Assembly (NCBI GenBank): GCA_937919165.1
Contig: CALFPO010000026.1
Coordinates: 4,057-68,056 of the forward strand
Source: an uncultured Bacillota bacterium
GTDB lineage: Bacteria > Bacillota_I > Bacilli_A > Erysipelotrichales > Erysipelotrichaceae
DNA: 64,000 nt
Direction of reading: 5' to 3'
Part shown: piece by piece, positions 1-64,000 of the stretch
How positions within the stretch are numbered: position 1 is the stretch's first letter
Layout: every line of letters begins with the position of its first letter
The notes under the pieces: generated by a model
Told to the model about the DNA's origin: nothing
Databases searched by the model: none
The model's input: the letters and a program-made list of their open reading frames with translations, nothing else
Made by a program: the position numbers and the translations under genes

Positions 1-296
1 CTGTTGTTAATAATAATATGTTTCAAAAGATATCTGATCACAGGATAGTTAGCTATTTAGGGAAAATTACAATGCCAATGCTTATGATACATCCATGCCT
101 TATTGAGCTTGTGAATCTGATAGGTTCAGGTAATGGAATTATATTGATAATATGTCGTTTTTTTGTCCTGTTGGTCTTGGTACTTATAGCTTCTGTTGTA
201 CTTGATGTCATAATAAAATACCTTATGAAATTTGCAGACATGATAATTGATGTTGTTTTTGATAGAGTAAACAAGGTTACTAGGAGAAATGATTAA
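1..296 (+). CDS. 3' end of a membrane acyltransferase (acyltransferase family 3-like), 5'-truncated by the window edge
   Basis: The frame is open from nt 3 with no stop. '...SYLGKITMPMLMIHPCLIEL...' followed by a hydrophobic helix resembles the conserved C-terminal block of AT3 O-acyltransferases. The 3' end overlaps the next gene start. Confidence 0.4.
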   Translation, partial: VVNNNMFQKISDHRIVSYLGKITMPMLMIHPCLIELVNLIGSGNGIILIICRFFVLLVLVLIASVVLDVIIKYLMKFADMIIDVVFDRVNKVTRRND

Positions 297-2076
297 AGAA
301 CTATTGTATCCGTTTGATCCAAATTACATTTTGGAAAACAAAAAAAGGATAAAGAAAAAACTGCTTGAAAATAGTAATGGTTTTATTGATAAAAAAATAG
401 CTATATTGGGTGGAGCGACTACATCGGCTATCAAGCAGATCATGGAACTATTCTTATTGAACAACGGTATCAAACCTTCTTTCTATGAATCTGAATACAA
501 CAAGTTCTATGAAGATGCGATGTTTGATAATCCGGAACTTAAAGAGTTTGGTCCTGATGTCATCTATGTATGTACAACCATAAGAAACATAATGGAATAT
601 CCTTCAATAACCGATGATGAAAAGGTTGTTAACGGCATTCTTAGCAACGAATGGATGAAATTTGAGAACATCTGGAAGAACTTAAGGGAAAGATATGGAT
701 GTCCGATTATTCAGAATAATTTTGAGATGCCTATGTATCGTCTTATGGGCAACAAAGAAGCAAGCGATATTCATGGCAAGATAAACTTCATCAATAGACT
801 AAATGTGCTGTTCTATGATTATGCACAGAAGAACGACAACTTCTATATTTGTGACATCAATTATATTTCTGCTGATTTTGGTTTGAAGGAATGGCATGAT
901 TCGTTTTATTTCCATATGTATAAATATGCAATGAATGTTAATGCAATCCCTTACCTATCTTTCAACGTAGCAAACATCATAAAGTCTTTGTTTGGCAAGA
1001 ACAAGAAAGGTTTTGTACTTGATCTTGATAACACTTTATGGGGCGGAGTCATCGGAGATGATGGAGTAGAAGGAATAAAGATTGGACCAGAAGAGCCGGA
1101 AGGAAGAGTATATACAGAATTCCAGAAATACATAAAGGAACATAAACAACTTGGCGTTATATTGAACATCGATTCCAAGAATGATTATGAAAATGCAATT
1201 GCAGGATTGAAACATCCGGATAGTGAACTTGATGAAGATGATTTCATTGAGATCAAGGCTAACTGGGATCCTAAGAACATCAACTTTGAAAAGATTGCTA
1301 AAGAGATTGATCTTCTTCCTGAAAGCCTTGTCTTTGTGGATGACAATCCAGCTGAGCGATATGTCGTGACCGAACAGCTGAAGGGGGTATGTGCTCCCGA
1401 AATAGACAACACAAAGCATTATATCCAATACTTGGATCGCAATGGCTTCTTTGAGACTACCACATTATCAAAAGATGATCTTAAGAGAAACGAGATGTAT
1501 AAGCAGAATGTGGAAAGGGCAAAGGCTGAAGCATCTTTTGAAAACTATAAGGACTATCTCCTTTCTTTGAATATGAAAGGTGTAATCATGCCTTTTGAAC
1601 CTATCTATTACGAAAGGATTGCCCAACTTTCCAATAAATCAAATCAATATAACCTGACCACTCATCGCTATACAGTAACAGATATAGAAAAAATATCTAA
1701 TGACGGTGATTATATATCGCTATACGGAAAACTTAGTGATCGTTTTGGCGATAACGGATTAGTTTCGGTTGTCATAGGACATATAGATAATGATACATGT
1801 AACGTTGATCTTTGGATCATGAGCTGCAGAGTCCTAAAGAGGGATCTTGAATATGCTATGATGGACGAGCTTGTCAGAAGGTGCAAGGAAAGAGGCATCA
1901 AAGAAATAAGAGGCTATTACTATCCTACGGCTAAGAACAGCATGGTAAGAGATTTCTATTCTCTGCAAGGATTTAGTAAAATAAATGAGGATGAAAAAGG
2001 GAATAGCACGTGGTCTTTGAATATTGAAGGTGACTATGTGAGTAAGAATGAAGTGATTGAGGTGGAACATGAATAG
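289..2076 (+). CDS. FkbH-like protein (HAD-superfamily IIIC phosphatase/acyl-loading domain plus C-terminal GNAT-like region)
   Basis: 595 aa. The hallmark 'GFVLDLDNTLWGGVIGDDGVEGIKIG' carries the DxDxT nucleophile motif (DLDNT = nt 1021-1035). An ACP gene follows immediately. Confidence 0.85.
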   Translation: MIKELLYPFDPNYILENKKRIKKKLLENSNGFIDKKIAILGGATTSAIKQIMELFLLNNGIKPSFYESEYNKFYEDAMFDNPELKEFGPDVIYVCTTIRNIMEYPSITDDEKVVNGILSNEWMKFENIWKNLRERYGCPIIQNNFEMPMYRLMGNKEASDIHGKINFINRLNVLFYDYAQKNDNFYICDINYISADFGLKEWHDSFYFHMYKYAMNVNAIPYLSFNVANIIKSLFGKNKKGFVLDLDNTLWGGVIGDDGVEGIKIGPEEPEGRVYTEFQKYIKEHKQLGVILNIDSKNDYENAIAGLKHPDSELDEDDFIEIKANWDPKNINFEKIAKEIDLLPESLVFVDDNPAERYVVTEQLKGVCAPEIDNTKHYIQYLDRNGFFETTTLSKDDLKRNEMYKQNVERAKAEASFENYKDYLLSLNMKGVIMPFEPIYYERIAQLSNKSNQYNLTTHRYTVTDIEKISNDGDYISLYGKLSDRFGDNGLVSVVIGHIDNDTCNVDLWIMSCRVLKRDLEYAMMDELVRRCKERGIKEIRGYYYPTAKNSMVRDFYSLQGFSKINEDEKGNSTWSLNIEGDYVSKNEVIEVEHE

Positions 2077-2311
2077 AGAAGATGTAATGAAAAGATTGAA
2101 TGATATATTCTGCACAGTATTCGATGATGATTCGATTGTACTTACAGACAAGACAAACGCCGAGGATATTGAAGATTGGGATTCCTTGGAGCAGATCAAT
2201 CTTATCGTTGCGATAGAGAATGAATTTGAGATGATGTTTGATATGAGCGAAGTCAGCGATCTGGCTAATGTGGGCGAAATGGCCGACCTTATCATGTCTA
2301 AGGCAGAGTAA
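2069..2311 (+). CDS. Acyl carrier protein
   Basis: About 80 aa and acidic. Phosphopantetheine site D-S-L lies in 'EDWDSLEQINLIVAIENEF' (Ser codon 2183-2185). ATG 2069 is preceded by GAGGTG; the track start 2057 is a TTG. The gene overlaps the FkbH stop. Confidence 0.85.
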   Translation: MNREDVMKRLNDIFCTVFDDDSIVLTDKTNAEDIEDWDSLEQINLIVAIENEFEMMFDMSEVSDLANVGEMADLIMSKAE

Positions 2312-2742
2312 TGAAGGAATATAGATACGAAGATTTATATATTGGGCTTACAGAATCATTCGAAGTTGAAATAACCGAAGAAATGATGAAGAGCTTTTTG
2401 ATTGTCACAGGAGATGAAAACCCTCTTCACAACGATGGTGTGTTTGCAAAAGAACAAGGTTATGAGAACAAGGTAGTCTATGGCATGTTGACAAGTTCTT
2501 TCGTGTCTAGGCTAGTAGGAGTATATTTACCAGGCAAGTATTGCTTGTTGCAGGGACTTGAAGCAAAATATCTTAGGCCTGTATATGTTAGAGATAGATT
2601 GAATATTTCTGGATCTATTGATGAACTTCATGAATCAGTTAAAAGGGCATCGGTAAAATTTGTTATAACAAACCAGCACGGAAAAAGGGTTGTAAAAGGA
2701 AAAGCTGATGTTGGCTTTCTGGAGATAATTAATTCCATATAA
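2311..2742 (+). CDS. MaoC-like (R)-specific hydratase/dehydratase, hot-dog fold
   Basis: 143 aa. 'VTGDENPLHNDGVFA' matches the MaoC active-site block (D-x-N-P-x-H). The start shares one nt with the ACP stop (TAATG). Confidence 0.8.
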   Translation: MKEYRYEDLYIGLTESFEVEITEEMMKSFLIVTGDENPLHNDGVFAKEQGYENKVVYGMLTSSFVSRLVGVYLPGKYCLLQGLEAKYLRPVYVRDRLNISGSIDELHESVKRASVKFVITNQHGKRVVKGKADVGFLEIINSI

Positions 2743-2845
2743 TATGTTTATTTATGTAAATACCGAAGCATGTTTTTTTATTTGATTGAGAAAGCGCAAA
2801 AAACAATAGATATAGAAGTTGAATATTGCAAGCAGATAATTGTTG

Positions 2846-3838
2846 ATGATTATTGCGATTATGAATACGAGCCTTTATGATTTGATAAGCAAGTATAAGA
2901 AATCACTTATGGGAGTTGCTGCTCTATGGATTTTTATATACCATTTTCCAAGCAGGTTTAGATTTGATGCAGTTCCATTGTTGTTTGAAATAGAATACTT
3001 CATAAAAAAAGCTGGTGATTGTGGAGTGAACATATTTTTCTTTCTTTCGGGAATTGGAGTTCCGAATTCCTATGATAGTTCGAAGAACGTAATCGTGTTT
3101 TATAAAAAAAGAATTTCAAGGATTTTTTTACCGGGTGTCGTATCGCATTTGCTAACTTCATATTTTTATGATTGGAGTTTTATTGAGTTTATCAAGAACG
3201 CTTCAGGATATACCTTCCTTTTCGAGAGCGTAAATAGTTATTTTTGGTTTTATTATGCAATCATTATTATCTATTTACTCTTCCCTTTGTACTACAAATA
3301 TTTCGTATCTTCCAACAACAAGACATCATTTTCTATTGCAGCCATTCTTTTCTTGTTTGTGATCATGGTTGTTGGTCGAAAGGTTATTAATGAAGATACG
3401 TATATTTTTTTAACAAGAATACCTGCTTTTATAATCGGGGTACTAGTAAACCATTTTGGAAAAAAGGGGAATAAAGCGGATGCCAAACGTTGGACCACAA
3501 TATTATATTTATTTATGTTTATTATAGGTGTGCTGACATTTTTCTTGACAGAAACGCAATATATATTGTTTCCTAACTTTTATATGTTTTTTTCATATAC
3601 CATTATTGCCGTTTCAATATGCGCGCTAACGAGCCATGTGTTTAAAACAAAAAAAACCTATTTATTCTCATTTTATGGTGACATTTCTCTAGAATTTTAC
3701 TCTTTTCAAAAGCACGCATTTTTCTCTTCTTTTGCCGGATCTAGGTTTTATGTCATCTTGGTATTTGCTTTATGTACCGTTTGCTCTTTAATCATTAGCA
3801 AATTGAATAAAGCGATAATAAAACGCCACCATGTTTAG
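2846..3838 (+). CDS. Membrane O-acyltransferase, acyltransferase family 3 (AT3)
   Basis: About 10 predicted hydrophobic helices. The N-terminal 'LMGVAALWIFIYHFPSRF' block is typical of AT3 (catalytic His after TM1). The start is uncertain: TTG 2840, ATG 2846 or ATG 2861. Confidence 0.7.
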   Translation: MIIAIMNTSLYDLISKYKKSLMGVAALWIFIYHFPSRFRFDAVPLLFEIEYFIKKAGDCGVNIFFFLSGIGVPNSYDSSKNVIVFYKKRISRIFLPGVVSHLLTSYFYDWSFIEFIKNASGYTFLFESVNSYFWFYYAIIIIYLLFPLYYKYFVSSNNKTSFSIAAILFLFVIMVVGRKVINEDTYIFLTRIPAFIIGVLVNHFGKKGNKADAKRWTTILYLFMFIIGVLTFFLTETQYILFPNFYMFFSYTIIAVSICALTSHVFKTKKTYLFSFYGDISLEFYSFQKHAFFSSFAGSRFYVILVFALCTVCSLIISKLNKAIIKRHHV

Positions 3839-3937
3839 CATATATGCATATGTAGGTTTCATTAATTGGTGTATAAGGCGCAGCGTCTTCATTCGATAGA
3901 TAATTTTATGTACATATAATGTAGTAAAATTAATAAT

Positions 3938-5110
3938 ATGAAAAGGTATAATTTCAAAAAAATATCTTCGTATATTTTATTGTTGCTGATATTCATTTCT
4001 AGCACGGTTTTATTCTCTGATATGATGGTTGACAGAGTTCACAGTGATTTTTCAATTCATTTTGAACTATCAATGGAAGGAAAGGGATACTCGTTGATGA
4101 AGCTGATCATGGTTTCTCTTTATACCCTTACAGAATCAACACATTCTATTGCTGTTTTTTTCTCGCTGCTTGTTACATTTGGAACCGTTGTATGTGCACT
4201 GTGTTTAAAACGATTGTTGAAGCTGATGAATACGAATGCTGATTTTTATGAACTATTGATTATTTCGGCTTTAGGTATTTTTATATGCAAGTTGTGCATT
4301 CCTGACCTTTCGCCATACTATTATCATAATTCCCTTGTTACTCAGCCGTGGCACAATTCCACATATTTACTGATGCGTTTTTTTGCGCCCGTAGTTATTT
4401 CTTTATTCTTTTCAATACAAAAGAACTATGTTTTTAAGGTATCAGCACTTGATCTTTTGTCGTTTACTTTTTTCCTTTTCATGACAAACTTTTCTAAGCC
4501 AAATTTCGTTATTGCATTTGCTCCCGTCATGCTCTTTGTCCTTATAAAAGATTTCTTTAAAACAAAAACAAAAAGTTTTAAAAATGCTTTTCTATTTGGA
4601 ATGTGTGTAATTCTTGGCTGTAGCATTATGATTTATCAGAATAATGCTTTGTATCCAAAAGATGGTGATGTGAAGGTATTTGCTTCCCTTTCGGTTTTTA
4701 CCTCTTATCTAAGAAATAATAAGAAATGGCCTTTAGATTTCTTTTTAAATATGGCTTTTCCCATTGCAGCTACATATGTAACGCTAAAAAATAGAAGAAG
4801 AATTGATAGCTATTCTATGAAGGTTTTTTATCAATCATGGGCAATGTACATTATGTCCTTATTGGAGTTCCTTTTTATCGATGAAAGCGGATACAGGGCA
4901 GGCAACTACAACTTTAGATGGGGTGAACAGTTTTTTGCCTTTTATCTTTTCATTATATGCGCATGTATGATTATCAAGCAGAAGAAAGAGGCCACAATAA
5001 ATGACAGAGATTATTTTACGCTCAAGCACACCTACATATTGCATATTGTTTTCGGTGCATCTTTTTATGTATTGCTTGTCGTATTTAAATATTTATATTT
5101 GACAATTTAG
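3938..5110 (+). CDS. Polytopic membrane protein of unknown function (candidate Wzy-type polymerase or GT-C-like enzyme)
   Basis: 390 aa, very AT-rich, at least 9 hydrophobic segments. I recognise no family signature. Position is between an AT3 gene and yfhO. Confidence 0.5.
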   Translation: MKRYNFKKISSYILLLLIFISSTVLFSDMMVDRVHSDFSIHFELSMEGKGYSLMKLIMVSLYTLTESTHSIAVFFSLLVTFGTVVCALCLKRLLKLMNTNADFYELLIISALGIFICKLCIPDLSPYYYHNSLVTQPWHNSTYLLMRFFAPVVISLFFSIQKNYVFKVSALDLLSFTFFLFMTNFSKPNFVIAFAPVMLFVLIKDFFKTKTKSFKNAFLFGMCVILGCSIMIYQNNALYPKDGDVKVFASLSVFTSYLRNNKKWPLDFFLNMAFPIAATYVTLKNRRRIDSYSMKVFYQSWAMYIMSLLEFLFIDESGYRAGNYNFRWGEQFFAFYLFIICACMIIKQKKEATINDRDYFTLKHTYILHIVFGASFYVLLVVFKYLYLTI

Positions 5111-5137
5111 GAACCCATGTAACATATTGAATGTTAT

Positions 5138-5146
5138 TGTTATAAA
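5138..5146 (+). promoter_or_regulatory. Possible extended -10 element (TGTTATAAA) upstream of yfhO-like gene
   Basis: TGnTATAAa lies in the 59-nt intergenic gap, about 30 nt upstream of ATG 5176. Confidence 0.3.
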
Positions 5147-5175
5147 AAACTAAGAAATAAATAATTGCATTGAGA

Positions 5176-7797
5176 ATGAAAAGAAAGTATTATGCAATAT
5201 ACACGTTGTTATTTATGGGCATATGCTTAAACGTTTATGCCGCTTTTTATTTAAATAACAAAACATTCATCAACTGGGTCAATGATGGCTTTGCGCAGCA
5301 TTACAAGGCGTTAATATACTATTCCGAGTACCTGAGAGAATTATTAAGAAATGTATTTGTTGAGCACTCATTTACTGTGCCTCAATGGGATTTTTCGATT
5401 GGCGAGGGATCAGATATCATAACAACCCTCCACACATATGCCATAGGAGACCCTATTGCATTTTTCTCTGTTTTAGTTCCAAGGGAATATATTTATGTAT
5501 ACTATGATTTCAGCATTGTTTTGCGTCTATATATATCTGGCATTGCTTTTTCTGAACTATGTTTTTATACAAAAAAGACAGACATAATAAACGTATTGAC
5601 AGGAACGCTCATGTATGTCTTCTGTTTCTGGGCATTGTTCCATTCGAATGAGCATATCTACTTCCTTAATCCTATGATCTATATGCCACTGTTGGTGTTA
5701 GGAGTGGAAAAAATAATTAACAAAGATAAACCTTATATTTTTGTTTTGTCCGTTCTTTTCGGAGCCCTGAGCAATTTCTATTTCTTCTATATGATGGTGG
5801 TTTTGACGGTGATATATGTTGCTGTTAGATTGCTTACTATATATGGATTAAACTTTAAAGAAATCGGCAAAAACATTATTAGACTTTTTGTGTTTGCGAT
5901 TATGGGCGTTATGATGTCTGCGATTATTCTGCTTCCTGTTGTGTATGCTTTTGTATCCGACAGCAGAATAGGAGCCGATATTTCCTATATAAACCTGTAT
6001 TCAAGATTTTATTATGAAAGACTCTTTTCAATATTTGTGTCGAATGACAACCAATACGATTTGTGCATGGGTTTTGCTGCACCAGCCTTGTTTGGAATCG
6101 CATTATCAATTAGGAAGATTAAAAAGAATCCTTTATTCTTCTTGCTTGATGTTGTCGCTTTGATTCTTGTATGCGTTCCTTTGTGCGGAAGACTTATGAA
6201 TGGCATGTCATATCCAATCAATAGATGGAGTTTCGCATTGTCGTTGCTGTTTGCTTATCAGACAACATCAGAAATAGACGACTTTAAAGATAATAAGTTG
6301 TACCTTTTGATTTGTACCGTAGGATTCTTTGCGGCGGCGTTTGTATCGCCGTGGTCTAGGAACATAAGAGTATATGTGCCTATGTCCATATATATGGCAT
6401 ATATTGCGGTCTTGTATATAAAGATCAACGCAAATGCATTGGGAATGAATGCAAAAAGAGTTCTTATGCTTTTGCTTACAATCATAAACATCATATTTGT
6501 TGCAAATTATGATTACTCAGATTTTGGAATTGGAAGATCGAAACAAGGATTAGGCATCAAAGAAACAATTGATGAAACCTTCAATTCAGACTCCGAGGTT
6601 CTGAAACAGTATCTAAAAGAAGAAGATAACTATTTCTATAGGTTTTCGGCAAACACAATCCAGACAAATTCATCAATGATTGCTGATATGAAGTCAACAG
6701 ATTTCTATTGGAGTTTAACAAATCCAAACATAATAAGTTATCGAACAAAGCTAGCAATAAATGACTTTGCATCATACAGGTACAACGGCTATAACGACAG
6801 AGCCTCCCTTTATAGCCTTGCTAATGTAAAATACTTCTTTACAACCAGCAAGGAAGAGACCGTTCCATATGGATTCGTATATGATGGCTCAATCGAGAAT
6901 ATGGATATATACAGAAATGAATACTTCCTTCCTTTCGGCTATACATATGACGAGACAATCTCATATGATGAATGGAATAAACTGGATCCAGTAACAAAAC
7001 AGGAAGTATTGGCAAAAAGAATCGTCATCGAATCCGGTGATGATTCAAGCTTTGCTTCAAAGAAGAAAGAAGCTAATTTCAAATTGGTAGGCAACGACTT
7101 GATAGAAGTATTAGAAAAAGGATTTGAAGTAAAGGAACCAAATACTGAACTCACAATATCGGTTGAAGGGTATGATAATTGCGAAAACAGCTTGACATTT
7201 AACAATCTTAATTTTGACGATACAGAAGGATATGTTGAAGAGAATAGGACGGCTGTACCGATTGATGTTTATCTTGATGGGAAATATCAGAATGTTTTCT
7301 TCTGCACATCCGACTATCAGTTCTATACAGGAAGACATGATTTCTCGGCTTGTTTTGGATACAAGGAAGATGCTGCAAAAGAGATAAGGATTGTTTTCCC
7401 ATATCCTGGAGTATATACATATGACAGTATAACCTTTGATTGTTTGAGCTATGAAGAATACGAACAAGACATAGAATCTCTATGCAACGATACTTTATCT
7501 GATGTATTGTTTTCCGATAATCACATTTCAGGAAACATTAATTTGGAGGAAGACAAGTATTTGCTTTTATCCGTTCCTTACTCAAAGGGATGGAAGGCTT
7601 ATGCTGATGGAAAACAAGCAGAGCTTTTGAAAGCTAATGAATGCTACATGGCTATTAAGCTTGAAAAAGGCACTCACAATATTGAACTCAAGTATGAGAC
7701 ACCGTTCCTGAAGATTGGAGCATGTATAAGTGCATTATCAATGGTTGCGTTTGTTGCATATTGCATTCTTGATAGAAAAGGAAAAATCAACATATGA
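5176..7797 (+). CDS. yfhO: YfhO-family membrane protein (GT-C-type extracytoplasmic glycosyltransferase)
   Basis: About 873 aa. Multi-TM N-terminal part with 'WVNDGFAQHYKALIYYSEYLRELL' and 'AIGDPIAFFSVLVP', then a large soluble C-terminal domain and a terminal TM helix. This is the typical YfhO architecture. The track start 5170 is a TTG; ATG at 5176. Confidence 0.8.
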   Translation: MKRKYYAIYTLLFMGICLNVYAAFYLNNKTFINWVNDGFAQHYKALIYYSEYLRELLRNVFVEHSFTVPQWDFSIGEGSDIITTLHTYAIGDPIAFFSVLVPREYIYVYYDFSIVLRLYISGIAFSELCFYTKKTDIINVLTGTLMYVFCFWALFHSNEHIYFLNPMIYMPLLVLGVEKIINKDKPYIFVLSVLFGALSNFYFFYMMVVLTVIYVAVRLLTIYGLNFKEIGKNIIRLFVFAIMGVMMSAIILLPVVYAFVSDSRIGADISYINLYSRFYYERLFSIFVSNDNQYDLCMGFAAPALFGIALSIRKIKKNPLFFLLDVVALILVCVPLCGRLMNGMSYPINRWSFALSLLFAYQTTSEIDDFKDNKLYLLICTVGFFAAAFVSPWSRNIRVYVPMSIYMAYIAVLYIKINANALGMNAKRVLMLLLTIINIIFVANYDYSDFGIGRSKQGLGIKETIDETFNSDSEVLKQYLKEEDNYFYRFSANTIQTNSSMIADMKSTDFYWSLTNPNIISYRTKLAINDFASYRYNGYNDRASLYSLANVKYFFTTSKEETVPYGFVYDGSIENMDIYRNEYFLPFGYTYDETISYDEWNKLDPVTKQEVLAKRIVIESGDDSSFASKKKEANFKLVGNDLIEVLEKGFEVKEPNTELTISVEGYDNCENSLTFNNLNFDDTEGYVEENRTAVPIDVYLDGKYQNVFFCTSDYQFYTGRHDFSACFGYKEDAAKEIRIVFPYPGVYTYDSITFDCLSYEEYEQDIESLCNDTLSDVLFSDNHISGNINLEEDKYLLLSVPYSKGWKAYADGKQAELLKANECYMAIKLEKGTHNIELKYETPFLKIGACISALSMVAFVAYCILDRKGKINI

Positions 7798-9038
7798 AGA
7801 CGGTAATTATGGCTGGAGGAAAAGGAACAAGAATAAGTTCCGTTGCCTCTGATATCCCTAAGCCCATGATTAAGATAGATGGAAAGCCTGTTCTTGAACA
7901 CGAAATCGAGTGTCTGTATAAGCAGGGTTTCAATGACATCATAATCACCATTTCTCATCTTGGATATATCATTGAAGATTATTTTGGTGATGGATCAAGG
8001 TTTGGCGTAAATATTGAATATTTCAATGAGGAAAAACCATTAGGTAATGCTGGTGCGCTGTTTGAACTGAAAGATAAACTGACAGAAGACTTTCTGCTTT
8101 TGAATGCAGATAGTGTTTTTGATATTGATTTCAATCGTTTTGTTTCATATCACAAAGATAAAGGCGGATTGGCAACCCTATTTGTCCATCCAAATAGTCA
8201 TCCGTATGATTCGGGATTGATTGTTGCGAACAGCGATAATGAAGTTGTTTCATGGCTTAACAAAGAAGATGAAAGACCAAGATGGTACAAGAATTGCGTC
8301 AATGCAGGACTGCATATCCTTTCTCCTAAATTATTGGAGAATAGGCCAGAAGGCGAAAAGGTAGATCTTGATAGACAGGTATTGAAACCATTAAGTGGTA
8401 CAGGCAATATGCAAATTTATCCATCTCCAGAATACGTAAAAGATATGGGGACACCGGAAAGATACGAGCAGGTTTGTAAAGATTTCAAAAGCGGTCTGGT
8501 AAAGGAAAGAAATCTAGCCAATAAGCAGAAAGCCGTATTTCTTGATCGTGATGGAACCATAAACAGATATGTTGGATTCTTGAGAAACATTGATGATTTT
8601 GAATTGCTTGAAGATTCGGCAAAAGCAATCAGAAGAATAAACGAATCTGGATATCTATGTATTGTAGTTACCAATCAGCCAGTAATTGCTAGGGGCGATG
8701 TAACCTTTGATGAACTTGATGAAATCCATAATAAGATGGAAACTCTATTAGGCCTTGAAGGTGCATACCTTGATGGCATCTATTTCTGTCCGCATCATCC
8801 CGATAGCGGATTTGAAGGAGAGATAAAAGAACTTAAGATTGATTGCGATTGCCGCAAGCCAAAGCCAGGAATGTTGCTTAAGGCAGCTAAAGATTTTAAT
8901 ATTGATCTTGGCAGTTCGTATATGATTGGTGATGGCGATAATGACGTCAAAGCTGGTGAAGCTGCTGGTTGTAGAACCATAAAAATAGAAAGAGATGGAA
9001 ACTTATTGGATGCTGTAGAAAGCATCCTGAAAGGATAG
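7794..9038 (+). CDS. Fused D-glycero-D-manno-heptose 1-phosphate guanylyltransferase (HddC-like) and D,D-heptose 1,7-bisphosphate phosphatase (GmhB-like)
   Basis: N-terminal nucleotidyltransferase 'VIMAGGKGTRISS'. C-terminal HAD phosphatase with 'AVFLDRDGTINRY', 'CDCRKPKPGML' and 'MIGDGDNDVKAG' (GmhB signature). An ATGA overlap joins it to the yfhO stop. Confidence 0.8.
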   Translation: MKTVIMAGGKGTRISSVASDIPKPMIKIDGKPVLEHEIECLYKQGFNDIIITISHLGYIIEDYFGDGSRFGVNIEYFNEEKPLGNAGALFELKDKLTEDFLLLNADSVFDIDFNRFVSYHKDKGGLATLFVHPNSHPYDSGLIVANSDNEVVSWLNKEDERPRWYKNCVNAGLHILSPKLLENRPEGEKVDLDRQVLKPLSGTGNMQIYPSPEYVKDMGTPERYEQVCKDFKSGLVKERNLANKQKAVFLDRDGTINRYVGFLRNIDDFELLEDSAKAIRRINESGYLCIVVTNQPVIARGDVTFDELDEIHNKMETLLGLEGAYLDGIYFCPHHPDSGFEGEIKELKIDCDCRKPKPGMLLKAAKDFNIDLGSSYMIGDGDNDVKAGEAAGCRTIKIERDGNLLDAVESILKG

Positions 9039-9040
9039 AT

Positions 9041-9889
9041 ATGAAAATTGCTTTAGTAGGAAGTTCAGGATATATCTCGGGTTTCATAATTGATAGACTG
9101 AAAGACAGAAGTGATATTTTGAAGATTGATAAGAACGATGAAGCTGATGCTTATCTCGATCTGGAAAATGCTGTTGATTTCGATTATGACAAGTTGAATG
9201 GTATCGACTATGTAATCTTTCCTGCCGCTATTTCAAGTCCTGATTTATGTGAGAAAGAATATGATATGTGCTGGAGAATAAATGTCGGAGGAACAAAGAC
9301 ATTTATTGGCGAAGCTTTGAATAGAGGCTGCAAGACACTATTTTTTTCAAGTGATGCAGTGTTCGGAAGACATGAAGAAGAAACGTTTGATGAAGAATCG
9401 CCAACCGATGCATCTACAGCATATGGCAAGATGAAAAAAGCGATTGAAGATGAATTCAAGAAAAATAAGAACTTTAAGGCGATAAGATTGTCATATGTGG
9501 TTTCAAAGAAAGATAAATTCACAAAGTACTGTCTTAAGTGCATTGAGAGCGGAGAAACCGCTGAGATCTATGATCCGTTCTATAGAAACTGCATAACGAT
9601 AAATGATGTTTTAGATTGCATTGAATGGCTTATAGATAATTGGGAAGAATATGATCATACATTCCTAAATATCGCAGGAAGAGATCTTGTTGGAAGAGCA
9701 AATATCGCAAATGAATTGAACAGGTTATTCGATAATAAATTTAAATACGTTGTTGTGAATCCAGGAGAAGAATTCTATAGATGCAGGCCATCTGTTACAA
9801 GAATGAATAGCAAGTATCTGAGTGAATACGCAATACTCAAAGACGAATCATTTGTAGAAAAAATCAACAAGGAATTTAACGTCATATAA
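9041..9889 (+). CDS. NAD(P)-dependent SDR epimerase/reductase (candidate GDP-6-deoxy-4-keto-heptose 4-reductase)
   Basis: Rossmann 'KIALVGSSGYISGF' and YxxxK in 'STAYGKMKKAIE'. 282 aa, RmlD/DmhB-like size. The specific function is inferred from heptose-gene context only. Confidence 0.6.
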   Translation: MKIALVGSSGYISGFIIDRLKDRSDILKIDKNDEADAYLDLENAVDFDYDKLNGIDYVIFPAAISSPDLCEKEYDMCWRINVGGTKTFIGEALNRGCKTLFFSSDAVFGRHEEETFDEESPTDASTAYGKMKKAIEDEFKKNKNFKAIRLSYVVSKKDKFTKYCLKCIESGETAEIYDPFYRNCITINDVLDCIEWLIDNWEEYDHTFLNIAGRDLVGRANIANELNRLFDNKFKYVVVNPGEEFYRCRPSVTRMNSKYLSEYAILKDESFVEKINKEFNVI

Positions 9890-9927
9890 AGATATACATT
9901 GATTTAGAATTAATTAAAGAGGCTATT

Positions 9928-11025
9928 ATGACTGAGCAAGAATGTAAGACATTTTCCAAGAATGATACCTATGTTACAAAAGGTATTGCAATTCTTTTGA
10001 TGCTTTTCCATCATGTATTTTTTAACACTTTTGTTATCGATGGGGTTCATACAGAATTAACATTCATACTTCCTTCACTAACAAGACTATTGTGTAAATA
10101 TGGCAACGTTTGTGTAGCTATTTTTTCGACGCTTAGTGGCTACGGTATCTATAAGCAGTTAAAGAAATATGATTTAAAAGAAGTAATAGTAAAAAGAGAA
10201 ATAAAACTCTTGGGAACATATATTCCAATTTTTGTATTAAGTTCTTTGATTTATATAATTAACAATAATTCACCTAATGAGGGAGGCATAATTGCATATT
10301 TAACCATCTTTGGATTAGGGGAGTACAATTCTGTTTCTATCATTTTTAGAATTATCATAAATATGTTTGGCTTGAATGCATTATTTCATATGCCAACATT
10401 AAATCCGTCTTGGTGGTATCTAAGTGTTGCACACATTATAAATTTTGTTTTGCCTATTTTTATCAAAATAGCCGAATCAAAAAGAATAAAAAATGTAGTA
10501 TTGGCAATAATTGTAGTTTACTGCGCATATGTGACAAAAGACTCATATTCATACCAAGGCGGTTTTTCTTCGAATCTAATGGCATCATATTTCGGATACT
10601 ATATTGGCACAACCGAGATCTTTGAGAGAAGTAACAACATCACGAATTCTATTGCAGCGGCAATATTCTTTGCTTGTGCAACCTTGCTGGATGTAAGTCT
10701 TCTGGAAACACTTGATACATATTTTTGTTTTTCGATAATGGGCATCTGTTTGATGATTTTCGTTAAATACTTCCGTCCTATACACATAGAAATCATTGAA
10801 AAGCCGTTATCTTTTTTTGGAAAGCATTCTGGAACAATGTATATGATTCACAATTTTGTTATTGACTCATTTCTTCATTTTCCTATGAAGTATGCAGCGA
10901 TGGTGTATGTTTTGGTCTTGTTGGTAACCTTATTAATAAGTGCGGTAGTTGATAGGATTTTTGGTATGATGCCATACAAAAGATTTCTTAATAAAATGCA
11001 GAATAAAACAATAGATTCCTTTTAG
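9928..11025 (+). CDS. Membrane O-acyltransferase, AT3 family
   Basis: 365 aa and polytopic. 'GIAILLMLFHHVFF' is an AT3 N-terminal His block. RBS AAAGAGG lies upstream. Confidence 0.7.
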   Translation: MTEQECKTFSKNDTYVTKGIAILLMLFHHVFFNTFVIDGVHTELTFILPSLTRLLCKYGNVCVAIFSTLSGYGIYKQLKKYDLKEVIVKREIKLLGTYIPIFVLSSLIYIINNNSPNEGGIIAYLTIFGLGEYNSVSIIFRIIINMFGLNALFHMPTLNPSWWYLSVAHIINFVLPIFIKIAESKRIKNVVLAIIVVYCAYVTKDSYSYQGGFSSNLMASYFGYYIGTTEIFERSNNITNSIAAAIFFACATLLDVSLLETLDTYFCFSIMGICLMIFVKYFRPIHIEIIEKPLSFFGKHSGTMYMIHNFVIDSFLHFPMKYAAMVYVLVLLVTLLISAVVDRIFGMMPYKRFLNKMQNKTIDSF

Positions 11026-11062
11026 GTTTGTTGTTGGTCGAAACAGCACCGAAAACATAGTA

Positions 11063-11071
11063 TGGTATAAT
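11063..11071 (+). promoter_or_regulatory. Candidate extended -10 promoter (TGGTATAAT) for the gmhA-hddA-dehydratase unit
   Basis: A perfect TGnTATAAT sits in the 74-nt gap, about 29 nt upstream of ATG 11100. A purine-rich RBS (AGGAAGGAAAGGA) lies between them. Confidence 0.45.
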
Positions 11072-11099
11072 TTTTAGGAAGGAAAGGATTCTTTTTGTT

Positions 11100-11747
11100 A
11101 TGAGAAAAATTGTAAAACAGGAATTTGAGAACTTGTTTGAAAGATATCCTCAGCTTGAGGTTTGCAGAAAAGATATCGAGAAAGCATATAACTTATTACA
11201 AAAAACATACGACAACAATCACAAGCTTTTGATTGCCGGAAATGGCGGTTCAGCAGCTGATAGCGAACATATGGCCGGTGAGCTCATGAAGCGTTTTAAG
11301 GCTCCTAGGCCTATAGATAATGAATTAAGAAAGAAACTCATTAAAGTTGATAAGGAAATCGGTGAAAGATTGTCTAATGATTTGGAATCTCCTTTGAGAG
11401 CCGTTCCTTTGACATCGCATATATCCATTACTACAGCATACATGAATGATGCTGATGCTAAGGGTGTGTATGCACAACAGATGCTTGGTTTTGGCGATGA
11501 TGGTGATACATTCATCGGCATTTCTACTTCAGGCAATTCGGAGAACATCATCAATGCCTGCGTTGTTGCAAAGGCAATGGGAATCAAGATAATCGGATTG
11601 ACAGGAGAAAAAGAAAGCAAATTATCCAAGATGGCCGATATCTGCATAAGAGTTCCAGAGGCGGATACTTATAAAGTTCAGGAATTGCATCTTCCTATAT
11701 ATCATTGTCTATGCTTGATGCTGGAGAATAACTATTTTAGGAAATAA
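11100..11747 (+). CDS. gmhA: Sedoheptulose-7-phosphate isomerase (phosphoheptose isomerase)
   Basis: SIS domain with 'LLIAGNGGSAADSEHMAGELMKRF' and 'GISTSGNSENIINA'. Confidence 0.9.
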   Translation: MRKIVKQEFENLFERYPQLEVCRKDIEKAYNLLQKTYDNNHKLLIAGNGGSAADSEHMAGELMKRFKAPRPIDNELRKKLIKVDKEIGERLSNDLESPLRAVPLTSHISITTAYMNDADAKGVYAQQMLGFGDDGDTFIGISTSGNSENIINACVVAKAMGIKIIGLTGEKESKLSKMADICIRVPEADTYKVQELHLPIYHCLCLMLENNYFRK

Positions 11748-11749
11748 TC

Positions 11750-12760
11750 ATGATAATAACTAAGACCCCTTTCAGGATGTCCTTCTTTGGCGGAGGAACT
11801 GACATAAAAGAATTCTATGAGAAAAACGGCGGAGCAGTAATTTCTTCTACTTTTGATAAGTATGTATATGTGACTGTAAGACATCTTCCAAGATTTTTTG
11901 AATACAAGAATCAAGTAACCTATTCCAAGATTGAAAGAACCAATAACACTGAAGATATAGAACATCCAATGGTCAGAAATGCAATGAAGCATCTTGATAT
12001 GCATGAGTTGCTTATCCAATATGATGCCGATCTTCCTGCAAGGTCGGGTCTTGGAAGCAGCAGTTCTTTTGCTGTGGGTCTGATAAATGCCTTCTATGCC
12101 TTAAAGGGAAAGTATGCCGACAAGAGAAAGCTTGCGGATGATGCAATCTATGTTGAAAGAGAAATGTGCCAGGAATCAGGTGGTCTGCAAGATCAGATTG
12201 CTGCTTCATATGGTGGTCTGAACAGAATAGATTTCGATGAGAATGGCTATACTGTAACGCCAATAATCATTTCTCCTGAAAGAAAAGAAAAGCTCAATGA
12301 TAATCTGATGCTGTTCTTTACGGGATTCTCAAGATTCTCTGCCGATGTTCAGAAAGATACCAAGAAGAATATCGAGAAGAAGACTGAGATTCTTATGGAA
12401 ATGAAGAATATGGTTGATGAAGCAGAAAAGATTCTGGAAGATAAGACAAGAAATCTTAACGACTTTGGTAAGCTGATGGATAAGTCTTGGAAACTCAAAA
12501 GGGAAACAGGTTCCAAGATCAGCACAAACGAAATCGATAAGATATATGACAAAGCTATTGAGGCTGGTGCCTTAGGTGGAAAGCTGCTTGGTGCTGGCGG
12601 TGGCGGATTCATGCTGTTCTATGTGCCTAAAGTTAAACAGAAGAAGGTCAAGGAAGCATTGAATAATCTACTGTATGTTCCATTCAGATTCGAGAATCAG
12701 GGAACACAGATCATATACTACACACCTGAGCAGTTCAGTGTTGAAGGAGCGATGAAATGA
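11750..12760 (+). CDS. hddA: D-glycero-alpha-D-manno-heptose 7-phosphate kinase (GHMP kinase)
   Basis: 'TKTPFRMSFFGGGTDI' at the N-terminus and GHMP motif 'LPARSGLGSSSSFAVGL'. About 336 aa. Confidence 0.85.
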   Translation: MIITKTPFRMSFFGGGTDIKEFYEKNGGAVISSTFDKYVYVTVRHLPRFFEYKNQVTYSKIERTNNTEDIEHPMVRNAMKHLDMHELLIQYDADLPARSGLGSSSSFAVGLINAFYALKGKYADKRKLADDAIYVEREMCQESGGLQDQIAASYGGLNRIDFDENGYTVTPIIISPERKEKLNDNLMLFFTGFSRFSADVQKDTKKNIEKKTEILMEMKNMVDEAEKILEDKTRNLNDFGKLMDKSWKLKRETGSKISTNEIDKIYDKAIEAGALGGKLLGAGGGGFMLFYVPKVKQKKVKEALNNLLYVPFRFENQGTQIIYYTPEQFSVEGAMK

Positions 12761-13791
12761 CAAGAGCACTTATTACAGGAATAACCGGAATGGTTGGATC
12801 GCATCTATGCGATTTCTTGCTGGAGAATACCGATTGGGATGTATACGGCGTATGCCGTTGGAGAAGTCCGTTGGATAATGTTGAACATCTCTTGGAAAGA
12901 GTCAACAACAAAGATAGAGTGTTCTTTGATTATGCCGATCTCAATGATGAGATGTCGCTCATAACTGTAATCAAGAAGGTTAAGCCTGATTACGTATTTC
13001 ATCTGGCGGCTCAGTCATATCCTTTGACAAGCTTCACTGCGCCGATTGATACATTGAATACGAATATTTTGGGAACATGCAGATTGCTGGAAGCAATCCA
13101 TCTTGTTATGGAAGAAGAGAAGGAATACAAGCCTGTAATACATGTGTGTGCATCAAGCGAAGTATTCGGCAAGATTCCTGCAAGCGAAAAGCCTGCAAAC
13201 GGCATCAACGAAGAATGCCGTTTCCATCCGGCATCACCTTATGCAATCTCTAAAGTTGGAACCGATCTGCTTGGAAGATACTATGCTGAAGCATACGGCA
13301 TGACTGTCATGACGACAAGAATGTTTACCCATACCGGCCCAAGACGTGGCGATGTCTTCCATGAGTCAACATTCGCAAAGCAGATTGCAATGATTGAGGC
13401 AGGGCTCATTGAACCTAAGGTAATGGTTGGAAATCTTGATTCACTTAGAACATATGCCGATGTAAGAGATGCCGTCAGGGCATACTATATGCTTGTTACA
13501 TGCGATCCTGTTCCTGGTGAATACTACAATATCGGTGGTTCATATACATGCACAGTCGGCGATACATTAAGAACTCTGATGTCGTTCTCTGATATGAAGG
13601 ATAAGATTGAAGTTGTTACCGATCCAGAAAGATTAAGACCGATTGATGCTGATCTGCAGATCCCTGATTGCACAAAGTTCAAGGCCCATACTGGATGGGA
13701 GCCAAACATTCCATATGAGAAGACCATGAAGGATCTTTTGGATTACTGGAGAGCAAGAGTAAAGAAAGGCGAAGTATTCTTGACTAGATAA
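12757..13791 (+). CDS. GDP-D-glycero-D-manno-heptose 4,6-dehydratase (DmhA/WcbK-like; Gmd family)
   Basis: 'ALITGITGMVGSHLCDFLL' and YxxxK in 'PASPYAISKVG'. 344 aa. ATGA-coupled to hddA. Heptose specificity is inferred from context. Confidence 0.7.
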   Translation: MTRALITGITGMVGSHLCDFLLENTDWDVYGVCRWRSPLDNVEHLLERVNNKDRVFFDYADLNDEMSLITVIKKVKPDYVFHLAAQSYPLTSFTAPIDTLNTNILGTCRLLEAIHLVMEEEKEYKPVIHVCASSEVFGKIPASEKPANGINEECRFHPASPYAISKVGTDLLGRYYAEAYGMTVMTTRMFTHTGPRRGDVFHESTFAKQIAMIEAGLIEPKVMVGNLDSLRTYADVRDAVRAYYMLVTCDPVPGEYYNIGGSYTCTVGDTLRTLMSFSDMKDKIEVVTDPERLRPIDADLQIPDCTKFKAHTGWEPNIPYEKTMKDLLDYWRARVKKGEVFLTR

Positions 13792-13792
13792 T

Positions 13793-14803
13793 ATGGGAAA
13801 GAAACTGATAATACTGTCTGAACAGAAGTCTTATATCAAGAAGTCTGCAAGTGCTCCTCAGGTCGATGGACAGGAGAGAGGCTTTTTGAAGTATGGAAAT
13901 GGTGAAGTTGACATCAAATACAAAAGCATCATTTTGAAGAACATAAACAGATTCACATCTAAGCTGCATATGCCTCTGTTATGCGATTCGTTTACTAAGA
14001 AGAAATATGAGAATTCTGTTTTCATCCATATCTCGGTGAATCTGAACTATCTCGAAGACAACGTTCATCTATTGAAGGAACTCAAGAAACATGGCAATGA
14101 GGTTGCCTTGTACTGCTACGATTGCTGGGAACCTGAATTCGAGGAATGGAGAAAGGTGATCGATGAAATCAATCCGGATTATCTGTTCTTTGCTTACAAG
14201 CTTACGGATGAGTATTATCGCAAAAATGGATACAACAGCTATTGGGTACCGTTGAGTGCTGATTATGAAGTGTTCAAATATAAAGACAAGCCTAGAACAA
14301 GAATGTTCATGCAGATGGGAAGATTCAACAAAGATATCCATTCTAGCATCCTCAAATATTTAGAGAATCATAATCTTGAGGACAATCGTGATAACTATGC
14401 ATACCGTCGCGACAGGAATGAGACGCTCTATCCTGAATTGAGCGATTTGGTAGATGCCATTAATGAGACAAAATACTTTGTGTGCATTCCAAAGTTCTAT
14501 GAGAACTTCAAGCGCACCGGAAATGTCAACGACATAATCTGCCGCTATTTTGAAGGTATGATCTGCAAGACGATGATTATCGGCAAGAAGCCAGAGACCT
14601 GGTCAGAACTGATGCCAGAAGATGCAATGATCACTTTTGAAGATGATTATTCTGACTTTGATGAGAAGATCGAATTCTTTGAGAAGAATCCCGACAAGTA
14701 TCAGGAGATTGTTGATAGGAATTATGACTATATTCTTAAGCACCATAGTTGGGGCAATAGATTGGAAACTATACTGAAGGCAATCAATGATGGCAAACAA
14801 TAA
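13793..14803 (+). CDS. Putative glycosyltransferase (CgeB / Glyco_trans_1_2-like C-terminal region)
   Basis: The C-terminal 'RYFEGMICKTMIIGKKPE...FFEKNPDKYQEI...ILKHHSW' resembles CgeB-type GT-B C-terminal halves. The assignment is weak. Confidence 0.35.
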   Translation: MGKKLIILSEQKSYIKKSASAPQVDGQERGFLKYGNGEVDIKYKSIILKNINRFTSKLHMPLLCDSFTKKKYENSVFIHISVNLNYLEDNVHLLKELKKHGNEVALYCYDCWEPEFEEWRKVIDEINPDYLFFAYKLTDEYYRKNGYNSYWVPLSADYEVFKYKDKPRTRMFMQMGRFNKDIHSSILKYLENHNLEDNRDNYAYRRDRNETLYPELSDLVDAINETKYFVCIPKFYENFKRTGNVNDIICRYFEGMICKTMIIGKKPETWSELMPEDAMITFEDDYSDFDEKIEFFEKNPDKYQEIVDRNYDYILKHHSWGNRLETILKAINDGKQ

Positions 14804-15812
14804 GAAGCTTAATTTGGGGTTATGCATATTGAAGGCCTGGATGGCTTTGGAAGTGCTTCTGGTTCACAGATGCGACTTTTCTGATTATCCCAATGCAGTC
14901 TTTCATTTCTTGAAAATTGTTGGACCAAGAAGTGTTCCGATCTTTTTCATCATCTCTTTCTATTTTTCTGAAAGCCTGATTGTGAAGAATAATCTGGATA
15001 AGTTCAAGTCAAGACTGCTGAGGCTATGGATACCTCAGGTTGGATGGGCAATCATATGCTGGCTGGGCTATGTAGTTATTGAGATAGTTTGTATGCATTA
15101 TCTGCAGCTAAATCTATATGATTTGTTGTTGGCAATTGTTTTTGGCTGCCGAAATGGTGTCAATCAGACCATGTGGTTCCAGCTTGTAATGATCATCTTA
15201 ACAGTCTTCTATTTCTATCTGTTTAAGCTATTGGGCGAAAAGAAGGGCATGATTGCGACATATATCACTTTCGCGATTGCGATCATTCTGCAGGCTACAG
15301 GATGGAACTATGATCATCTGTGCAACCTGACTTTTGAACTGAATAATACAGTCGGCAACATCTTCCAGATGATGCCTTATGCATGCCTTGGATTATGGTT
15401 CAAGCATTTCAACATCTTTGAAAGATTCAAGGATAAGAGAGTCATTATCTGTGTTATCTTTACTGTTTTGCTGTTTGTGGGCATTGCCATTCCATATCCT
15501 GCATTCAAGGGATTCTTTGAAGGCTTTGACCCAATGCATATGTCAATCTGTCTATTCATTATTTTTTTGTTCCTTCCATTGGATGATGTTTCAGATAGAA
15601 CAAGAAACATAATCATGAAGGCTACAAGATATACGCTTGGCGTATATGCAGCACATCGTTTGGTTTACAGCTATCTGGACATTATCTATGATCTGCTGAA
15701 TATCAGTTTTGGCAGCTTCACAAAATGCATCATCACATATCTTGTATGTTATCTGGTTTCATGGATTATCGATAGGATTCCTAATAAGTACATAAAAGGA
15801 TTGGTTGACTAG
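14787..15812 (+). CDS. Membrane O-acyltransferase, AT3 family
   Basis: Polytopic, with 'LEVLLVHRCDF' and 'SVPIFFIISFYF' blocks. Overlaps the upstream gene by 17 nt. Confidence 0.7.
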   Translation: MMANNKKLNLGLCILKAWMALEVLLVHRCDFSDYPNAVFHFLKIVGPRSVPIFFIISFYFSESLIVKNNLDKFKSRLLRLWIPQVGWAIICWLGYVVIEIVCMHYLQLNLYDLLLAIVFGCRNGVNQTMWFQLVMIILTVFYFYLFKLLGEKKGMIATYITFAIAIILQATGWNYDHLCNLTFELNNTVGNIFQMMPYACLGLWFKHFNIFERFKDKRVIICVIFTVLLFVGIAIPYPAFKGFFEGFDPMHMSICLFIIFLFLPLDDVSDRTRNIIMKATRYTLGVYAAHRLVYSYLDIIYDLLNISFGSFTKCIITYLVCYLVSWIIDRIPNKYIKGLVD

Positions 15813-15819
15813 TTTTGGC

Positions 15820-17346
15820 ATGAAAAAGAATAGAACCAAGAACATTGCAATCACAATTGGCATGAGCTTGCTGAGCGAGGGCGTCGCACTCATCTGTGGC
15901 CTTGTTTTGCCGAATATGATCCTTACAACATTTGGATCTGCTTATAACGGCATCACTCAGTCTATATCCCAATTCATCTCATATATATCTCTCATGAAAG
16001 CAGGAATAGGAGGGGCTACTGCTGTAGCTCTTTACAAGCCTTTGGCTGAGAACGACACAAGAGAGATAAGTGAAGTTCTGGCGTCAACCGAGAAATTCAT
16101 GAGAAAGATCTCTTTGATTTTCTTGGCTTTCATAATTGGCCTGTCGATTGTCTATCCGACATTCATCGTCAAGGACTACGATTGGTGGTTTACTGCCTCG
16201 CTGATATTTATCATTTCGCTTTCAACTTTTGGGCAATATTATTTTGGCTTTACCTATCAGACACTGTTGAGTGCCGACCAGAAGGATTACATAACAGCAT
16301 TGCTGGAAATAACGACAATAGTCTTGAATACCATTGTTGCGGTAATCCTGATGAACAACAATTTTTCCTTGCATATCGTCAAGCTTGGAAGTTCGCTGGT
16401 CAATCTGATTCCGCCTATCTTCTTGTATATCTATTGTCATAAGAAATATAAGCTGATAAAGGGAATCAAGCCAAGCGAAGACAAGATTCCGCAGAAGTGG
16501 GATGCGGCAGCTCATGAGGTTGCATCGTTCATAAATAACAATACGGATGTTGTAATTCTTACTCTGTTCTCTTCAATGACCGAGATTTCCGTATATACCG
16601 TATACCATTACGTTATCGCCAATCTCAAGAAGATTGTGACCAGATTCACTGTTGGATTCGGAGCTGCGTTCGGTGACATGTATGCCAGAAACGAAATAGA
16701 GGCAATGCATAAGAACCTCGGAATCTTCGAATTGCTGATATACTCATTCACATCGATCCTTTATTCCGTGACCCTTGTGATGATGATACCGTTTGTTTCG
16801 ATCTATACGATCAAGGTTACTGATGCAAACTACATCAGACCTCTTTTCTCCTTTTTCCTTGTCATAGGTGGAGTCTTCAACTGCTTTAGAGTTCCATATC
16901 GTGCAATAACAATTGCTGCTGGCCATTATAAGCAGACAAGAAACGGAGCCATAATGGAAGCCGTAATCAATATAGCCATTTCTGTTACATGTGTTATTCT
17001 GTTTGGCCTTATCGGTGTTGCAATCGGCTCTATGTGTGCTATGATCTTCAGGACCCTGCAGTATGTTCTTTATTTATCCAAGAACATCATGAATAGAGAC
17101 GTCGAATACTTCTTGAGGCATGCATTGCTATGCTTTGCAATCATGGGCGTTGTTTATGTGGTTGCGCAGCTGTACATTCCTGCATCCATGACTAACTGGT
17201 ATACTTGGATCGTTTATGCAGCTATTACAACGCTGATAGCTTCGGCTTTGACGATAGGAACAGATTTTTTGTTCTATAAGGAAGACACCCTGAATTTCCT
17301 TAGAAAGATAAAGGGAATTTTCTTCAGAAAGAAAAAGGAAGCATAG
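15820..17346 (+). CDS. wzx: Wzx-type oligosaccharide flippase (MOP superfamily)
   Basis: About 508 aa with at least 12 hydrophobic helices. The N-terminus 'NIAITIGMSLLSEGVALICGLVLPNMILTTFGSAYNGI' is typical of polysaccharide biosynthesis (PST) proteins. The track start 15805 is a TTG; ATG at 15820. Confidence 0.75.
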   Translation: MKKNRTKNIAITIGMSLLSEGVALICGLVLPNMILTTFGSAYNGITQSISQFISYISLMKAGIGGATAVALYKPLAENDTREISEVLASTEKFMRKISLIFLAFIIGLSIVYPTFIVKDYDWWFTASLIFIISLSTFGQYYFGFTYQTLLSADQKDYITALLEITTIVLNTIVAVILMNNNFSLHIVKLGSSLVNLIPPIFLYIYCHKKYKLIKGIKPSEDKIPQKWDAAAHEVASFINNNTDVVILTLFSSMTEISVYTVYHYVIANLKKIVTRFTVGFGAAFGDMYARNEIEAMHKNLGIFELLIYSFTSILYSVTLVMMIPFVSIYTIKVTDANYIRPLFSFFLVIGGVFNCFRVPYRAITIAAGHYKQTRNGAIMEAVINIAISVTCVILFGLIGVAIGSMCAMIFRTLQYVLYLSKNIMNRDVEYFLRHALLCFAIMGVVYVVAQLYIPASMTNWYTWIVYAAITTLIASALTIGTDFLFYKEDTLNFLRKIKGIFFRKKKEA

Positions 17347-18135
17347 ATGAAAAGAGTACCTATTGAAGAATGTAGAAAGATTTCCTTGGATATCTTGATA
17401 GATGTTGCAGCCTTTTGCGAAGAACATGATATGAGATATTATCTTTCGGTTGGTACTTTGCTTGGTGCTGTCAGACACAAAGGCTTCATTCCTTGGGATG
17501 ATGACATAGACATCATGATGCCTAGGCCCGACTATAAGAGATTCTTGAGCGAATACAACGGCAAGTATAGAGTGCTTAAGCCATCAGCAGGTTTACTTTA
17601 CTATGCCAAAGTCTATGATCCACATACCATTAAATATGAAGCAGATACCGACTACAAGAAGAACAAAGCTATCGGTGTTGATGTGGATATATTTCCATTG
17701 GATGGAATAGTCAACGATAAGGAAACAATTGATAAGCTGTATAAAAAATCTTGCTTCCTGGAGACATTGCTGAGACTGTCGAATCAGCCTATTTTCCTTC
17801 GTAAGAATCCAATCAAGGCTATTAATAGAATTATTCCAAGAATCATTGGGTCAAAGAACCTGGTGAAGCTAATTGAGAAGAACGCTCAGACATACGATTA
17901 TGATACAAGCGATTATGTTGTAAGAATGAGATGGTCGCCTAATGGTTTTACTGGAGCTTTGCCTAAAGCGGTATATGAGAAAGACTATGGCGAATTTGAG
18001 GGACATAGATTCTGTATACCTAAAGGCTATGATGAATGGCTGACGGCTTTCTTTGGAGACTACATGACATTGCCTCCAGAAGATGATAGAGTGACGCACG
18101 ATTTCGAGTGCTATAGGATAGACAATGAAGACTAA
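17347..18135 (+). CDS. licD: LicD-family phosphotransferase (CDP-alcohol/phosphocholine-type transferase)
   Basis: 'LLGAVRHKGFIPWDDDIDIMMPRPDY' is the LicD signature including the DxD. About 262 aa. Confidence 0.85.
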   Translation: MKRVPIEECRKISLDILIDVAAFCEEHDMRYYLSVGTLLGAVRHKGFIPWDDDIDIMMPRPDYKRFLSEYNGKYRVLKPSAGLLYYAKVYDPHTIKYEADTDYKKNKAIGVDVDIFPLDGIVNDKETIDKLYKKSCFLETLLRLSNQPIFLRKNPIKAINRIIPRIIGSKNLVKLIEKNAQTYDYDTSDYVVRMRWSPNGFTGALPKAVYEKDYGEFEGHRFCIPKGYDEWLTAFFGDYMTLPPEDDRVTHDFECYRIDNED

Positions 18136-19237
18136 GGTAGTAGAGTTCATAGGAAGACTGCAAGATGGCGGAGCAGAGACCCTTGTAAAGGACTATGCTT
18201 TGTTGCTGGACAAGGATAGATTTGATGTAACTGTATTGTGTGAAGACTATCGTCCTGAGTCCAACGTATACAAGACACTTGTAGAAAATGATGTCAAGAT
18301 TGAAGTGATGTATGACTGGTCCTTTTTCTTCAATAAGGTTTTTGCAAGACTTTTTGGAAAGAAGTATGTTGCGATCTTATTCAAGAAAGCCATCAGAAAA
18401 CTTCAGCCTGATGTTCTGCATACTCATCTGGAATTGCTGGAGGTTCTGTATCATGCAAGAGAGAGTCTTGATGGCATCAAACTGTTCTTCACGTGCCACA
18501 ATCCTCCACAGATGCTTATCGGTGATCAGAGGCCAAAAGAAAGAGATGCTTGTCGATATCTTATTGAACATAAAGGCTTAAGGCTTATTGCTTTGCATGA
18601 AGATATGGCTAAAGAAATTGACGAGATGTTTGGCATAGACAATACTGCCGTCATCAGAAACGGCATCAATTTCAGCAGATTCAGAAATATACCGAAATCT
18701 AAGGAAGAGATAAGAAAAGAGAATGATATCCCAGAGGATGCCTATGTGATAGGGCAGATAGGAAGATTTGCCTATCAGAAGAATCCTGAATTCACGGTAG
18801 AAGTATTCAATGAATTATTGAAGATAAACGATAAGGCTCATCTTGTTCTGATAGGAAGAGGAAGACAAGAGAATGAGCTCAGGAAAATGGTCAGTGATCT
18901 TGGAATCGAAGATAGAGTTCATATATTGGTTGGAAGGGATGATGTCCCTGAACTTCTTAAGGCTATGGATGTATTCATCTTCCCATCAAGATTTGAGGGA
19001 CTGGGAATCGTTCTGATTGAGGCACAGGTATCTGGCCTTCCATGCGTAACATCCGACAACATTCCGTTTGAGGCATACCAAAGCAAGAACATAACAAGAC
19101 TAAGTCTTGATGCTCCAAAGGAAGAATGGATAGAGGCATTATTGAATCCAAAAGGCAATATCGAAAGATATGGCGATATCAATGACTACGATATGAAAAA
19201 AGAGATAAAGAATCTTGAGGATCTTTATCTCCAATAA
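18125..19237 (+). CDS. Glycosyltransferase family 4 (GT-B, group 1)
   Basis: E-x7-E block 'FPSRFEGLGIVLIEAQVSGLPCV'. Overlaps the licD end. Confidence 0.85.
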   Translation: MKTKVVEFIGRLQDGGAETLVKDYALLLDKDRFDVTVLCEDYRPESNVYKTLVENDVKIEVMYDWSFFFNKVFARLFGKKYVAILFKKAIRKLQPDVLHTHLELLEVLYHARESLDGIKLFFTCHNPPQMLIGDQRPKERDACRYLIEHKGLRLIALHEDMAKEIDEMFGIDNTAVIRNGINFSRFRNIPKSKEEIRKENDIPEDAYVIGQIGRFAYQKNPEFTVEVFNELLKINDKAHLVLIGRGRQENELRKMVSDLGIEDRVHILVGRDDVPELLKAMDVFIFPSRFEGLGIVLIEAQVSGLPCVTSDNIPFEAYQSKNITRLSLDAPKEEWIEALLNPKGNIERYGDINDYDMKKEIKNLEDLYLQ

Positions 19238-20368
19238 TTATCTAAGCTTCTCGTTGTTTCTAACCATCTCGAAGAATGGCTCGAGATCGTTAGGATCATA
19301 ATAATAATGACATTTGCAATGAAGCATCTGAATGACCCAATCATCGACATTCATGCCTCTTTCGACTACTCTTTTCTGATAGTCTACAGGTTCAAGCATG
19401 CATGTGAATTCATCGCCGTATACGTGGGCATCTTTAGGTACGCTTCCATCTGCCATTGATTTTGCCCAAAGGTAAGGCAGATTCATTCCAGCAACAGTGG
19501 AAGCATAGCTCCATCCGGAATTGCGGAAGTTGATTTCGCCAAAATACATGACATCATCCTGATCGATCAGGAATTCAACTTCAAACAATCCCTCGAAACC
19601 GATCTTCTTGAACATGGCTTCAAGCTTGGATTGCATGTCATCGTTTCTGAAACTTCTGGTTGTAGAATATGGGCTGTAATACCCTTTGATGAGATAGTTG
19701 TATGTCGATTCTATCGAAACCATTATTTCGTTTCCGCTATTAATGCTGAAGCCTTCTAGAACGTATTCGTTCTTTTTATCTATGTATTTCTGGATCAGGA
19801 TGCTGTCGCTCTTGATCTTTTCGTATGCAGACTTGAGCTCGTCTTCGCTTTCACAGATATAAACATCTGACTTCCATCCGCCTTTTGCAGGAGTCAGCCC
19901 TTTTGTGATGACTGGATATTCGATATCGGATGGAATGCTTCCTCTATCGACAACGCAAGATTTCAATATTGGGAATCCGCACTCTTCAGCAAGCTTTAAG
20001 ATATTGTATTTATCCATGTATTCAGAAATACCATATTGCTTTCCGGCGTTGAAGAAAATGAATTTTCCTTCAAGTTCGTCGTATTTTCTGTCGAGCAGTT
20101 CCTGAGTCTTGTCATCGATTGTGAACAGAAAAGGAAGTTTGCTGGGGTCACTTTCATTCCCGAATTTGTCCATCAGCAATTCATAGCCTTCATCAGAATT
20201 GTCCACAAAATAGCAGTCTGAAACATACTTGCTGGTTGAGGCAAGTTTAGCCTTTCCCTTGATTGCGATATATATGGGATTTATGCCAGCTTCACCAAGG
20301 CTTCTGATAAGACCCAGAGTATTATAGTGTTCAACACCCAAAACAATGAATAGATGATCGGTAAGCAT
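19238..20368 (-). CDS. ATP-grasp carboxylate-amine ligase
   Basis: 376 aa. 'YPVITKGLTPAKGGWKSDVYICES' is the ATP-binding lysine region. The Mg/ATP motif E-x-N is in 'MYFGEINFRNSGWSY'. Its stop abuts the + strand GT4 stop with 0 nt between. Confidence 0.8.
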   Translation of the reverse strand: MLTDHLFIVLGVEHYNTLGLIRSLGEAGINPIYIAIKGKAKLASTSKYVSDCYFVDNSDEGYELLMDKFGNESDPSKLPFLFTIDDKTQELLDRKYDELEGKFIFFNAGKQYGISEYMDKYNILKLAEECGFPILKSCVVDRGSIPSDIEYPVITKGLTPAKGGWKSDVYICESEDELKSAYEKIKSDSILIQKYIDKKNEYVLEGFSINSGNEIMVSIESTYNYLIKGYYSPYSTTRSFRNDDMQSKLEAMFKKIGFEGLFEVEFLIDQDDVMYFGEINFRNSGWSYASTVAGMNLPYLWAKSMADGSVPKDAHVYGDEFTCMLEPVDYQKRVVERGMNVDDWVIQMLHCKCHYYYDPNDLEPFFEMVRNNEKLR

Positions 20369-20464
20369 AGACGAACCTCAACTTTCTTGTAAATCGATAC
20401 ATTCATTTTAGCATGATAGATAAAAGCAAGAAACATCAGCACTTAGATGGTAAAATATTAAGGT

Positions 20465-21553
20465 ATGAAATATCTATACTATTGCAATTCAGCCTATCAG
20501 ATAATAGCTGCCATCAATCTTCATTGGCATAGAAAACATGAAGGTTTTGAAAACATACCCGACTATGAAGGCGATCTCATTATCCTGAATTCTTTTTCTG
20601 GAACAAAAGACATCTACGAAAAGCTGAGTGATGCGCATGTTTTCAATAAGGTGATCTGCATCGACAAGAAATACAATAAGGGAACTTTTCATCGCATAAA
20701 GACAATACTTGATCTTCTCTTTCCTGCTATGTATCTCAAAGAGAAATATGGCCTCGAGAAGAAAGATGTCAAGAATTGTTATGATGTGATCGCCGTACCG
20801 AAGTATGCGGAAGTGACGGATGCGATATATCGTCTCAATGAAGGATCAGCCATAGAATTCATAGAAGATGGCATGGCGGCATATATAGCCAGCACTGAGC
20901 TTTATCCATATACGGAAAAATCCAGAAAATTGCATAGGGCACTTCATTGTGGAGGAGATTTTTCAAACTATAGAGCCCTCTATCTTGATTGCCCAGAACT
21001 GTATACTGGGGAAAATGTGGATAAGGTCAAAAGAATTCCTAGAATAAGCAACGATTGTCTTGAGATGACAAAGAATATATTTGGCGCCTCCATTCGAAGC
21101 GACAGAGACATATATTGGATTGCCCAGAATCTGGAGAACGATATCTACAAGTCCCAAGTCAAGGATCTTCTGAATATTTTGAGAAAGAACAAAGAGCATG
21201 TGCTGTTCAGGCCACATCCAAGATATCGTGAAGCTCAGGACTATACCGGTTTTGAAATCGATGATGAAAGCATGTCTTGGGAAATGAAGCTGATGCAGAT
21301 GGACAATGTAGACGATATCCTTCTTATATCTGTGCATTCGACAGCGTGCTTCACACCAAAGATGCTTTTTGACAAGGAACCTTATATCATCCTTTTCTAT
21401 AGACTAGTTGATTATAAGGTATCGTTTATGAATGAGAATTATGAAAACACAATTAAGAAATTCATAAAGACATATAGAGATCCTGAAAAGATCATGATTC
21501 CGGAGAATATGGATGAATTTGAGGAGTGCATCCTAAAGTTCATCAATCGATAG
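20465..21553 (+). CDS. Putative GT52-like / sialyltransferase-motif glycosyltransferase
   Basis: The N-terminus 'MKYLYYCNSAYQIIAAINL' resembles GT52 starts. A D/E-D/E-G motif 'EDG' lies at aa 134-136 (nt 20864-20872). An 'HP' motif in 'LFRPHPRY' lies at aa 251-252 (nt 21215-21220). The motifs are short, so the call is tentative. Confidence 0.4.
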   Translation: MKYLYYCNSAYQIIAAINLHWHRKHEGFENIPDYEGDLIILNSFSGTKDIYEKLSDAHVFNKVICIDKKYNKGTFHRIKTILDLLFPAMYLKEKYGLEKKDVKNCYDVIAVPKYAEVTDAIYRLNEGSAIEFIEDGMAAYIASTELYPYTEKSRKLHRALHCGGDFSNYRALYLDCPELYTGENVDKVKRIPRISNDCLEMTKNIFGASIRSDRDIYWIAQNLENDIYKSQVKDLLNILRKNKEHVLFRPHPRYREAQDYTGFEIDDESMSWEMKLMQMDNVDDILLISVHSTACFTPKMLFDKEPYIILFYRLVDYKVSFMNENYENTIKKFIKTYRDPEKIMIPENMDEFEECILKFINR

Positions 21554-22747
21554 TATTTCTTTGTATAGATCTATATAGCTTTCGTATTTGATTTCTTCAG
21601 AGAAGTTTTTTGCGTATTCTAGGCAGGCATTCTTAGAATATTTGCCTGTTTCGCATATGCTGATTATCTCTTTCTCAAGGCCTTCAAGATCACCTTTGTT
21701 CAGCACCGATCTGCAGGTATCATCGCCGATCTCTTTGCATCCGCCCACGTCATAGGTTATGACTGGTGTTCCGCAGGCAATAGATTCCATGATTACGGTA
21801 GGGTAGTTGTCGTCATATGTCGGAATGACGAAAACATCTGATGAAGAATAGATATCTATCAATTCCTTCTGGTCATATGTACGATGAATGGACAATATGG
21901 ATTCAGGAAGAAGCCTATCTGTCTCATCGTTTGTGCCTACCATGACAATCTTGTAGTTGTCTGGAAGCGATCTGCTTAAGCTTATGAAATCGAACAGACC
22001 CTTGAATTCATCCCAATAATAGGCAACCCCGAGGACTATATGCTTGTCTTGAAGGTTGTTTTTTTCTCTGAAGGAACTGTTTGTTGGCTTGAACAGATCG
22101 AGATTGATGCCATTACTTATTACTTTTACTGGGTATCTATCAGAAAAAAGAGATTCTTTCACAAGATCTGCCAGCCATCTTGAAGGCGTTACGATAGTAA
22201 GATTGCTTAACCTGCTATATATTTGCTTTCTGGCATTGAACACATGACGGGTTCTGTCGATGAAGGCACTTCCTGGATAGTAATCAAGATGAGGGCAATT
22301 GCCGCATCCGCTTTTCCACTTTTCGCATCTAGGTTGAGCGCATCTTCCCGTAAATGCCCAGTTGTCATGCAAGGTCCATACAACCGGTATGTTGCTTCTT
22401 GATAAGTAGTTGAAAAGCATTCTTATGTTCACAAAGCTGTCGCATAAGGAATGTATCTGAACAAGATCAGGTTTGATCTTCTTGAGTCTGTTGATGAATA
22501 GGCGAGTTCCGATAATGTTGAAATATCCGTTAAGACCTGTGTAAAACGAAAGCCTTTCGCTCAGCACTCTTTCTGCCCATATGCCGATCAAGAACTGGTT
22601 TTCGCTGAGATGGGCTTTTGTTTCTCTGCTGTTCTTGAAAAAAGAATATACATTGAACCCATTCTTCCTAGCAGTGCCTGCTATGCCACCGGTAATCTTT
22701 CCGGTGCTGCCGTAATTTATGCCATTAATCTCAACTATCGTTTTCAT
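21533..22747 (-). CDS. Glycosyltransferase family 4 (TuaC/WbuB-like)
   Basis: 'WTLHDNWAFTGRCAQPRCEKWKSGCGNCPHL' Cys-rich block and E-x7-E 'IPTYDDNYPTVIMESIACGTPVITYD'. Its 3' end overlaps the convergent + gene by 21 nt. Confidence 0.8.
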   Translation of the reverse strand: MKTIVEINGINYGSTGKITGGIAGTARKNGFNVYSFFKNSRETKAHLSENQFLIGIWAERVLSERLSFYTGLNGYFNIIGTRLFINRLKKIKPDLVQIHSLCDSFVNIRMLFNYLSRSNIPVVWTLHDNWAFTGRCAQPRCEKWKSGCGNCPHLDYYPGSAFIDRTRHVFNARKQIYSRLSNLTIVTPSRWLADLVKESLFSDRYPVKVISNGINLDLFKPTNSSFREKNNLQDKHIVLGVAYYWDEFKGLFDFISLSRSLPDNYKIVMVGTNDETDRLLPESILSIHRTYDQKELIDIYSSSDVFVIPTYDDNYPTVIMESIACGTPVITYDVGGCKEIGDDTCRSVLNKGDLEGLEKEIISICETGKYSKNACLEYAKNFSEEIKYESYIDLYKEILSIDEL

Positions 22748-22766
22748 TACTATGATTATATCAGTT

Positions 22767-22775
22767 TGTTATAAT
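22767..22775 (+). promoter_or_regulatory. Candidate extended -10 promoter (TGTTATAAT) for the block B operon
   Basis: A perfect TGnTATAAT sits in the 58-nt divergent gap, about 30 nt upstream of ATG 22806. RBS AGAAGGG lies between them. Confidence 0.45.
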
Positions 22776-22805
22776 TAATAAGAATAGAAAAGAAGGGCAA
22801 TAAAC

Positions 22806-23468
22806 ATGAGAATTCTAGCAATCGGTGCACATCTTGATGATATAGAAATAGCGGCTGGCGGAACCTTGGCCAAGGCTGTTGAGAACGGACATGAAGTAAA
22901 AGTATTGATAATGTCTAAATCTGGATATACCAACAAAGAAGGGCAGATGCAAAGATCTGATGATGTTGCGGTTGAAGAAGGAATCAAGGCGTTGCATACG
23001 CTGGGAATAGAAGATATCGAGATACTAGATTTTCCAACCAAGGACATTCCTTTCTGTTCGGATGTTGTCAACGCAATCGATCTGAGAATGTCCGAGTTCA
23101 ACCCTGATGTTATTTTTACGCATCATCCATTTGATACCCATCAGGCGCATGAGGGTGTCGCAAAAGCATCTATTGCAGCAGCAAGAAGAAAGAACACCGT
23201 CTTTTTCTATGAGCCAATACAGCCATCAGGAAGATCATATGTTGCCTTCAAGCCTGTCATGTATGTAGATATAGAACAGACCATCGACAAAAAGATCGAA
23301 TCTTTGAAATGCCATGCCAGCGAATATCATAAGTTTGGCGGTGAAGATTGGGTTGAAGGAGTAAAGTGCAGATGTGGTTTCAGAGGATATGAAATCGGAA
23401 AGAAATATGCTGAAGCATTTGAAGTGCTTAGACTAGAAATGAGCTTTGATAAAGAAAGCATCTTATAG
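22806..23468 (+). CDS. PIG-L/LmbE-family N-acetyl-sugar deacetylase
   Basis: 'RILAIGAHLDDIEIAAGGTLAK' and 'THHPFDTHQAHEG' (zinc-binding H-x-D-D / H-x-x-H blocks). Confidence 0.85.
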   Translation: MRILAIGAHLDDIEIAAGGTLAKAVENGHEVKVLIMSKSGYTNKEGQMQRSDDVAVEEGIKALHTLGIEDIEILDFPTKDIPFCSDVVNAIDLRMSEFNPDVIFTHHPFDTHQAHEGVAKASIAAARRKNTVFFYEPIQPSGRSYVAFKPVMYVDIEQTIDKKIESLKCHASEYHKFGGEDWVEGVKCRCGFRGYEIGKKYAEAFEVLRLEMSFDKESIL

Positions 23469-23481
23469 AATCAAATAACTT

Positions 23482-24516
23482 ATGAGAAAAAGAATTGAAT
23501 GGATAGACATTGCTAAATATGTGGCGATAATGTTTGTCATGCTTAGCCACTTTGAAGAATGTCCAGATATATTTAGAGATCTCTTCACGCCATTCTATTT
23601 GGCGGTTTTCTTTTTCTGTTCAGGATACTGCTATAGATTGAATGGCTCATTCAAGGAAATGTTTGCAAAGAAGGTTAAGCAGCTTTTCATTCCTTGGCTT
23701 GTCTACAGCAACCTGAATATCATCATTTCGAACATCAAATCATTTAAGGAACACGAAAACGGGCTATTTGTAGAGCTGTTCAGGAATATGCTGCAGATAA
23801 GGTATTTTGATGAAAGACTCTGGTTTATACCCGCTTTGTTTACGGCTTTCATTCCTTTCTATTTTGTTGTTAGGTCATACGAGAAAGATAAAAGCAGCAA
23901 AAAATCAATCCTTATTCTATGTTTCGTTTTGAGTCTGGGCAGAGCAATATACAAAGAGTATATGAACCCTGATTTCTTCCCATGGCACCTTACATCGCTT
24001 CCATGGCATATAGACTATATACCTACAGCTATGCTTTTCATGGTGCTTGGATATCTATTCAAGAAAGAATGGGAAGAATCCTTTGATGGATTCAACACCA
24101 TGCCAAATAGGGTTATGCTGACTGTGGCCTACCTGTTTGTTGTCTACTTCATGTATTTCAATGGCAATAATTATGGCAATTATGTCATTGAGTTTGTATA
24201 TGATCACTTAAGACATTTTTTGGGAATAGCAACTGTCATAGCTTGGTGCAAGGTTTCAAGAATAAACAGATATGTGGCTTTTGTCGGGGCAAATACTTTA
24301 TTGTATTTCTGCATACACAATAAGGTTGTTACGCTATTTGAAGTTGTGACCAGGCGTTTTCTGCCTGCGCTCAATAGCGCAATTACAAGCAGTGCACTGC
24401 ATTCATCATTGTTCTGCATCATAATGACTATCATCATTTCTCTTGTGCTGATAGTTCCAGCCATATTCGTCAATAAATACCTTCCTTGGACTGTAGGCAA
24501 AAGACGCAGCTCCTAG
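23482..24516 (+). CDS. Membrane O-acyltransferase, AT3 family
   Basis: 'IEWIDIAKYVAIMFVMLSHF' N-terminal AT3 block. 344 aa and polytopic. Confidence 0.75.
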   Translation: MRKRIEWIDIAKYVAIMFVMLSHFEECPDIFRDLFTPFYLAVFFFCSGYCYRLNGSFKEMFAKKVKQLFIPWLVYSNLNIIISNIKSFKEHENGLFVELFRNMLQIRYFDERLWFIPALFTAFIPFYFVVRSYEKDKSSKKSILILCFVLSLGRAIYKEYMNPDFFPWHLTSLPWHIDYIPTAMLFMVLGYLFKKEWEESFDGFNTMPNRVMLTVAYLFVVYFMYFNGNNYGNYVIEFVYDHLRHFLGIATVIAWCKVSRINRYVAFVGANTLLYFCIHNKVVTLFEVVTRRFLPALNSAITSSALHSSLFCIIMTIIISLVLIVPAIFVNKYLPWTVGKRRSS

Positions 24517-24553
24517 AAATGTTTTATAGGCTGTTTTGTTGTAAAATAGAAGC

Positions 24554-26491
24554 ATGAGCAAAACTCGTGCTTTTTATGTTGAGCATTGGCAGGTTATAGC
24601 CATCTTGTTGATGCTTTATGATCTGATAACTATAGCCTTTTCATACTTCTTTGGCTTGTGGCTAAGGTTTGATTTCAGGTTCACGACAATACCTGTACAG
24701 TACCTTAGCGTTTACTATAAGTTCATCATTCCATATGCAATCATGTGCATCTTCATTTATGCATTCTTTAAGCTGTATAGAAGCATATGGCGTTTTGCAA
24801 GTTACAGTGAACTGATCAATACCATCCTAGCAACAACGATTTGCGGAGTGTTGAATCTGATTATCACCAGAATATTCGGTGCCAGAATGCCTTGGTCATT
24901 CCATGTCTATGGCTATATCATGCAGTTGATTTTTGCGGCTGCCGTTAGGTTCTCATATCGAATGATCTTGATGCTCAAGCGTCAGCAGATGAACAACAAG
25001 AATTCCAACAGAGTAATGCTTATTGGTGCAGGTGATGCCGGCATGACCATTCTTAGAGACATCAACAAGAATATCGAAAGTAATTCCAAGGTTGTCTGCA
25101 TCATTGACGACAATACCAATAAGTACGGAAGATATATCGAAGGTGTACCGGTTGTCGGAGGAAGAGACGACATCCTGAAGAATGTCGAGAAGTACAACAT
25201 CAACGAGATATGCTTTGCGATACCTTCGGCATCTAATCAGCAGAAAAGAGATATCCTGAACATATGCCGTGAAACCGATTGCGAAATCAAGGTCCTTCCT
25301 GGCATCCAGCAGCTCGTCAAGGGCGACGTATCTGTAAGTATGATGAAGAATGTCGCTATCGAAGATTTGCTTGGTAGAGATGTAGTCAAGGTAAACAACG
25401 ACCAGATTCTAGAATTCATCAGGGGCAAGGTAGTGTTGGTTACCGGTGGTGGCGGATCGATCGGTTCAGAACTATGCCGTCAGATCGCCAAGCACAACCC
25501 TAAACAATTGATCATCTTTGACATATATGAGAACAATGCATATGAGATTGAACAGGAACTAAAACGCAATCATCCTGAATTGAATCTTCTGGTATTGATA
25601 GGATCAGTAAGAGATTCTAAGCGCATAGATTATGTCTTTGATAAATATCGTCCAGAGATCGTCTACCACGCAGCAGCTCATAAGCATGTGCCTTTGATGG
25701 AGACATCGCCATGCGAGGCCATCAAAAACAATACCATTGGAACATTCAAGACAGCCTATGCGGCTGTGAAATATGGCACCAAGAGATTCGTGCTAATCAG
25801 CACCGACAAGGCCGTCAATCCAACAAACATCATGGGTGCAACCAAGAGGATGTGCGAGATGGTCATCCAGACTTTCGATAAGCTCATCAAGAACAACACC
25901 ACCGATAAGCTGGCTGTAGTTGAAGACTGCTTCTCGGAAGTAAGCTCAGATAAGCTGGAAAACAAGACAGAATTTGTTGCGGTAAGATTCGGCAACGTTC
26001 TTGGATCTAACGGGTCAGTAATTCCTTTATTCAAGAAACAGATTGAAGCAGGCGGTCCTGTAACGGTAACCCATCCTGACATCATCCGCTACTTCATGAC
26101 CATACCCGAAGCTGTATCGCTTGTCTTGCAGGCTGGCGTATATGCCAAAGGCGGAGAGATATTCATCCTTGATATGGGAGAACCAGTGAAGATCGATACT
26201 TTGGCTCGCAATCTTATCAAGCTTTCGGGATTCAAGCCAGATGAGGACATCAAGATCGTATATACTGGCTTGAGGCCTGGCGAGAAATTATACGAAGAGA
26301 AGCTTATGGATGAAGAAGGTCATGAAAAGACCGACAACAATCTGATCTATGTCGGCAAGCCTTTAGAGATAGATGAAGATGAATTCCTGAATCAGCTTAA
26401 GGAACTATATGACAAATCGTACAACAACGATGAAGAAATATATAAGCTTGTAGAGAAGACAGTCCCTACATACAGAAGAAACGAGGCATAA
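24554..26491 (+). CDS. Membrane-anchored UDP-GlcNAc 4,6-dehydratase (PglF/CapD/EpsC/WbpM family)
   Basis: 645 aa. Four N-terminal TM helices, two Rossmann regions ('VMLIGAGDAG', 'VVLVTGGGGSIGSELCRQI') and the 'MGATKRMCE' catalytic block. Confidence 0.9.
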   Translation: MSKTRAFYVEHWQVIAILLMLYDLITIAFSYFFGLWLRFDFRFTTIPVQYLSVYYKFIIPYAIMCIFIYAFFKLYRSIWRFASYSELINTILATTICGVLNLIITRIFGARMPWSFHVYGYIMQLIFAAAVRFSYRMILMLKRQQMNNKNSNRVMLIGAGDAGMTILRDINKNIESNSKVVCIIDDNTNKYGRYIEGVPVVGGRDDILKNVEKYNINEICFAIPSASNQQKRDILNICRETDCEIKVLPGIQQLVKGDVSVSMMKNVAIEDLLGRDVVKVNNDQILEFIRGKVVLVTGGGGSIGSELCRQIAKHNPKQLIIFDIYENNAYEIEQELKRNHPELNLLVLIGSVRDSKRIDYVFDKYRPEIVYHAAAHKHVPLMETSPCEAIKNNTIGTFKTAYAAVKYGTKRFVLISTDKAVNPTNIMGATKRMCEMVIQTFDKLIKNNTTDKLAVVEDCFSEVSSDKLENKTEFVAVRFGNVLGSNGSVIPLFKKQIEAGGPVTVTHPDIIRYFMTIPEAVSLVLQAGVYAKGGEIFILDMGEPVKIDTLARNLIKLSGFKPDEDIKIVYTGLRPGEKLYEEKLMDEEGHEKTDNNLIYVGKPLEIDEDEFLNQLKELYDKSYNNDEEIYKLVEKTVPTYRRNEA

Positions 26492-26493
26492 GA

Positions 26494-27681
26494 ATGGATA
26501 TTAAACCTTTTGAGAAACGAGTTCTTTTGGCAAGTGCCACAATGCATGATGAAGAGATGAAATACATTCAGGATGCTTTTGACAAGGGCTGGGTAACCAC
26601 AGTCGGCGAGAACCTGAATGAATTTGAAAAGGCTGTTAGGGAGAAGGTAGGCTGCAAGGCATCGGTTGCCTTGGGAGCTGGAACCTCAGCTCTGCATATG
26701 GCTGTCAAGCTTGCGGGCGTCAAGCAGAATGATGTTGTGTTCGCACAGAGTCTGACATTTGATGCAACAGTCAATCCTGCCATGTACGAGAAGGCTAATC
26801 TTGTCTTCATTGATAGCGAAAGAGATACATGGAATATGGACCCTGTAGCTTTGGAGAAGGCTTTTGAGAAATATCCTGAATGCAAAGTTGTAATGACCGT
26901 CAATCTGTATGGCACACCTTGCAAACTGGATGAGATAAAAGAGATTTGCGATAGACACGGAGCTATCTTGATTGAGGATGCTGCTGAATCATTAGGCGCA
27001 ACCTATAAAGGCAAGATGACCGGAACATTTGGACAATACAACGCCGTAAGTTTCAACGGCAACAAGATCATCACTACTTCAGGTGGTGGTATGCTTCTGA
27101 CTGATGATGAAGATGCTGCAGCTAGAGCACGCAAATGGTCTACCCAGGCCAGAGATGCTGCTCCTTGGTATCAGCACACTGAACTTGGATACAACTACCG
27201 TCTATCCAATATCCTTGGCGGCATCGGCAGAGGCCAGATGCTGCACCTTGAGGAACATATCGCCAAGAAGAAGGAAATCTTCGGCAGATATGTTGAAGGT
27301 CTGAAGGATCTGAAGGTAAGCTTCAATCCGCATCTTGATTGCTCAGAGCCAATCTATTGGCTGAGTGTCATGCTTCTTGACAAGGACATCATGTGCAAGC
27401 ATTCAAGAACAGAAATGACCTATGAATATGAAAGCGAACCAGGCAAGTCATGTCCTGATGAGATCAGAGATGTTCTGGAGGCTCACAACATCGAGACAAG
27501 ACCTATATGGAAACCAATGCATCTGCAGCCAATCTACAGAAACAACGATTATATTATGGCCAATGAAGATGTATCGGCTGATATCTTTGACAGAGGCATC
27601 TGTCTGCCATCTGATATCAAGATGACAAAAGAGGAACAAGATATCGTTATTAAACTTATCAGATCGTGCTTTGAAGGGTAG
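26494..27681 (+). CDS. DegT/DnrJ/EryC1-family PLP aminotransferase (PglE/EpsN-like, UDP-4-keto-6-deoxy-GlcNAc 4-aminotransferase)
   Basis: PLP-lysine block 'AVSFNGNKIITTSGGGMLLT'. Sits between the dehydratase and the sugar transferase. Confidence 0.85.
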   Translation: MDIKPFEKRVLLASATMHDEEMKYIQDAFDKGWVTTVGENLNEFEKAVREKVGCKASVALGAGTSALHMAVKLAGVKQNDVVFAQSLTFDATVNPAMYEKANLVFIDSERDTWNMDPVALEKAFEKYPECKVVMTVNLYGTPCKLDEIKEICDRHGAILIEDAAESLGATYKGKMTGTFGQYNAVSFNGNKIITTSGGGMLLTDDEDAAARARKWSTQARDAAPWYQHTELGYNYRLSNILGGIGRGQMLHLEEHIAKKKEIFGRYVEGLKDLKVSFNPHLDCSEPIYWLSVMLLDKDIMCKHSRTEMTYEYESEPGKSCPDEIRDVLEAHNIETRPIWKPMHLQPIYRNNDYIMANEDVSADIFDRGICLPSDIKMTKEEQDIVIKLIRSCFEG

Positions 27682-27683
27682 GA

Positions 27684-28289
27684 ATGTATAGGAATTTCTT
27701 TAAGAGGTTTTTTGATTTTGCATTATCACTAATGGCGTTAATTCTTTTATCGCCACTTTTTATGGTTTTCATCATTGTCGGAGCCATCAAGATGAAGGGA
27801 AACCCATTCTTCTATCAGGAGAGACCTGGCAAGAACGAAAAGATCTTCAAGTTGGTGAAGTTCAGAACGATGACCGAAGAGAAGGACGAGAACGGAAACT
27901 ATCTTTCTGATGATGTACGTCTTACAGGATATGGCAAATGGCTTAGGGGCACATCGATTGATGAACTTCCTGAACTCATCAATATCCTTAAGGGCGATAT
28001 GGCCATAGTCGGCCCTAGACCGCTGCTTGTTCAGTATCTGCCTTTATACAACGAGGAACAGAGACATCGCCATGATGTAAGGCCAGGACTAACAGGTCTT
28101 GCCCAGGTCAACGGCAGAAATCTTCTGTCATGGAAGGACAAGTTCAAGTTTGATGTCGAATATGTCAACAACATCACTCTTATAGGCGACATCAAGATAA
28201 TCCTCAAGACCGTTAAGAATGTCTTGAGTCATGAAGGAATAAATGCAGAAGGGTCTTCGACAGCTGAAGCATTCACAGGAAACAACTGA
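27684..28289 (+). CDS. Small (monotopic) phosphoglycosyl transferase, PglC/EpsL-like
   Basis: 201 aa. One N-terminal hydrophobic helix, 'VKFRTMTEEKDENG' and 'SIDELPELINILKGDMAIVGPRPLL' (bacterial sugar transferase core). Confidence 0.9.
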   Translation: MYRNFFKRFFDFALSLMALILLSPLFMVFIIVGAIKMKGNPFFYQERPGKNEKIFKLVKFRTMTEEKDENGNYLSDDVRLTGYGKWLRGTSIDELPELINILKGDMAIVGPRPLLVQYLPLYNEEQRHRHDVRPGLTGLAQVNGRNLLSWKDKFKFDVEYVNNITLIGDIKIILKTVKNVLSHEGINAEGSSTAEAFTGNN

Positions 28290-28290
28290 T

Positions 28291-28893
28291 ATGAAAAAAC
28301 TATTGATCTATGGCGCAGGAGGAAATGGAAGGGTCTGTGCCGACATCGCAAAATTGAATGGATATGAAGATGTTCTGTTTTTTGATGATGATCTAAGCAA
28401 GAACACAGAAGGAAAATACAGAGTGATCCATAGTCTTGATGAGATGATTGATATTGAAGAATATGATTTCTTCAACGCCATAGGTTCCAACAAGACAAGA
28501 GAGATAACTACCGATAAATGGAACAAGGAACTGATTACGCTAATACACCCAAGTGCTGTGATCGGTGAAGATGTCGAAATAGGAAAAGGTGTAGCAATCA
28601 TGGCGAATGTTGTCATCAATACCGGCACAAGAATAGGAAACGGCGTTATCGTTAATACCTATGCATCCTTGGACCACGACAACATCATAGATGACTATGC
28701 CCATATATCCGTAAATGTGCATACAGCAGGAACGGTGCATGTAGGCAAGAGAACATTTGTGGGAATCGGTTCAACAGTATCTAACAACATCAGCATCTGT
28801 GATGATGCTGTTGTCGGTGCAGGTGCCGTGGTAGTAAGCAATATTGAAGAAAGCGGAACATATATTGGAGTTCCGGCAAAGAAGAAACAATGA
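28291..28893 (+). CDS. Hexapeptide-repeat N-acetyltransferase, PglD/NeuD/EpsM-like
   Basis: 'LLIYGAGGNGRV' N-domain plus left-handed beta-helix repeats 'IGEDVEIGKGVAIMANVVINTGTRIGNGVIVNT'. ATG 28291 lies directly after the upstream stop (28287-28289). The track start 28243 would overlap it by 47 nt. Confidence 0.8.
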   Translation: MKKLLIYGAGGNGRVCADIAKLNGYEDVLFFDDDLSKNTEGKYRVIHSLDEMIDIEEYDFFNAIGSNKTREITTDKWNKELITLIHPSAVIGEDVEIGKGVAIMANVVINTGTRIGNGVIVNTYASLDHDNIIDDYAHISVNVHTAGTVHVGKRTFVGIGSTVSNNISICDDAVVGAGAVVVSNIEESGTYIGVPAKKKQ

Positions 28894-29981
28894 AGATACT
28901 GATATTGGCAAATAGCTGTGTAGGCCTATACAAGTTCAGAAAGGAACTGCTGCAGAGACTGGTCAAAGATAACCATGAAGTTTTTGTGTCTGTTCCTGAT
29001 GGAGAGTTCATTCCGCAGATAAAGGAAATAGGCTGCAGGTTCCTGGATACTGCAATCGAAAGAAGAGGAACCAATCCATTCAAGGACATGGGCCTTTTGA
29101 GGATGTATAAGTTCTATCTAAGCGAAATCAAGCCTGACATTGTCCTGACCTATACCATCAAGCCTAACGTATATGGCGGAATGGCATGCCGGAAATTTGG
29201 TGTACCTTATGTTGCGAATGTCACTGGCTTAGGATCGGCTGTAGAGAATGGTGGAATACTGCAGTTTGTGACTACAACCCTATATAAGATGGGTCTAAAG
29301 AAAGCTCAAATGGTTTTCTTCCAGAATGAAGCGAATCTTGATTTCATGAAGGAAAAAGGCATCGTCAAGAAAAACTATGATCTGATTCCTGGATCAGGAG
29401 TAAACCTGGAACAATACAGATTATTGGATTATCCAAAAAAGGATACTGTTGATTTTGTCTATGTAGGAAGAATGATGGCGGAGAAGGGCTTTGGTCTATA
29501 TCTTGATGCAGCAGAATACATAAAGGCAAAATATCCTGAAACGGTATTCCACATCTGTGGCCAATATGAAGATGACTTCAAGGATAGAGTAGATAAGCTC
29601 ATCAATGATGGCGTTGTCGTATACCATGGTTTGGTTGACGATATGGTAAGCGTATATAGAGACATACACTGTACAGTTCATCCGACATACTATCCAGAAG
29701 GAATGTCGAATGTGCTGCTGGAATCTTTGGCATGCGGAAGGCCAATCATCACAACCGATAGACCTGGATGCAAAGAGATAGTTGACGATGGAATTAATGG
29801 CTTCATGGTAAAGCAGAAAGATGCAAATGATCTGATCGAAAAGATAGAGAAGTTCCTTCAACTTTCGTATGAAGAAAGAAAGAAATTGGGACTTAACGGA
29901 CGAGAAAAGGTTGAAAAGAGTTTCGACCGCAATATCGTCATTGAAAGATATCTGGAAGAAATAGAAAAAGCAAAGAAATGA
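28890..29981 (+). CDS. Glycosyltransferase family 4 (PglA-like position)
   Basis: E-x7-E block 'PTYYPEGMSNVLLESLACGRPIITTD'. ATGA overlap with the acetyltransferase gene. Confidence 0.85.
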   Translation: MKILILANSCVGLYKFRKELLQRLVKDNHEVFVSVPDGEFIPQIKEIGCRFLDTAIERRGTNPFKDMGLLRMYKFYLSEIKPDIVLTYTIKPNVYGGMACRKFGVPYVANVTGLGSAVENGGILQFVTTTLYKMGLKKAQMVFFQNEANLDFMKEKGIVKKNYDLIPGSGVNLEQYRLLDYPKKDTVDFVYVGRMMAEKGFGLYLDAAEYIKAKYPETVFHICGQYEDDFKDRVDKLINDGVVVYHGLVDDMVSVYRDIHCTVHPTYYPEGMSNVLLESLACGRPIITTDRPGCKEIVDDGINGFMVKQKDANDLIEKIEKFLQLSYEERKKLGLNGREKVEKSFDRNIVIERYLEEIEKAKK

Positions 29982-31084
29982 ATAAACCAGTAAAAGTGCT
30001 TGAGATGATTGCGGTTCTTAACTATGGCGGATCTCAAGCGATGATGGTCAATCTGATAAAGGCAATGGATAGAGACAAGGTCCAGTGCGATTTTGTCATT
30101 GACCACGAGGAAGCAGAACTTAATGGGCTGCGTCCGGTTGTTGAGGAATTGGGCTGCAAAGTCTATACCGTTCCGACTTTCAAGGGAACTAACGTAAGCG
30201 AAATCAAGGATGCGTGGAACAAGCTTCTTGATGAGCATCCTGACTATCAGATTCTGCATTCGCATTCGCGCAGCTATGCCTCGATTTATCTTCCAATCGC
30301 CAAGAAGCATGGTCTGAAGACTATTATCCATAGCCACAACACATCAAACGGAAAAGGGGTTGCTGCTTTGGTTAAGAATGTTCTTCAATATCCTTTACGC
30401 AAGATAGCTGACTACTTCATTGGCTGTTCAAGGGAAGCTGGTGAATGGCTGTTTGGTGAGGAAGTAACTAACGGCGATAGATTCCATGTTTTGAATAACG
30501 CCATTGATACAGATAAATATATCTATGACGAAAAGATCAGAAACGAATACCGCAAGGAATTCGGCATCAAGGATGAGAAAGTATTCATCCAGGTTGGAAG
30601 ACTTTCAACACAGAAGAACCATGAATTTACCCTGAATGTTTTCAGCAAGCATATAAAGAATAATCCAGAAGATAAGCTGGTTATTGTCGGAAATGGTGAA
30701 CTTGAAGGCGAAATCGAAAATAGAATCGATGAACTTGGAATGAGAGATAATGTCATTCATCTAGAAAACAGAAATGATGTGAATTGCTTGCTGCAGATGG
30801 CTGATGTCTTTCTGATGCCATCACTGTTTGAAGGATTGAGCGTAGCAGCTGTTGAAGCTCAGGCTTCAGGAATCAGATGTCTATTGAGCGATAATGTCGA
30901 CAGAAACTGCGACATTACAGGATTATGCGAGTTTTTGCCTCTTGATGAAGAGATTTGGATAAAGAAGATGAATGAGGAAATCATTCAAAGAGAAAACCAT
31001 AAAGAAGATATCGTGAAGGGTGATTTCGATGTGAACGGCACTGCCAAGTGGCTTGAAGATTTCTATATAGGTATAGTAGAGTAA
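29978..31084 (+). CDS. Glycosyltransferase family 4
   Basis: 'MPSLFEGLSVAAVEAQASGIRCL' E-x7-E block. ATGA overlap upstream. Confidence 0.85.
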   Translation: MNKPVKVLEMIAVLNYGGSQAMMVNLIKAMDRDKVQCDFVIDHEEAELNGLRPVVEELGCKVYTVPTFKGTNVSEIKDAWNKLLDEHPDYQILHSHSRSYASIYLPIAKKHGLKTIIHSHNTSNGKGVAALVKNVLQYPLRKIADYFIGCSREAGEWLFGEEVTNGDRFHVLNNAIDTDKYIYDEKIRNEYRKEFGIKDEKVFIQVGRLSTQKNHEFTLNVFSKHIKNNPEDKLVIVGNGELEGEIENRIDELGMRDNVIHLENRNDVNCLLQMADVFLMPSLFEGLSVAAVEAQASGIRCLLSDNVDRNCDITGLCEFLPLDEEIWIKKMNEEIIQRENHKEDIVKGDFDVNGTAKWLEDFYIGIVE

Positions 31085-31089
31085 TAAGA

Positions 31090-32265
31090 ATGTGGTCAGA
31101 TAAGAGATACGTAAACGTTATTATTGATGTGCTTTTGTTCCTTGTAGGAATCAATTTTTTGCATTATGGACAGCTGATACTTCCTGTTATCTGTCTTATG
31201 TTGTTCATAGACAGAAAATTTAGATTCAAGGTAAATAACTTAAAGACGTTTGTGGTGCTATGTCTATTTGCGATCGCGTTCTTTGCCTTCTCATATGGCT
31301 ACAGTTTCTATTGCGTAATGGGATTCTGTCTGCCGATGGCTTACTATATCGGATCAAATATGAAGGATATTAACGAGAACAATGTAGCTAAAGCCATATA
31401 TATAATTGCCTTCGGCATGTCTGTTCATCTGATGCTTAACTTTGCATACGACTATTATGTTCTTGGCCCTGGATTCATGGGAAGACATCATCACTACGAT
31501 ATATGGACCCAAGGAATAGTGGCGGTAACTACAACAGCTGTCAACAGCATACCTATCATCTATTCCATATACTACGTGATTTTCTATGAAACAGATCGAA
31601 TATGGAAAGTAACGGGAATGGTATTCTTCTTGGCGTCGATGATATACAATCTTGCGCTAGGAAGAAGAACCCCTGTATACATACTGATCATCTCTTTTGT
31701 GTTCTCGGTGCTTTATGAGAAGCTTGTTTTGAAGCATAAGAAAAAGGATCTCAGTAAAGCGTTGAAGCTTTCTATTGTGATTGTATGTGTTGCCTTTGTT
31801 ACTTTTGTTTTTGCATACATGCTAAATATCTTCAATTTGAAATCCGCAATCGGAGAACTCTATATAATCACTAAGTTCAAAGAAGGATTGCTGGATATGG
31901 AAAGGCTGAAGATATTTATCGGCGCAGTTAAATTGGCCCCATATCATTTGTTCGGAGGACAGGAAATCAGTTCTATCCTTGAAATAGAGGTTCATGACCT
32001 ATGGATGGATACGTATGATTTCGCTGGTATTGTGCCATATGCTTTGCTTATCGTTTATTCAATTATCTATCTGTTGAATATGGCTAAAGCTTTAAGAAGC
32101 GGAATATCCAATGGCTTCAAGATATTCGTTTTAAACATATCTGTTTCGACAGGCTTGCTAATGTTCATTGAACCAGTAATGACAGGATCATCGTTGTTCC
32201 TTATCTGTTCGGTGATGATTGGGGCATTGATAGAAGGGATGCTGAATGAGAATGAAGGAAAATAA
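31090..32265 (+). CDS. wzy: Wzy-type polymerase / O-antigen-ligase-like membrane protein
   Basis: 391 aa, about 10 TM helices. 'NLALGRRTPVYILIISFVF' resembles the Wzy_C/O-antigen ligase Arg block. Adjacent to wzx. Confidence 0.55.
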   Translation: MWSDKRYVNVIIDVLLFLVGINFLHYGQLILPVICLMLFIDRKFRFKVNNLKTFVVLCLFAIAFFAFSYGYSFYCVMGFCLPMAYYIGSNMKDINENNVAKAIYIIAFGMSVHLMLNFAYDYYVLGPGFMGRHHHYDIWTQGIVAVTTTAVNSIPIIYSIYYVIFYETDRIWKVTGMVFFLASMIYNLALGRRTPVYILIISFVFSVLYEKLVLKHKKKDLSKALKLSIVIVCVAFVTFVFAYMLNIFNLKSAIGELYIITKFKEGLLDMERLKIFIGAVKLAPYHLFGGQEISSILEIEVHDLWMDTYDFAGIVPYALLIVYSIIYLLNMAKALRSGISNGFKIFVLNISVSTGLLMFIEPVMTGSSLFLICSVMIGALIEGMLNENEGK

Positions 32266-33517
32266 GTTCGCAAAGAATGCATCTTGGATAATGATTGGCC
32301 GCATATTCCAGCTGGGACTTACTTTTGTCACGACCATGCTGGTTTCAAGATATCTTGGCCCTGACCAGTATGGCAAGATAACTTTGGCATATTCGTATGT
32401 ATCTTTGTTCATTCCTATATGTGCTTTGGGAATGAACGATATCGCCATAAAATCATTCATCGACAACAAGGACAAAGAAGATGAAACGTTAGGCACAATG
32501 CTGTGCCTTAGACTTGTTGCAGCAATCTTTTCTGTTGGGCTTCTATATATCATCTTGAGAATCAAGAGCGATAATCCGGTCACTATTGCCGTGGGAATAC
32601 TTCAGTCGATTTCGTTGATGTTCCAGATATTTGAATCTATTTCGTACTGGTATCAGGCAAATATGATGTCAAAGAAGGTTGGAATAATATATGCCGTTTC
32701 CTATACTTTGACCGCTATATTCAGGATTGCGGGTTTGATTGTCAAAAGAGATATCAACTGGTTTGCCTTTGCGGTATCACTTGATATCGTTGTCATTGCC
32801 GTTTTGCTTCTATATGTATATTTCAAGGATGGACACAGATTGTCTTTCTCATGGAAGCTTGGAAAGCAATTGTTGAGCAAGAGCTATCACTACATATTTG
32901 CCAGCATTATGGTCGTCATCTACAGCAAAGCTGATACCATCATTCTTGGAAATATGGTTGATGATGCAAGCGTTGGCTGCTATGCGGCTGCCACCACCTT
33001 ATGCAACGCCTGGCCATTTGTCTTAACAGCCATCATTGATTCAGCTAGTCCTATCATCATTGAATATTCAAAGTCAGATAGGAATCTGTATTACAGCAGT
33101 CTGAAGAAACTGTATGCGGCAATATTCTATATTGGAGTTGCTGCAGCACTTGCATTCAACATCGGCTCATCGCTGATCATCAATCTGATATATGGTGCAG
33201 AATATGCACCAGCAATCATGCCGCTTAGGATTGTGAGCTGGAGCACCATCTTTGCCTATCTTGGCGTGTCACGAACCATCTGGATGCAGTGCGAGAACAA
33301 GCTCAGATACGAAAAGACTCTGTCTCTTTTAGGCGCGATCATCGATATTGTCTTGAACTATGTTCTGATTGGAAGATTCGGAATCAATGGTGCAGCTATG
33401 GCTTTGACCATCACTCAGATCATGACCAATCTGGTATTCCCGTTGATCATCAAACCGACAAGAGAGAATGGAAAGCTTATACTTGAGGCAATAGCGCTTA
33501 AGGGGGTTCTGAAATGA
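32246..33517 (+). CDS. wzx: Wzx-type flippase (MOP/PST family), second copy
   Basis: 423 aa and polytopic. 'FAKNASWIMIGRIFQLGLTFVTTMLVSRYLGPDQYG' is a typical PST N-terminus. Confidence 0.8.
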   Translation: MRMKENKFAKNASWIMIGRIFQLGLTFVTTMLVSRYLGPDQYGKITLAYSYVSLFIPICALGMNDIAIKSFIDNKDKEDETLGTMLCLRLVAAIFSVGLLYIILRIKSDNPVTIAVGILQSISLMFQIFESISYWYQANMMSKKVGIIYAVSYTLTAIFRIAGLIVKRDINWFAFAVSLDIVVIAVLLLYVYFKDGHRLSFSWKLGKQLLSKSYHYIFASIMVVIYSKADTIILGNMVDDASVGCYAAATTLCNAWPFVLTAIIDSASPIIIEYSKSDRNLYYSSLKKLYAAIFYIGVAAALAFNIGSSLIINLIYGAEYAPAIMPLRIVSWSTIFAYLGVSRTIWMQCENKLRYEKTLSLLGAIIDIVLNYVLIGRFGINGAAMALTITQIMTNLVFPLIIKPTRENGKLILEAIALKGVLK

Positions 33518-34206
33518 AATACAGAACCGAATGGAAATACATATGTACAGACTATGATATGGATCTGCTTAGACCAAAGATTGCAGCTGTGCTGAAACTT
33601 GATGGCAACGCCAACAAGGAAGTCTACAATATCCATAGCCTATATTTCGATGACTACAACAATGCTTGCGCTTTCGACAACGATGCTGGTGCAAGCGAAA
33701 GATACAAGTGGCGCATACGCTATTATGATGACAGCACCGACTTCATCAGATTGGAAAAGAAAGAGAAGATCGGTGAACTCTGCTATAAGCGCGATTGTCC
33801 TATAAGCAGAAAACAATATGATGCTATCATTGAAGGGGAAATAGGAAGCGTGCTTTCAAGCAGCGATGATAGATTGCTGAAGGAATTCTGTGCTGAGATT
33901 CTCGCCAGACATTTCAAGCCGAAGATCATCATCGATTATGAACGTCAGGCTTATGTTGAGCCAATATCTCACATTAGAATAACGTTTGACCGCAATATCT
34001 GTGGATCACTAGATATAGATCGTTTCTTTGAGAGAGACTATTTAAAGTATCCGCTCCAGGAAATGTATCAGCATGTATTGGAAGTTAAATTTGATGATGT
34101 CTTGCCTGGCTATCTGGAAAGCATATTGCGTGCAGGAAGACTAGAAAGAAATACATTCAGCAAGTATTATCTCGGTAGAGTGATACTGGAAAGGAATTTG
34201 TTATGA
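33514..34206 (+). CDS. VTC-domain protein (triphosphate-tunnel / polyphosphate-polymerase-like domain), cytoplasmic
   Basis: 230 aa with no TM helix. Blocks: 'YRTEWKYI', 'IHSLYFDD', 'RYKWRIRYY', 'IRLEKKEK', 'RITFDRNI', 'LEVKFD'. ATGA overlap with wzx. Confidence 0.75.
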   Translation: MKYRTEWKYICTDYDMDLLRPKIAAVLKLDGNANKEVYNIHSLYFDDYNNACAFDNDAGASERYKWRIRYYDDSTDFIRLEKKEKIGELCYKRDCPISRKQYDAIIEGEIGSVLSSSDDRLLKEFCAEILARHFKPKIIIDYERQAYVEPISHIRITFDRNICGSLDIDRFFERDYLKYPLQEMYQHVLEVKFDDVLPGYLESILRAGRLERNTFSKYYLGRVILERNLL

Positions 34207-34880
34207 GCTTTATTTCGGAAGTATTATCAGCATTATTCTCAAGAGTCGGATATGATGTGGCTCCTTTGTCTACAATCATTTCCGTTCTGGTAGTTACGCT
34301 TATCATGTCGGTATATGAATTTGTCGTGTATCGTTTGGTTTCGCATCGTGCGATCTACAACAAACAGTTCCATGTGGCTATCTTGGTAATTCCTTTCTTC
34401 ATCAGCTCAATCGTTATGGCTTTGCAATCTAACATCGTCATAACCTTAGGAACAATTGGCGCCTTGGCAATCATCAGATTCAGAACAGCCATCAAGGATT
34501 CTACCGATATGATCTATCTTCTTTGGAGCATCTATGTAGGAATCACCTGTGGATGCCGTCTCTATGAATCATGCATCCTTACATCATTGACTGTAACGGT
34601 GATACTGCTTGCGGTAAATCTTCTTGGCGGCAAGCTGTTCAAGAATCCTTATATATTGATCGTCAACAGCAAAGAAGACATTGAAGATAAGCTGAGCGAA
34701 GCAATAAAGAACAATACAAAATCACTCAGGCTCAAGAGCAGAAACTATACAAACAAGGGTGTCAATTACGTATACGAACTGAGTCTTAAGAATCCTGAAG
34801 ATCTAACAAAGGCCATCAGACAGCTTGAAGGCATCGATCAGTTCTCGCTGCTTGAATACGACAGCAACGATATCATCTAA
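34203..34880 (+). CDS. DUF4956-family membrane protein
   Basis: 225 aa with 4-5 hydrophobic helices. 'LAIIRFRTAIKDSTDMIYLLWSIYVG' block and a soluble C-terminal tail. ATGA overlap upstream, TAATG downstream. Confidence 0.7.
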   Translation: MSFISEVLSALFSRVGYDVAPLSTIISVLVVTLIMSVYEFVVYRLVSHRAIYNKQFHVAILVIPFFISSIVMALQSNIVITLGTIGALAIIRFRTAIKDSTDMIYLLWSIYVGITCGCRLYESCILTSLTVTVILLAVNLLGGKLFKNPYILIVNSKEDIEDKLSEAIKNNTKSLRLKSRNYTNKGVNYVYELSLKNPEDLTKAIRQLEGIDQFSLLEYDSNDII

Positions 34881-36496
34881 TGAAAAAGAAGAGTCTGGCA
34901 ATTCTGTTCATCGCATTATCCATATTGGTAATTGGGCTGTTTTTTGGCATGGAGAATCATGGTGTTCCTACCTATGTTGAACAGTTCTCTTCATTATGCA
35001 TTGAAGATGCAGACTCTATACGTTCCGGAAAAGACAGAACCAATTCGCTTAAGGCTGATCTTTCTTTCAATGGCTTCCAGCTTTTCTACGATCGAAAGGA
35101 CAACAACTATTTCTATTCCCTTCAGGAAGGCAACAGCTTTGCGTATGATCCGCTTGTCATGTGGCAATCAAGCAATATTAAGGTTGCCTTTGAAGGAAAC
35201 GGAATAAATGACGAAACAATCAAGAATAACGAAACAAATACAATAATCCTATACAACGACAAGCAATACAGCGAATATAAATTGACCTGCACAACCTTGC
35301 CGATCATCAATATCGATATGTTCGAAGATGATTTTGGCTCTAACTACAGCGATTGCACCTTCACCATTTTTGACAATAGATCAGGTGATGATGGCAAATG
35401 CGAACAGTATGAAGGAAAGGTGAGAATCAGAGGCGGATCTACTGGCGATCTGCCAAAGCCTGGACTAAGAATCGAGCTTGATAGTGTACTGAAGGGCGAC
35501 AACAATAAGGACGAAAAGAAGTACGATTTGTTTGGCTTGGAGCCTGACAATGAATATGTAATATATACATCAAACGTTGAGAAGGATTTTGTCAGAAACG
35601 TCTTTTCCACCAATCTTTGGTATGACACGTGCGCTGACGACAATATGTTTGGAATAAAAGCCGGAATGTCATACAAGTATGTTGAATTATTTAAGAACAA
35701 CGAGTATTGGGGACTATGCGCAATCGGCAATCCTATAAGCAAGAAGAGGGGCTATGTCGATCTTGATCCAAAATCAGACAAGTATCCATTGGAGAACATA
35801 TACAAGTGCAATTTCGTTGGTGACGAATCCATTCTTGATATAGAAAAATCTGGAGCAGATAATAGTTTCTTTTCGAAGACAAATATAGATGTTGATGGTT
35901 CCAGAAAGCCTTTATATGACTATTTCAAAACCATAATCTATTCTAATAATGCCGATGAATTGCGTGATTGCGCCGATATGGATAATGCCATTGACATATT
36001 TCTGTTCTACAATCTCATTCAAGGCTGGGATAATTCCTGGCTAGAAGAAGGGAAAGTAAAGCTAAGGAATACATATCTTATTTCAAAAGTATGTGATTCC
36101 GGAACCAAGATACTCTTTGTGCCATGGGATCTTGATAGAACGTGGGGCAAAGAAGCCGGTGCTACAGATAATCTTATGGACTATACGAAGAATTATGATG
36201 TCTTGGCAAATCCAGTCGAAAAATTATTGCTTCATAAAGACGAAGACATCAAAGATGAAGTGCTTGAAAAATACCGCAATTATAGAAGCAACGAGTGGTC
36301 TGATGATGAAATCATGAGCCTTTTGAATAAATATGAAAAGGAAATATATTGTTCCGGAGCTTTTGCAAGAGATTGCCTAAGATGGCCGGATAATGAACAT
36401 GATTCTGACGTGAATCTTGATGTTTTTAAAGAATATGTAATTAATAGGCTCCATTATTTTGACGAGTACATTGAGACCAAAATGGTTTCAGAATGA
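34880..36496 (+). CDS. CotH-family (atypical kinase fold) protein with N-terminal signal anchor
   Basis: 538 aa. N-terminus 'MKKKSLAILFIALSILVIGLFFG'. CotH blocks 'YVELFKNNEYWGLCAIGNP' and 'ILFVPWDLDRTWGKE'. Confidence 0.8.
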   Translation: MKKKSLAILFIALSILVIGLFFGMENHGVPTYVEQFSSLCIEDADSIRSGKDRTNSLKADLSFNGFQLFYDRKDNNYFYSLQEGNSFAYDPLVMWQSSNIKVAFEGNGINDETIKNNETNTIILYNDKQYSEYKLTCTTLPIINIDMFEDDFGSNYSDCTFTIFDNRSGDDGKCEQYEGKVRIRGGSTGDLPKPGLRIELDSVLKGDNNKDEKKYDLFGLEPDNEYVIYTSNVEKDFVRNVFSTNLWYDTCADDNMFGIKAGMSYKYVELFKNNEYWGLCAIGNPISKKRGYVDLDPKSDKYPLENIYKCNFVGDESILDIEKSGADNSFFSKTNIDVDGSRKPLYDYFKTIIYSNNADELRDCADMDNAIDIFLFYNLIQGWDNSWLEEGKVKLRNTYLISKVCDSGTKILFVPWDLDRTWGKEAGATDNLMDYTKNYDVLANPVEKLLLHKDEDIKDEVLEKYRNYRSNEWSDDEIMSLLNKYEKEIYCSGAFARDCLRWPDNEHDSDVNLDVFKEYVINRLHYFDEYIETKMVSE

Positions 36497-36502
36497 ATGA
36501 GA

Positions 36503-36511
36503 TGATATAAT
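36503..36511 (+). promoter_or_regulatory. Candidate extended -10 promoter (TGATATAAT) upstream of fnlA
   Basis: A perfect TGnTATAAT lies 35 nt upstream of ATG 36546. GGAGG RBS at 36531-36535. Confidence 0.45.
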
Positions 36512-36545
36512 TTTCTTAGAATCCTAACAAGGAGGATTGTTTATT

Positions 36546-37562
36546 ATGTTCAAGAATAAGGTATTGCTTATTACCGGCGGAACGGGTTCATTCGGTAACG
36601 CCGTAACAAAGAGATTTTTGACTACGGATATAAAAGAGATAAGAATTCTCTCTCGTGACGAGAAGAAGCAGGATGATATGCGTCATGAGTATCAGCAGAA
36701 ATATCCAAAGTTTGCCGATAAACTCAAGTTTTTCATCGGCGATGTTCGTGACTACAAATCAATAGAATATGCATTTAAGGGTGTAGACTATGTCTTCCAT
36801 GCGGCAGCGCTGAAGCAGGTCCCTTCATGTGAGTTCTATCCGATTGAAGCAGTAAAGACCAATGTGCTTGGTTCTGATAATGTAATCGATGCATGTGTTA
36901 AGAATGGCGTAAAGAAGGCTATCTTCCTTTCTACCGATAAGGCTGCCTATCCAATCAATGCTATGGGCATGACAAAGGCTTTGATGGAAAAGAATGTCAT
37001 TGCCAGATCAAGACAGCTGCAGAAGGGCGATACTGTTCTATGTCTTACAAGATATGGAAACGTCATGGCATCAAGAGGAAGCGTAATTCCGCTGTTTGTT
37101 GAACAGATTGAAAACAATCAGCCAGTGACAGTGACAAATCCTGACATGACCAGATACATGATGACTCTTGATGAGGCTGTTGAACTGGTGCTGTTCGCTT
37201 TTGAGAACGGAAATCAGGGAGATCTGTTTGTTCAGAAAGCACCAGCAGCAACAATTGGAACTTTAGCTCAGGCTGTTGTTGAACTCAAGGGCAACAAGGA
37301 CACAAAGATCGTAAACATCGGTACTAGACATGGCGAGAAATTATATGAAGTGCTCGTCACAAAAGAGGACATGGTGAAGGCTGAGGATCTTGGCGACTAC
37401 TATCGCATTCCAGCCGACAATAGGGACCTCAATTACGACAGATATATCGAAAAAGGCACAAAGAAACTTGATGAAGGAAAAGAATATAATTCCCACAATA
37501 CAAAACGTCTAGATGTAGATGGAATGAAGAAGCTTCTGAAGAAGCTTGACATGTTCAATTAG
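36546..37562 (+). CDS. fnlA: UDP-GlcNAc 4,6-dehydratase/5-epimerase (FnlA/CapE/WbjB)
   Basis: 'VLLITGGTGSFGNAVTKRFL' and 'MGMTKALMEK'. About 338 aa. The track start 36537 is a TTG; ATG 36546 has better RBS spacing. Confidence 0.9.
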   Translation: MFKNKVLLITGGTGSFGNAVTKRFLTTDIKEIRILSRDEKKQDDMRHEYQQKYPKFADKLKFFIGDVRDYKSIEYAFKGVDYVFHAAALKQVPSCEFYPIEAVKTNVLGSDNVIDACVKNGVKKAIFLSTDKAAYPINAMGMTKALMEKNVIARSRQLQKGDTVLCLTRYGNVMASRGSVIPLFVEQIENNQPVTVTNPDMTRYMMTLDEAVELVLFAFENGNQGDLFVQKAPAATIGTLAQAVVELKGNKDTKIVNIGTRHGEKLYEVLVTKEDMVKAEDLGDYYRIPADNRDLNYDRYIEKGTKKLDEGKEYNSHNTKRLDVDGMKKLLKKLDMFN

Positions 37563-37571
37563 GGGTGAATT

Positions 37572-38771
37572 ATGAAAATTTTAGTAACAGGGGCCAATGG
37601 CTTTGTCGGCAGGAATCTCGTTCTAGCATTAAAGGAATTGGCTCTAGGAAACGATCGCACCAGACCCAATCTAAAGATCGATGCAATCTTTCCTTATGAC
37701 ATCGGATTGAATGAAAAATATCTTGAGGATTTCTGCAAGAACTGCGATTTCGTATTCAATCTGGCTGGCGTCAACAGACCGAGCGATCCAAAAGAATATA
37801 TGGATGGCAACTTCGGTTTTCTGGCCAAGATCGTAAAGATCCTTATTGCGAACAAGCATACAGTTCCTATCATGCTATCAAGTTCAATCCAGGCATCTAT
37901 GACCGGAAGATACGCAGGAAGCGAATATGGAAAATCAAAGGCAGCCGCTGAACAGCTGGCTTTCCAATATGCCCAGAAGTTCAATACGAAAGCTTTTGTA
38001 TATCGCTTTCCTAACCTCTTCGGCAAATGTTGCAAACCTAACTACAACAGTGCAGTAGCGACATTTTGCTATAATTACGCACATGATTTACCTATACAGG
38101 TAAACGATCCAAATGTTGAGCTTGAACTGTTATATATCGATGATCTCATCAAGGCAATGCTGGATATGCTTGAAGGATATACATATCGTTGTGAATATAA
38201 CGGATTAGATCTTATCTACAACAAGGCTGGAAGATACTGCTTCTGTCCTGTGACACATAAGGTTACTCTTAAGGAGATTGTTGAAGACCTTGAGTTGTTC
38301 AAGTATCAGCCAGAATCTCTGCTGATGGCTCCGCTTGAGGAAGGAAGCTTCACCAAGAAGCTGTATTCTACTTATCTTAGCTATCTGCCTGCTGAGAAGA
38401 CCATATTTGATCTGAAGACAAACGTCGATACCAGAGGCTCATTCACCGAAATACTCAAGACGGTTGATGGTGGACAGTTCAGCGTGAATATTTCAAAGCC
38501 GGGAGTTACTAAGGGTCAGCATTTCCATAACAGCAAGTGGGAATTCTTCATTGTTGTCAAAGGTAGAGCCCTGATTCAGGAAAGAAACCTTTTGAATAAT
38601 GAATTATATCAGTTCCAGGTGAGCGGCGATAAGCTGCAGGCGGTGCATATGCTTCCTGGATATACCCATAAGATCGTCAATCTTGACCAGTCAAGGGAAC
38701 TGATTACTTTGATGTGGGCCAATGAGATGTTTGACCAGGAAAGACCAGATACATTCCACGAGGAGGTTTAG
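37572..38771 (+). CDS. fnlB: FnlB/CapF-type bifunctional reductase/epimerase (SDR plus C-terminal cupin)
   Basis: 'KILVTGANGFVGRNLV' N-terminal SDR and C-terminal cupin 'GQHFHNSKWEFFIVVKG'. Lies between the fnlA and fnlC homologues. Confidence 0.8.
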   Translation: MKILVTGANGFVGRNLVLALKELALGNDRTRPNLKIDAIFPYDIGLNEKYLEDFCKNCDFVFNLAGVNRPSDPKEYMDGNFGFLAKIVKILIANKHTVPIMLSSSIQASMTGRYAGSEYGKSKAAAEQLAFQYAQKFNTKAFVYRFPNLFGKCCKPNYNSAVATFCYNYAHDLPIQVNDPNVELELLYIDDLIKAMLDMLEGYTYRCEYNGLDLIYNKAGRYCFCPVTHKVTLKEIVEDLELFKYQPESLLMAPLEEGSFTKKLYSTYLSYLPAEKTIFDLKTNVDTRGSFTEILKTVDGGQFSVNISKPGVTKGQHFHNSKWEFFIVVKGRALIQERNLLNNELYQFQVSGDKLQAVHMLPGYTHKIVNLDQSRELITLMWANEMFDQERPDTFHEEV

Positions 38772-38773
38772 CT

Positions 38774-39916
38774 ATGAACAAACTTAAGCTGATGATAATT
38801 GTCGGAACTAGACCAGAAATAATCAGATTATCGGAAGTGATCAAGAAGTGTGACAAGTATTTCAATACCGTTCTTGTCCATACCGGACAGAATTATGATT
38901 ATGAACTCAATGGCATATTCTTTAAGGAATTAGGATTGAAGGATCCTGATTATTATCTTGATGCAGTTGGCGATGACCTTGGATCGACAATCGGCAATAT
39001 CATCGATAAGTCATATAAACTGATGGTCAAGATCAAACCTGATGCCTTGCTGGTACTGGGAGATACAAATAGCTGCTTAAGCGTAATTGGAGCTAAGCGT
39101 CTGCATATACCTATATTCCATATGGAAGCAGGCAATAGGTGCTTCGATGAATGTTTGCCTGAAGAAACAAACAGAAGAATTGTCGACATCATTTCTGATG
39201 TGAACATGTGCTATTCTGAGCACGCCAGAAGATATCTGAATGCTTCCGCAGTCGCAAAGGAAAGAACATATGTTACAGGTTCGCCTATGGCAGAAGTGCT
39301 CAATGCTCATATCAAGGACATTGAAGCAAGCGACATCCTTAACGAACTTAATCTTGAAGCAGGCAAATATATTCTGTTGAGCGCCCATCGTGAAGAGAAT
39401 ATCGATACTGATGAGAATTTCTTGTCATTATTCAATGCGATAAACAAGATAGCCGAAACATACGATGTTCCTATTCTATATTCGTGCCATCCAAGAAGCG
39501 CGAAGAAACTCAAGGAAAAGAAGTTCAAGCTTGATAAACGTGTCATCATGCATAAGCCATTAGGTTTCCTTGACTACAATAAGCTGCAGATGAATGCCAT
39601 GTGCGTCGTATCCGATAGCGGAACTCTGCCAGAAGAATCGACATACTTCAACAGCATCGGCAAGCCATTCCCTGCAGTTGCCATAAGGACATCTACTGAA
39701 AGGCCTGAAGCAATAGATAAGGGCAACTTCATTCTTTCCGGCATTACAGAAAAAGAAGTTCTGCAGTCTGTCAAAGTTGCCATCGCCATGAACAAGAGTG
39801 GTGATTTTGGTGTCGATGTTCCAGACTATAGCGACATGAATGTTTCTAGCAAGGTAGTGAAGATCATCCAATCATACACAGGAATCGTTGACAGGATGGT
39901 TTGGAGGAAGCACTGA
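38774..39916 (+). CDS. fnlC: UDP-2-acetamido-2,6-dideoxy-L-talose 2-epimerase (FnlC/CapG; non-hydrolysing 2-epimerase family)
   Basis: 'MIIVGTRPEIIRLSEV' N-terminus typical of WecB/FnlC epimerases. 380 aa. Confidence 0.85.
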   Translation: MNKLKLMIIVGTRPEIIRLSEVIKKCDKYFNTVLVHTGQNYDYELNGIFFKELGLKDPDYYLDAVGDDLGSTIGNIIDKSYKLMVKIKPDALLVLGDTNSCLSVIGAKRLHIPIFHMEAGNRCFDECLPEETNRRIVDIISDVNMCYSEHARRYLNASAVAKERTYVTGSPMAEVLNAHIKDIEASDILNELNLEAGKYILLSAHREENIDTDENFLSLFNAINKIAETYDVPILYSCHPRSAKKLKEKKFKLDKRVIMHKPLGFLDYNKLQMNAMCVVSDSGTLPEESTYFNSIGKPFPAVAIRTSTERPEAIDKGNFILSGITEKEVLQSVKVAIAMNKSGDFGVDVPDYSDMNVSSKVVKIIQSYTGIVDRMVWRKH

Positions 39917-41013
39917 TGAAGATTATTCCCAACAATCTTCAAAGACAGTATGAGCTTCATGCCGATGAATACAAAAAGAAGGCCTGTGAGGTACTAGACA
40001 CAGGCTGGTATGTCTTGGGCAAGGAAGTTGAAGAATTCGAAAAAGAATTCGCATCATATATTGGATGCAAGCATTGCGTCGGTTTGGCAAGCGGACTGGA
40101 TGCTCTAGAGATTGCGTTTAGAGTATTAGGCTGCGGACAAGACGATGAAGTGATTGTCTGTTCCAATGCCTATATAGCATGTGTTATGGGCATCAGCATG
40201 AACGGAGCTACTCCGGTCTTTGTTGAACCTGATGAATACGACAATATCGATGCCGATAAGATTGAGGAAAAGATAACAGATAGGACCAAGGCTATTCTTG
40301 CGGTTCACCTATATGGCCAATCATGCGATATGACTAAGATTATGGATATCGCAAGAAGACATGATCTGAAGGTTGTCGAAGATTGTGCACAATCTCATGG
40401 CACAACCTGGAATGGCAAGAAGTGCGGCACCTTTGGTGACATATCATGTTTCTCGTTCTATCCAACCAAAAATCTTGGTGCCTTTGGCGATGGCGGAGCA
40501 GCTATGACCGACAACGATGAATACGCAAGGCAGTTCAGGATGATCAGAAACTATGGCAGCGCCGTTCATTACAAGAATGAGGTTGTAGGTTTAAACTCAA
40601 GACTCGACGAGCTTCAGGCGGGATTGTTGAGAGTCAAGCTCAAGTATCTTGATGAACTCAACGAAGAGAAGCAAAGAATCGCAAAAAGATATGATGAAGA
40701 AATCAAGAATCCTTTGATTAGACCATTAGGAACCAGACCTGGTTCCAACAATATCTATCATCAGTATGTCATCCATTGCGAAAAGAGAGACGAGCTGATG
40801 GATTATCTTAAGGAATATGAGATCGGTTCGATAATCCACTATCCTATTCCTTCTCATCTTCAGAAGGCTTATGAGTATCTGGGATATAAAGAAGGCGATT
40901 TCCCTATCGCGGAAAAGTACGCCAAGGAAGTTCTCAGCATTCCTATGTATAATGGAATGAGCAAGGAAGAACAGGATTTCGTAATCGAGAAGATAAACAG
41001 TTTCAAAGGGTAA
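39916..41013 (+). CDS. DegT-family aminotransferase, FdtB/QdtB-like (dTDP-3-keto-6-deoxyhexose 3-aminotransferase)
   Basis: PLP-lysine block 'CFSFYPTKNLGAFGDGGAAMT'. ATG 39916 overlaps the fnlC stop (TGATG) with a GGAGGAAG RBS; the track start 39901 is a TTG. Paired with a 3,4-ketoisomerase gene. Confidence 0.8.
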   Translation: MKIIPNNLQRQYELHADEYKKKACEVLDTGWYVLGKEVEEFEKEFASYIGCKHCVGLASGLDALEIAFRVLGCGQDDEVIVCSNAYIACVMGISMNGATPVFVEPDEYDNIDADKIEEKITDRTKAILAVHLYGQSCDMTKIMDIARRHDLKVVEDCAQSHGTTWNGKKCGTFGDISCFSFYPTKNLGAFGDGGAAMTDNDEYARQFRMIRNYGSAVHYKNEVVGLNSRLDELQAGLLRVKLKYLDELNEEKQRIAKRYDEEIKNPLIRPLGTRPGSNNIYHQYVIHCEKRDELMDYLKEYEIGSIIHYPIPSHLQKAYEYLGYKEGDFPIAEKYAKEVLSIPMYNGMSKEEQDFVIEKINSFKG

Positions 41014-41017
41014 GAGT

Positions 41018-41428
41018 ATGTTGAAAGATAGATGCAAGATATTGGAGTTTGGGGATCTAGGAGACGAAAGAGGAAAGCTTGTTGTCATTGAAGGCAACAG
41101 AGACATTCCTTTCGATATTCAAAGAGTCTTCTATATCTATGGCTCCGATGATACGGTCGTTAGAGGAAAGCACGCAAACCGCGAATCGGAATTCGTGCTT
41201 ATCAACGTTTCCGGAACATCAAAGGTGAGAATCACTGACGGAAAGGAAGAGTTCGTTGTCGAACTGAACAGACCGATGATGGGCGTATATATCCCAAGGA
41301 TGGTATGGAAGGATATGTACGACTTTTCTAGCGATTCTGTCCTTTTGGTTTTGGCATCAACGCACTATGATGGAAGCGAATATATCAGAGATTATGATGA
41401 ATATCTGAAAGAGATAAATGGAAAATAG
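41018..41428 (+). CDS. dTDP-4-keto-6-deoxyglucose 3,4-ketoisomerase (FdtA/QdtA, WxcM-like cupin)
   Basis: 136 aa. 'LGDERGKLVVIEGNRDIPFDIQRVFYIYG' is typical of FdtA/QdtA. I cannot separate Fuc3N from Qui3N stereochemistry. Confidence 0.8.
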   Translation: MLKDRCKILEFGDLGDERGKLVVIEGNRDIPFDIQRVFYIYGSDDTVVRGKHANRESEFVLINVSGTSKVRITDGKEEFVVELNRPMMGVYIPRMVWKDMYDFSSDSVLLVLASTHYDGSEYIRDYDEYLKEINGK

Positions 41429-42395
41429 ATTAAATATTCTGTACACCTGCGACAATGCCTATCTGTCGCTTACCAGCATTTCAATGTCTTCAGTTATATA
41501 TAACAATCCAAAGTCATATATAACTTTTTATATTGCGACAGAGAGCGAAGACAGCGACAATTTCCGCAGACTGAAGGATTTCTATAAAGACAACAAGAAT
41601 ATCGAAATCAGATATTTTGATGCCAGGAAATATGATGTCTTGCTGGAAGAGAAGAAGCTTGATAGATGGGGAAGCAATTCCTACTATGTGTACTGGAAGA
41701 TGTATGCCTATGATTTCATGGATTGCGATTATGTATGGTATCTGGATTCTGATGTGATATGCATGAAAGAGATCGACAATCCCAAGATGGATAGACCGAT
41801 GGGCGGAGTACTGGATAGCGCCCACGCCATCTTCAACAAGGCAGCAAACATCCCGTTAGACTATTACCTGTACAATACTGGATCGCTGTTTGTGGATGTC
41901 AGGAAGTGGAAAGACAACAAGTGTAGTCAGAAGGTTTTGGATTATGTCAAAGATATGAAGCATAAGCCTCTTCTGTGCGACGAGGACATATTGTCCATAG
42001 CGCTGCAGAATGATATTGAGCTTCTGAATCCTAAATATGATTATCTGGTTGGCTACGACTATTATGGTATCCATAATTCTTTTGAGATGTATTCGCTGGA
42101 TAAGAAACCTTTCTATAGCGAAAAGGAAATCGATGATGCAAAAAATGATATTGTCTTCTATCATTGCCTGGGTGGAGTGTTTGGCAGACCCTGGGAAGAA
42201 GACAATGAATCACCTGTAAAAGATGAATTCGAAAAGTATAGAGCTTTGAGTGCATGGCCTGATTATAGGACGCCAAGAAAGATGAGCACGCTGTTCAAGG
42301 TAGAGAAGTTCCTGGAGTTCTTGCCAAGAAAGCTCTACAACAAGGTCCATAATCTGGCAATCAAGAAATACCTGGAAAGGCAAGGGAACCAATGA
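41418..42395 (+). CDS. Glycosyltransferase family 8
   Basis: 'LNILYTCDNAYLSLTSIS' and DxD in 'VWYLDSDVICM'. Confidence 0.85.
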   Translation: MENRLNILYTCDNAYLSLTSISMSSVIYNNPKSYITFYIATESEDSDNFRRLKDFYKDNKNIEIRYFDARKYDVLLEEKKLDRWGSNSYYVYWKMYAYDFMDCDYVWYLDSDVICMKEIDNPKMDRPMGGVLDSAHAIFNKAANIPLDYYLYNTGSLFVDVRKWKDNKCSQKVLDYVKDMKHKPLLCDEDILSIALQNDIELLNPKYDYLVGYDYYGIHNSFEMYSLDKKPFYSEKEIDDAKNDIVFYHCLGGVFGRPWEEDNESPVKDEFEKYRALSAWPDYRTPRKMSTLFKVEKFLEFLPRKLYNKVHNLAIKKYLERQGNQ

Positions 42396-43471
42396 AGGTC
42401 TGTTGGCTGACAACCGTTCCTGCGCCATATACCATCAAGCTGTTCAATGAAGTCGGCAAGATTGTCGATCTTTATGTCGTGCTTAATGATGTCAGCGAAG
42501 CAAACAGAAACAGCGAATGGGTTGTTGATGGAGACAACAGTTTCAAGCTGTACAGGATAGGTTCTGGTTTCAGATCGATGATCAGAGATCTTGCCAAGAA
42601 ATGCGACATCCTTATTAATGGATTCTATCTATCGAAATATGGCTATATCGCCAGAAAGCAGTTCCACAAGGCTGGCAAGTTGACAGTGATGGCTGCCGAT
42701 GGCGGCATACCAAAGGATAGAGGGTTCATCATCAACGGTATCATGAGCTATCTCATGACCGGCCATGACTATTTCTTGAGTTCCAGCAGATACACCAATA
42801 GGTATTTTGAATTCTATAAGGTAAATCCTGATAAGATTCATCTATACCGTTTTACTTCATTGACTAAGGAAGATATCGAAAGAAACAGAAAGCTTGCAGA
42901 AAAGAAGAATGATTATCGCAAGAAGCTGGGAATCGATGATAAGTTTACTTTGATCAGTGTTGGACAGCCAATCAAGAGAAAAGGTTTTGATATCTTGTTG
43001 AATTCATATATCAAGAGCGGGTTGTCCGACAGGATCAATCTATATATAGTTGGAGGAGACCCTCAAGACGAAACAAGAAAGATCGTTGAGGACAATGGAC
43101 TTACTAATGTTCACTTCATTGGACTGATTAAATCTGATGAACTATCGGAATACTATGCTACAAGCGATGCTTTCATTCTGACAACCAGAGAAGATATCTG
43201 GGGTCTTGTGATTGAAGAGGCGATGTCATATGGACTGCCTGTCATCACCAGCGATAATTGCGTAGCAGGACTTCATTTTGCGGATCTGGGAAACAATACG
43301 CAGATTTGCGGCGTATATGATGAAGAAGGATATGCTAAGCAGATCAGAAATCTTTATGAACAACAAGAAAATATAGCAAAGATAAACAAAGAAGCATTGG
43401 ATGTAATAGAGGAATACAGCATAGAGAACAGTGCGAAGGACATTATTAATGCACTGGACAAAATGCTATAA
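42392..43471 (+). CDS. Glycosyltransferase family 4
   Basis: 'TTREDIWGLVIEEAMSYGLPVITSD' E-x7-E block. ATGA overlap upstream. Confidence 0.85.
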   Translation: MKVCWLTTVPAPYTIKLFNEVGKIVDLYVVLNDVSEANRNSEWVVDGDNSFKLYRIGSGFRSMIRDLAKKCDILINGFYLSKYGYIARKQFHKAGKLTVMAADGGIPKDRGFIINGIMSYLMTGHDYFLSSSRYTNRYFEFYKVNPDKIHLYRFTSLTKEDIERNRKLAEKKNDYRKKLGIDDKFTLISVGQPIKRKGFDILLNSYIKSGLSDRINLYIVGGDPQDETRKIVEDNGLTNVHFIGLIKSDELSEYYATSDAFILTTREDIWGLVIEEAMSYGLPVITSDNCVAGLHFADLGNNTQICGVYDEEGYAKQIRNLYEQQENIAKINKEALDVIEEYSIENSAKDIINALDKML

Positions 43472-44145
43472 TGGTTAAAGTGAAAACGTTGGTAATCATC
43501 CCTGCATTCAATGAGCAGGACAACATAGTGCCTTTGATAAAAGACATAACCAGTTACGGTTATGATTATTTGATAATAAATGACCATTCGACAGACAATA
43601 CGCCTTTGATATTGGATGAGAAGAAGTATAAGCATCTTGATCTTCCTATCAATGTCGGTCTAGCCGGAGTAACGCAGATTGGCTTCAAATATGCTCATGA
43701 TCATGAATATGATTGCGCCATATGTGTCGATGGCGATGGACAGCATCAGCCTTCATATGTCAAATCTCTGATAGATGAAATAGAGAATGGCTATGACTAT
43801 GTTGTCGGATCAAGATTCGTGACGGAAAAGAAGCCTGTATCGTTACGTATGGTCGGAAGCAGAATCCTGTGTTTCCTGATAAAGGTCAAGACACGCAAGA
43901 CGGTAACCGATCCGACCAGCGGAATGAGAGCGCTTGGAAGAAGCGTCATAGATGAGTTCAGCCGTTCAATGAATTTCTATGCTGAACCAGATGCAATGTG
44001 TCACATACTCAACAAGGGATATAAGGTAAAAGAGGTTCAGGTCGAGATGAAGGAAAGGGAAGCTGGCGTTTCCTATTTCCATAATCCGTTCAAGACCATC
44101 TATTATATGCTGAGTGTCATTCTATCGATTGTTTTCATTCAATAG
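43471..44145 (+). CDS. Glycosyltransferase family 2, DPM1/GtrB-like (candidate polyprenyl-phosphate sugar synthase)
   Basis: 'LVIIPAFNEQDNI', 'IINDHSTDNT' and 'ICVDGDGQHQP'. Short (224 aa) with a hydrophobic C-terminus. A DUF2304 gene follows. Confidence 0.8.
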   Translation: MVKVKTLVIIPAFNEQDNIVPLIKDITSYGYDYLIINDHSTDNTPLILDEKKYKHLDLPINVGLAGVTQIGFKYAHDHEYDCAICVDGDGQHQPSYVKSLIDEIENGYDYVVGSRFVTEKKPVSLRMVGSRILCFLIKVKTRKTVTDPTSGMRALGRSVIDEFSRSMNFYAEPDAMCHILNKGYKVKEVQVEMKEREAGVSYFHNPFKTIYYMLSVILSIVFIQ

Positions 44146-44157
44146 GAGAATAGTTAT

Positions 44158-44532
44158 ATGTTAAATATCAACTTAAGAGCTGGATTATTAATATCATCAA
44201 TCATAGTTTTTGGCTTCATTTTATTCACGGTAATAAAGAATAAGCTGAATATCAAATATTCAATCGTATGGATTCTATGGGCTCTTTTGACATTGCTTAT
44301 GTCAGTATTCCCTGAATCGTTCTATGCTGTTGCAGGCTTCTTAGGAATCGAGATGCCGGTCAATGCCGTGTTCCTTATCATGGCTACGCTGCTGTACGGC
44401 TTGGTGTTCTATGTATACATCATGATATCGAAGCACAATAACGAGATAACGGATCTGACCTATGAAATAGCTGATCTCAAAAAAAAGCTCGAAGAAAAAG
44501 AAACCAAAGCAACAAAGAAGAAAACCAAATAA
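44158..44532 (+). CDS. DUF2304-family small membrane protein
   Basis: 124 aa with 3-4 TM helices. 'KYSIVWILWALLTLLMSVFPESFYAVAGFLGIEMPVNAVF' and a charged coiled-coil tail. Canonical position after a GT2. Confidence 0.7.
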   Translation: MLNINLRAGLLISSIIVFGFILFTVIKNKLNIKYSIVWILWALLTLLMSVFPESFYAVAGFLGIEMPVNAVFLIMATLLYGLVFYVYIMISKHNNEITDLTYEIADLKKKLEEKETKATKKKTK

Positions 44533-45765
44533 ATGAAAGACAGAATGTTTGTCGTGCCTGGCACTTTTGTGCCATTCAACGACACCGTTACCCTGCTTAC
44601 ATACAAGAGACTGAGAAACCTTGACCTGGACATGGATGTTTTTGCGTTCAAGGCAAAAGAGGATCCGGGCCTGATGAAGGAACTTGAGAAAGACGAATGC
44701 TTCAAGAAATTCCATATCAGATATACATCCGATTATGAGAACGCCATTGCAAGAAATCATCCGATAAGACTTCCTTTGAGTTTGATCCTGATGAACAAGT
44801 ATGTAAGAGATTCTCTTCAAGAATTCGAAAAGGGAGAATACAAGTATCTATTCACTTCTATCGTTCCCGGCATTAGCCATATCTGCGGAATGAAGATAAA
44901 GAAGAAACATCCGGAAGTGAAATGGTATGCTTCTTTTTCCGATCCTTTCAAGAATTCGCCATACAAGAAAGCTGAGTTGAGCGACCGCAGCATCATCTAT
45001 AAATTCATATATAGTGTCGGCGGCTTCTTCCTCTACAACAACCGTTTTGAGGAAGCGGCTATCAGAAATGCCGATAAGTTCATCTTCATCTGTGAGGAAC
45101 AAAGAGATTTCACCTTGTCTCAATATCCGGACATGGATAGAGAAGAGCTGATGAAGAAGTCGATCATCATGCCTTTGACATACATTCCGTCTTGGGACAT
45201 GTACAAGAAGCTTATCGATGTGCCTAGAGTTGAACACACTCCTAAGCAGGCTGTTCATCTTGGAAGACTGTACGGACTAAGGAAGATCGATTCATTCATT
45301 GAAGCATTGAGAGAACTTAAGCAGGAAGATTCTGATCTAAAGGACAAGATTGTTTTCCATCAGTATTCAGAGATTCAGTCTACCGATATAAGAAAAATCA
45401 AGGAATATGGGCTTGAAGATGTGTTTGTGATTCATGACAAGGTAAGCTATGACGGATCGGTTGAGATAATGAAAGAATCTGATATCCTTGTCCTTTTCGA
45501 TACATTGATGCCAGACAAACCTGTACAGCCATATCTTCCTAGCAAGATTGTTGAGTATCTGATGCTGAAGAAACCGATATTGGGCATCTGTGATGACAAC
45601 AGCCCTAGTTACCGCATTCTGAAAGAATATGGCTTTGATGCGGTAGGATCAGAGAAAGACATCATAAAAGATAATATCCGCAAGGTAATCAACGAAAATA
45701 GGACATACGACTACAGTATCGAAAAAATGAACAACGATAATTATGTTAAACTATTAGAAGATTAA
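44533..45765 (+). CDS. Putative GT-B glycosyltransferase (GT4-like)
   Basis: 410 aa. The C-terminal 'LPSKIVEYLMLKKPILG' resembles the GT-B E-x7-E region. The start abuts the upstream stop. Confidence 0.5.
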   Translation: MKDRMFVVPGTFVPFNDTVTLLTYKRLRNLDLDMDVFAFKAKEDPGLMKELEKDECFKKFHIRYTSDYENAIARNHPIRLPLSLILMNKYVRDSLQEFEKGEYKYLFTSIVPGISHICGMKIKKKHPEVKWYASFSDPFKNSPYKKAELSDRSIIYKFIYSVGGFFLYNNRFEEAAIRNADKFIFICEEQRDFTLSQYPDMDREELMKKSIIMPLTYIPSWDMYKKLIDVPRVEHTPKQAVHLGRLYGLRKIDSFIEALRELKQEDSDLKDKIVFHQYSEIQSTDIRKIKEYGLEDVFVIHDKVSYDGSVEIMKESDILVLFDTLMPDKPVQPYLPSKIVEYLMLKKPILGICDDNSPSYRILKEYGFDAVGSEKDIIKDNIRKVINENRTYDYSIEKMNNDNYVKLLED

Positions 45766-45766
45766 C

Positions 45767-47833
45767 ATGTCGGATAAGAAAATTAAAAACAAGAAACCGA
45801 AGATATCAAAAGACAAGAAGAGAAGGATGATAAGCATCCTGCTTTTTGCCATATGGGCATCCGTGGTTGCCTTGACGTTGTTGATATATAGACCAACTTT
45901 AGGAAAGCTATCAAGCGGAAACGAACTGTGCGACAAGGTGATTGAGCTTGATGAGAATACATTCTTGAGAGCCAACATTCCATCTACTGATGGTGCAGAT
46001 GGCGTTTCTATCAAATTTGCGACCTATCGCCGCAGCAACAGCGGAAACATATACGTTACTGTAACAGGAAAAGACAGCGGCAAGGAATATGCCAAAGAAA
46101 CAATCGATGTAAAGACACTTCAGGACAATACCTTCTCAACAATTCAATTAAATGAAAAACTGAATTCAAAAGAGGATAACGAGATTGTTGTTCACATCAA
46201 GTCAAACAGCAAGAGCGGATCTGCGGCCGGTGTCTATTATTCTACCGAGAAATGCTTTGAGGACAGTTCGTTTTTCATCAAGAACGTCAATACTGAAGGA
46301 GACCTTACTGTAAGATTTCTGCAGGATGACGCTGATCTTCATAGATTCTATCTGATAATCATTATTTGGGTAATTGTATCCTTCACGATAATCGCTGTGC
46401 TGGAGCTGTTTGTAAAGCCTAAATACGAAATCCTATTCATGGTCATTGCGCTCGTTTTCGGTCTGACATTCTGCGTCATCATGACACCGATGTCTCCACC
46501 TGATGAGACAACCCACTATGAGTATTCGTTCCAGGTTTCCAGCATACTCATGGGCGACAAGGAAAACCACCTTGTTTTCAATGAAGAGTATCAGAACTAT
46601 GGTTCATGGGGTGGACATAGAAATGTTTCAGCAGCCTATGTAAGGCTTCTCAACAAGATCAATAAGCCATTGTCATTAAGAGACACGGAAGTGACGATGC
46701 TGTTTGACATAGAGGAGAACTATAAGTTCGCTTTCTTGCCGCAGGCGTTGGGCATAACTTTAGGAAGACTTCTGAACTGGAATATGCTTAGAACCTTCTA
46801 TCTTGGAAGACTGTTCAATCTGGCTTTCTATGTGCTTTGCGTTTTCATCGCCATAAAGAAGACTCCAATACATAAGGTGCTGTTTGGCATTATCGCGACA
46901 ACGCCTATCTTCATGCAGCAGGCTGGATCGTATTCGTATGATGCGTTTGTCAATGGCATGAGCTTGATTACGATTGCCTATACATTGAAATGGATGTTTG
47001 AGAAAGACAAGGTCAAGATTGTCGATCTGATCATCGTGTTCATTGTTGACCTGTGGCTTGCGCCATGTAAAGCCGTATATAGCTGTCTTTCATTCCTCTT
47101 CTGGCTTGTGCCTGCAAACAGATTTGGCGGAAAACTGAAGAAGTTCCTTATAGTGCTTGTATTGACGGCACCTGGCATCTATCAGATGGTAGCTTTGGTT
47201 TGGCCTTTTGCGATCAAGATGGTCGGTGACATAAAAGATATGCTTGCTCAAGCGAAAGAAATGACCGGTGTCGCTATCGCCAGAATCAGAGGATTCATGT
47301 CTCCGAACCTTGAAGGAAGCGAGATTCCTTCATTTGGTGATCTGATAAGGAATCCAAAAGAAGCGATTATGCTGTTCTATAGAACAATAAGATACAACAT
47401 CAAGAACTGGTTCTATGATTCGGTAGGAAGATCGTTGTCTGGCGAGACTTTGGTGCTTCCGATAACTATGGTTCATATTCTGCTTGGAATCATTGTGATG
47501 GCTGCCTTCAGAAGAGAAGATTATGTAGAATCGCCATTCCTGAAAGCGATGATGGTGTTTGTCTGCATCGTTTTGGGATTCGGTTTCATGCTTGGCATGC
47601 TGCTGGCATGGACAGAAGACAATAGAGACATGATGCTTGAAAGCGAACTGGGATTGATGGTAAACGGCGTACAGGGAAGGTACTTCTCTCCGCTGCTTCC
47701 TTATTTCTTCTCCATCCTAAACAACAAAAAGATAGGTTTGCCAAAGGAATCTGATAAATACCTGCTGTCAGCACAGCTTATCCTGATATTTGAGATAGTT
47801 GTGTATGTACTGTCATATACATTCGTTAACTAA
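45767..47833 (+). CDS. DUF2142-family polytopic membrane protein (GT-C-like) with an N-terminal extracytoplasmic domain
   Basis: 688 aa. Basic N-terminus, one TM helix, a soluble segment of about 150 aa, then a multi-TM body containing 'MTPMSPPDETTHYEYSF' (DUF2142-type D-E...H block). Confidence 0.65.
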   Translation: MSDKKIKNKKPKISKDKKRRMISILLFAIWASVVALTLLIYRPTLGKLSSGNELCDKVIELDENTFLRANIPSTDGADGVSIKFATYRRSNSGNIYVTVTGKDSGKEYAKETIDVKTLQDNTFSTIQLNEKLNSKEDNEIVVHIKSNSKSGSAAGVYYSTEKCFEDSSFFIKNVNTEGDLTVRFLQDDADLHRFYLIIIIWVIVSFTIIAVLELFVKPKYEILFMVIALVFGLTFCVIMTPMSPPDETTHYEYSFQVSSILMGDKENHLVFNEEYQNYGSWGGHRNVSAAYVRLLNKINKPLSLRDTEVTMLFDIEENYKFAFLPQALGITLGRLLNWNMLRTFYLGRLFNLAFYVLCVFIAIKKTPIHKVLFGIIATTPIFMQQAGSYSYDAFVNGMSLITIAYTLKWMFEKDKVKIVDLIIVFIVDLWLAPCKAVYSCLSFLFWLVPANRFGGKLKKFLIVLVLTAPGIYQMVALVWPFAIKMVGDIKDMLAQAKEMTGVAIARIRGFMSPNLEGSEIPSFGDLIRNPKEAIMLFYRTIRYNIKNWFYDSVGRSLSGETLVLPITMVHILLGIIVMAAFRREDYVESPFLKAMMVFVCIVLGFGFMLGMLLAWTEDNRDMMLESELGLMVNGVQGRYFSPLLPYFFSILNNKKIGLPKESDKYLLSAQLILIFEIVVYVLSYTFVN

Positions 47834-47843
47834 GGTGAACAAG

Positions 47844-48944
47844 ATGAAAGTATCGATTGTTACTTGTTTTGAATCAAATGAAGAACGTGCAAGCTTTGTC
47901 CTGGAAGCCTGCAAGCAGAGAGGTTATATTGCCAAGGCAATTACGACAGACTTTTCTCATGTGAGAAAGGCAAAAAGAGAAAGCGTACGTGAGGGATTCA
48001 CGGCAGTCAAGACAGATGGTTATGAGAAGAATCTCTCTGTTGCTAGGATGAAATCCCATGCCAAGTTTGCGAAGGATGCTTTTGAGCTTGTCGAAAGACA
48101 ACAGCCAGATTTGATATGGTGTATCGCTCCGGCGAACTCGTTGATCAAGGAAGCCAAGAAATACAAAGAAAAATATCCTTCAGTGAAGATAATTGTCGAC
48201 ATCATTGACATGTGGCCTGAATCATTGCCTATGAATATAAACAAGAACATCTTCCCATTCAATATCTGGAGAAATGTTCGAAAAGACAATATCGGCTGTG
48301 CTGACCTTGTTGTGACCGAATGCGAGTTCTATCAGAATACTCTAATAAATGAGTATAAGGGGCAGATGGAAACTATCTATTGGGCAAAAGATGGCAAGAC
48401 ATATCATGAGAAGCTGAATGTTCCTGATGACAAGATATCATTGGCATATCTTGGTTCCATCAACAACATCATTGATGTTGAATTGATAAAGAAAGCAATC
48501 AGCAACATCGATCGTGAGGTTGTTCTGCATATTATCGGTGATGGCGAAAACAAAGGAAATTTCATCAGTTCTTTAAGCCAAGCATGCACAATTGAAGACC
48601 ATGGTGTAGTTAGAGATGAGGAAGAGAAGGCTAAGATATTCGCTCGTTGCCATGCAGGAATCAACATCTATAAAGAAGGATTATATATTGGTCTAACCAG
48701 CAAATGCATCGATTATTTTGAACATGGCTTGCCTATCATAAACAATATCAAGGGAGATACCTGGCTGTTTGTGAAGAAGAACAGGCTTGGCATCAATGTC
48801 GATGAGAATACCAGAATCAGACATAGAGATATTGAAAGAATGAGAATCAACAATGATTCTATCTATGATATATACAACAATAACTTTACTAAGAAAGTAT
48901 TCATTAAGAACTGCCTATCGGCAATCGATAAGGTGATGAAATGA
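47844..48944 (+). CDS. Putative GT-B glycosyltransferase
   Basis: 'MKVSIVTCFESNEERASF' N-terminus and 'LTSKCIDYFEHGLPIINN' C-terminal block. ATG 47844 follows the upstream stop (47831-47833) and AAGGTG. The track start 47799 would overlap it by 35 nt. Confidence 0.5.
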   Translation: MKVSIVTCFESNEERASFVLEACKQRGYIAKAITTDFSHVRKAKRESVREGFTAVKTDGYEKNLSVARMKSHAKFAKDAFELVERQQPDLIWCIAPANSLIKEAKKYKEKYPSVKIIVDIIDMWPESLPMNINKNIFPFNIWRNVRKDNIGCADLVVTECEFYQNTLINEYKGQMETIYWAKDGKTYHEKLNVPDDKISLAYLGSINNIIDVELIKKAISNIDREVVLHIIGDGENKGNFISSLSQACTIEDHGVVRDEEEKAKIFARCHAGINIYKEGLYIGLTSKCIDYFEHGLPIINNIKGDTWLFVKKNRLGINVDENTRIRHRDIERMRINNDSIYDIYNNNFTKKVFIKNCLSAIDKVMK

Positions 48945-49852
48945 AACTGATTGTCCTGCTTTCTACATACAACGGCGAAAGATATCTGAGACAGCAGCTT
49001 GATTCTTTGATCAATCAGGATCTTAAGCCTGACAAGATTTTGGTTAGGGATGATGGATCAAAGGACGATACAATCAATATTCTTGAAGAATATGCTTCTG
49101 AGCATCCTTTTATTGAGTACTACTACGGACAAAACAAGAAGCCGGCAAGATCGTTTTGGGAACTCATGAGTGTTGCGGATGAGGCAGACTATTATGCCTT
49201 GTGCGATCAGGATGATGTTTGGCAGAAAGACAAGCTTTCTGTTGCCGTAAATATGCTGGAAAAAGAAGACAAGGACATTCCGCTTCTTTACTGCAGCAAG
49301 TATACCTTGACTGATGAGAATCTCAATCCTATGGAGACTGAGATTTCTAAACTATATTCATATACTGATTTTGCGCATTCTTTGCTGTATCATACAGCAC
49401 CGGGATGCACTTTTGTATTCAATAACTTAGCCAGAAAGAAAGCATTGCAGTATGACCTTAGCAAGGAATTTTTCATGATTCATGACGCTATCATCCACAA
49501 GGTGGTGGCAATGTTTGGCAAGGTCATATTGGATAATGATTCGCATATCTACTATCGCCAGCATGGAAACAATGAGATAGGAATGAAATCTGGGCCAATC
49601 AAGACCTTCATTTCAAGAATCAACAATTTCACCAGCGGAAAGATGATCAACTACCGCAGCAAGACAGCAAAGTCATTGCTGAACGTATATGGAAACGAAT
49701 GCAGCGACGAGCAGAGAAGATTGCTGGAGATAGTCGCAAATTATAAAACAGACAAGAAACTTAGAGAGCATTTGATCAATGACGAGTGTTTCAAGACACA
49801 TACGATCAACGATCAATTCTTCAAGGTTTTGGTAATGCTCAATTATATTTGA
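48941..49852 (+). CDS. Glycosyltransferase family 2
   Basis: 'LSTYNGERYLRQQLDSLINQ', 'DDGSKDDT' and 'CDQDDVW' (DxD). Confidence 0.85.
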   Translation: MKLIVLLSTYNGERYLRQQLDSLINQDLKPDKILVRDDGSKDDTINILEEYASEHPFIEYYYGQNKKPARSFWELMSVADEADYYALCDQDDVWQKDKLSVAVNMLEKEDKDIPLLYCSKYTLTDENLNPMETEISKLYSYTDFAHSLLYHTAPGCTFVFNNLARKKALQYDLSKEFFMIHDAIIHKVVAMFGKVILDNDSHIYYRQHGNNEIGMKSGPIKTFISRINNFTSGKMINYRSKTAKSLLNVYGNECSDEQRRLLEIVANYKTDKKLREHLINDECFKTHTINDQFFKVLVMLNYI

Positions 49853-49867
49853 TAAAATATTATAGTT

Positions 49868-51286
49868 ATGACAAAAGAGAAGCTTAAGAAGATATTCTTG
49901 CTAATATTCCTTGCTACTGTAATTATGCTTACAGGTTTTAGGCTGTTGGCTGGTGAACAGTTTGAATATCGTGATTCTCGATACAACATAGGCATGGAAG
50001 CTGCCGATTCGGCTACCGAAGAGCTTCATAAAGGTGTTGTTGTTGAACAGGAATTCATAAATAAGATCGATAGATTCTCATCTATGACCTTTGCGTATAC
50101 AACCCATTACCGCAAGAATCATGGAACATTAAGAATAAAGCTATACTGTGACGATAGTCTTCTGATATACGAGAAGATTGATGTTTCCTCTTTGAATGAG
50201 GGAGAAGTCATCTATATCGAGGCAGATAAGATGATTGAGGACCTTGTTGGCCGAAAGTTTAGGGTTTCTTTGGAAGCTGATTCGCAGCCTGGATCAGGCA
50301 TATCGTTGCTGATGAATTCCAAAGGAAAACAAGGAAACATGTACATCAGCAACATGAGAAGATTCGGCAATCTTTGCTTCTCTGCTCAAGGACAGGAGTA
50401 CATCTTCACTGGCCAGTATTACTGGTATATGGCTTTGGGTGTATGGGCAGCTGTTGCCTTGGCGCTATATCTTTCATATCGCGATTTCTGCAATGGCAAG
50501 CCAAACTATATCGTGATCGCCATAATGGCAATCGGAAGATACAAATTTCTGATCAGCCAGTTGGTTGCCAGAGATTTCAAATCAAAATACAAGAGATCAG
50601 TATTGGGTATCTTCTGGAGCTTCCTGAATCCATTGCTGACGATGACGGTTCAGTATTTCGTATTCTCAACATTCTTCAATAGCGATACCAAGAACTATCT
50701 TGTATATCTTTTGGCAGGCGTTGTCTGCTACAACTTCTTCAATGAAGCAACAACAATGTGCCTTACTTCCGTATCTGGAAATGCAAGGCTCATCACAAAG
50801 GTCTATATTCCAAAATACATATTCCCATTGTCTAGAACAATCTCATCAATGATAAATCTCGGCATCTCTTTAATACCGCTTTTGCTTGTAAGCCTATTTA
50901 CGGGAGTGGTGCTTCAGAAGTCGGCTATTCTGGTGTTCTACTTCTTGGCTTGCCTTGTGGTGTTTGCCTTGGGTGTAGGAATGCTTCTGGCTACTTTGAT
51001 GGTATTCTTCAGAGATATCCAATTTTTGTGGAGCGTTTTGAGCATGATCTGGATGTATGCGACGCCAATCTTCTATCCTGCAAGCATCATTCCAGAGAAG
51101 TACAGCTTCATCATGGATCTTAATCCGCTTCAGCATTTCATCAAGAATGTAAGAATGTGCCTGATCGATGGCATATCGCCAGGTCCTAAGTCATATATAT
51201 TCTGTTTCATATTTGCAGTCGGTTCGCTGCTTTTGGGTCTGTTTGTATTCAAGAAGGAACAGGATAAGTTCACCCTTTATCTGTAG
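49868..51286 (+). CDS. wzm: ABC-2 type polysaccharide exporter permease (Wzm/TagG-like) with an N-terminal extension of about 200 aa
   Basis: The C-terminal ~270 aa start with 'ARDFKSKYKRSVLGIFWSFLNPLL' (ABC-2 permease signature) followed by 6 TM helices. The N-terminal part is a TM helix, a soluble segment of about 150 aa, and a second TM helix. Confidence 0.8.
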   Translation: MTKEKLKKIFLLIFLATVIMLTGFRLLAGEQFEYRDSRYNIGMEAADSATEELHKGVVVEQEFINKIDRFSSMTFAYTTHYRKNHGTLRIKLYCDDSLLIYEKIDVSSLNEGEVIYIEADKMIEDLVGRKFRVSLEADSQPGSGISLLMNSKGKQGNMYISNMRRFGNLCFSAQGQEYIFTGQYYWYMALGVWAAVALALYLSYRDFCNGKPNYIVIAIMAIGRYKFLISQLVARDFKSKYKRSVLGIFWSFLNPLLTMTVQYFVFSTFFNSDTKNYLVYLLAGVVCYNFFNEATTMCLTSVSGNARLITKVYIPKYIFPLSRTISSMINLGISLIPLLLVSLFTGVVLQKSAILVFYFLACLVVFALGVGMLLATLMVFFRDIQFLWSVLSMIWMYATPIFYPASIIPEKYSFIMDLNPLQHFIKNVRMCLIDGISPGPKSYIFCFIFAVGSLLLGLFVFKKEQDKFTLYL

Positions 51287-51294
51287 GAGTACCG

Positions 51295-52047
51295 ATGGCT
51301 AAAGAGAAAGTTATTGAAGTCAAGAATGTAACAATGAAATTCAGAATGAGCGATGAACCTATAAACTCACTGAAAGAAATCTTTACTACGGCCATAAAGG
51401 GAAATCTCAGATTCAACGAGTTTTTGGCTTTGGATGATGTGTCCTTTGAGGTATTGAAAGGGGAGACATTGGGACTTATAGGAAACAATGGTGCCGGAAA
51501 GTCCACAACCCTGAAGCTCATATCAGGCATCCTCAAGCCAACAAGCGGAACTATAATCACCAAAGGAAATATCGTTCCTATGCTGGAGCTTGGTGCAGGT
51601 TTTGACCTTGAGCTTACCGGCAGAGAAAACATCTATCTTAATGGCGCAATACTTGGTTATTCTAAGGAATATCTTGAATCAAAATATGAAGAGATTGTCG
51701 ATTTTGCGGAAATAAGAGAATTCATCGATATGCCTATCAGAAACTACTCATCGGGCATGATGGCAAAACTGGCGTTCTCGATTGCGTCAGTTGTTCAACC
51801 AGAGATACTTATCGTTGATGAAATATTGGCTGTTGGAGACATTGCTTTCCAGAAGAAGAGCTATAGCCGCATGAAAGAACTTATGTCTGGCGGTGCAACG
51901 GTGCTGTTTGTATCTCACGATATCGAAAAGATCGAAGAGATGTGCGATAAGGTCGTTTGGCTCAATCATGGCAAAGTTGTCATGAATGGCGAAGCGGAAG
52001 AAGTATGCAAAGCTTATAGAGAAGCTCAAGGAATAAAAGAAGAATGA
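51295..52047 (+). CDS. wzt: Polysaccharide/teichoic-acid exporter ATP-binding protein (Wzt/TagH-like), short form
   Basis: Walker A 'GLIGNNGAGKSTTLK', signature 'YSSGMMAKLAF', Walker B 'ILIVDEILAVGD'. Only 250 aa, so it has no C-terminal carbohydrate-binding domain. Confidence 0.9.
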   Translation: MAKEKVIEVKNVTMKFRMSDEPINSLKEIFTTAIKGNLRFNEFLALDDVSFEVLKGETLGLIGNNGAGKSTTLKLISGILKPTSGTIITKGNIVPMLELGAGFDLELTGRENIYLNGAILGYSKEYLESKYEEIVDFAEIREFIDMPIRNYSSGMMAKLAFSIASVVQPEILIVDEILAVGDIAFQKKSYSRMKELMSGGATVLFVSHDIEKIEEMCDKVVWLNHGKVVMNGEAEEVCKAYREAQGIKEE

Positions 52048-53792
52048 ATGCGCTGATTGTTTCTACTACTTTTATTCCTTCTGTTTTATTATGCGGACAT
52101 TGTCAGCTTGAATACCTGGAGAAGCAGGGCAAGCTGAACTACAAGTTCGTCATTTCCCATTTCATCAACAAGCGTAATGTCGAATGGGCTGACATCATCA
52201 TTTTCTTGCGCAGCGATTCTGATATCGATGCCTATGTTTCAAAGATTGCCAAGAAGGCAGGCAAGAAGCTCATCTATGTCATGGATGACGATCTGCTCAA
52301 TGTGCCAAACTATCTGAGCAGTTCACCATACTATCTGCTTCCTTCAACACAGAAGAACATCAGATCTATCATGTCTAATTGCGACACCTTTCTTACGCCT
52401 TCACCTGTACTGCGGGAGAAATATGGGAAGAATTTTGAGCATACCTATCTGATACCTGAACCATCTCTCAATCGCATCAACAAGAAAGAAGAGAACGAAA
52501 AGGTGAAGATCGGTTTTGCTGGATCGATAGATAGAGCTCAGGATCTGAATGTATTGCTTAAGGATGCCATAACAGAAATCGTCAACAAATATGGCGAGAG
52601 CATCGAGATAGAATTCATGGGTGCAAAGCCTAATTTTGTCGATGAACTTGGCTTGAAACATCTGCCATATCAGGATGGTTATGATGCCTATACAGCATAT
52701 ATGGCCAAATGCAACTGGGACATCGGTTTGGCTCCAATGCCTGAGAGCGAATTCCATCGCTGCAAATACTTCAATAAATACGTTGAATACGCATCATTTG
52801 GCATAGCTGGAATATATTCTAATCTTGAGCCATATACATTCGGCATCAGAGACAAAGAGAATGGCTTATTGGTAAACAACACAACCAAAGATTGGGTTGA
52901 TGCGATATCAAGACTTATTGATGACAAGAAGCTTAGAAGCAAGATATCTAAGGAATGTCTAAGAGAAGCAAATGAAGTATACGCTCTTGATATCTTGTCT
53001 GAAGACTATTTCGACAAGATGACAAGAGACTATAAGGAAACGGAAAAGGCAGCGATTCCAGGCCTGGGATTTGCGAAATTCATCATCTTCTTCAAGAGAG
53101 TATTCAGGAAAGTAAAAGAACAGGGACTCAATTTCCCTAGATGGTTCATCGAGAAGATCAGCAAGAAGATGAACGATCGCAAGAAGAGAAAAACCGCTTC
53201 ACGCAACAAGATAAAGCTTCTGGAAACAATCAGAAACAGGGAAACCATGTTCATAGTGGCACCAATGTTTGATGATTCGCAAAACGAATACAACAATAGA
53301 GTGAAACTGATAGATGAAGGTCTGGATGATTACTTCCGAATCTACTATTCTGGCGAAGATCGCATTGCCGAATATCTTGATGTCGAATTAGTAGATGATG
53401 ATCATGCAACCATCATCTGCAACAGCTTCGACATCAGCCAATGCGAGGAGACCTTGAAGATTGTCAAGGAAGCCAAGAACTGTCTGATTCACAGTGTCAT
53501 CAGATTCATGAGAGACAAGATATCAAACGATATGTACGCCATATTCGATGATGAAGAAATAAAGACGATCTGGGATACCCATGGCATGATTCCTGAGAAG
53601 TATCATGAGGCATCTAACTATCATACGGAAAAGGTCACCGGTGATATAGAGAAGATATTCTATGAAAAATCTGATGTCATCATCGTCAATGATGAAAACG
53701 AGATGAAGCATCTGATGGACAAATATGGAAAGAATGACGCCAAATTTGTATCGTATGGCGAAAAAGATAAAGGAAACAAGATAGCATGCTGA
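52044..53792 (+). CDS. Multidomain glycosyltransferase: GT-B module, basic linker, and an isolated N-terminal-half GT-B module
   Basis: aa 1-335 look GT-B ('KIGFAGSIDRAQDL', 'CKYFNKYVEYASFGIAGIYSN'). aa ~390-582 align co-linearly with aa ~74-258 of the next ORF. Confidence 0.55.
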   Translation: MNALIVSTTFIPSVLLCGHCQLEYLEKQGKLNYKFVISHFINKRNVEWADIIIFLRSDSDIDAYVSKIAKKAGKKLIYVMDDDLLNVPNYLSSSPYYLLPSTQKNIRSIMSNCDTFLTPSPVLREKYGKNFEHTYLIPEPSLNRINKKEENEKVKIGFAGSIDRAQDLNVLLKDAITEIVNKYGESIEIEFMGAKPNFVDELGLKHLPYQDGYDAYTAYMAKCNWDIGLAPMPESEFHRCKYFNKYVEYASFGIAGIYSNLEPYTFGIRDKENGLLVNNTTKDWVDAISRLIDDKKLRSKISKECLREANEVYALDILSEDYFDKMTRDYKETEKAAIPGLGFAKFIIFFKRVFRKVKEQGLNFPRWFIEKISKKMNDRKKRKTASRNKIKLLETIRNRETMFIVAPMFDDSQNEYNNRVKLIDEGLDDYFRIYYSGEDRIAEYLDVELVDDDHATIICNSFDISQCEETLKIVKEAKNCLIHSVIRFMRDKISNDMYAIFDDEEIKTIWDTHGMIPEKYHEASNYHTEKVTGDIEKIFYEKSDVIIVNDENEMKHLMDKYGKNDAKFVSYGEKDKGNKIAC

Positions 53793-55120
53793 AAACAAAG
53801 ATAGATGAATATCTGGAGGATGAGATCTGGAAGAAGATATCCAAAAGAGGACTTAACCAGGATGAGATCGAGTATCTCAATCACGACTACGTTCTAAAGA
53901 ACATCAGCTTCAAGAAATATATCAGTTTTCTCTCTAGAAATATCGTCAAGAAGCTTATCGGCAAGAAAAAGATAGATAATCTGCATATTGATCAAGCCGA
54001 TATAGATACGCTTTTTGATAGGATCAGAAGCAACAAGACCATCGCATTATATGGCACCTATCGCGATGATGAATCAAGCAACGATGGCTACACAAACAGA
54101 ATCAAAGATATCGACAGCAATCTCATAGATGACTACTATCGCGTGTATATCGAATTCGAGGATGTCAACGATAGATATGGCATCACTTTTTTGGATGACT
54201 GCCATTGCAACGTTGCATTGAATACCTACAATGAGGAACACCAGGATCTATTGAAAAGGATTCTTGAGGAAGTGGGAGTGCTGCTGATACATGGACTCCA
54301 TCGTGTGATGATCGATAGAGTCAATCCGGAAGTGGTCGAATATATTGAAAGCAAGAAATTGAAGGTAATCTTTGACGCTCATGGAGCCGTTCCTGAAGAG
54401 ATCGAGATGAATGACAATGTCGATAGAGTGGAACTGGCAAACAGAATGGAAAGCTATCTGATAGACAATTCTGATATCGTCATCTGCATATCTAAAGCAA
54501 TGAAGGACTATTTCGTTGAGAAGCACGGCAAGATTCAAGATAAAATCAGAATCATTCCAGTAAAGACTCCAAATCACACTGAAGAGGCAGAAGATAAGAC
54601 ATATGATGCAAAGCATCCAAGAACCATATATTGCGGTGGAGTTCAGAAATGGCAGAATACCGATCTTATGACTGAAATCGTAAACAAGACAAGCGATAGG
54701 ATGAAATATGTACTGTGCTTTGCGGGAGACTACAGCAGAATCAAAGAAAACATCAAATCAGATGGGGTGGAAATCGGATACAGGACAAGCGATGAAATCA
54801 AGGAAGAATACAGAAAAGCCAATTTCGGTTTCGCCCTTAGAGATGATTGCCCAGTCAATAGAGTCGCAAGTCCAACCAAGATAACCGAATATATCCTTAA
54901 CGGAATAGTTCCGGTTCTCAAATCGGACAAGATAGGCGATCTCAAGAAATATGGATTGAGATACATTGACTATAAGGATTTTGAGATGCTGAAGCTTCCA
55001 AATGAAAAAGAATACAAAGAGATGATCGGCAACAACAGCTCAATAATCGAGAAGATCGAGAAGGATAGAGCAATAAACCTTAAGAGCCTCAAGAAAGAGC
55101 TTAAGGAATTGGCAAGATAG
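53786..55120 (+). CDS. Putative GT-B glycosyltransferase (paralogue of the C-terminal module of the previous ORF)
   Basis: The C-terminal half has 'ASPTKITEYILNGIVPVL' (E-x7-E-like). The N-terminal half is paralogous to 53226-53792. The start overlaps the upstream stop by 7 nt. Confidence 0.55.
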   Translation: MLKTKIDEYLEDEIWKKISKRGLNQDEIEYLNHDYVLKNISFKKYISFLSRNIVKKLIGKKKIDNLHIDQADIDTLFDRIRSNKTIALYGTYRDDESSNDGYTNRIKDIDSNLIDDYYRVYIEFEDVNDRYGITFLDDCHCNVALNTYNEEHQDLLKRILEEVGVLLIHGLHRVMIDRVNPEVVEYIESKKLKVIFDAHGAVPEEIEMNDNVDRVELANRMESYLIDNSDIVICISKAMKDYFVEKHGKIQDKIRIIPVKTPNHTEEAEDKTYDAKHPRTIYCGGVQKWQNTDLMTEIVNKTSDRMKYVLCFAGDYSRIKENIKSDGVEIGYRTSDEIKEEYRKANFGFALRDDCPVNRVASPTKITEYILNGIVPVLKSDKIGDLKKYGLRYIDYKDFEMLKLPNEKEYKEMIGNNSSIIEKIEKDRAINLKSLKKELKELAR

Positions 55121-55123
55121 AAT

Positions 55124-55132
55124 TGATATAAT
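55124..55132 (+). promoter_or_regulatory. Candidate extended -10 promoter (TGATATAAT) upstream of rmlA
   Basis: A perfect TGnTATAAT sits in the 34-nt gap. GAGGAA RBS at 55143-55148, ATG at 55155. Confidence 0.4.
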
Positions 55133-55154
55133 TAAGAAAAGCGAGGAATAAGTT

Positions 55155-56039
55155 ATGAAGGGAATTATATTAGCAGGCGGTGCAGGTACAAGATTATATC
55201 CACTCACGATGGTAACTTCTAAGCAGCTTTTGCCTGTTTATGATAAACCAATGATCTACTATCCTTTGTCTACTTTGATGTTGGCGGGAATAAAGGATAT
55301 CCTGATCATTTCTACACCAACCGACACACCAAGATTCGAGTCGTTGCTTGGCGATGGAAAAGATTTTGGTGTAAAACTCAGCTACAAAGTACAGCCTTCT
55401 CCAGATGGATTAGCTCAGGCCTTCATTCTGGGAGAAGAATTCATTGGCGATGAAGCCTGTGCCATGATTCTTGGCGATAACATCTTCTATGGCAACGGAT
55501 TCTCGAAGCAATTGAAAGAAGCTAAAGACAACGCTGAAGAAAACGGCAGAGCTACAATCTTTGGCTATAAGGTAAATGATCCTGAAAGATTCGGAATCGT
55601 TGAGTTCAACAAGAACGGACGTGTAATTTCTGTTGAAGAGAAGCCTCAGAATCCTAAATCGAACTATTGCATAACTGGATTGTATTTCTATCCAAAAGGC
55701 GTTTCCAAGATGGCGAATGCTGTAAAGCCATCGGCTAGAGGTGAACTGGAAATCACAACCTTGAACGATATGTATCTGCAGAAGAAGAAGCTAGATTGCC
55801 AGCTTCTTGGCAGAGGCTTTGCATGGCTTGATACAGGAACCATGGATTCATTGGTAGAAGCAGCAAACTTTGTCCAGATGGCTTCCAAGCGCCAGAATAT
55901 CGTAATCTCTGCACCTGAAGAGATTGCCTTCAAGAACAAATGGATAAGCAAGAAGCAGCTTATGAAGAGTGCGGAAAGATATGGCAAATCGCCATATGGT
56001 GCGCATCTTAAGCTGGTAGCTGAAGGAAAGGCTGAATAA
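55155..56039 (+). CDS. rmlA: Glucose-1-phosphate thymidylyltransferase
   Basis: '[16 protein letters not shown]' and the overall RmlA pattern. 294 aa. Confidence 0.95.
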
Positions 56040-56614
56040 TGAAGAAGATTGAAACTGAAATAGAAGGCGTCTATATCATCGAATCTGATTGCTTTGGCGA
56101 CAACCGTGGATGGTTCATGGAAACCTATAACGAAGCCAAGTTCCATGAAATGGGAATCGATACAGTTTTCGTGCAAGACAACATGTCCTTCAGTGCCCAA
56201 AAGGGTACATTAAGAGGCATGCATTATCAAAAGGACCCATATTCGCAGGCAAAGCTTGTAAGATGCACAAAAGGCTGTGTCATAGATGTTGTCGTTGATG
56301 TACGTAAAGGCTCGCCAACATATGGCAAATGGACAAGCTGCGAATTGACTGGCGAGAACAAGAGAATGTTCTATATACCTAGAGGCATGGCTCATGGTTT
56401 CTTGACTGTGACTGATGATGTTGAATTCCAGTACAAATGCGATAACCTCTACAACAAGGAATCAGAAGGCGGATTCAAATATGATGATCCCGATATCAAT
56501 ATAGACTGGGGCACATTATTGAATGGCATAGAGCCAATATTGTCAGAAAAAGATAAGCTTGCACCAGCATTCAAGGAGTGTAACGCAAACTTTACTTATC
56601 AAGGAGTTAAATGA
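56039..56614 (+). CDS. rmlC: dTDP-4-dehydrorhamnose 3,5-epimerase
   Basis: 'GDNRGWFMETYN' and 'RGMHYQ'. 191 aa. TAATG coupling to rmlA. Confidence 0.95.
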   Translation: MKKIETEIEGVYIIESDCFGDNRGWFMETYNEAKFHEMGIDTVFVQDNMSFSAQKGTLRGMHYQKDPYSQAKLVRCTKGCVIDVVVDVRKGSPTYGKWTSCELTGENKRMFYIPRGMAHGFLTVTDDVEFQYKCDNLYNKESEGGFKYDDPDINIDWGTLLNGIEPILSEKDKLAPAFKECNANFTYQGVK

Positions 56615-57561
56615 AAAAAGTAACAAAATTTTTATTGATAGCTACATTGGCATTGAGCATGTTCGGTTGTAGCCATCAACAGGATCATGATATCTACATC
56701 CTTTTTACCAACGACATTCATTGCAATGTCGAAGGCGAAATAGGCTTGGCAGGAGTCAAGTTCTTCAAGGACCAATATAAGAATTCACATACATATGTGA
56801 CCTTGGTGGACTGCGGTGACTCTGTCGAAGGCGAAAAGATAGGCAGATATCGCGAGGGTTATGAGATGTATATGCTTATGAATGATTGCGGATATGATAT
56901 TGGAGTTCTTGGCAATCAGGATTTTGTGTACGGTATCGATGCAACCAAGGCGCTGATTGAACAGGCCAATTTCGACATTGTCGGATGCAATTACAAGTAT
57001 ATCGGCACAAACACCGATAAGCTTAGCGGCATAAAGCCATATGTAATCAAGAAATATGGACATACAAAGGTTGCATTCATCGGAGTCATGACACCCGATA
57101 CGCTCACTGAAGGCAAACCTTCCTATACTGCCTTGACTGAAGATGGCCAGCTGGCCTATAGCTTCTATCAAGACAATGAAGGTCAGGACCTTTATGATCA
57201 GGTTCAAAGAACCGTCGATAAGGTACGCAGCAAGGTCGATTGGGTCATTGTCATATCGCACCTAGGAATTGAACAGAAATCGCAGCCATATACATCTGTA
57301 GAATTGATTGAGCATACAAATGGCATTGATGGCTTGATAGATGCCCATTCCCATACAGTGAATTACGGAACGCCGGTCTTGAACAAGGACGGAGATCAGG
57401 TGGCAACCGCATCTACCGGTAAGGATCTGCAGTATATCGGCGAAATGATTTTGAAGAAGGATCATACATTCCAGACCATGTTGTATGAGCATGTTGACGG
57501 CAAGGACCCTTTTATCGAAGCTGAAATAGAAGAGATAAATGAGGAACTAAAGAATCACTAG
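56611..57561 (+). CDS. Lipoprotein metallophosphoesterase (5'-nucleotidase/UshA N-terminal domain only)
   Basis: Signal peptide plus Cys ('LLIATLALSMFGC'). Calcineurin-like motifs 'TNDIHC', 'CGDSVEG', 'GNQDF' (GNH->GNQ, nt 56911-56919), 'VISHLG', 'DAHSHT'. 316 aa, with no C-terminal nucleotide-binding domain. Confidence 0.8.
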   Translation: MKKVTKFLLIATLALSMFGCSHQQDHDIYILFTNDIHCNVEGEIGLAGVKFFKDQYKNSHTYVTLVDCGDSVEGEKIGRYREGYEMYMLMNDCGYDIGVLGNQDFVYGIDATKALIEQANFDIVGCNYKYIGTNTDKLSGIKPYVIKKYGHTKVAFIGVMTPDTLTEGKPSYTALTEDGQLAYSFYQDNEGQDLYDQVQRTVDKVRSKVDWVIVISHLGIEQKSQPYTSVELIEHTNGIDGLIDAHSHTVNYGTPVLNKDGDQVATASTGKDLQYIGEMILKKDHTFQTMLYEHVDGKDPFIEAEIEEINEELKNH

Positions 57562-57585
57562 AGGTAGAGATACCTCTTTTTATTT
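57561..57585 (+). terminator. Possible weak intrinsic terminator
   Basis: GAGGTA-GAGA-TACCTC hairpin (6-bp stem, 57561-57576) followed by TTTTTATTT. It begins at the last base of the stop codon. Confidence 0.4.
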
Positions 57586-57593
57586 GGTAAAAT
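57585..57593 (+). promoter_or_regulatory. Possible extended -10-like element (TGGTAAAAT) upstream of rmlB
   Basis: Lies in the 66-nt gap, 35 nt upstream of ATG 57628. GGAGG RBS at 57611-57615. Confidence 0.3.
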
Positions 57594-57627
57594 AGTTTAT
57601 GTATCCAAACGGAGGAATTTTTTTGTT

Positions 57628-58647
57628 ATGAAAATATTAGTTACAGGCGCTGCAGGATTCATCGGTTCCAACTTCGTATACTATGAATTAGATAAACATC
57701 CAGAAGATCAGATTGTCGCATTAGATCTTTTGACATATGCAGGAAATCTGAAGAATCTTGATGGTTGCAAAGACAATCCAAACTTCAAGTTTGTGAAGAT
57801 GGATATCAGGGATAGAGAGAATATCAATAAGCTATTTGAAGAAGAGAAGTTTGATATCGTTGTCAATTTTGCGGCTGAGTCGCACGTCGATAGATCGATT
57901 GAAGACCCTGAAGTATTCTTGAGGACAAACATCATCGGTACAGAAGTATTGATGGATGCCTCATTGAAATATGGCGTCAAGAGATATCATCAGGTAAGCA
58001 CTGATGAGGTATATGGCGATCTGCCATTAGAGGCTGTTGATTCATTCTTCACTGAAGATACACCTTTGCATACAAGCTCACCATACAGTGCATCAAAGGC
58101 ATCTGCGGACTTGCTGGTAATGGCATATCATAGAACTTTCGGTCTGAACATGTCTATCACTAGATGTTCAAACAACTATGGTCCTTATCAGTTCCCTGAG
58201 AAGATGATTCCGCTTATGATCAACAACGCCAGACATGACAAGTCATTGCCTGTATATGGTGATGGCATGAATGTGAGAGATTGGCTCCATGTATATGACC
58301 ATTGTGCCGGCATCGATCTGGTAATGAGAAATGGCGCCAATGGCGAAGTATTCAACATTGGTGGACATAACGAAAGACACAATATCGAAGTGGTTAAGAC
58401 CATCCTTAAGGAACTTGGCAAGGGTGAGGATCTTATCACTTATGTAACAGATAGAAAAGGTCATGACCTAAGATATGCCATCGATCCTACAAAGATCGAG
58501 ACAACATTAGGCTGGAAGCCTAAGTATAACTTTGAGACAGGCATCAGAGAGACTATCCAATGGTATATGGACCATCAGGAATGGATGGATGATGTTACTT
58601 CTGGCGACTACCTGAAGTATTACGAGGAGATGTATTCCAACAGATAA
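57628..58647 (+). CDS. rmlB: dTDP-glucose 4,6-dehydratase
   Basis: 'ILVTGAAGFIGSNF' and 'SPYSASKASADLL' (YxxxK). 339 aa. Confidence 0.95.
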   Translation: MKILVTGAAGFIGSNFVYYELDKHPEDQIVALDLLTYAGNLKNLDGCKDNPNFKFVKMDIRDRENINKLFEEEKFDIVVNFAAESHVDRSIEDPEVFLRTNIIGTEVLMDASLKYGVKRYHQVSTDEVYGDLPLEAVDSFFTEDTPLHTSSPYSASKASADLLVMAYHRTFGLNMSITRCSNNYGPYQFPEKMIPLMINNARHDKSLPVYGDGMNVRDWLHVYDHCAGIDLVMRNGANGEVFNIGGHNERHNIEVVKTILKELGKGEDLITYVTDRKGHDLRYAIDPTKIETTLGWKPKYNFETGIRETIQWYMDHQEWMDDVTSGDYLKYYEEMYSNR

Positions 58648-58648
58648 T

Positions 58649-59524
58649 ATGAAAGTACTGGTTGTAGGAGCTAATGGTCAGCTGGGCAGAGATGTCTGCA
58701 ATGAGCTGAGAAGCAGAGATATAGAAACAATAAGTGCTGATATCGTAGGTGATTGCACCTACTCTTTGGATTTCACGAATAAGGAAGAAACCCTTAAGCT
58801 TGTGAACGAAGCGAGACCTGATGCCATCATGAACTGTGCCGCTTGGACAAGAGTAGACGATGCAGAAGACGAAGAGAACAAGCCAATGGTCTACAAGCTC
58901 AATGTGACTGGTGTCGAGAATCTTGTGGAAGCTGCAAGATCAACTGATGCAAAGATGCTGCATATATCGACAGACTATGTTTTCAACGGAGAAGGAACTG
59001 AACCTTGGAAACCAGATGACAAATGTTTTGGACCAGAGAACTATTATGGCGAAACAAAACTGTTAGGTGAAAGGGCTGCTGAAGCATATATCGAGAAATC
59101 GTATATCGTAAGGATTGCCTGGCTATTCGGCGGTCCTGTATCTTTCGTCAACACGATGCTGAAGGTTGGCAAGAACCATGATGAAGTAAGAGTTGTCAAC
59201 GATCAGATAGGCACACCTACCTATTCTAAGGATCTGGCAAGACTCCTTGTCGATATGATTCAAACCGATAGATATGGTTATTATCACGCTACAAATGAAG
59301 GCGGATATATCTCCTGGTATGATTTCTGCAAGGAGATATATAGACAAGCTGATATGAATGTAAATGTTATTCCTGTAACGACTGCTGAATATGGCTTCAG
59401 CAAGGCTAAAAGGCCTTTCAATAGCCGTCTAGATAAAAGCAAACTGTCTGACAATGGATTTGCGAGACTTCCTGATTGGCAAGATGCCTTAAGCAGATAT
59501 CTGAAAGAGAAGAATGAACAATAA
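58649..59524 (+). CDS. rmlD: dTDP-4-dehydrorhamnose reductase
   Basis: 'VLVVGANGQLGRD' and 'YGETKLLGE'. 291 aa. Directly follows rmlB. Confidence 0.9.
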   Translation: MKVLVVGANGQLGRDVCNELRSRDIETISADIVGDCTYSLDFTNKEETLKLVNEARPDAIMNCAAWTRVDDAEDEENKPMVYKLNVTGVENLVEAARSTDAKMLHISTDYVFNGEGTEPWKPDDKCFGPENYYGETKLLGERAAEAYIEKSYIVRIAWLFGGPVSFVNTMLKVGKNHDEVRVVNDQIGTPTYSKDLARLLVDMIQTDRYGYYHATNEGGYISWYDFCKEIYRQADMNVNVIPVTTAEYGFSKAKRPFNSRLDKSKLSDNGFARLPDWQDALSRYLKEKNEQ

Positions 59525-60839
59525 GTACAACACAAAAGAAAATGCCAAGATTGCGTTAAGCATAGCCAATATTCTTGTATACGAGATAATCTTTTTGGCA
59601 ATCGTCATGTTCTGCTACAAGGATTATTTCTTCTATTACAGCAATGGCTATGACATTTTCTTTGTGGTCTATCTTGCTTTATATCTTCTGTTTGGAAGAC
59701 TGTTCAGCGCCTTTGAATTAGGTGAGACGACAACAACCGATCTGTTCCTGTCCCATTCATTGGCAGTGCTCTTCAGCAATTTCCTGATCTATCTTGTGCT
59801 GTCGTTATTGGCACTTAAGCTCATTCCGCTATGGCCAATCATACTGATGCAGCTGTTGGAGATGATGTTTGGGGCAGGATTGCTGCTGTTAGAGAACAGA
59901 TACATTAGAAGAGTGTATCCGCCAATCAAGGCTATCGCCATTTATGGTGAAGAGCACTACAACTTGATAGGCAGATTGAATAACGTAAAAGATCTTTCTA
60001 TCAGCATCGTCAAGACAATAGACATGAAAGATGTCGACTATAAGCATTTCGATGATCTGCTGGAAGGAATTAATGCCGTCATAACTCTTGATGTCCACCA
60101 CAACAATAAGAAAAAGATCTTCAAGTCATGCTACGAAAGAAAGATTATGGTGTATGATGTTCCAAGCATTACAGATATGCTGCTGGCAAGTTCTAGCATC
60201 CTGCATATTGTCGATACGCCAATATTGAAGATAAACAAATTTGGTCCGTCACACATTGAAGCGATATTCAAGAGACTTATCGATATTGTTGGCTCATTGA
60301 TATTATTGATTATTGCAAGCCCAATCATGATTCTTACGGCTTTAGCCATCAAGATTGAAGATGGTGGCGATGTCTTCTATGGACATACAAGACTTACGAA
60401 AGACAAGAAAGAATTCAAGATTGTCAAGTTCAGATCCATGGTCATGAATGCTGAAAAGATGACAGGCGTTGTCTTGGCAAAGCAGAACGATAATCGCATT
60501 ACTAAGGTCGGAAGCTTCATCAGGAAGACAAGAATAGATGAACTTCCACAGCTTATCAATATCCTGACAGGCGATATGTCGTTTGTCGGACCAAGACCCG
60601 AAAGACCAGAGATATACAAAGAGATAACCAAGAAGATGCCGGAATTCGAGTATCGTCTTGTCGTCAAGGCTGGATTGACTGGCTACGCCCAGATATATGG
60701 CAAGTACAATACCTCGTTAAGAGATAAATTACTGTTGGATTTGTACTATATTGAGAATTACAGCCTAATCGATGACATTCGCTTGATACTGTTGACAATG
60801 AAGATTGTCTTCAAGCCAGAATCGACAGAAGGTGTTTGA
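59514..60839 (+). CDS. Large polytopic phosphoglycosyl transferase (WbaP/CpsE-type polyprenyl-phosphate hexose-1-phosphate transferase)
   Basis: 441 aa with N-terminal TM bundle. 'KFRSMVMNAEKMTG' and 'RIDELPQLINILTGDMSFVGPRPERP'. Confidence 0.9.
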   Translation: MNNKYNTKENAKIALSIANILVYEIIFLAIVMFCYKDYFFYYSNGYDIFFVVYLALYLLFGRLFSAFELGETTTTDLFLSHSLAVLFSNFLIYLVLSLLALKLIPLWPIILMQLLEMMFGAGLLLLENRYIRRVYPPIKAIAIYGEEHYNLIGRLNNVKDLSISIVKTIDMKDVDYKHFDDLLEGINAVITLDVHHNNKKKIFKSCYERKIMVYDVPSITDMLLASSSILHIVDTPILKINKFGPSHIEAIFKRLIDIVGSLILLIIASPIMILTALAIKIEDGGDVFYGHTRLTKDKKEFKIVKFRSMVMNAEKMTGVVLAKQNDNRITKVGSFIRKTRIDELPQLINILTGDMSFVGPRPERPEIYKEITKKMPEFEYRLVVKAGLTGYAQIYGKYNTSLRDKLLLDLYYIENYSLIDDIRLILLTMKIVFKPESTEGV

Positions 60840-60867
60840 TAGGCTATATGTGAAGTTGTGTGATTGT

Positions 60868-60896
60868 TTGAATTGCATAATTTAGGACTTTATAAT
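60868..60896 (+). promoter_or_regulatory. Candidate sigma-A type promoter (TTGAAT - 17 nt - TATAAT)
   Basis: -35 TTGAAT at 60868-60873 and -10 TATAAT at 60891-60896, in the 81-nt gap upstream of ATG 60921. Confidence 0.4.
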
Positions 60897-60920
60897 TATG
60901 AAAGATAGAGATGGTTTGTT

Positions 60921-61745
60921 ATGAGTGAAGAGATTGTAAAAAAGAGAATCATTAAGCCTCAAAGGGTTGTGAAAAAGAAGAAACCAAAGAAATCGTTCTT
61001 TGGTGATAAGAAAAGCAGATGGTGGAAGCTGCTTCTTGTGTTGTTGCCATTCATTGCGGGAATCGGCTTTTTCGGTGTGATTATCTTTAGGGAAGCAAAG
61101 GGATTGCTTGATAGCTTAAAGAACAACACAACAGAGACCAAAGTTGATTACAACATCTCCTCAATGAACTATGTTCTTAGAGATACTGCTACAGAGTATC
61201 AGCAGGAGATATTCTCAGAACTGAAAGATCTAGTTGAAGCCCATCCAAATTATGAAGAGGTCGACATTGAAGCCGTTTCATTGGTTGCCAAGAACTATGT
61301 TGCCGATTTCTATACTTTTACCAATAAGCAGGGCCAATATGATGTGGGCGGAATGCATTATGTATATTCGCATAGTGATGAAAGAGAAAATATCTATCTT
61401 AAAGCAAGAGATGGTTTCTATAAATACCTGAGCACATATGCCACAAAATACGGAGCAAAGAATTTGATTGAGGTTGAGAATGTAGAAGTGCTTTCCTGCA
61501 CAAGATTGCCTGAAGCACATATCATCAACGAACATATCAGCTTTGTGTATGATGAGGCCAATGACGATTGGGTTGACTATCGTGAAGACGTTGAATACGG
61601 AGCATACAATGTTTCATGCTCGTGGACATATAAGGAAGGCTACCAGCCTAGTACGACGAAGTTCCCTACATCAATCAATCTTCTGATTATTGATCGTGGC
61701 GGAAGATACGAAATAGTTAAAGCAAGCGAGGGCTCTTTACGATGA
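60921..61745 (+). CDS. Membrane-anchored protein of unknown function (basic N-terminus, one TM helix, extracytoplasmic domain)
   Basis: 274 aa. 'KKRIIKPQRVVKKKKPKK' followed by 'WWKLLLVLLPFIAGIGFFGVIIF'. I recognise no family motif. ATGA overlap with the LCP gene. Confidence 0.55.
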   Translation: MSEEIVKKRIIKPQRVVKKKKPKKSFFGDKKSRWWKLLLVLLPFIAGIGFFGVIIFREAKGLLDSLKNNTTETKVDYNISSMNYVLRDTATEYQQEIFSELKDLVEAHPNYEEVDIEAVSLVAKNYVADFYTFTNKQGQYDVGGMHYVYSHSDERENIYLKARDGFYKYLSTYATKYGAKNLIEVENVEVLSCTRLPEAHIINEHISFVYDEANDDWVDYREDVEYGAYNVSCSWTYKEGYQPSTTKFPTSINLLIIDRGGRYEIVKASEGSLR

Positions 61746-64000
61746 TAGAAAAGAAGAACAGACCTCTTGTTAAGAGAAGAGTACCTGAACAGTCAAGAAG
61801 AACTGTTGTTAAGAAACCAGTAATAAGAGAAAAGAAACCTGTAGATAAGCAGAAGATTTTCACAGTTGTTGCAGCATCAGTCCTGGTGCTTGCACATGTT
61901 GCGGTATTGCTGGCTATATTCTGGTCATATAAGTATTACGACATCTATCCAACATTGTTTGGCAGCCTGGTTGCTGTCGTTCTGCTGATAATGATAATTA
62001 TAGACATCATCTTCTTTGTTGGTTTCAACCATAGAGATATAGCCCTGAAGATAATCTCTACAACCTTGGCTGTATTTCTGCTGATAGGCGGAACAGTAGG
62101 TTCCGTATATCTTGGAAAGGTAAACAATGTTGTAAACAATATCCTTGATGATGGCAAGACTGAGAAGTTTGAAACATATAGTGGCGTATTCGTATGCTAT
62201 GACAAGAATAATAACTTTACAAAGCTTTCTGACTTGGCAGGAAAAAAGATCGGCATGCTTGTCGAGACAACCGATGGCATCAGGTATATTGCAACTGGTT
62301 TATTGGAAAAAGAGAAGATCGATTATGCAACAGTCGACTACAAGACCAATTCTGAATTGCTGACAGCCCTGATTGACGGACATGTCGATGCAATCGTAAT
62401 AACATCTGGATATAGAGATATCATCAACGCCGACGATAGCTCGACATTTGTGCAGTATCTTAATCACTTCATTGATTTCAATCAATTCGAGCAAGATCTG
62501 AAGGTCACCAAAAACAAGAAGATCAAGAACATCAGCAGAGACCCATTCAATGTCTTGCTGATAGGCTGGTCAAGAACGGATATCGGTTCGACTGTCGGTT
62601 TGGCCGATGCTATCATCGTTGCAACAATAAATCCTCAGACATATACCGTATCTATGATGTCTATAGCAAGAGACTCATTTGTTCCAATCGCTTGCTATGG
62701 CGGCGAGTATGACAAGATCAACTCAGGCCGTTCGACATCACGTGCCTGCTTCATCGAAACGGTAGAGAATTTCACTGGCATGACGATGGACTACTACATC
62801 GAAATGGACTATCTTGGATTGGTCGCTGTCGTCAACACCATCGGCGGCATATATATCGATAATCCTGTAACATTTACGCTTGATGGTATCTATGTTGAAG
62901 CTGGACATTATCTTGCTGATGGTCAGCAGGTTCTTCAGTTCTGCCGTGAGAGACATCACATGCCTAACGGCGACTTCGACAGACAGCAGCACCAGAAGGA
63001 ATGCATCATTGCCATATGCAAGAAATTCATTGAAGCTGGCGATGTATCCTTGGCGCTAAAAGCCATGGAAGAAGCATCAGAGTTCATGAGCACGGACTTC
63101 ACCTTGTCTGAACTCACCAGCATATTCAATCTGTTGCTTAATACCAAGAACTATACGACAATGGAGACATTTGACCTTGTCGATTTCCATACTCTGCGTA
63201 TGACTGGCTATGGCGGCACCATGTTCTATAGCTATGATATGAGATTGCCTTTGTGGGTATATCTGATTTATCAGGGATCATTTGATGAATCAATAAACCA
63301 TGTAAAGGAAGTTATGGGCGAATACGAGTCCATAAAGCAGGATAAGAATTTTGAGTTCGATATCACACAGACATATGTAAGACCAGAATTCTACTCAACT
63401 GAGTATCCTGATAAGTATGTATTCGAGCCTGACCCAATGCCATCTTTCTGGGCAAATCTAGTTGGCATGAGCGAATCTGAAGCTTTGGCTTGGGCTGCAT
63501 CTAATGGTGTAAGCCTATCGGTCAAGACGGTTAGCGAAGGAAGTCCAGACTTTGAGAAAGAGTACGAAGGCTTGGTAGGAAGCCAATCTCCAAGATATGG
63601 TTCCCTAGTTTCGGAATATAAGTCAGGAACGATATATGTCATGGGACATGCATCAGCAACCGACGATGGCGTCCATATTCCTAATTTCAGAAACAGAAGC
63701 ATCACAACCATCAAGAAGTGGGCTGAGAAATACGGAATCGATGTACATACAAGATTCACAACAGAAGATTCTGAAGGTGTTGATGACGGAAAGACTGTCA
63801 ATACAGAACCTAAGGCTGGAGCGTTGATTGCGGATACTACGGATCTGTATGTTTACCTCAAGCCAGTAGAATGCATGATTACATATAACGCAAACGGTCA
63901 TGGTGTCGCTCCTAGCAACCAGAGATTCACGACAGGCGATAATGTCGACCTGGCAAAGATGAAGAGCCCTGTAACTGACGCTGACGGAACGTGGGTATTC
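61742..64000 (+). CDS. LytR-CpsA-Psr (LCP) glycopolymer-peptidoglycan ligase with extra domains, 3'-truncated by the window edge
   Basis: My own translation of frame 2 from ATG 61742 gives 753 codons open to nt 64000. The ORF is absent from the track because no stop falls in the window. LCP blocks: 'FNVLLIGWSRTDIGSTVGLADAIIVATINP', 'MMSIARDSFVPI', 'RERHHMPNGDFDRQQHQKE'. There are three N-terminal TM helices. It also has a PBP-like segment, two PASTA-like repeats and the start of a Listeria-Bacteroides-type repeat. Confidence 0.85.
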   Translation, partial: MIEKKNRPLVKRRVPEQSRRTVVKKPVIREKKPVDKQKIFTVVAASVLVLAHVAVLLAIFWSYKYYDIYPTLFGSLVAVVLLIMIIIDIIFFVGFNHRDIALKIISTTLAVFLLIGGTVGSVYLGKVNNVVNNILDDGKTEKFETYSGVFVCYDKNNNFTKLSDLAGKKIGMLVETTDGIRYIATGLLEKEKIDYATVDYKTNSELLTALIDGHVDAIVITSGYRDIINADDSSTFVQYLNHFIDFNQFEQDLKVTKNKKIKNISRDPFNVLLIGWSRTDIGSTVGLADAIIVATINPQTYTVSMMSIARDSFVPIACYGGEYDKINSGRSTSRACFIETVENFTGMTMDYYIEMDYLGLVAVVNTIGGIYIDNPVTFTLDGIYVEAGHYLADGQQVLQFCRERHHMPNGDFDRQQHQKECIIAICKKFIEAGDVSLALKAMEEASEFMSTDFTLSELTSIFNLLLNTKNYTTMETFDLVDFHTLRMTGYGGTMFYSYDMRLPLWVYLIYQGSFDESINHVKEVMGEYESIKQDKNFEFDITQTYVRPEFYSTEYPDKYVFEPDPMPSFWANLVGMSESEALAWAASNGVSLSVKTVSEGSPDFEKEYEGLVGSQSPRYGSLVSEYKSGTIYVMGHASATDDGVHIPNFRNRSITTIKKWAEKYGIDVHTRFTTEDSEGVDDGKTVNTEPKAGALIADTTDLYVYLKPVECMITYNANGHGVAPSNQRFTTGDNVDLAKMKSPVTDADGTWVF

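Follow-up and report, generated by a model that had tools for sequence, protein, structure and literature searches.

A candidate glyceryl-ACP donor module for acylation of a nonulosonic acid-bearing surface glycan

Results

We analysed a 64 kb stretch of DNA from an uncultured Erysipelotrichaceae bacterium (the window), together with a further 18 kb upstream on a 99.97%-identical public contig (L006), and found both filled with glycan genes. At the start of the window lies a cassette encoding an FkbH-type enzyme, a dedicated carrier protein (ACP) and a MaoC-type hydratase/dehydratase. Our proposal, to which we give an even chance, is that these genes form a glyceryl-ACP donor module, its acyl group dehydrated by MaoC, for acylating a surface glycan that bears a nonulosonic acid (NulO), a sialic-acid-like sugar. 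Its logic would be Dlt-like with a different loader; the final chemistry and the transferase are what we infer from the features set out below.

The order had been described preliminarily as an AT3 membrane acyltransferase fragment, FkbH, ACP, MaoC and a second, full AT3 gene, and open reading frames and HMM searches place all five genes at the positions and in the families then given. Their catalytic motifs are intact. Direct reading of the sequence also bears out the overlapping stops and starts of the first four genes: AT3 and FkbH share 8 nt, FkbH and ACP share 8 nt (the likely ACP start is the ATG at 2069, overlapping the fkbH stop), and ACP and MaoC share 1 nt (TAATG). The AT3, FkbH, ACP and MaoC genes are translationally coupled; the second AT3 follows after a gap of ~100 nt, and no terminator-like site is found in positions 1–5300.

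The FkbH gene (289..2076, + strand) scores 246.6 bits against the TIGR01686 FkbH domain (cutoff 146.65), 56.2 bits against TIGR01681 HAD-IIIC (cutoff 35.75) and 54.6 bits against Pfam FkbH_N (PF21211), and its product combines an N-terminal FkbH_N domain, a HAD-IIIC phosphatase domain and a C-terminal domain with Ser-Cys-Arg. Across 20 relatives of 31–92% identity, D245 of the DLDNT motif (residues 245–249, nt 1021–1035) is invariant, and D247 and T249 (DxDxT) and C513 (of S512-C513-R514) are at least 90% conserved; the sole solved relative, 3SLR, is an uncharacterised protein. The ACP (80 aa, 2069..2311, + strand; PP-binding, 25.7 bits, cutoff 20.8) has its phosphopantetheine serine (DSL) at residue 39 (nt 2183–2185). 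From its sequence, FkbH is predicted to be a glyceryl-S-ACP synthase that uses 1,3-bisphosphoglycerate. As family membership and the intact motifs suggest, it would take the glyceryl unit of this donor while the HAD domain strips the 3-phosphate, and D-glyceryl would pass via the conserved FkbH cysteine onto the neighbouring ACP's phosphopantetheine arm.

FkbH, OzmB, RkD and Tmn16 of polyketide and tetronate pathways have in common with the cassette an HMM family matched above its curated cutoff, the DxDxT and Ser-Cys-Arg motifs and an adjoining dedicated ACP, and to our knowledge every FkbH enzyme with an established biochemical activity works in a PKS or tetronate pathway. That the cassette is itself a polyketide, tetronate or methoxymalonate-type secondary-metabolite pathway, placed in a glycan locus by chance, nevertheless strikes us as very improbable: unlike those systems, it has no ketosynthase or other PKS part, the 64 kb window and 18 kb upstream contain no KS, AT, FabH-like, FkbG/I/K or thioesterase gene, and related loci, where sampled, have glycan, MBOAT or housekeeping genes as neighbours. 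The absence of ketosynthase, PKS and FkbG/I/K genes first reported for the window is borne out across all its ORFs of 150 aa or more. Nor is the cassette's link to glycans undone by PKS/FAS genes just outside the window, a concern raised in the preliminary description, because the window and the 18 kb upstream consist of glycan genes. Since the context is one of cell-wall glycan genes, the cassette probably yields an acyl decoration rather than a starter or extender unit for a chain.

MaoC (2311..2742, + strand; MaoC_dehydratas, 53.4 bits, cutoff 27) is a MaoC/PhaJ-type single hot-dog (R)-hydratase/dehydratase that carries the motif FLIVTGDENPLHNDGVFA, with the Asp and His of the hydratase motif GDENPLH. 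On the strength of this motif and of gene order, it is predicted to take water off glyceryl-S-ACP in a second step, giving 2-hydroxyacryloyl (enol-pyruvoyl)-S-ACP, which would tautomerise to pyruvoyl-S-ACP; relatives with a FabG-like reductase would carry the group onward to lactyl-S-ACP. The same glyceryl-to-pyruvoyl-to-lactyl logic governs the DH-KR-FkbH-ACP loading modules of bryostatin and FR901464, which resemble the cassette in their dehydratase and some relatives in their reductase: DH and KR turn FkbH-loaded glyceryl-ACP into lactyl-ACP in the FR901464 module, and the same is proposed for bryostatin. Those modules use a PKS DH domain, whereas the cassette has a stand-alone single hot-dog protein. 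As far as we know, pyruvoyl esters are not familiar as polysaccharide substituents.

A census of 79 non-redundant loci related to the FkbH locus supports the action of MaoC on glyceryl-ACP, as first supposed: MaoC occurs in 20 loci, immediately 3' of the ACP in 15, and a FabG-like reductase (SDR), often the next gene, is present in 10. The closest solved structures, 5CPG and 1IQ6, are PhaJ-type (R)-specific enoyl-CoA hydratases, and MaoC could instead be PhaJ-like, converting crotonyl-CoA to an (R)-3-hydroxybutyryl thioester for a 3-hydroxybutanoyl NulO decoration while FkbH-ACP serves a separate end. 3-Hydroxybutanoyl NulOs are common, and in one related locus (L089) a PhaA/PhaB-like pair, thiolase plus SDR, comes after ACP and MaoC. 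We judge this role improbable: most of the 15 loci with MaoC straight after FkbH-ACP are without NulO genes, the window contains no thiolase or SDR partner, and the 1-nt overlap ties MaoC to the carrier protein.

With respect to the transferase, the census shows an ACP adjoining FkbH in 71 of the 79 loci, a DltB-like MBOAT within 8 kb of FkbH (the distance over which MBOATs were counted) in 57, and an AlgX/DHHW/SGNH-like partner, the MBOAT's usual companion, in 41. In NCBIfam the only model that the MBOATs match is that of DltB, at 115–183 bits, which is below cutoff. Because of this census, the idea of a Dlt-like hand-off is well supported for the FkbH-ACP family; the part of it that stands is the passage of a carrier-borne acyl group to a polytopic membrane acyltransferase, and the part that does not is AT3 as the partner, found in only four of the 79 loci. 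In the third step, for which we rely on conserved synteny, a polytopic membrane acyltransferase would move the acyl group from ACP at the cytoplasmic face to the glycan. In most relatives this would be the DltB-like MBOAT with its AlgX/SGNH-like partner; in the present locus the best candidate is the AT3 immediately upstream of fkbH (AT3u). Searches by tblastn of the window and the 10 kb immediately upstream reveal no MBOAT, DHHW, U365-like gene, SDR or thiolase, and precomputed Pfam annotation extends the absence of MBOAT to the 18 kb upstream; no MBOAT lies within 80 kb of the cassette, and no FabG-like reductase nearby.

Of AT3u, which encodes an AT3 membrane acyltransferase of 322 aa, the window contains the 3' end (1..296, + strand). 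Its Acyl_transf_3 match (25.3 bits, nt 18–296) spans profile positions 266–324 of 326, and the fragment is thus a C-terminal piece; the gene begins 673 nt before the window does, and the whole of it (L006, 9040–10008) carries PF01757, with the conserved motif K16-x10-H27 present. All eight detectable homologs of AT3u (32–100% identity) lie between a CMP-NulO synthetase gene and fkbH; they stem from loci that are close relatives of one another and do not represent independent cases. Each of three AT3 lineages, which share ~35% identity with one another, immediately precedes the start of an fkbH; for one lineage, what follows is an fkbH 5' remnant of 68 nt. Only one small NulO-associated clade shows the link of AT3 with FkbH-ACP. 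In two close relatives, L001 and L090, the upstream AT3 is accompanied by an MBOAT pair; there the MBOAT could therefore be the true client of the ACP, with the AT3 acting as an ordinary O-acetyltransferase for the NulO.

The second AT3 (AT3d; 2840..3838, alternative start 2846, + strand; Acyl_transf_3, 73.7 bits, cutoff 31) is a doubtful member of the cassette. BLAST detects no similarity between it and either AT3u (alignment identity ~18%) or the AT3 downstream of MaoC in L003. Nor is it conserved in relatives: its position is taken by an MBOAT pair in L090, by an IS element in L001 and by an antisense AT3 in L003. The region has eight AT3 genes in ~82 kb, so bracketing by AT3s, once offered as support, is weak evidence alone, as is a mere place next to one. 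The AT3 O-acetyltransferases OafA/OafB and Oac are alike in Pfam family, conserved TM1 histidine and kind of genomic setting, and Lag-1 is an AT3 able to O-acylate legionaminic acid. The known donors of these enzymes are acyl-CoA, as for characterised AT3s generally; we know of no AT3 that draws an acyl group from a carrier protein, and an ACP-borne donor for the cassette AT3 would be new.

The genes upstream of the cassette suggest an acceptor. On the public contig the order is PtmE-like, NeuD/PglD (171.6 bits), NeuB (499 bits), NeuC (451.7 bits), CMP-NulO synthetase, AT3, AT3 and FkbH: a legionaminic-acid-type NulO operon lies just upstream of the window and runs straight into AT3-FkbH. Because the last gene of this operon, the CMP-sugar synthetase, directly precedes AT3u, the acceptor would be a legionaminic-acid-type NulO or a glycan bearing it. 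This is likelier than the amino sugars made downstream that had been suggested before the NulO genes came into view.

The same setting admits a cytoplasmic route, the main rival and a real if minority possibility: FkbH-ACP (with or without MaoC) would supply a glyceroyl-type group to the C5 or C7 amino group of a legionaminic-acid precursor or CMP-sugar through a soluble N-acyltransferase, either the upstream NeuD/PglD-type left-handed beta-helix enzyme or an unrecognised one, with the AT3s on either side acting as ordinary O-acetyltransferases. The NeuD/PglD protein is weakly similar to the acyl-ACP users LpxA and LpxD. Glycerate-derived acyl groups on NulOs, N-glyceroyl groups included, are real, and the responsible genes have been described as unidentified or elusive (PMC5378307; PMC6120980). 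Parallels are the Pse5Am7Gra of Tannerella forsythia, the di-O-methylglyceroyl-Pse of Campylobacter jejuni 11168 and the Vibrio vulnificus Pse with C7 glyceric acid, all with a glycerate-type C3 acyl on a 5,7-diamino NulO; by mass arithmetic, the acyl group takes the place of an N-acetyl group. C. jejuni is like the cassette in having an fkbH-domain gene, cj1302 (of putative role), within a NulO locus, that of flagellin glycosylation; cj1302 is a pseudogene in strain 12664, and a lack of dimethylglyceroyl-Pse in that strain was a possibility its authors sought to rule out for lost FlaGrab binding (PMC7099621). The C. jejuni dimethylglyceroyl-NulO is already present as a CMP-sugar (preprint 10.64898/2026.04.20.719630), which points to cytoplasmic N-acylation without a membrane acyltransferase in that organism. 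The groups of all three species are N-linked, with no AT3, MBOAT or MaoC role reported. Moreover, in three NulO-linked relatives (L011, L072, L083) FkbH-ACP is accompanied by a polysaccharide deacetylase and a ~325-aa soluble protein, with neither MBOAT nor AT3 present. However, this deacetylase and 325-aa protein are absent from the window and the 18 kb upstream, a plain glyceroyl group needs no MaoC, and membrane acyltransferases accompany FkbH-ACP family-wide (57 of 79 loci). Furthermore, members of the AT3u subfamily are found nowhere but between NeuA and fkbH, a restriction that would go unexplained if AT3u were an unrelated O-acetyltransferase.

Discussion

The reading we prefer, acylation of a NulO-bearing glycan from a glyceryl-ACP donor, resembles the Dlt system (DltA ligase, DltC carrier, DltB MBOAT, DltD) in that a thioester-bound acyl group on a small dedicated carrier would reach a cell-wall glycopolymer through a polytopic membrane acyltransferase. 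The related loci share this likeness through their MBOATs, and an SGNH/AlgX-like extracytoplasmic protein usually fills the place of DltD. The two differ in several respects: firstly, the Dlt loader is an ATP-dependent adenylating ligase, whereas that of the cassette is FkbH, a HAD phosphatase/acyltransferase acting on a glycolytic acyl phosphate; secondly, the Dlt acyl group is D-alanine, whereas that of the cassette would be a C3 hydroxy or keto acid; thirdly, FkbH loci, unlike Dlt, have a predicted on-carrier tailoring step by MaoC, sometimes with an SDR; fourthly, the window lacks MBOAT and DltD-like genes, and an AT3 stands there instead. The proposed route, encoded in the surface-sugar locus of a gut bacterium, is a candidate origin of "glyceroyl" sugar decorations.

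The FkbH, ACP and MaoC genes overlap

The forward strand of the window opens with the 3' end of an AT3 acyltransferase gene (AT3u; last 92 residues, to nt 296) and continues with genes for an FkbH protein of 595 aa (289–2076), an ACP of 80 aa (ATG at 2069, to 2311), a MaoC protein of 143 aa (2311–2742) and, ~100 nt further on, a second AT3 of 332 aa (AT3d; 2840–3838). As read from the sequence, AT3u and FkbH overlap by 8 nt and ACP and MaoC by 1 nt (TAATG); the ACP start likewise overlaps the fkbH stop by 8 nt, as expected of a dedicated carrier protein. We found no terminator-like sites in 1–5300, and promoter-like sites there were fewer than in shuffled sequences; the lack of terminators is consistent with one operon and nothing more.

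Profile HMMs placed each complete protein in the family that a preliminary description had proposed, and the landmarks it had named (DLDNT at 1021–1035, the DSL serine, Ser39, at 2183–2185, and TGDENPLHND) were exact. FkbH exceeded the cutoffs of the FkbH domain (TIGR01686; 246.6 bits, cutoff 146.65), HAD-IIIC (TIGR01681; 56.2, cutoff 35.75) and FkbH_N (PF21211; 54.6, cutoff 27) models. Its HAD motif I (DxDxT) is DLDNT at residues 245–249, and its C-terminal domain carries the triplet S512-C513-R514, the cysteine of which we take to be catalytic, as reported for OzmB and FkbH. An alignment of 20 relatives (31–92% identity) shows no change at D245 and conservation of at least 90% at D247, T249 and C513; because DxDxT and C513 are kept in this way, FkbH looks catalytically competent. 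By every feature that can be tested in sequence, it is a bona fide FkbH-family member.

The ACP matches the PP-binding model PF00550 (25.7 bits, cutoff 20.8) with Ser39 of its Asp-Ser-Leu motif as attachment site, and the MaoC protein matches MaoC_dehydratas (PF01575; 53.4 bits, cutoff 27). The latter contains, with catalytic Asp and His, the hydratase motif (F-LI-V-T-G-D-E-N-P-L-H-x5-A), across which it aligns to PhaJ (R)-hydratases (5CPG). AT3d scores 73.7 bits against Acyl_transf_3 (cutoff 31); the AT3u fragment reaches 25.3, under that cutoff, because the window holds only its last 92 residues, and the full-length protein carries PF01757. Among 11 aligned AT3s the conserved TM1 histidine, H27, is invariant and K16 and H255 are nearly so, while RXXR-type motifs, considered as a clue to the donor, vary among all of them and do not discriminate. 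The solved structures matched were 3SLR (FkbH; an uncharacterized structural-genomics protein), 2LML (a putative ACP and the best PDB match of the carrier, E = 3e-18) and PhaJ (MaoC), none of which informs acyl hand-off.

The cassette adjoins a legionaminic-acid-type operon

Upstream sequence came from L006, a public contig (ENA ERZ1767517 NODE_1180) that encodes an identical FkbH protein and matches window 1–3713 at 99.97%. The 18 kb upstream begin, in order, with two small EamA proteins, an AT3, an ATP-grasp protein, an epimerase, a GT2 enzyme and a DegT aminotransferase, followed by unknown proteins of 346 and 662 aa and another AT3. A nonulosonic acid (NulO) operon encodes, in order, a PtmE-like CBS-nucleotidyltransferase, a NeuD/PglD N-acetyltransferase, NeuB, a hydrolysing NeuC and a CMP-NulO synthetase; after it come a 312-aa AT3, a 62-aa ORF and the 322-aa AT3u (L006 9040–10008), and then FkbH-ACP-MaoC. 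This operon matches the NeuB_NnaB (499 bits, cutoff 399.65), NeuC (451.7, cutoff 235.9) and NeuD (171.6, cutoff 160.8) models and includes the PtmE-like protein with its CBS and NTP_transferase domains, whereas the PseF-type cytidylyltransferase score of 188 falls under the cutoff of 205.7. These are the features of a legionaminic-acid-type NulO operon just upstream of the window, the stereoisomer not being readable from sequence. Because the operon runs into AT3u-FkbH-ACP-MaoC, the cassette is, by gene order, its 3' continuation.

Downstream, the window is a long, almost wholly co-directional cell-wall glycan region, in which the only sizeable minus-strand genes encode an ATP-grasp protein and a GT4 glycosyltransferase (19238–20368 and 21533–22747). 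It encodes a YfhO glycosyltransferase, a GDP-heptose pathway (HddC-GmhB fusion, GmhA, GHMP kinase and GMD-like dehydratase), PglF/E/C/D-type di-N-acetylbacillosamine enzymes, many GT4 and GT2 enzymes, LicD, a Wzx flippase, an ABC-2 exporter and RmlABCD. The G+C content is 33–36% in 1–12000 (cassette, YfhO and heptose genes) versus 39–43% in 12001–64000, a difference which suggests that the segment with the NulO, FkbH and heptose genes is variable or was acquired separately. L006 (13426–13964) diverges from the window inside AT3d (from 3714), giving a product of 308 rather than 332 aa, and the final 539 nt of L006 have no counterpart in the window; the cause is either variation between strains or a join made in assembly where the contig ends.

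Several further genes of the region deserve mention. Two proteins lack Pfam and NCBIfam matches, namely a 390-aa polytopic membrane protein directly after AT3d (3938–5110) and the 662-aa protein upstream of the NulO operon (L006 122–2110), the latter with 41 relatives that are all unnamed or 'hypothetical'; the 662-aa protein could be the NulO transferase or a polymerase. Genes for a VTC-domain protein, a DUF4956 protein and a CotH kinase-like protein are grouped within the glycan locus (33514–36496), and the same trio also lies beside the cassette in Erysipelotrichaceae MAG loci (e.g. 17302–20433 of L003). AT3 genes, an unusually dense set of membrane O-acyltransferases in ~82 kb of one glycan region, lie at 2840–3838, 9928–11025, 14787–15812 and 23482–24516 of the window and at 1759–2751, 10218–11303, 15977–16915 and 17143–18111 of L093; most of these eight show no BLAST-detectable similarity to one another (alignment identities 15–37%).

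A polyketide role for the cassette is essentially excluded by this setting. As first described from the window, no ketosynthase, PKS or FkbG/I/K-type gene occurs among its ORFs of at least 150 aa, nor does a FabH-like one, and none of these occurs in the 18 kb upstream. The possibility that PKS or FAS genes might lie just outside the window was followed into those 18 kb, and we rejected it: the sizeable ORFs of both stretches are all glycan or transport genes.

FkbH-ACP pairs recur in cell-wall glycan loci

The full-length FkbH architecture is very common: clustered at 50% identity, its relatives number 13,800 clusters at E ≤ 1e-3 and 4,748 at E ≤ 1e-30. We surveyed the neighborhoods of the best 80 of at least 597 matches in species-representative genomes (48–67% identity) together with the closest metagenomic loci, and all counts are over the resulting 79 non-redundant loci. 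ORFs were called with a simple caller, neighbors were clustered, recurrent clusters were named by Pfam and NCBIfam, and the counts were repeated with home-made HMMs over six-frame translations. The loci come mostly from Lachnospiraceae, Oscillospiraceae and uncultured Bacilli, with fewer from Synergistales, Odoribacter, Endomicrobiellum and an epsilonproteobacterium; the closest FkbH relatives are labelled Erysipelotrichaceae MAGs.

The survey, which the preliminary description had called for, revealed a cell-wall glycan setting, mostly with an ACP and a DltB-like MBOAT. An ACP lies beside FkbH in 71 of the 79 loci, and an MBOAT lies within 8 kb of FkbH in 57 (35 of the 46 whose flanks both extend for 6 kb or more). 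The only NCBIfam match of these MBOATs is the DltB model TIGR04091, at 115–183 bits and under its cutoff of 375. An extracytoplasmic AlgX-like partner (DHHW, PF14286, or a ~350-aa protein with a weak SGNH match) is present in 41 loci, MaoC in 20 (immediately 3' of the ACP in 15), a FabG-like SDR after MaoC in 10, and a CMP-NulO synthetase gene in 6. Where an MBOAT is lacking, the neighbors sampled are housekeeping or unrelated genes, not PKS genes. From these counts a family-wide pattern emerges of FkbH, ACP, optional tailoring, a DltB-like MBOAT and an SGNH-like partner, in which FkbH is the predicted loader, the ACP the predicted carrier, and MaoC (or MaoC with the SDR) a putative optional tailoring step on the carrier. 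By analogy, the family-wide system would be one of Dlt/Alg-type logic with a new loader.

The window's own system shares with Dlt the logic of carrier-protein-dependent glycopolymer acylation and differs from it in three respects: firstly, it has no DltA, FkbH being the loader instead, and no DltA-type adenylating ligase or AMP-binding protein was found among the window ORFs scanned; secondly, the window lacks a DltB MBOAT; thirdly, it lacks a DltD-type partner. Neither MBOAT (two queries), U365-type (two) nor DHHW (one) queries gave a tblastn match in the window or the 10 kb directly upstream, and the 18 kb upstream contain no MBOAT according to their precomputed Pfam annotation. In the literature searched, which is thin on subscription journals, we found no description of glycan loci in which an MBOAT or AT3 accompanies FkbH-ACP. 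The system joins two known elements, carrier-protein-dependent glycopolymer acylation and FkbH loading, in a new variant form.

A glyceryl-ACP donor is the most likely product

In the mechanism that we propose, FkbH most likely loads D-glyceryl from 1,3-bisphosphoglycerate onto the ACP, a step that follows established knowledge of the FkbH family and is applied here from membership and motifs. MaoC would then dehydrate the 2,3-dihydroxypropanoyl thioester to 2-hydroxyacryloyl, which would tautomerize to pyruvoyl-S-ACP. We infer this from the fixed ACP-MaoC order and from the MaoC/FabG-like pairs of relatives; for MaoC acting on glyceryl-S-ACP in the window, the evidence is synteny. The pairs mirror the DH and KR of the FR901464 and bryostatin loading modules, which reportedly turn glyceryl-ACP into lactyl-ACP. 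Finally, a membrane acyltransferase, here most plausibly AT3u by synteny, would move the acyl group to a NulO-bearing glycan. The substituent may be glyceroyl, pyruvoyl or lactyl, among which the present data cannot decide.

MaoC might instead be a PhaJ-like supplier of 3-hydroxybutanoyl groups, as suggested by the order ACP, MaoC, thiolase, SDR in L089, a NulO-linked locus. That reading leaves the FkbH-ACP-MaoC order of loci without NulO genes unexplained, and tblastn searches of the window and the 10 kb directly upstream detected neither an SDR nor a thiolase. Additional acyl-chemistry genes lie near the NulO operon in three close relatives of the cassette: an LDH/MDH-family dehydrogenase adjoining a deacetylase (L090 1–1752), a LuxE-LuxC fusion (L088 1–1453), and a thiolase, an SDR and a GNAT-like protein (L089 7970–10825). 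Their presence hints that the acyl group may differ from strain to strain.

A glyceryl-ACP could also serve cytoplasmic N-acylation of the NulO. Glycerate-type N-acyl groups are established on NulOs (Tannerella Pse5Am7Gra, Vibrio vulnificus Pse and C. jejuni di-O-methylglyceroyl-Pse), and the genes responsible have been called "yet to be identified" or "elusive" (PMC5378307; PMC6120980). The C. jejuni flagellin glycosylation locus holds an fkbH-domain gene, cj1302, which in strain 12664 is only a pseudogene; the text of that study mentions, as a possibility that the authors sought to rule out, that this strain lacks the dimethylglyceroyl glycan (PMC7099621). The modified C. jejuni sugar is already detected in its CMP-linked form (preprint 10.64898/2026.04.20.719630), and its formula shows that an N-acetyl group is replaced (PMC4975691), both of which favor a cytoplasmic step. 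So do three NulO-linked loci in which FkbH-ACP accompanies a Polysacc_deac_1 deacetylase and a ~325-aa soluble protein, with no MBOAT or AT3 nearby (L011 7987–9989, L072 5503–7467 and L083 6573–9965). The ~325-aa proteins have no Pfam match and share 38–45% identity, and together with the deacetylase they are a candidate route to N-glyceroyl NulOs by de-N-acetylation and re-N-acylation. However, no such NulO-linked pair occurs in the window or the 18 kb upstream, and we therefore rank N-acylation second to transfer by a membrane acyltransferase. Given these loci, FkbH-ACP seems to be a portable source of acyl groups for more than one kind of transferase.

AT3u as the candidate acyltransferase

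The preliminary description had envisaged a Dlt-like cassette bracketed by AT3 genes. Its Dlt-like logic is upheld by the frequency of MBOATs in the survey, but the general link to AT3s is not: an AT3 occurs in 4 of the 79 loci, and the position of AT3d is not conserved in relatives. AT3d has no BLAST-detectable similarity to the AT3u subfamily (alignment identity ~18%). A word-indexed protein search yielded only eight detectable homologs of AT3u (32–100% identity), a shallow detection, so that the bounds of the subfamily reflect a detection limit; a single-query metagenome scan gave 64 pattern matches, of which none was confirmed. Wherever the contig allows, all the homologs lie between the CMP-NulO synthetase gene and fkbH, a slot shared by three AT3 lineages of ~35% mutual identity, one of them that of the 312-aa AT3. 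The 5' end of fkbH recurs as a 68-nt copy at L006 8867–8934, ~800 nt upstream of window position 1, where it sits past the stop of the 312-aa AT3, opens the 62-aa ORF and precedes AT3u. It is 87% identical to window 289–356 (21 of 23 codons at the protein level) and, as a remnant pointing to cassette replacement at the AT3/fkbH junction, has the look of a scar left where an AT3 cassette was inserted or exchanged just 5' of fkbH.

These arrangements speak for a functional tie of the AT3u subfamily to the NulO and the FkbH product. An AT3 joined to FkbH is seen only within the clade to which the window belongs. Three points caution against reading too much into it: the loci compared are closely related; the region is dense in AT3 genes (eight in ~82 kb); and two clade members, L001 and L090, also carry an MBOAT and partner beside the cassette, so that in those two the ACP may serve the MBOAT. 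All characterized AT3s known to us take acyl-CoA as donor, a norm from which an ACP donor departs; an ACP-dependent AT3 is the more novel possibility, as compared with a new variant of known systems, and an unproven one. Only tentatively, and judging it rather doubtful, do we suggest the full claim: that AT3u is the first AT3 with an ACP rather than an acyl-CoA donor, adding a glyceroyl or pyruvoyl C3 ester to the legionaminic acid of a Gram-positive surface glycan, and that FkbH-ACP is a portable module for MBOAT, AT3 and soluble transferases that explains the 'elusive' glyceroyl NulOs.

Implications for surface glycan acylation

To our knowledge, FkbH enzymes have been known from polyketide and tetronate chemistry only. 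The thousands of FkbH relatives and the glycan setting of the 79 sampled loci point to a putative widespread route for surface acylation with C3 units derived from glycolysis, parallel to D-alanylation. FkbH-ACP beside NulO genes is a concrete candidate for the glyceroyl decoration of pseudaminic and legionaminic acids in Tannerella, Vibrio vulnificus and Campylobacter, and hand-off to an AT3, if true, would add a new kind of donor to those used by a very large family of acyltransferases. C3 acyl groups would alter the charge, hydrophilicity and antigenicity of gut-commensal surface glycans and may therefore bear on phage receptors and immune recognition.

Follow-up and report, generated by a model that had tools for sequence, protein, structure and literature searches.

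Within a gene cluster for surface sugars, three overlapping genes at positions 33514-36496 encode a VTC-type triphosphate-tunnel enzyme, a DUF4956 membrane protein and a CotH-family kinase-fold protein; the trio is a conserved, widespread module that has been in the literature before, and here one more copy of it is found. The identity of the three parts is practically certain, with all three family assignments of the first-pass annotation returned as strong Pfam matches above the curated cut-offs and well outside the range of chance, and it is highly probable that the three parts act together. The best explanation overall, which we hold tentatively, would be a self-contained membrane-spanning module with an inferred phosphoryl relay; the relay itself is a reasonable hypothesis and not a finding.

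The trio has a prior record. Whitfield et al. (2020; bioRxiv 10.1101/768473 = PMC7112168) listed genes for CotH, a 'polyphosphate polymerase' and DUF4956 among the accessory genes found in pel operons of Gram-positive bacteria, and by the same study the trio occurs in Pel loci of streptococci, clostridia and bifidobacteria. In S. intermedius all three genes (SIR_1592-1594) were deleted (mBio 2025, PMC12345266). Both the amount of Pel and aggregation change when the gene for CotH or for DUF4956 is deleted, Pel levels shifting in opposite directions in the two mutants, and deletion of the VTC gene is devoid of a significant phenotype, including aggregation (PMC12345266). The copy described here resembles the pel accessory trio in that the same three families are encoded contiguously and co-directionally beside exopolysaccharide genes, that DUF4956 combines an MgtC-like transmembrane region with a cytoplasmic tail and that CotH is secreted or anchored. 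In contrast to the pel loci, which are synthase-dependent (pelDEADAFG), the host locus here is Wzx/Wzy-dependent (Bac_transf, GT4, Wzy, Wzx, FnlABC), and a DUF4832/glycoside-hydrolase partner was not found among the scanned ORFs of the window (the whole 64,000-nucleotide stretch that was analysed).

Gene order within the surface-sugar cluster

Coordinates were read directly from the sequence, and all genes described here lie on the forward strand. ORF1, the VTC-type gene, spans 33514..34206 (230 aa), ORF2, the DUF4956 gene, 34203..34880 (225 aa) and ORF3, the CotH-family gene, 34880..36496 (538 aa). The stop codon of wzx and the start codon of ORF1 overlap in an ATGA (33514..33517), as do the stop of ORF1 and the start of ORF2 (34203..34206), and the stop of ORF2 overlaps the start of ORF3 in a TAATG (34878..34882). 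The three ORFs, the three junctions and every peptide block quoted in the first-pass annotation were thus recovered, and the start/stop overlaps at all three junctions agree with its claim that the trio is translationally coupled with wzx.

The upstream operon partner is a Wzx-type flippase (32246..33517; Pfam Polysacc_synt, E 1.9e-22, and Polysacc_synt_3), for which NCBIfam Wzx/MOP matches are weak. It is preceded by a multi-TM protein that is probably the Wzy-type repeat-unit polymerase (31090..32265; weak NCBIfam TIGR04370 match, E 8e-4) and that the sister species carries at the equivalent place. Further upstream, the co-directional glycan unit (22806..31084) begins with a PIG-L deacetylase at its head and contains, by Pfam, Acyl_transf_3, a PglF-like dehydratase, a DegT aminotransferase, a Bac_transf initiating transferase, a PglD-like acetyltransferase and two GT4 genes. 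Downstream, 40 nt 3' of ORF3, begin three genes of the FnlA/FnlB/FnlC (CapE/F/G) type (36537..39916) with the Pfam matches Polysacc_synt_2 and Polysacc_syn_2C, Epimerase and Polysacc_synt_C, and Epimerase_2, respectively, a set that we assign, from what is established for these families, to the pathway of a UDP-L-FucNAc-like sugar. GC content does not change abruptly at the trio.

Three proteins inside, within and outside the membrane

ORF1 matches Pfam VTC (PF09359) over positions 2-231 of the 235-position model (E 1.2e-36, 126.9 bits, cut-off 23), and its relatives carry the NCBI name 'polyphosphate polymerase domain-containing protein'. Hydropathy indicates no hydrophobic segment in ORF1, and family-wide such a segment is found in only 1 of 83 VTC proteins. 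The AF2 model (pLDDT 88.8) consists of a beta-tunnel and a C-terminal helix. Foldseek searches against the PDB returned yeast Vtc4, Vtc2 and the VTC complex as the top 13 matches (E 1.7e-14), generic triphosphate tunnel metalloenzymes (TTMs) starting six orders of magnitude below Vtc4/Vtc2 at E 2.5e-8; sequence alignment to the yeast VTC proteins finds only Vtc2, weakly (E 2.4). The tunnel is lined by strongly basic, invariant residues, and the positions without variation across 80 homologues are R63/K65/R67/R69, E81/K83/K85, R144, R155/T157/D159, E190/K192 and S216/K217/Y218. Of these, K192 occupies the position of the acidic-patch Glu of hydrolase TTMs, turning E-x-E into E190-x-K192. The S-K-Y motif lies at the start of the C-terminal helix, in the region, though not by a residue-by-residue map, of the catalytic Lys-458 of Vtc4, which is located at the start of that protein's C-terminal helix (PMC4641920). 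ORF1 is, on this evidence, a cytoplasmic VTC-type triphosphate-tunnel enzyme with polymerase-type features.

The yeast VTC complex (Vtc4/Vtc3 or Vtc2/Vtc1) is a polyphosphate polymerase coupled to vacuolar translocation. It has in common with the module the family and fold of the catalytic domain, the basic tunnel, a C-terminal plug helix with an invariant Lys and the combination of a cytoplasmic enzyme with a membrane component. Unlike the yeast system, ORF1 lacks an SPX domain and is not fused to a DUF202 transmembrane domain; its partner in the membrane is encoded separately, is MgtC-like and bears no relation to the VTC channel, and the module includes an outside kinase-fold partner that yeast does not have.

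ORF2 matches Pfam DUF4956 (PF16316; E 8.6e-11, 42.3 bits, cut-off 30.6) and, below threshold, MgtC of Pfam (21.5 bits, cut-off 31.4) and of NCBIfam (24 bits, below the curated cut-off). Its hydrophobic stretches lie between residues 19 and 142, from which about five transmembrane segments are predicted, and are followed by a soluble tail of ~80 residues; loop charges and the positive-inside rule predict an N-out, C-in orientation with the tail in the cytoplasm. The S. intermedius study describes this tail as ACT-like (PMC12345266). The family has the invariant core LQSN..TLGTIGALAIIRFRTAxKDxxDM and the invariant tail motifs KSRN and FS..EYDxxD. MgtC/SapB proteins resemble ORF2 in their multi-TM N-terminal part, their small soluble C-terminal domain and a weak profile similarity, and differ from DUF4956, which has its own invariant motif RFRTAxKD.... 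MgtC is the named family nearest to DUF4956; to our knowledge it is a regulator rather than a proven transporter, which speaks against the relay, and we know of no link of MgtC to a TTM enzyme. A relative of solved structure was not found for ORF2 by sequence. Among the best 150 of the 2170 DUF4956 clusters (50% identity, E<=1e-10), all of <=266 aa, no VTC-DUF4956 fusion was seen, an absence that we count against the relay.

ORF3 matches Pfam CotH (PF08757) over positions 1-321 of 322 (E 4.3e-22, 79.5 bits, cut-off 23.8). By hydropathy it has a single hydrophobic segment at the N terminus (6-24), present in 60 of 60 full-length CotH homologues, which is followed by a beta-rich N-terminal domain (~30-180) and the CotH core (181-526); an FN3 domain was not detected on ORF3. 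With ORF1 devoid of TM segments and ORF2 containing about five, the inside/membrane/outside topology of the first-pass annotation is borne out. Foldseek matches the AF2 model (pLDDT 87.9) to B. cereus CotH 5jd9 (E 1.7e-16, TM 0.72), and in a profile alignment with 5jd9 the residues D384, N397 and D417/D419 fall on QNFDG, HN and PWDYD motifs. These catalytic-type residues are kept in 53-59 of 60 homologues and, together with those of the ORF1 tunnel, are retained in the homologue alignments. In B. subtilis CotH the catalytic residues are D228 and D251 (PMC7821199). ORF3 is, as far as its sequence predicts, a membrane-anchored or exported CotH-family kinase-fold protein. It shares Pfam family, fold and the catalytic Asp, Asn and metal-binding Asp with the Bacillus spore-coat Ser/Thr kinase (B. 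cereus 5JD9/5JDA), but identity is 13-14%, and ORF3 adds the N-terminal export/anchor segment and a beta-rich domain of ~150 residues. Whereas Bacillus CotH has access to ATP in the cytoplasm of the mother cell, ORF3 is predicted to reside outside a vegetative cell. No CotB/CotG-like Ser/Lys/Arg-rich substrates are among the proteins encoded in the window. The active site is still of the nucleotide-kinase type, which is counted against the relay, as is the net acidic ectodomain (95 D+E vs 59 K+R). Secretory-pathway kinases related to CotH form the Fam20 family, to which the glycan kinase Fam20B belongs; they use ATP imported into the Golgi lumen. Fam20 kinases and ORF3 are alike in their kinase fold and extracytoplasmic site, and some Fam20 members act on sugars instead of proteins, but imported lumenal ATP has no equivalent outside a Gram-positive cell.

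Recurrence of the module and of its glycan contexts

The neighbourhood survey covered the 80 genomic loci closest to the ORF1 VTC, 81 with the window included. In 76 of the 81 loci the VTC and DUF4956 genes stand side by side, and in 59 a full CotH adjoins them, across several phyla. Among 76 related loci, 31 have overlapping VTC and DUF4956 ORFs, 19 of these 31 by the same 4-nt ATGA, and the gap between DUF4956 and CotH is <=30 nt in 64 of 70. VTC-DUF4956 constitutes the constant core and the outside partner varies, being either a full CotH or the combination of a short CotH-N-like protein with a Cthe_2159 carbohydrate-binding protein, a variant that two-component systems adjoin; in some loci VTC stands alone.

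The sister species (VTC 68% identical) has identical synteny, wzy-wzx-[trio]-fnlABC, so that the placement between wzx and L-FucNAc-type genes is reproduced; its wzx-to-VTC junction is a 7 nt gap instead of an ATGA overlap. By a lower-bound test that asks for two or more glycan-gene classes nearby, at least 11 of the 80 closest loci, the sister species included, have a glycan context, and in the majority of related loci glycan genes were not detected nearby by this test. Glycan neighbours in other lineages are GT2-DUF2304 or Bac_transf/GT4, and a chitin-synthase-like GT lies beside the module in C. perfringens NELoc-2. Further flanks are glgCD-pth-mfd, hflX/GH53 and H+-pyrophosphatase, and the prevalent gut Lachnospiraceae copy sits alone between hflX and GH53/LacI/GH2. 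Synteny with envelope-glycan genes, proposed in the first-pass annotation, is therefore recurrent but not general: the glycan contexts recur independently, and the link of the trio to the local glycan holds only locally. The statement of the 2025 paper that the trio had not been found outside Pel loci (PMC12345266) is contradicted by the Wzx/Wzy locus, the sister species and the other flanks.

A possible phosphoryl relay and its alternatives

How could such a module work? A soluble cytoplasmic VTC enzyme, an MgtC-like DUF4956 protein with a cytoplasmic tail and a CotH anchored outside would be expressed within the Wzx/Wzy-dependent heteropolysaccharide operon of this genome and the sister species. 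VTC would use cytoplasmic ATP to make or hold a phosphoanhydride donor, e.g. polyphosphate, at the membrane, and DUF4956 would act as the tether and couple or conduct the donor across. In the ATP-poor space outside the cell, CotH would then attach phosphate, or a chain of polyphosphate, to an acceptor. The VTC/DUF4956 linkage is suggestive because an ATP supply is absent outside a Gram-positive cell. Families and folds, the polymerase-type features of ORF1, the CotH residues, topology, linkage, glycan contexts and the S. intermedius deletions make the relay plausible. We know of no biochemical activity for bacterial VTC, DUF4956 or exported CotH, nor of a protein-kinase-fold enzyme with polyP as donor. 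Families and topology of the three-step device of the first-pass annotation stand, but the opposite Pel shifts and the null VTC deletion in S. intermedius (PMC12345266) are not what a simple linear relay predicts. Passage of the donor through DUF4956 was overstated: the protein is MgtC-like and has no relationship to the channel that DUF202 provides in the yeast VTC complex, which counts against the relay, and pore formation is without support here. A transmembrane phosphoryl or polyP relay is possible but doubtful.

Alternatively, phosphate may not cross the membrane and the module may tune envelope polymer output, the MgtC-like protein and the TTM setting or sensing a cytoplasmic phosphate- or nucleotide-derived signal and the CotH ectodomain serving as outside sensor or effector. 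TTMs include adenylate cyclases and triphosphatases, ORF2 has its weak MgtC match, two-component systems adjoin the Cthe_2159 variant, and heterogeneous flanks are expected of a general envelope regulator. Moreover, regulation of F-ATPase and PhoR by members of the MgtC family is established (cited in PMC12345266), and the deletion phenotypes just mentioned would fit regulation (PMC12345266). We nevertheless consider such a regulator unlikely: the CotH catalytic triad is almost invariant, so that CotH would be an enzyme needing a phospho-donor outside the cell, ORF1 is far nearer to the Vtc4 polymerase than to cyclase or hydrolase TTMs, with the acidic patch partly missing, and ORF3 has a single-pass anchor without a cytoplasmic domain for signal relay. 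Quite unlikely is that polyP is the exported product, a surface or matrix polyanion, e.g. the counter-ion of cationic glycans that, like Pel, are rich in amino sugars or de-N-acetylated, with VTC and DUF4956 as bacterial analogue of the yeast synthase-translocase and CotH only priming, capping, anchoring or trimming the chain. In its favour, Vtc4 has the fold nearest to that of ORF1 and couples synthesis to membrane transit (PMC4641920), the core is constant where the outside partner is not, the module is associated with the cationic polymer Pel, and the local glycan unit begins with a PIG-L deacetylase; yet a DUF4956 pore lacks supporting evidence, VTC deletion in S. intermedius is without an aggregation phenotype (PMC12345266), and CotH, to judge from its conserved catalytic residues, should be more than a structural component. 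That the genes are mere neighbours, a mobile cassette inserted by chance with no link to wzx or the glycan and perhaps none to each other, would accommodate the widely differing flanks and the solitary VTC genes, but is extremely improbable given order and tight spacing kept across phyla (59 to 76 of 81 loci), the even GC, the identical placement in the sister species, the codon overlap with wzx and glycan contexts in independent lineages.

For this organism, the relay would most plausibly have as its acceptor the glycan being flipped and polymerised, or the wall anchor of that glycan; that the local glycan is indeed the target is somewhat unlikely.

The trio and its three proteins

The trio belongs to the operon of the flippase gene wzx (32246-33517, + strand, Pfam Polysacc_synt, Wzx-type) and consists of ORF1 (33514-34206, 230 residues, Pfam VTC), ORF2 (34203-34880, 225 residues, Pfam DUF4956) and ORF3 (34880-36496, 538 residues, Pfam CotH), all on the + strand. 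In the window sequence the wzx/ORF1, ORF1/ORF2 and ORF2/ORF3 junctions read ATGA, ATGA and TAATG, exactly the stop/start overlaps by which the first-pass annotation had chained the four genes, and fnlA follows ORF3 at a spacing of 40 nt. The family assignments of that annotation were confirmed by Pfam models scoring above their curated cut-offs, and the three families are contiguous and co-directional, as in the accessory module of loci for the exopolysaccharide Pel. The GC profile of the window has no break or insertion signature at the trio, and a recent horizontal insertion of the trio alone was therefore rejected. Promoter and terminator scans around the trio gave counts not above those of shuffled sequence.

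ORF1 matches the VTC model with 126.9 bits (cut-off 23, E 1.2e-36) over model positions 2-231 of 235, and no NCBIfam model matched ORF1 or ORF3. Since direct sequence and first-profile searches of the PDB yielded no match for ORF1, ORF2 or ORF3, predicted structures and Foldseek were relied on. The AF2 model of ORF1 (pLDDT 88.8) is a tunnel of eight long strands closed by a C-terminal plug helix (residues 217-229) and is closest to Vtc4: the top 13 PDB matches are yeast Vtc4, Vtc2 or the VTC complex (E 1.7e-14 to 1.5e-11, TMq about 0.7, 0.74 at best), and generic triphosphate-tunnel enzymes (ygiF, CYTH proteins) enter the ranking only from E 2.5e-8. The strand-alternating residues R63/K65/R67/R69, E81/K83/K85, R144, R155/T157/D159 and E190/K192 are invariant in 80 homologues, as is S216-K217-Y218 where the last helix begins, and R4/E6/K8 are identical in the 70 sequences that cover them, the remaining 10 of the 80 being gapped there. 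Hydrolase-type tunnel enzymes carry an acidic patch where Vtc4 has basic residues instead, and the catalytic Lys-458 of Vtc4 takes the position of AtTTM3 Lys-200 near the C-terminus (Martinez et al., PMC4641920). By motif correspondence ORF1 agrees with the polymerase pattern at E190-x-K192 and K217, and R4-x-E6-x-K8 in strand beta-1 retains one Glu, E6. Vtc4 itself was not reached by sequence profiles of ORF1, and the VTC profile reached only Vtc2, weakly (E 2.4), lining up SLYFDD, RIRYY, LEKK, YER and RITFD; for this reason we call ORF1 a VTC-type, polymerase-like enzyme, with a putative, motif-based residue correspondence to Vtc4. Hydropathy finds no hydrophobic segment in ORF1, which had been described as lacking transmembrane segments. 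In the eukaryotic VTC complex the catalytic domain is fused to SPX and to a channel-forming DUF202-type transmembrane domain, whereas ORF1 is a single 230-residue domain without either, and its partner ORF2 matches DUF4956/MgtC, not DUF202.

ORF2 scores 42.3 bits against Pfam DUF4956 (PF16316, cut-off 30.6) and stays below the MgtC cut-offs (Pfam 21.5 bits versus 31.4; NCBIfam MgtC/SapB 24 bits versus 214); it is thus a relative of MgtC/SapB, not a member. Its hydrophobic stretches lie within residues 19-142 and were read from hydropathy as about five membrane segments, followed by a C-terminal tail of about 80 residues, in keeping with the four to five segments and soluble tail proposed earlier. 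Positive charges in the loops at 38-55 and 92-99, taken with the tail, predict an N-out, C-in topology. DUF4956 relatives are uniform in length (220-230 residues) and share an invariant core, LQSN..TLGTIGALAIIRFRTAxKDxxDM, whose basic RFRTAxKD stretch is predicted at the cytoplasmic face, as well as the tail motifs KSRN and FS..EYDxxD. A solved relative of ORF2 was not detectable by sequence search of the PDB. The family comprises 2170 clusters at 50% identity (E<=1e-10), and no VTC-DUF4956 or DUF4956-CotH fusions occur among the matches listed, for DUF4956 the best 150 of the 2170 clusters.

ORF3 matches Pfam CotH over nearly the entire model (79.5 bits, cut-off 23.8, E 4.3e-22, positions 1-321 of 322), and its AF2 model (pLDDT 87.9) has the atypical kinase fold of Bacillus cereus CotH, 5JD9 (Foldseek E 1.7e-16, TM 0.72 on the target). 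5JD9 is likewise reached by a trimmed profile built from 38 CotH cores (E 4.6e-5), which identifies the Asp of QNFDG as D384, the Asn of HN as N397 and the PWDYD aspartates as D417/D419, positions kept in 53/60, 59/60 and 59/60 homologues, so that the CotH catalytic residues are present as the annotation would have them. In B. subtilis CotH the catalytic residues are D228 and D251 (PMC7821199), which by their identical 23-residue spacing may be equated with the B. cereus chain positions. Hydropathy gives ORF3 a single N-terminal hydrophobic segment. Bacillus CotH acts in a spore-coat setting with CotB/CotG-like substrates, whereas ORF3 has an N-terminal export/anchor segment and a glycan operon as its context; a CotB/CotG-like Ser/Lys/Arg-rich substrate was not found in the window, where no ORF exceeds 30% S+K+R or 22% S+T. 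An N-terminal hydrophobic segment is present in all 60 full-length CotH homologues, as the signal anchor proposed for ORF3 would lead one to expect, and any hydrophobic segment at all in just one of 83 VTC proteins; the inside/membrane/outside arrangement is therefore a property of the family.

A Wzx/Wzy locus as host

The window as a whole is a super-locus for envelope glycans. Its 5-21 kb part holds several glycosyltransferases together with YfhO, an NTP-transferase-HAD fusion and a GHMP kinase. The Wzx/Wzy unit extends from the PIG-L deacetylase gene at 22806 to past 45 kb and contains a PglF/DegT/PglD/Bac_transf set, which suggests a bacillosamine-like first sugar, then FnlABC and DegT plus FdtA. 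A second polysaccharide unit, of ABC-transporter type, follows at 49868-59524 (ABC2_membrane, ABC_tran, glycosyltransferases, rmlA, rmlC, rmlB, rmlD), with a Metallophos/PGA_cap-like phosphoesterase gene (56611-57561) inserted between rmlC and rmlB. The genes at 5170-12760, encoding a YfhO-family membrane glycosyl-modification protein, the NTP-transferase fused to a HAD phosphatase, an RmlD-like reductase, an acyltransferase and the GHMP sugar kinase, look like an activated-sugar pathway of the heptose or 6-deoxyheptose type. Five ORFs of 362-513 residues (15805-17346, 20465-21553, 44533-45765, 47799-48944 and 53786-55120), all inside the super-locus, have no Pfam match at E<=1e-5.

The three families have been described together before, in a different setting. 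A cotH gene, a 'poly-phosphate polymerase' gene, DUF4956 and DUF4832 form a conserved accessory set adjoining the Gram-positive Pel operon pelDEADAFG in streptococci and clostridia, with a variant in bifidobacteria (Whitfield et al., bioRxiv 10.1101/768473). In Streptococcus intermedius the genes SIR_1592 (MgtC-like transmembrane part plus ACT tail), SIR_1593 (polyphosphate polymerase domain) and SIR_1594 (secreted CotH plus FN3) have been deleted: Pel increased upon loss of SIR_1592 and decreased upon loss of SIR_1594, either deletion halved aggregation in sputum medium, and deletion of SIR_1593 caused no significant change (mBio 2025, PMC12345266). In C. perfringens NELoc-2, genes for a VTC protein, a 222-226-residue membrane protein and CotH lie beside a chitin-synthase-like glycosyltransferase gene (PMC2879425). 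Only the two Pel papers and the NELoc-2 report were found in searches for bacterial VTC, polyP-dependent CotH or DUF4956 function, and none was found that characterises any member biochemically. The first-pass annotation thus described correctly what is an already published module.

In the window, the module sits in a new kind of host locus, of the Wzx/Wzy and not the Pel type. It is flanked by Wzy/Wzx and FnlABC, a Pfam scan of 45 window ORFs showed neither a Pel nor a DUF4832 family, and the contiguity with pelDEADAFG and a DUF4832/glycoside-hydrolase gene that marks the Pel module is absent. The authors of the S. intermedius study did not find the trio outside Pel loci (PMC12345266). Among the 80 loci closest to the window's VTC, the 25 families most frequent up to two genes away from the trio include no Pel family, and the flanks vary widely; as a general statement the restriction to Pel loci therefore fails, and the module is not Pel-specific. 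The first gene of the Wzx/Wzy unit in the window encodes a PIG-L family de-N-acetylase (22806-23468). As a speculation, a partly de-N-acetylated amino-sugar polymer would be cationic like Pel, a possible thread joining the two kinds of host loci.

Distribution and variants of the module

To find relatives, a single genome of each species was scanned with two narrow peptide patterns for VTC, which gave hits in at least 328 species-level genomes; the 80 closest loci were fetched and, with the window, give 81. Their ORFs were labelled with local HMMs and the labels corrected with Pfam, which recognised a divergent CotH clade in five loci. The 80 loci come from MAGs and isolates labelled Erysipelotrichaceae, Lachnospiraceae, Saccharibacteria/Nanosyncoccaceae, Bacteroides, Muribaculaceae, Chloroflexi/Flexilinea, Gastranaerophilales, Acidaminococcus and others. 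Full CotH is joined to VTC-DUF4956 in 59 of the 81 loci: 54 have the order VTC-DUF4956-CotH, three CotH-VTC-DUF4956 and two other orders. VTC-DUF4956 is followed by a short ORF resembling the CotH N-terminus, usually with a Cthe_2159 protein next, in 14 loci, stands alone in three (two at a contig end), and VTC occurs by itself in five. Of 76 VTC/DUF4956 pairs, 31 have overlapping ORFs, 19 of them of the ATGA type.

The 888 proteins encoded around the trio form 582 clusters; no flank is conserved outside the trio itself, and the idea of a single universal genomic context was rejected. The families met most often up to two genes away on each side are GlgC/GlgD-type nucleotidyl transferases (15/139 upstream proteins), Cthe_2159 (13 proteins), peptidyl-tRNA hydrolase (8), metallo-beta-lactamase-fold proteins (6), sugar epimerases/dehydratases (5-6), H+-pyrophosphatase (4) and Polysacc_synt (3). 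When the glycan proteins of the window served as queries, a test that yields a lower bound, at least 11/80 loci had two or more classes of glycan genes near the trio and at least 6/80 had three or more. In a sister species of the Erysipelotrichaceae the order is that of the window, PglF-DegT-Bac_transf-GT4-GT4-Wzy-Wzx-[trio]-FnlABC-DegT-FdtA-GT8-GT4-GT2; it is seen on 24 contigs, with a VTC 68% identical to the window's, and the PglD-like acetyltransferase present in the window was not detected in that locus. The expected synteny with envelope-glycan genes thus holds for the sister species and for some other loci, but not throughout. A stand-alone module (loci L087-L090, 3664-10222), whose DUF4956 protein (by its NCBI name a Lachnospiraceae MAG protein) is found in 544 blocks of the assembly collection, has hflX on one side and GH53/LacI/GH2 genes on the other, a setting that is not a biosynthetic glycan locus, and another copy lies among Macro-domain and ADP-ribosyl-glycohydrolase genes. 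Given such varied flanks and both glycan and non-glycan placements, the module is autonomous and mobile over evolutionary time, and has been recruited repeatedly, though not always, to glycan loci.

Several arrangements depart from the simple trio. In the variant without the kinase core (L048:4188-6306, with equivalents in L053, L057, L058, L062, L068, L069, L071, L073 and L074, and also in L046, L079, L080 and L061; hosts are MAGs labelled Bacilli, Bacillales and other taxa), the ORF of about 260 residues after VTC-DUF4956 has no Pfam match and corresponds to residues 1-228 of ORF3 alone (27% identity, E 1e-16), that is, to the anchor and N-terminal domain. The tie to VTC-DUF4956 thus seems to reside in the N-terminal domain of ORF3, with an exchangeable catalytic partner outside. 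Downstream lies a gene for an exported Cthe_2159 carbohydrate-binding protein, often followed by one for a metallo-beta-lactamase-fold protein, and upstream of this variant are a histidine kinase and a response regulator. In L087-L090 a second, divergent CotH gene (794 residues) is transcribed divergently from VTC-DUF4956-CotH (814 residues), and tandem module copies occur in L035 (5387-13465) and L036 (1913-12261), one CotH reaching 1065 residues. In eight Lachnospiraceae loci (L022, L028, L030, L032, L042, L044, L049 and L060) a glgC/glgD-like pair is directly upstream of the trio; in seven of them the trio directly precedes pth and a gene for about 1180 residues, which we take to be mfd, and L044 ends at the contig end. 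This placement is a conserved housekeeping context and probably goes back to a single ancestral event. A membrane H+-translocating pyrophosphatase adjoins VTC in four loci (L056:7391-10690 and L066:7036-10690, and also L019 and L025, divergent), in two of which VTC has no DUF4956 or CotH partner. Eukaryotic acidocalcisomes contain both VTC and H+-PPase, and this pairing of phosphoanhydride enzymes recalls them.

A possible phosphoryl relay and its rivals

How might the three proteins work together? In the relay proposed by the first-pass annotation, ORF1 would make polyP, ORF2 would couple or conduct the polyP made by ORF1, ORF3 would use it as a donor outside, and the local glycan would be the target. 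This is a legitimate and testable hypothesis. Two points make it appealing: a kinase that is exported must have some donor in surroundings poor in ATP, and the structure nearest to ORF1 belongs to the only tunnel enzyme known to drive a polymer across a membrane. On the other side, a simple chain does not account for the S. intermedius deletions, DUF4956 and the VTC channel are unrelated, the closest named family of DUF4956 being regulatory, the ORF3 ectodomain is acidic, most relatives lie outside glycan loci, and we know of no kinase-fold enzyme that uses polyP; all this counts against the relay, which we hold tentatively, at somewhat less than even chances. Action on the polymer made here is a candidate reading, for which the support is local synteny. 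The more specific picture of a split bacterial analogue of the eukaryotic VTC machine, in which a soluble VTC polymerase on an MgtC-like protein would thread polyP or its terminal phosphate outward and so fuel a CotH ecto-kinase acting on surface glycans or wall, with the window's Wzx/Wzy polysaccharide among the substrates, appears rather doubtful to us; it would let cells phosphorylate extracellular targets by a route independent of ATP.

The trio could also be a regulatory module, a reading favoured by the regulatory character of the MgtC relatives and the opposite effects on Pel of deleting SIR_1592 and SIR_1594; the Vtc4-like tunnel of ORF1 and the kept catalytic positions of ORF3 speak against it, and we consider it somewhat improbable. 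Export of polyP as the end product would agree with the Vtc4-like tunnel but less well with the kept catalytic positions of ORF3; this is unlikely in our estimate. That the genes are merely neighbours is very improbable: the ORFs overlap in the window, and the families stay together across loci with unrelated flanks.

The trio bears on the question by what means a Gram-positive cell could bring about phosphorylation on the far side of its membrane, in a space that lacks an ATP pool. CotH-family 'kinases' that are exported occur commonly among gut bacteria, and to our knowledge neither a donor nor a substrate has been described for them. The polyP of bacteria is ascribed to PPK1 and PPK2, and bacterial VTC-domain proteins are uncharacterised for that reason. 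The trio ties these two questions together genetically; it is widespread, with those at least 328 species-level genomes and the 2170 DUF4956 clusters, and occurs in very prevalent gut Lachnospiraceae, and the window offers a clear-cut case, translationally coupled and set in a Wzx/Wzy operon. If the relay is true, it would constitute a novel route for the export of phosphate or energy, and would modify glycans or the wall in a way that forms a class of its own, with consequences for the biofilm matrix (Pel), capsule charge and host interaction.

Follow-up and report, generated by a model that had tools for sequence, protein, structure and literature searches.

An uncatalogued lectin-like ectodomain on a Wzm-type permease and a DUF2142 protein probably holds sugar polymer outside the membrane

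What is understood of the ABC transporter-dependent export of wall polysaccharides comes from the Gram-negative Wzm-Wzt systems and from TarGH. To our knowledge, none of the permeases in these systems carries a domain outside the membrane, and the only known glycan-reading module is located on the cytoplasmic ATPase. The exporter encoded in the window (the whole stretch of 64,000 nucleotides analyzed here, from an uncultured bacterium of the Erysipelotrichaceae) has the same ABC-2 core and adjacent ATPase as the Wzm/RfbD, KpsM, RgpC/RgpD and TarG/TarH exporters. As in other wall polysaccharide loci of the Wzm-Wzt type, it lies in a rhamnose-type locus with an LCP ligase. However, the Wzm and KpsM library models span 257-272 positions, whereas the permease of the window has approximately 205 extra N-terminal residues that make up a cassette of transmembrane (TM) helix, ectodomain and TM helix.

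Accessory glycan-recognition modules are known from two kinds of related systems. The C-terminal domain of Wzt from E. coli O9a-type systems is likewise a beta-sandwich module on such an exporter, but it is carried by the ATPase and is cytoplasmic, while the module described here is on the permease, is predicted to be outside and is unrelated in sequence. The DUF2142 protein encoded upstream of the permease resembles EmbC (with a C-terminal CBM), the GT136 enzyme ORF12 (with a beta-rich domain) and the DUF2142 proteins of the GacL/WpsJ/WpsI type, which are polytopic enzymes acting with polyprenyl-phosphate sugars on the outer side of the membrane. In GT-C enzymes of the EmbC and GT136 ORF12 type, the extra extracytoplasmic beta-rich domain is thought to hold the acceptor. 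In comparison with these enzymes, the module of the window is N-terminal, is part of a two-TM cassette and belongs to a family that the enzyme has in common with an exporter permease.

Layout of the two proteins and their locus

The features on which the analysis rests are as follows.

43471..44145, + strand: GT2 glycosyltransferase, a candidate polyprenyl-phosphate-sugar synthase resembling GacI/GtrB (Pfam Glycos_transf_2, E 1.7e-23; syntenic in relatives)
44158..44532, + strand: small DUF2304 membrane protein, GacJ-like partner of the GT2 (Pfam DUF2304, E 2.3e-23)
45767..47833, + strand: P0001, GT-C-like polytopic DUF2142 protein of 688 aa whose N-terminal part is a TM-ectodomain-TM cassette (Pfam DUF2142)
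45830..45886, + strand: TM1 of the DUF2142 protein, aa 22-40 (hydropathy and charge count), preceded by a tail with 11 K/R in 21 aa
45887..46345, + strand: ectodomain of the DUF2142 protein, aa 41-193 (sequence comparisons; all-beta AlphaFold model)
45977-46312, + strand: profile-matched core of this ectodomain, aa 71-182
46346..46411, + strand: TM2 of the DUF2142 protein, aa 194-215 (hydropathy), leading the chain back to the cytoplasm ahead of the first core helix
46496..46525, + strand: acidic PPDETTHYEY loop of the DUF2142 protein, aa 244-253, directly after the first core helix (about aa 225-243)
49868..51286, + strand: P0002, the long Wzm ABC-2 permease of 472 aa (Pfam ABC2_membrane; NCBIfam Wzm/KpsM models)
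49892..49948, + strand: TM1 of Wzm, aa 9-27 (hydropathy and charge), after a Lys-rich start
49949..50425, + strand: ectodomain of Wzm, aa 28-186 (eight-member alignment; all-beta AlphaFold model)
50426..50485, + strand: TM2 of Wzm, aa 187-206 (conserved GQEYIFTGQYYW junction, then a run of hydrophobic residues)
51295..52047, + strand: Wzt ATPase of 250 aa, nucleotide-binding domain only (Pfam ABC_tran only)

The locus also contains rmlACBD, a priming transferase, the LCP ligase and many glycosyltransferases, and a Wzx-type gene is found at 32246, 10 kb upstream. The decoration module begins with the GT2 gene at 43471. Judged from their sequences, the GT2 (43471), DUF2304 (44158) and DUF2142 (45767) genes appear to form a GacI/GacJ/GacL-type set within one locus, and the role assigned to the GT2 and DUF2304 pair is based on that of GacI and GacJ (PMC9574508).

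Hydropathy and charge gave the same N-terminal layout for the DUF2142 protein and Wzm, in which TM1 comes after a K/R-rich tail and is separated from TM2 by a loop of about 150-160 aa. A preliminary description of this DNA had proposed a tail, TM helix, soluble segment and second TM helix for both proteins, and this layout was recovered with segments of about 155 aa; its coordinates and residues were also right, the strings it quoted being located at aa 78-184 of the DUF2142 protein and aa 68-173 of Wzm. The canonical membrane bodies follow the cassettes. The Pfam matches to DUF2142 (PF09913; 116.8 bits against a gathering threshold of 30.1, aa 229-645, profile positions 1-393 of 395) and to ABC2_membrane (PF01061; 67.4 bits, cut-off 26.9, E 1.7e-18, aa 229-430) both start only at aa 229 of their respective proteins, and the NCBIfam models for Wzm and KpsM cover aa 228-465 of Wzm. 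The long Wzm scored 66.7 bits against the cut-off of 380 bits for the equivalog NF050109 and 48.3 against 300 bits for NF050053. As both scores fall far short of these cut-offs, the long Wzm is a relative rather than an orthologue of the named transporters.

Both ectodomains are predicted to lie outside the membrane from the charge bias, the flanking TM helices and the known topologies of the cores. The N-terminal tails of both proteins are basic, and each cassette leads directly into the cytoplasmic N-terminus of a canonical core: judged from the start of the NCBIfam model alignment, TM2 of Wzm ends at the point where an ordinary Wzm would have its cytoplasmic N-terminus, and TM2 of the DUF2142 protein is followed by a short KPKYE loop. 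The outward orientation claimed in the preliminary description is thus borne out as a prediction. By the logic of GT-C enzymes in the literature, the PPDETTHYEY loop is a candidate for the catalytic outer loop 1.

Homology, fold and distribution of the ectodomains

The ectodomains of Wzm and the DUF2142 protein are homologous. A direct BLASTP comparison of the two segments gave 26.6 bits (E 8e-5) with 21% identity over 110 aa, and the Smith-Waterman score was 73 compared with 30.9 +/- 5.4 for 2000 shuffles (z 7.8), none of which scored as high. With hhalign, eight Wzm domains matched the DUF2142 segment with a probability of 91.6% (E 8e-7). Furthermore, each segment of the window matched a profile made from the other host class: an HMM built from 49 domains of Wzm proteins only matched aa 71-182 of the DUF2142 protein with 75.6 bits, and an HMM from non-Wzm domains, with P0001 left out, scored Wzm at 115.6 bits. 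Chance similarity was ruled out by the shuffles, hhalign, the reciprocal HMMs and the library search described below, and the homology at low identity that had first been seen by eye stands far above chance. A recent duplication between the two copies of the window was not supported either; they were placed in well-separated parts of the domain tree, although this tree was poorly resolved and its deep split poorly supported.

AlphaFold models computed from separate alignments were all-beta for both ectodomains, with pLDDT values of 92.0 for Wzm and 91.5 for the DUF2142 protein. The two models show the same predicted beta-sandwich, and the same seven PDB structures head both neighbour lists in identical order, in agreement with the beta-rich character suggested earlier from sequence, and the Wzm model matched a DUF2142 cluster of the ESM Atlas with a TM score of 0.84. 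The neighbours (Z for the DUF2142 and Wzm models, respectively) include a phi812 baseplate protein (13.2 and 12.9; PDB 9EUF chain 0), a PBCV-1 capsid protein (12.6 and 12.1), the Bxb1 tail tip (9.7 and 10.7) and the lectin-like domain of Cwp84 (9.6 and 10.0; PDB 4CI7), with an esterase CBM-like domain among those next in the shared list and CBM15, 8, 27, 32, 61 and 86 lower down at Z 6.6-8. The likeness to the Cwp84 domain (PF18560) and the phage 812 protein, which are among the nearest solved folds, is at the level of the fold only. According to the phi812 paper, the tripod protein of the baseplate has Cwp84-like and CBM-like domains, which are proposed there as wall-glycan binders; the match found here is to a baseplate protein chain that may be the tripod protein, and carbohydrate binding by the Cwp84 and baseplate domains is itself only proposed. 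BcsB of cellulose synthase was a weak neighbour (Z ~7). In a layout similar to that predicted for the long Wzm, it is membrane-anchored and has periplasmic beta-sandwich carbohydrate-binding-like domains above a polysaccharide channel, but it is a separate subunit of a synthase-dependent system and a generic structural match, whereas Wzm belongs to an ABC exporter. The fold alone is no proof of sugar binding, because the nearest folds include non-lectin capsid and PHR domains.

A library of 1.84 billion proteins was searched with a profile built from Wzm domains only. The search found 586 cluster representatives (50% identity) at E <= 1e-3, of which 102 reached E <= 1e-10. Among the matches were also other DUF2142, PMT_2 and YfhO enzymes, with E-values as low as 1e-14. 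A Pfam scan of 20 library matches, comprising longer ones and one short free form, detected DUF2142 in eight, ABC2_membrane in three, and PMT_2 and YfhO in one each. The domain family is a mobile module that occurs on Wzm, on GT-C-type enzymes (DUF2142, PMT_2 and YfhO) and as a free membrane-anchored protein; Wzm, GT-C and YfhO proteins were the hosts among which the preliminary description had suggested looking for it. A strongly hydrophobic segment preceded the domain in nearly all those of the 107 library matches outside the Wzm and DUF2142 classes that had at least 17 preceding residues. Nevertheless, the family is not strictly extracytoplasmic, since P0104 (E 3e-11), a GT2 fusion with two domain copies, is without a TM helix. 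The eight-sequence Wzm alignment, used as a query for related loci, returned seven loci. In a phylum-wide draw of 399 genomes the domain was present in five, a number of carriers too small for the draw to say much on co-occurrence.

The ectodomain family is uncatalogued. Neither Pfam nor NCBIfam had a match in the N-terminal parts of the full-length Wzm and DUF2142 proteins, and Pfam gave sub-threshold noise only on 45 non-Wzm domain sequences, with Lectin_like PF18560 (Cwp84) reaching at best 15.7 bits against a gathering threshold of 27 in two of the 45 (E 0.008-0.018). HMM searches of PDB sequences with the ectodomain returned nothing below E 0.28. A known domain under another name was accordingly rejected on the basis of Pfam, NCBIfam and PDB sequences. 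The searched literature on DUF2142, Wzm extensions and GT-C accessory domains yielded no description of the module, so the remark in the preliminary description that this architecture had not been seen described agrees with the databases and the searchable literature. The ectodomain represents an annotation gap and deserves a family entry.

Sequence divergence differed between the hosts. Within the family of long Wzm proteins, the ectodomains are 26-45% identical and the bodies 72-76%, and the type of ectodomain varies even among orthologues of the same genus with bodies about 75% identical. Such fast divergence of the Wzm ectodomain is as expected for a ligand-facing part. In the DUF2142 orthologues, domain and body evolve at about the same rate.

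Proposed function and competing explanations

The ectodomain probably holds sugar polymer outside the membrane; we infer glycan binding from its fold and its context. The form of this proposal that we find reasonably probable is that the N-terminal cassettes display a lectin/CBM-like domain outside, that the ligand of this domain is the glycopolymer or its lipid-linked end, and that each copy works for its own host protein, independently of the other. Two ectodomain copies in a Wzm dimer would flank the channel exit, where they may capture or steady the emerging undecaprenyl-linked polysaccharide. The ectodomain of the DUF2142 protein would keep the acceptor polymer close to the acidic outer loop, and the enzyme would then transfer a side-chain sugar, with the polyprenyl-phosphate donor being produced by the adjacent GT2 and DUF2304 pair. 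The two copies may bind the same polymer, as the preliminary description suggested, but they share 21% identity and were placed in well-separated parts of the poorly resolved domain tree. A widespread lectin-like ectodomain common to a permease and to lipid-linked-sugar transferases would point to an unstudied post-channel step in gut Bacillota, and with cultured carriers known, such as Agathobaculum butyriciproducens DSM 100391, the question is testable at the bench.

A more elaborate possibility, which we regard as doubtful, is that the copies at the Wzm exit grip the chain as an outward clamp and either ratchet it or hand it off to GT-C decorators and LCP ligases, with the cassette being a swappable specificity determinant that recombines with the adjacent free copy. 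Exporter, decorator and polymer type would then co-vary, and Gram-positive ABC-dependent glycan export would include a new extracellular step.

Some features of gene order would suit a protein-protein docking module through which the Wzm, GT-C and free copies pair into an export-decoration complex. In this genus, the gene of the domain-bearing DUF2142 protein lies 4-5 kb upstream of that of the domain-bearing Wzm in one syntenic block, and many genomes of the genus have a third, free domain copy directly before Wzm. However, we consider docking unlikely. The long Wzm is the sole genome-wide copy of the domain in four Clostridia (two Agathobaculum species, one Saccharofermentans and one Clostridia MAG), a domain-bearing PMT_2 enzyme was found in a locus without any exporter, and the two copies of the window are as dissimilar and as well separated in the poorly resolved tree as described above. 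Because the four Clostridia have the domain on Wzm only, export need not be tethered to decoration, and the earlier suggestion that the shared module links the two processes is weakened by these genomes and by the PMT_2 copy. A complex prediction of the two ectodomains scored 0.00, which by the rule of the tool speaks neither for nor against contact.

Another ligand is improbable as well. The domain might bind peptidoglycan, the lipid carrier at its pyrophosphate-sugar head group or some other component of the wall, and so position its host or act as a membrane-proximal spacer. This would be consistent with the few polar positions kept in all host contexts whatever polymer is made (the E..G...Q.F and T.x.R.N.G motifs) and with the TM helices that tie both ends of the domain to the membrane. 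In contrast, a variable ligand fits better than a universal one, because the Wzm copy diverges fast and its type differs among orthologues, and neither Pfam nor the PDB fold neighbours revealed any similarity to known peptidoglycan-binding domains.

The ATPase offers a last comparison with the proposed polymer-holding role. The wzt gene starts 9 nt downstream of wzm, and its product matched ABC_tran (E 9.4e-21) and otherwise only P-loop models; the Wzt partners of long Wzm proteins in nine other loci are 242-262 aa in length. The preliminary description was correct that this Wzt lacks a carbohydrate-binding domain, but its emphasis on the point was misleading, as the absence is ordinary for such exporters. 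ATPases of the Wzt, RgpD and TagH types that lack a CBM are commonly seen alongside ordinary short permeases, too. It is very unlikely that the Wzm ectodomain stands in for the missing Wzt C-terminal domain as a recognition gate licensing the export of finished chains, even though each long Wzm examined has a short Wzt of 242-262 aa, since the same domain occurs on GT-C enzymes that do not export. Moreover, cap reading by the Wzt module takes place on the cytoplasmic side, ahead of export (PMC11127046), a task that an outside domain cannot perform. Being predicted outside, the Wzm ectodomain would see the polymer only once translocation is under way.

Layout of the glycan locus

The genes for the long Wzm permease (P0002, 472 aa) and the DUF2142 protein (P0001, 688 aa) of the window belong to a long locus for cell-envelope glycans whose genes run in one direction. 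Judged by its gene content, the layout is that of a rhamnose-type wall polysaccharide pathway with an ABC exporter and a GacI/GacJ/GT-C-style extracytoplasmic decoration module; decoration of this kind has been reviewed (PMC9574508). In the literature, DUF2142 proteins are described as GT-C-type transferases or polymerases (WpsJ/WpsI type) by prediction only. As the preliminary description had stated, Wzt carries no carbohydrate-binding domain, Pfam showing its ATPase domain and nothing more.

Table. Gene order of the glycan locus in the window
Upstream part: Wzx-type and sugar-nucleotide genes
Between these and the GT2 gene at 43471: GT8, then GT1
43471-44145: GT2
44158-44532: DUF2304 membrane protein
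Between the DUF2304 and DUF2142 genes: GT-B
45767-47833: DUF2142 protein
Between the DUF2142 gene and Wzm: GT1, then GT2
49868-51286: Wzm
51295-52047: Wzt
After Wzt: two more GTs
Locus end: rmlA/C/B/D, Bac_transf priming enzyme, LCP ligase

Just 5' of the Wzx-type gene lies a 391-aa ORF without a Pfam match (31090-32265), possibly a Wzy-like polymerase, and a 274-aa ORF, also without a Pfam match (60921-61745), is coupled to the LCP ligase gene. The GT1 ORF at 47799-48944 (381 aa) has a TTG start and a 35-nt overlap with the DUF2142 stop; since its orthologues in relatives are shorter (366-368 aa), the true start is probably located ~13-15 codons downstream of the TTG.

Homology, fold and predicted topology of the ectodomains

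Pfam coverage of the two proteins was confined to their C-terminal bodies (DUF2142, aa 229-645; ABC2_membrane, aa 229-430 of Wzm). Alignment to the NCBIfam models for Wzm (272 positions) and KpsM (257 positions) spanned Wzm aa 228-465, and the first ~205 residues of Wzm are thus extra. The residues on which a shared N-terminal domain had been proposed by eye were correctly placed (DUF2142 aa 78-184, Wzm aa 68-173), and pairwise alignment of the two segments was significant, so that the similarity is real. BLASTP aligned 110 aa at 21% identity (E 8e-5), and the Smith-Waterman score stood out by 7.8 SD over 2000 shuffles, none of which equalled it. The N-terminal extension was kept in all eight Wzm homologues (472-474 aa), and comparison of an eight-Wzm domain profile with the DUF2142 segment by hhalign gave a probability of 91.6% (E 8e-7). 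A Wzm-only HMM of 49 sequences matched the window DUF2142 protein at aa 71-182 with 75.6 bits, while a non-Wzm domain HMM from which that protein had been left out matched the window Wzm with 115.6 bits. Alignment of the Wzm and non-Wzm profiles reached 100% probability, a partly circular value because the non-Wzm set had been collected with the Wzm profile. These sequence comparisons establish the homology of the two ectodomains.

AlphaFold models were built for the Wzm ectodomain from a Wzm-only alignment and for the DUF2142 ectodomain from a separate, non-Wzm alignment. Each was a confident all-beta sandwich (pLDDT 92.0 and 91.5; pTM 0.84 and 0.85), and by Foldseek the two had their three best PDB matches in common. 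In an exhaustive structural scan, the top seven neighbours were also common to both, in the same order and with near-identical Z-scores: a phage 812 baseplate protein, a PBCV-1 capsid protein, the Bxb1 tail tip, the Cwp84 lectin-like domain, two esterase CBM-like domains and a cyanophage capsid protein. The models thereby demonstrate one predicted fold for the two ectodomains. PHR domains, many CBM families and BcsB ranked lower. According to the phage 812 paper, the baseplate tripod protein contains Cwp84-like and CBM-like domains, for which wall-glycan binding is proposed; the chain matched here is a baseplate protein, possibly another one. Sub-threshold Pfam matches pointed to the Cwp84 Lectin_like family, and a Lectin_like cluster was among the weak, named leads of a feature search. 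The Wzm model further matched ESM Atlas models of DUF2142 (TM 0.84), GT87 and PMT_2/GT39-type proteins.

Hydropathy and charge gave a common N-terminal plan for the two proteins: a basic tail (11 K/R in 21 aa for DUF2142; 4 K in 8 aa for Wzm), a hydrophobic helix, a loop of 150-160 aa that is acidic to neutral, and then another helix. The N-terminus of canonical Wzm is cytoplasmic in solved structures. In a GT-C core, the N-terminus ahead of the first helix is likewise cytoplasmic, with the acidic loop outside. Because the cassette adds two helices and a basic tail ahead of this cytoplasmic core N-terminus, the ectodomain is strongly predicted to be extracytoplasmic in both Wzm and DUF2142, in agreement with the outward orientation first suggested for it. 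Two loops of DUF2142, the short KPKYE and PPDETTHYEY, are consistent with this placement. Among 107 non-Wzm, non-DUF2142 library hits, a strongly hydrophobic segment preceded the domain in nearly all with enough preceding sequence.

Spread and evolution of the ectodomain family

A search of 1.84 billion cluster representatives with the eight-Wzm domain profile recovered 586 proteins at E <= 1e-3, of which 102 reached E <= 1e-10. Wzm, GT-C and YfhO proteins, on which the domain was to be sought, were all found. A Pfam scan of 20 hits, comprising the longer ones and one short free form, assigned DUF2142 to eight, ABC-2 permeases to three, and PMT_2, YfhO and a GT2 fusion to one each; six had no Pfam match, including the free form P0057. 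Six of the eight DUF2142 hits had a single N-terminal copy, whereas P0065 had two matched stretches ahead of the body and P0124 a C-terminal domain. P0104 (L015:3480-5957), a complete 825-aa protein from a 29-kb metagenome contig with many small unannotated genes, is a notable exception to the preceding hydrophobic segment: two domain copies are followed by two GT2-type domains with no TM helix, presumably a soluble, cytoplasmic use of the same fold. These architectures, read from sequence, demonstrate a modular spread of the family. Also among the hits were P0079, a 451-aa TM-domain-TM-domain-TM protein, and P0140 (810 aa), a polytopic protein that has no Pfam match and ends in two domain copies.

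Exactly two copies were present in the window's genome. Of 36 same-genus genomes, 14 carried the domain, in most cases with its copies grouped in a single syntenic block ordered GT2, DUF2304, GT-B, DUF2142 with domain, GT1, GT2, an optional free protein, Wzm with domain, short Wzt and a large GT. The free copy (173-176 aa; one TM helix plus the domain) is located directly upstream of Wzm; in the window, which has none, the GT2 gene and Wzm are 15 nt apart (49853-49867).

Table. Free domain proteins in same-genus genomes
L012:4704-5225, minus strand
L014:4688-5218, minus strand
L013:6153-6683, plus strand

In the domain tree, whose deep branches were poorly supported and whose bootstrap had not settled, host contexts were clustered without being monophyletic (13 changes versus 38 with shuffled labels). 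The main clade of ~20 free proteins was nested inside this family's Wzm clade (support 100/94). The window DUF2142 copy was located elsewhere on a long branch, so that this tree, with its poorly supported deep branches, does not support a recent duplication between the two window copies.

Across Wzm orthologues, ectodomains were 26-45% identical versus 72-76% for ABC-2 bodies; the window ectodomain (49949-50425) was 26-31% identical to those of L012:3282-4700 and L014:3263-4687, versus ~75% for the bodies. In DUF2142, domain and body diverged at similar rates. In same-genus genomes with a free copy, the Wzm ectodomain grouped with the neighbouring free copies and not with the window type, which suggests cassette replacement. 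The Wzm ectodomain thus likely behaves as a swappable cassette, through gene conversion or cassette replacement.

Candidate role and linkage of the two carriers

No Pfam or NCBIfam family covers the ectodomain, and profile searches found no sequence relative in the PDB. A literature search of incomplete coverage returned no account of an extracytoplasmic domain on any Wzm or of GT-C enzymes bearing the present domain, in line with the earlier impression that the architecture is undescribed. Accessory glycan modules are known from ABC-dependent glycan pathways; here the module occupies a new place, and its domain family is unnamed.

The best explanation would be a lectin-like module that faces outward and holds the glycopolymer, serving the exporter and lipid-linked-sugar transferases independently of each other. 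We infer glycan binding from the fold neighbours, the host proteins and the divergence pattern. The idea that the ectodomain takes the place of the Wzt cap reader is contradicted by topology, since that reader works in the cytoplasm (PMC11127046) and the ectodomain is predicted outside.

The proposal that the shared module tethers export to decoration is weakened: within the genus the copies usually share one syntenic block, but tethering need not be invoked for genomes that carry the domain on Wzm alone. Complex prediction of the two ectodomains was uninformative on this point. Every long Wzm seen was paired with a short Wzt (242-262 aa). Outside the window's lineage the linkage breaks: a PMT_2 enzyme with the domain is encoded far from any exporter, and the long Wzm is the sole domain copy in four Clostridia genomes. 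Agathobaculum hominis M2 and A. butyriciproducens DSM 100391 encode a long Wzm (483-499 aa) and a 262-aa Wzt with no other domain copy in the genome; as cultured gut Clostridia, they would be convenient for testing the domain's role.
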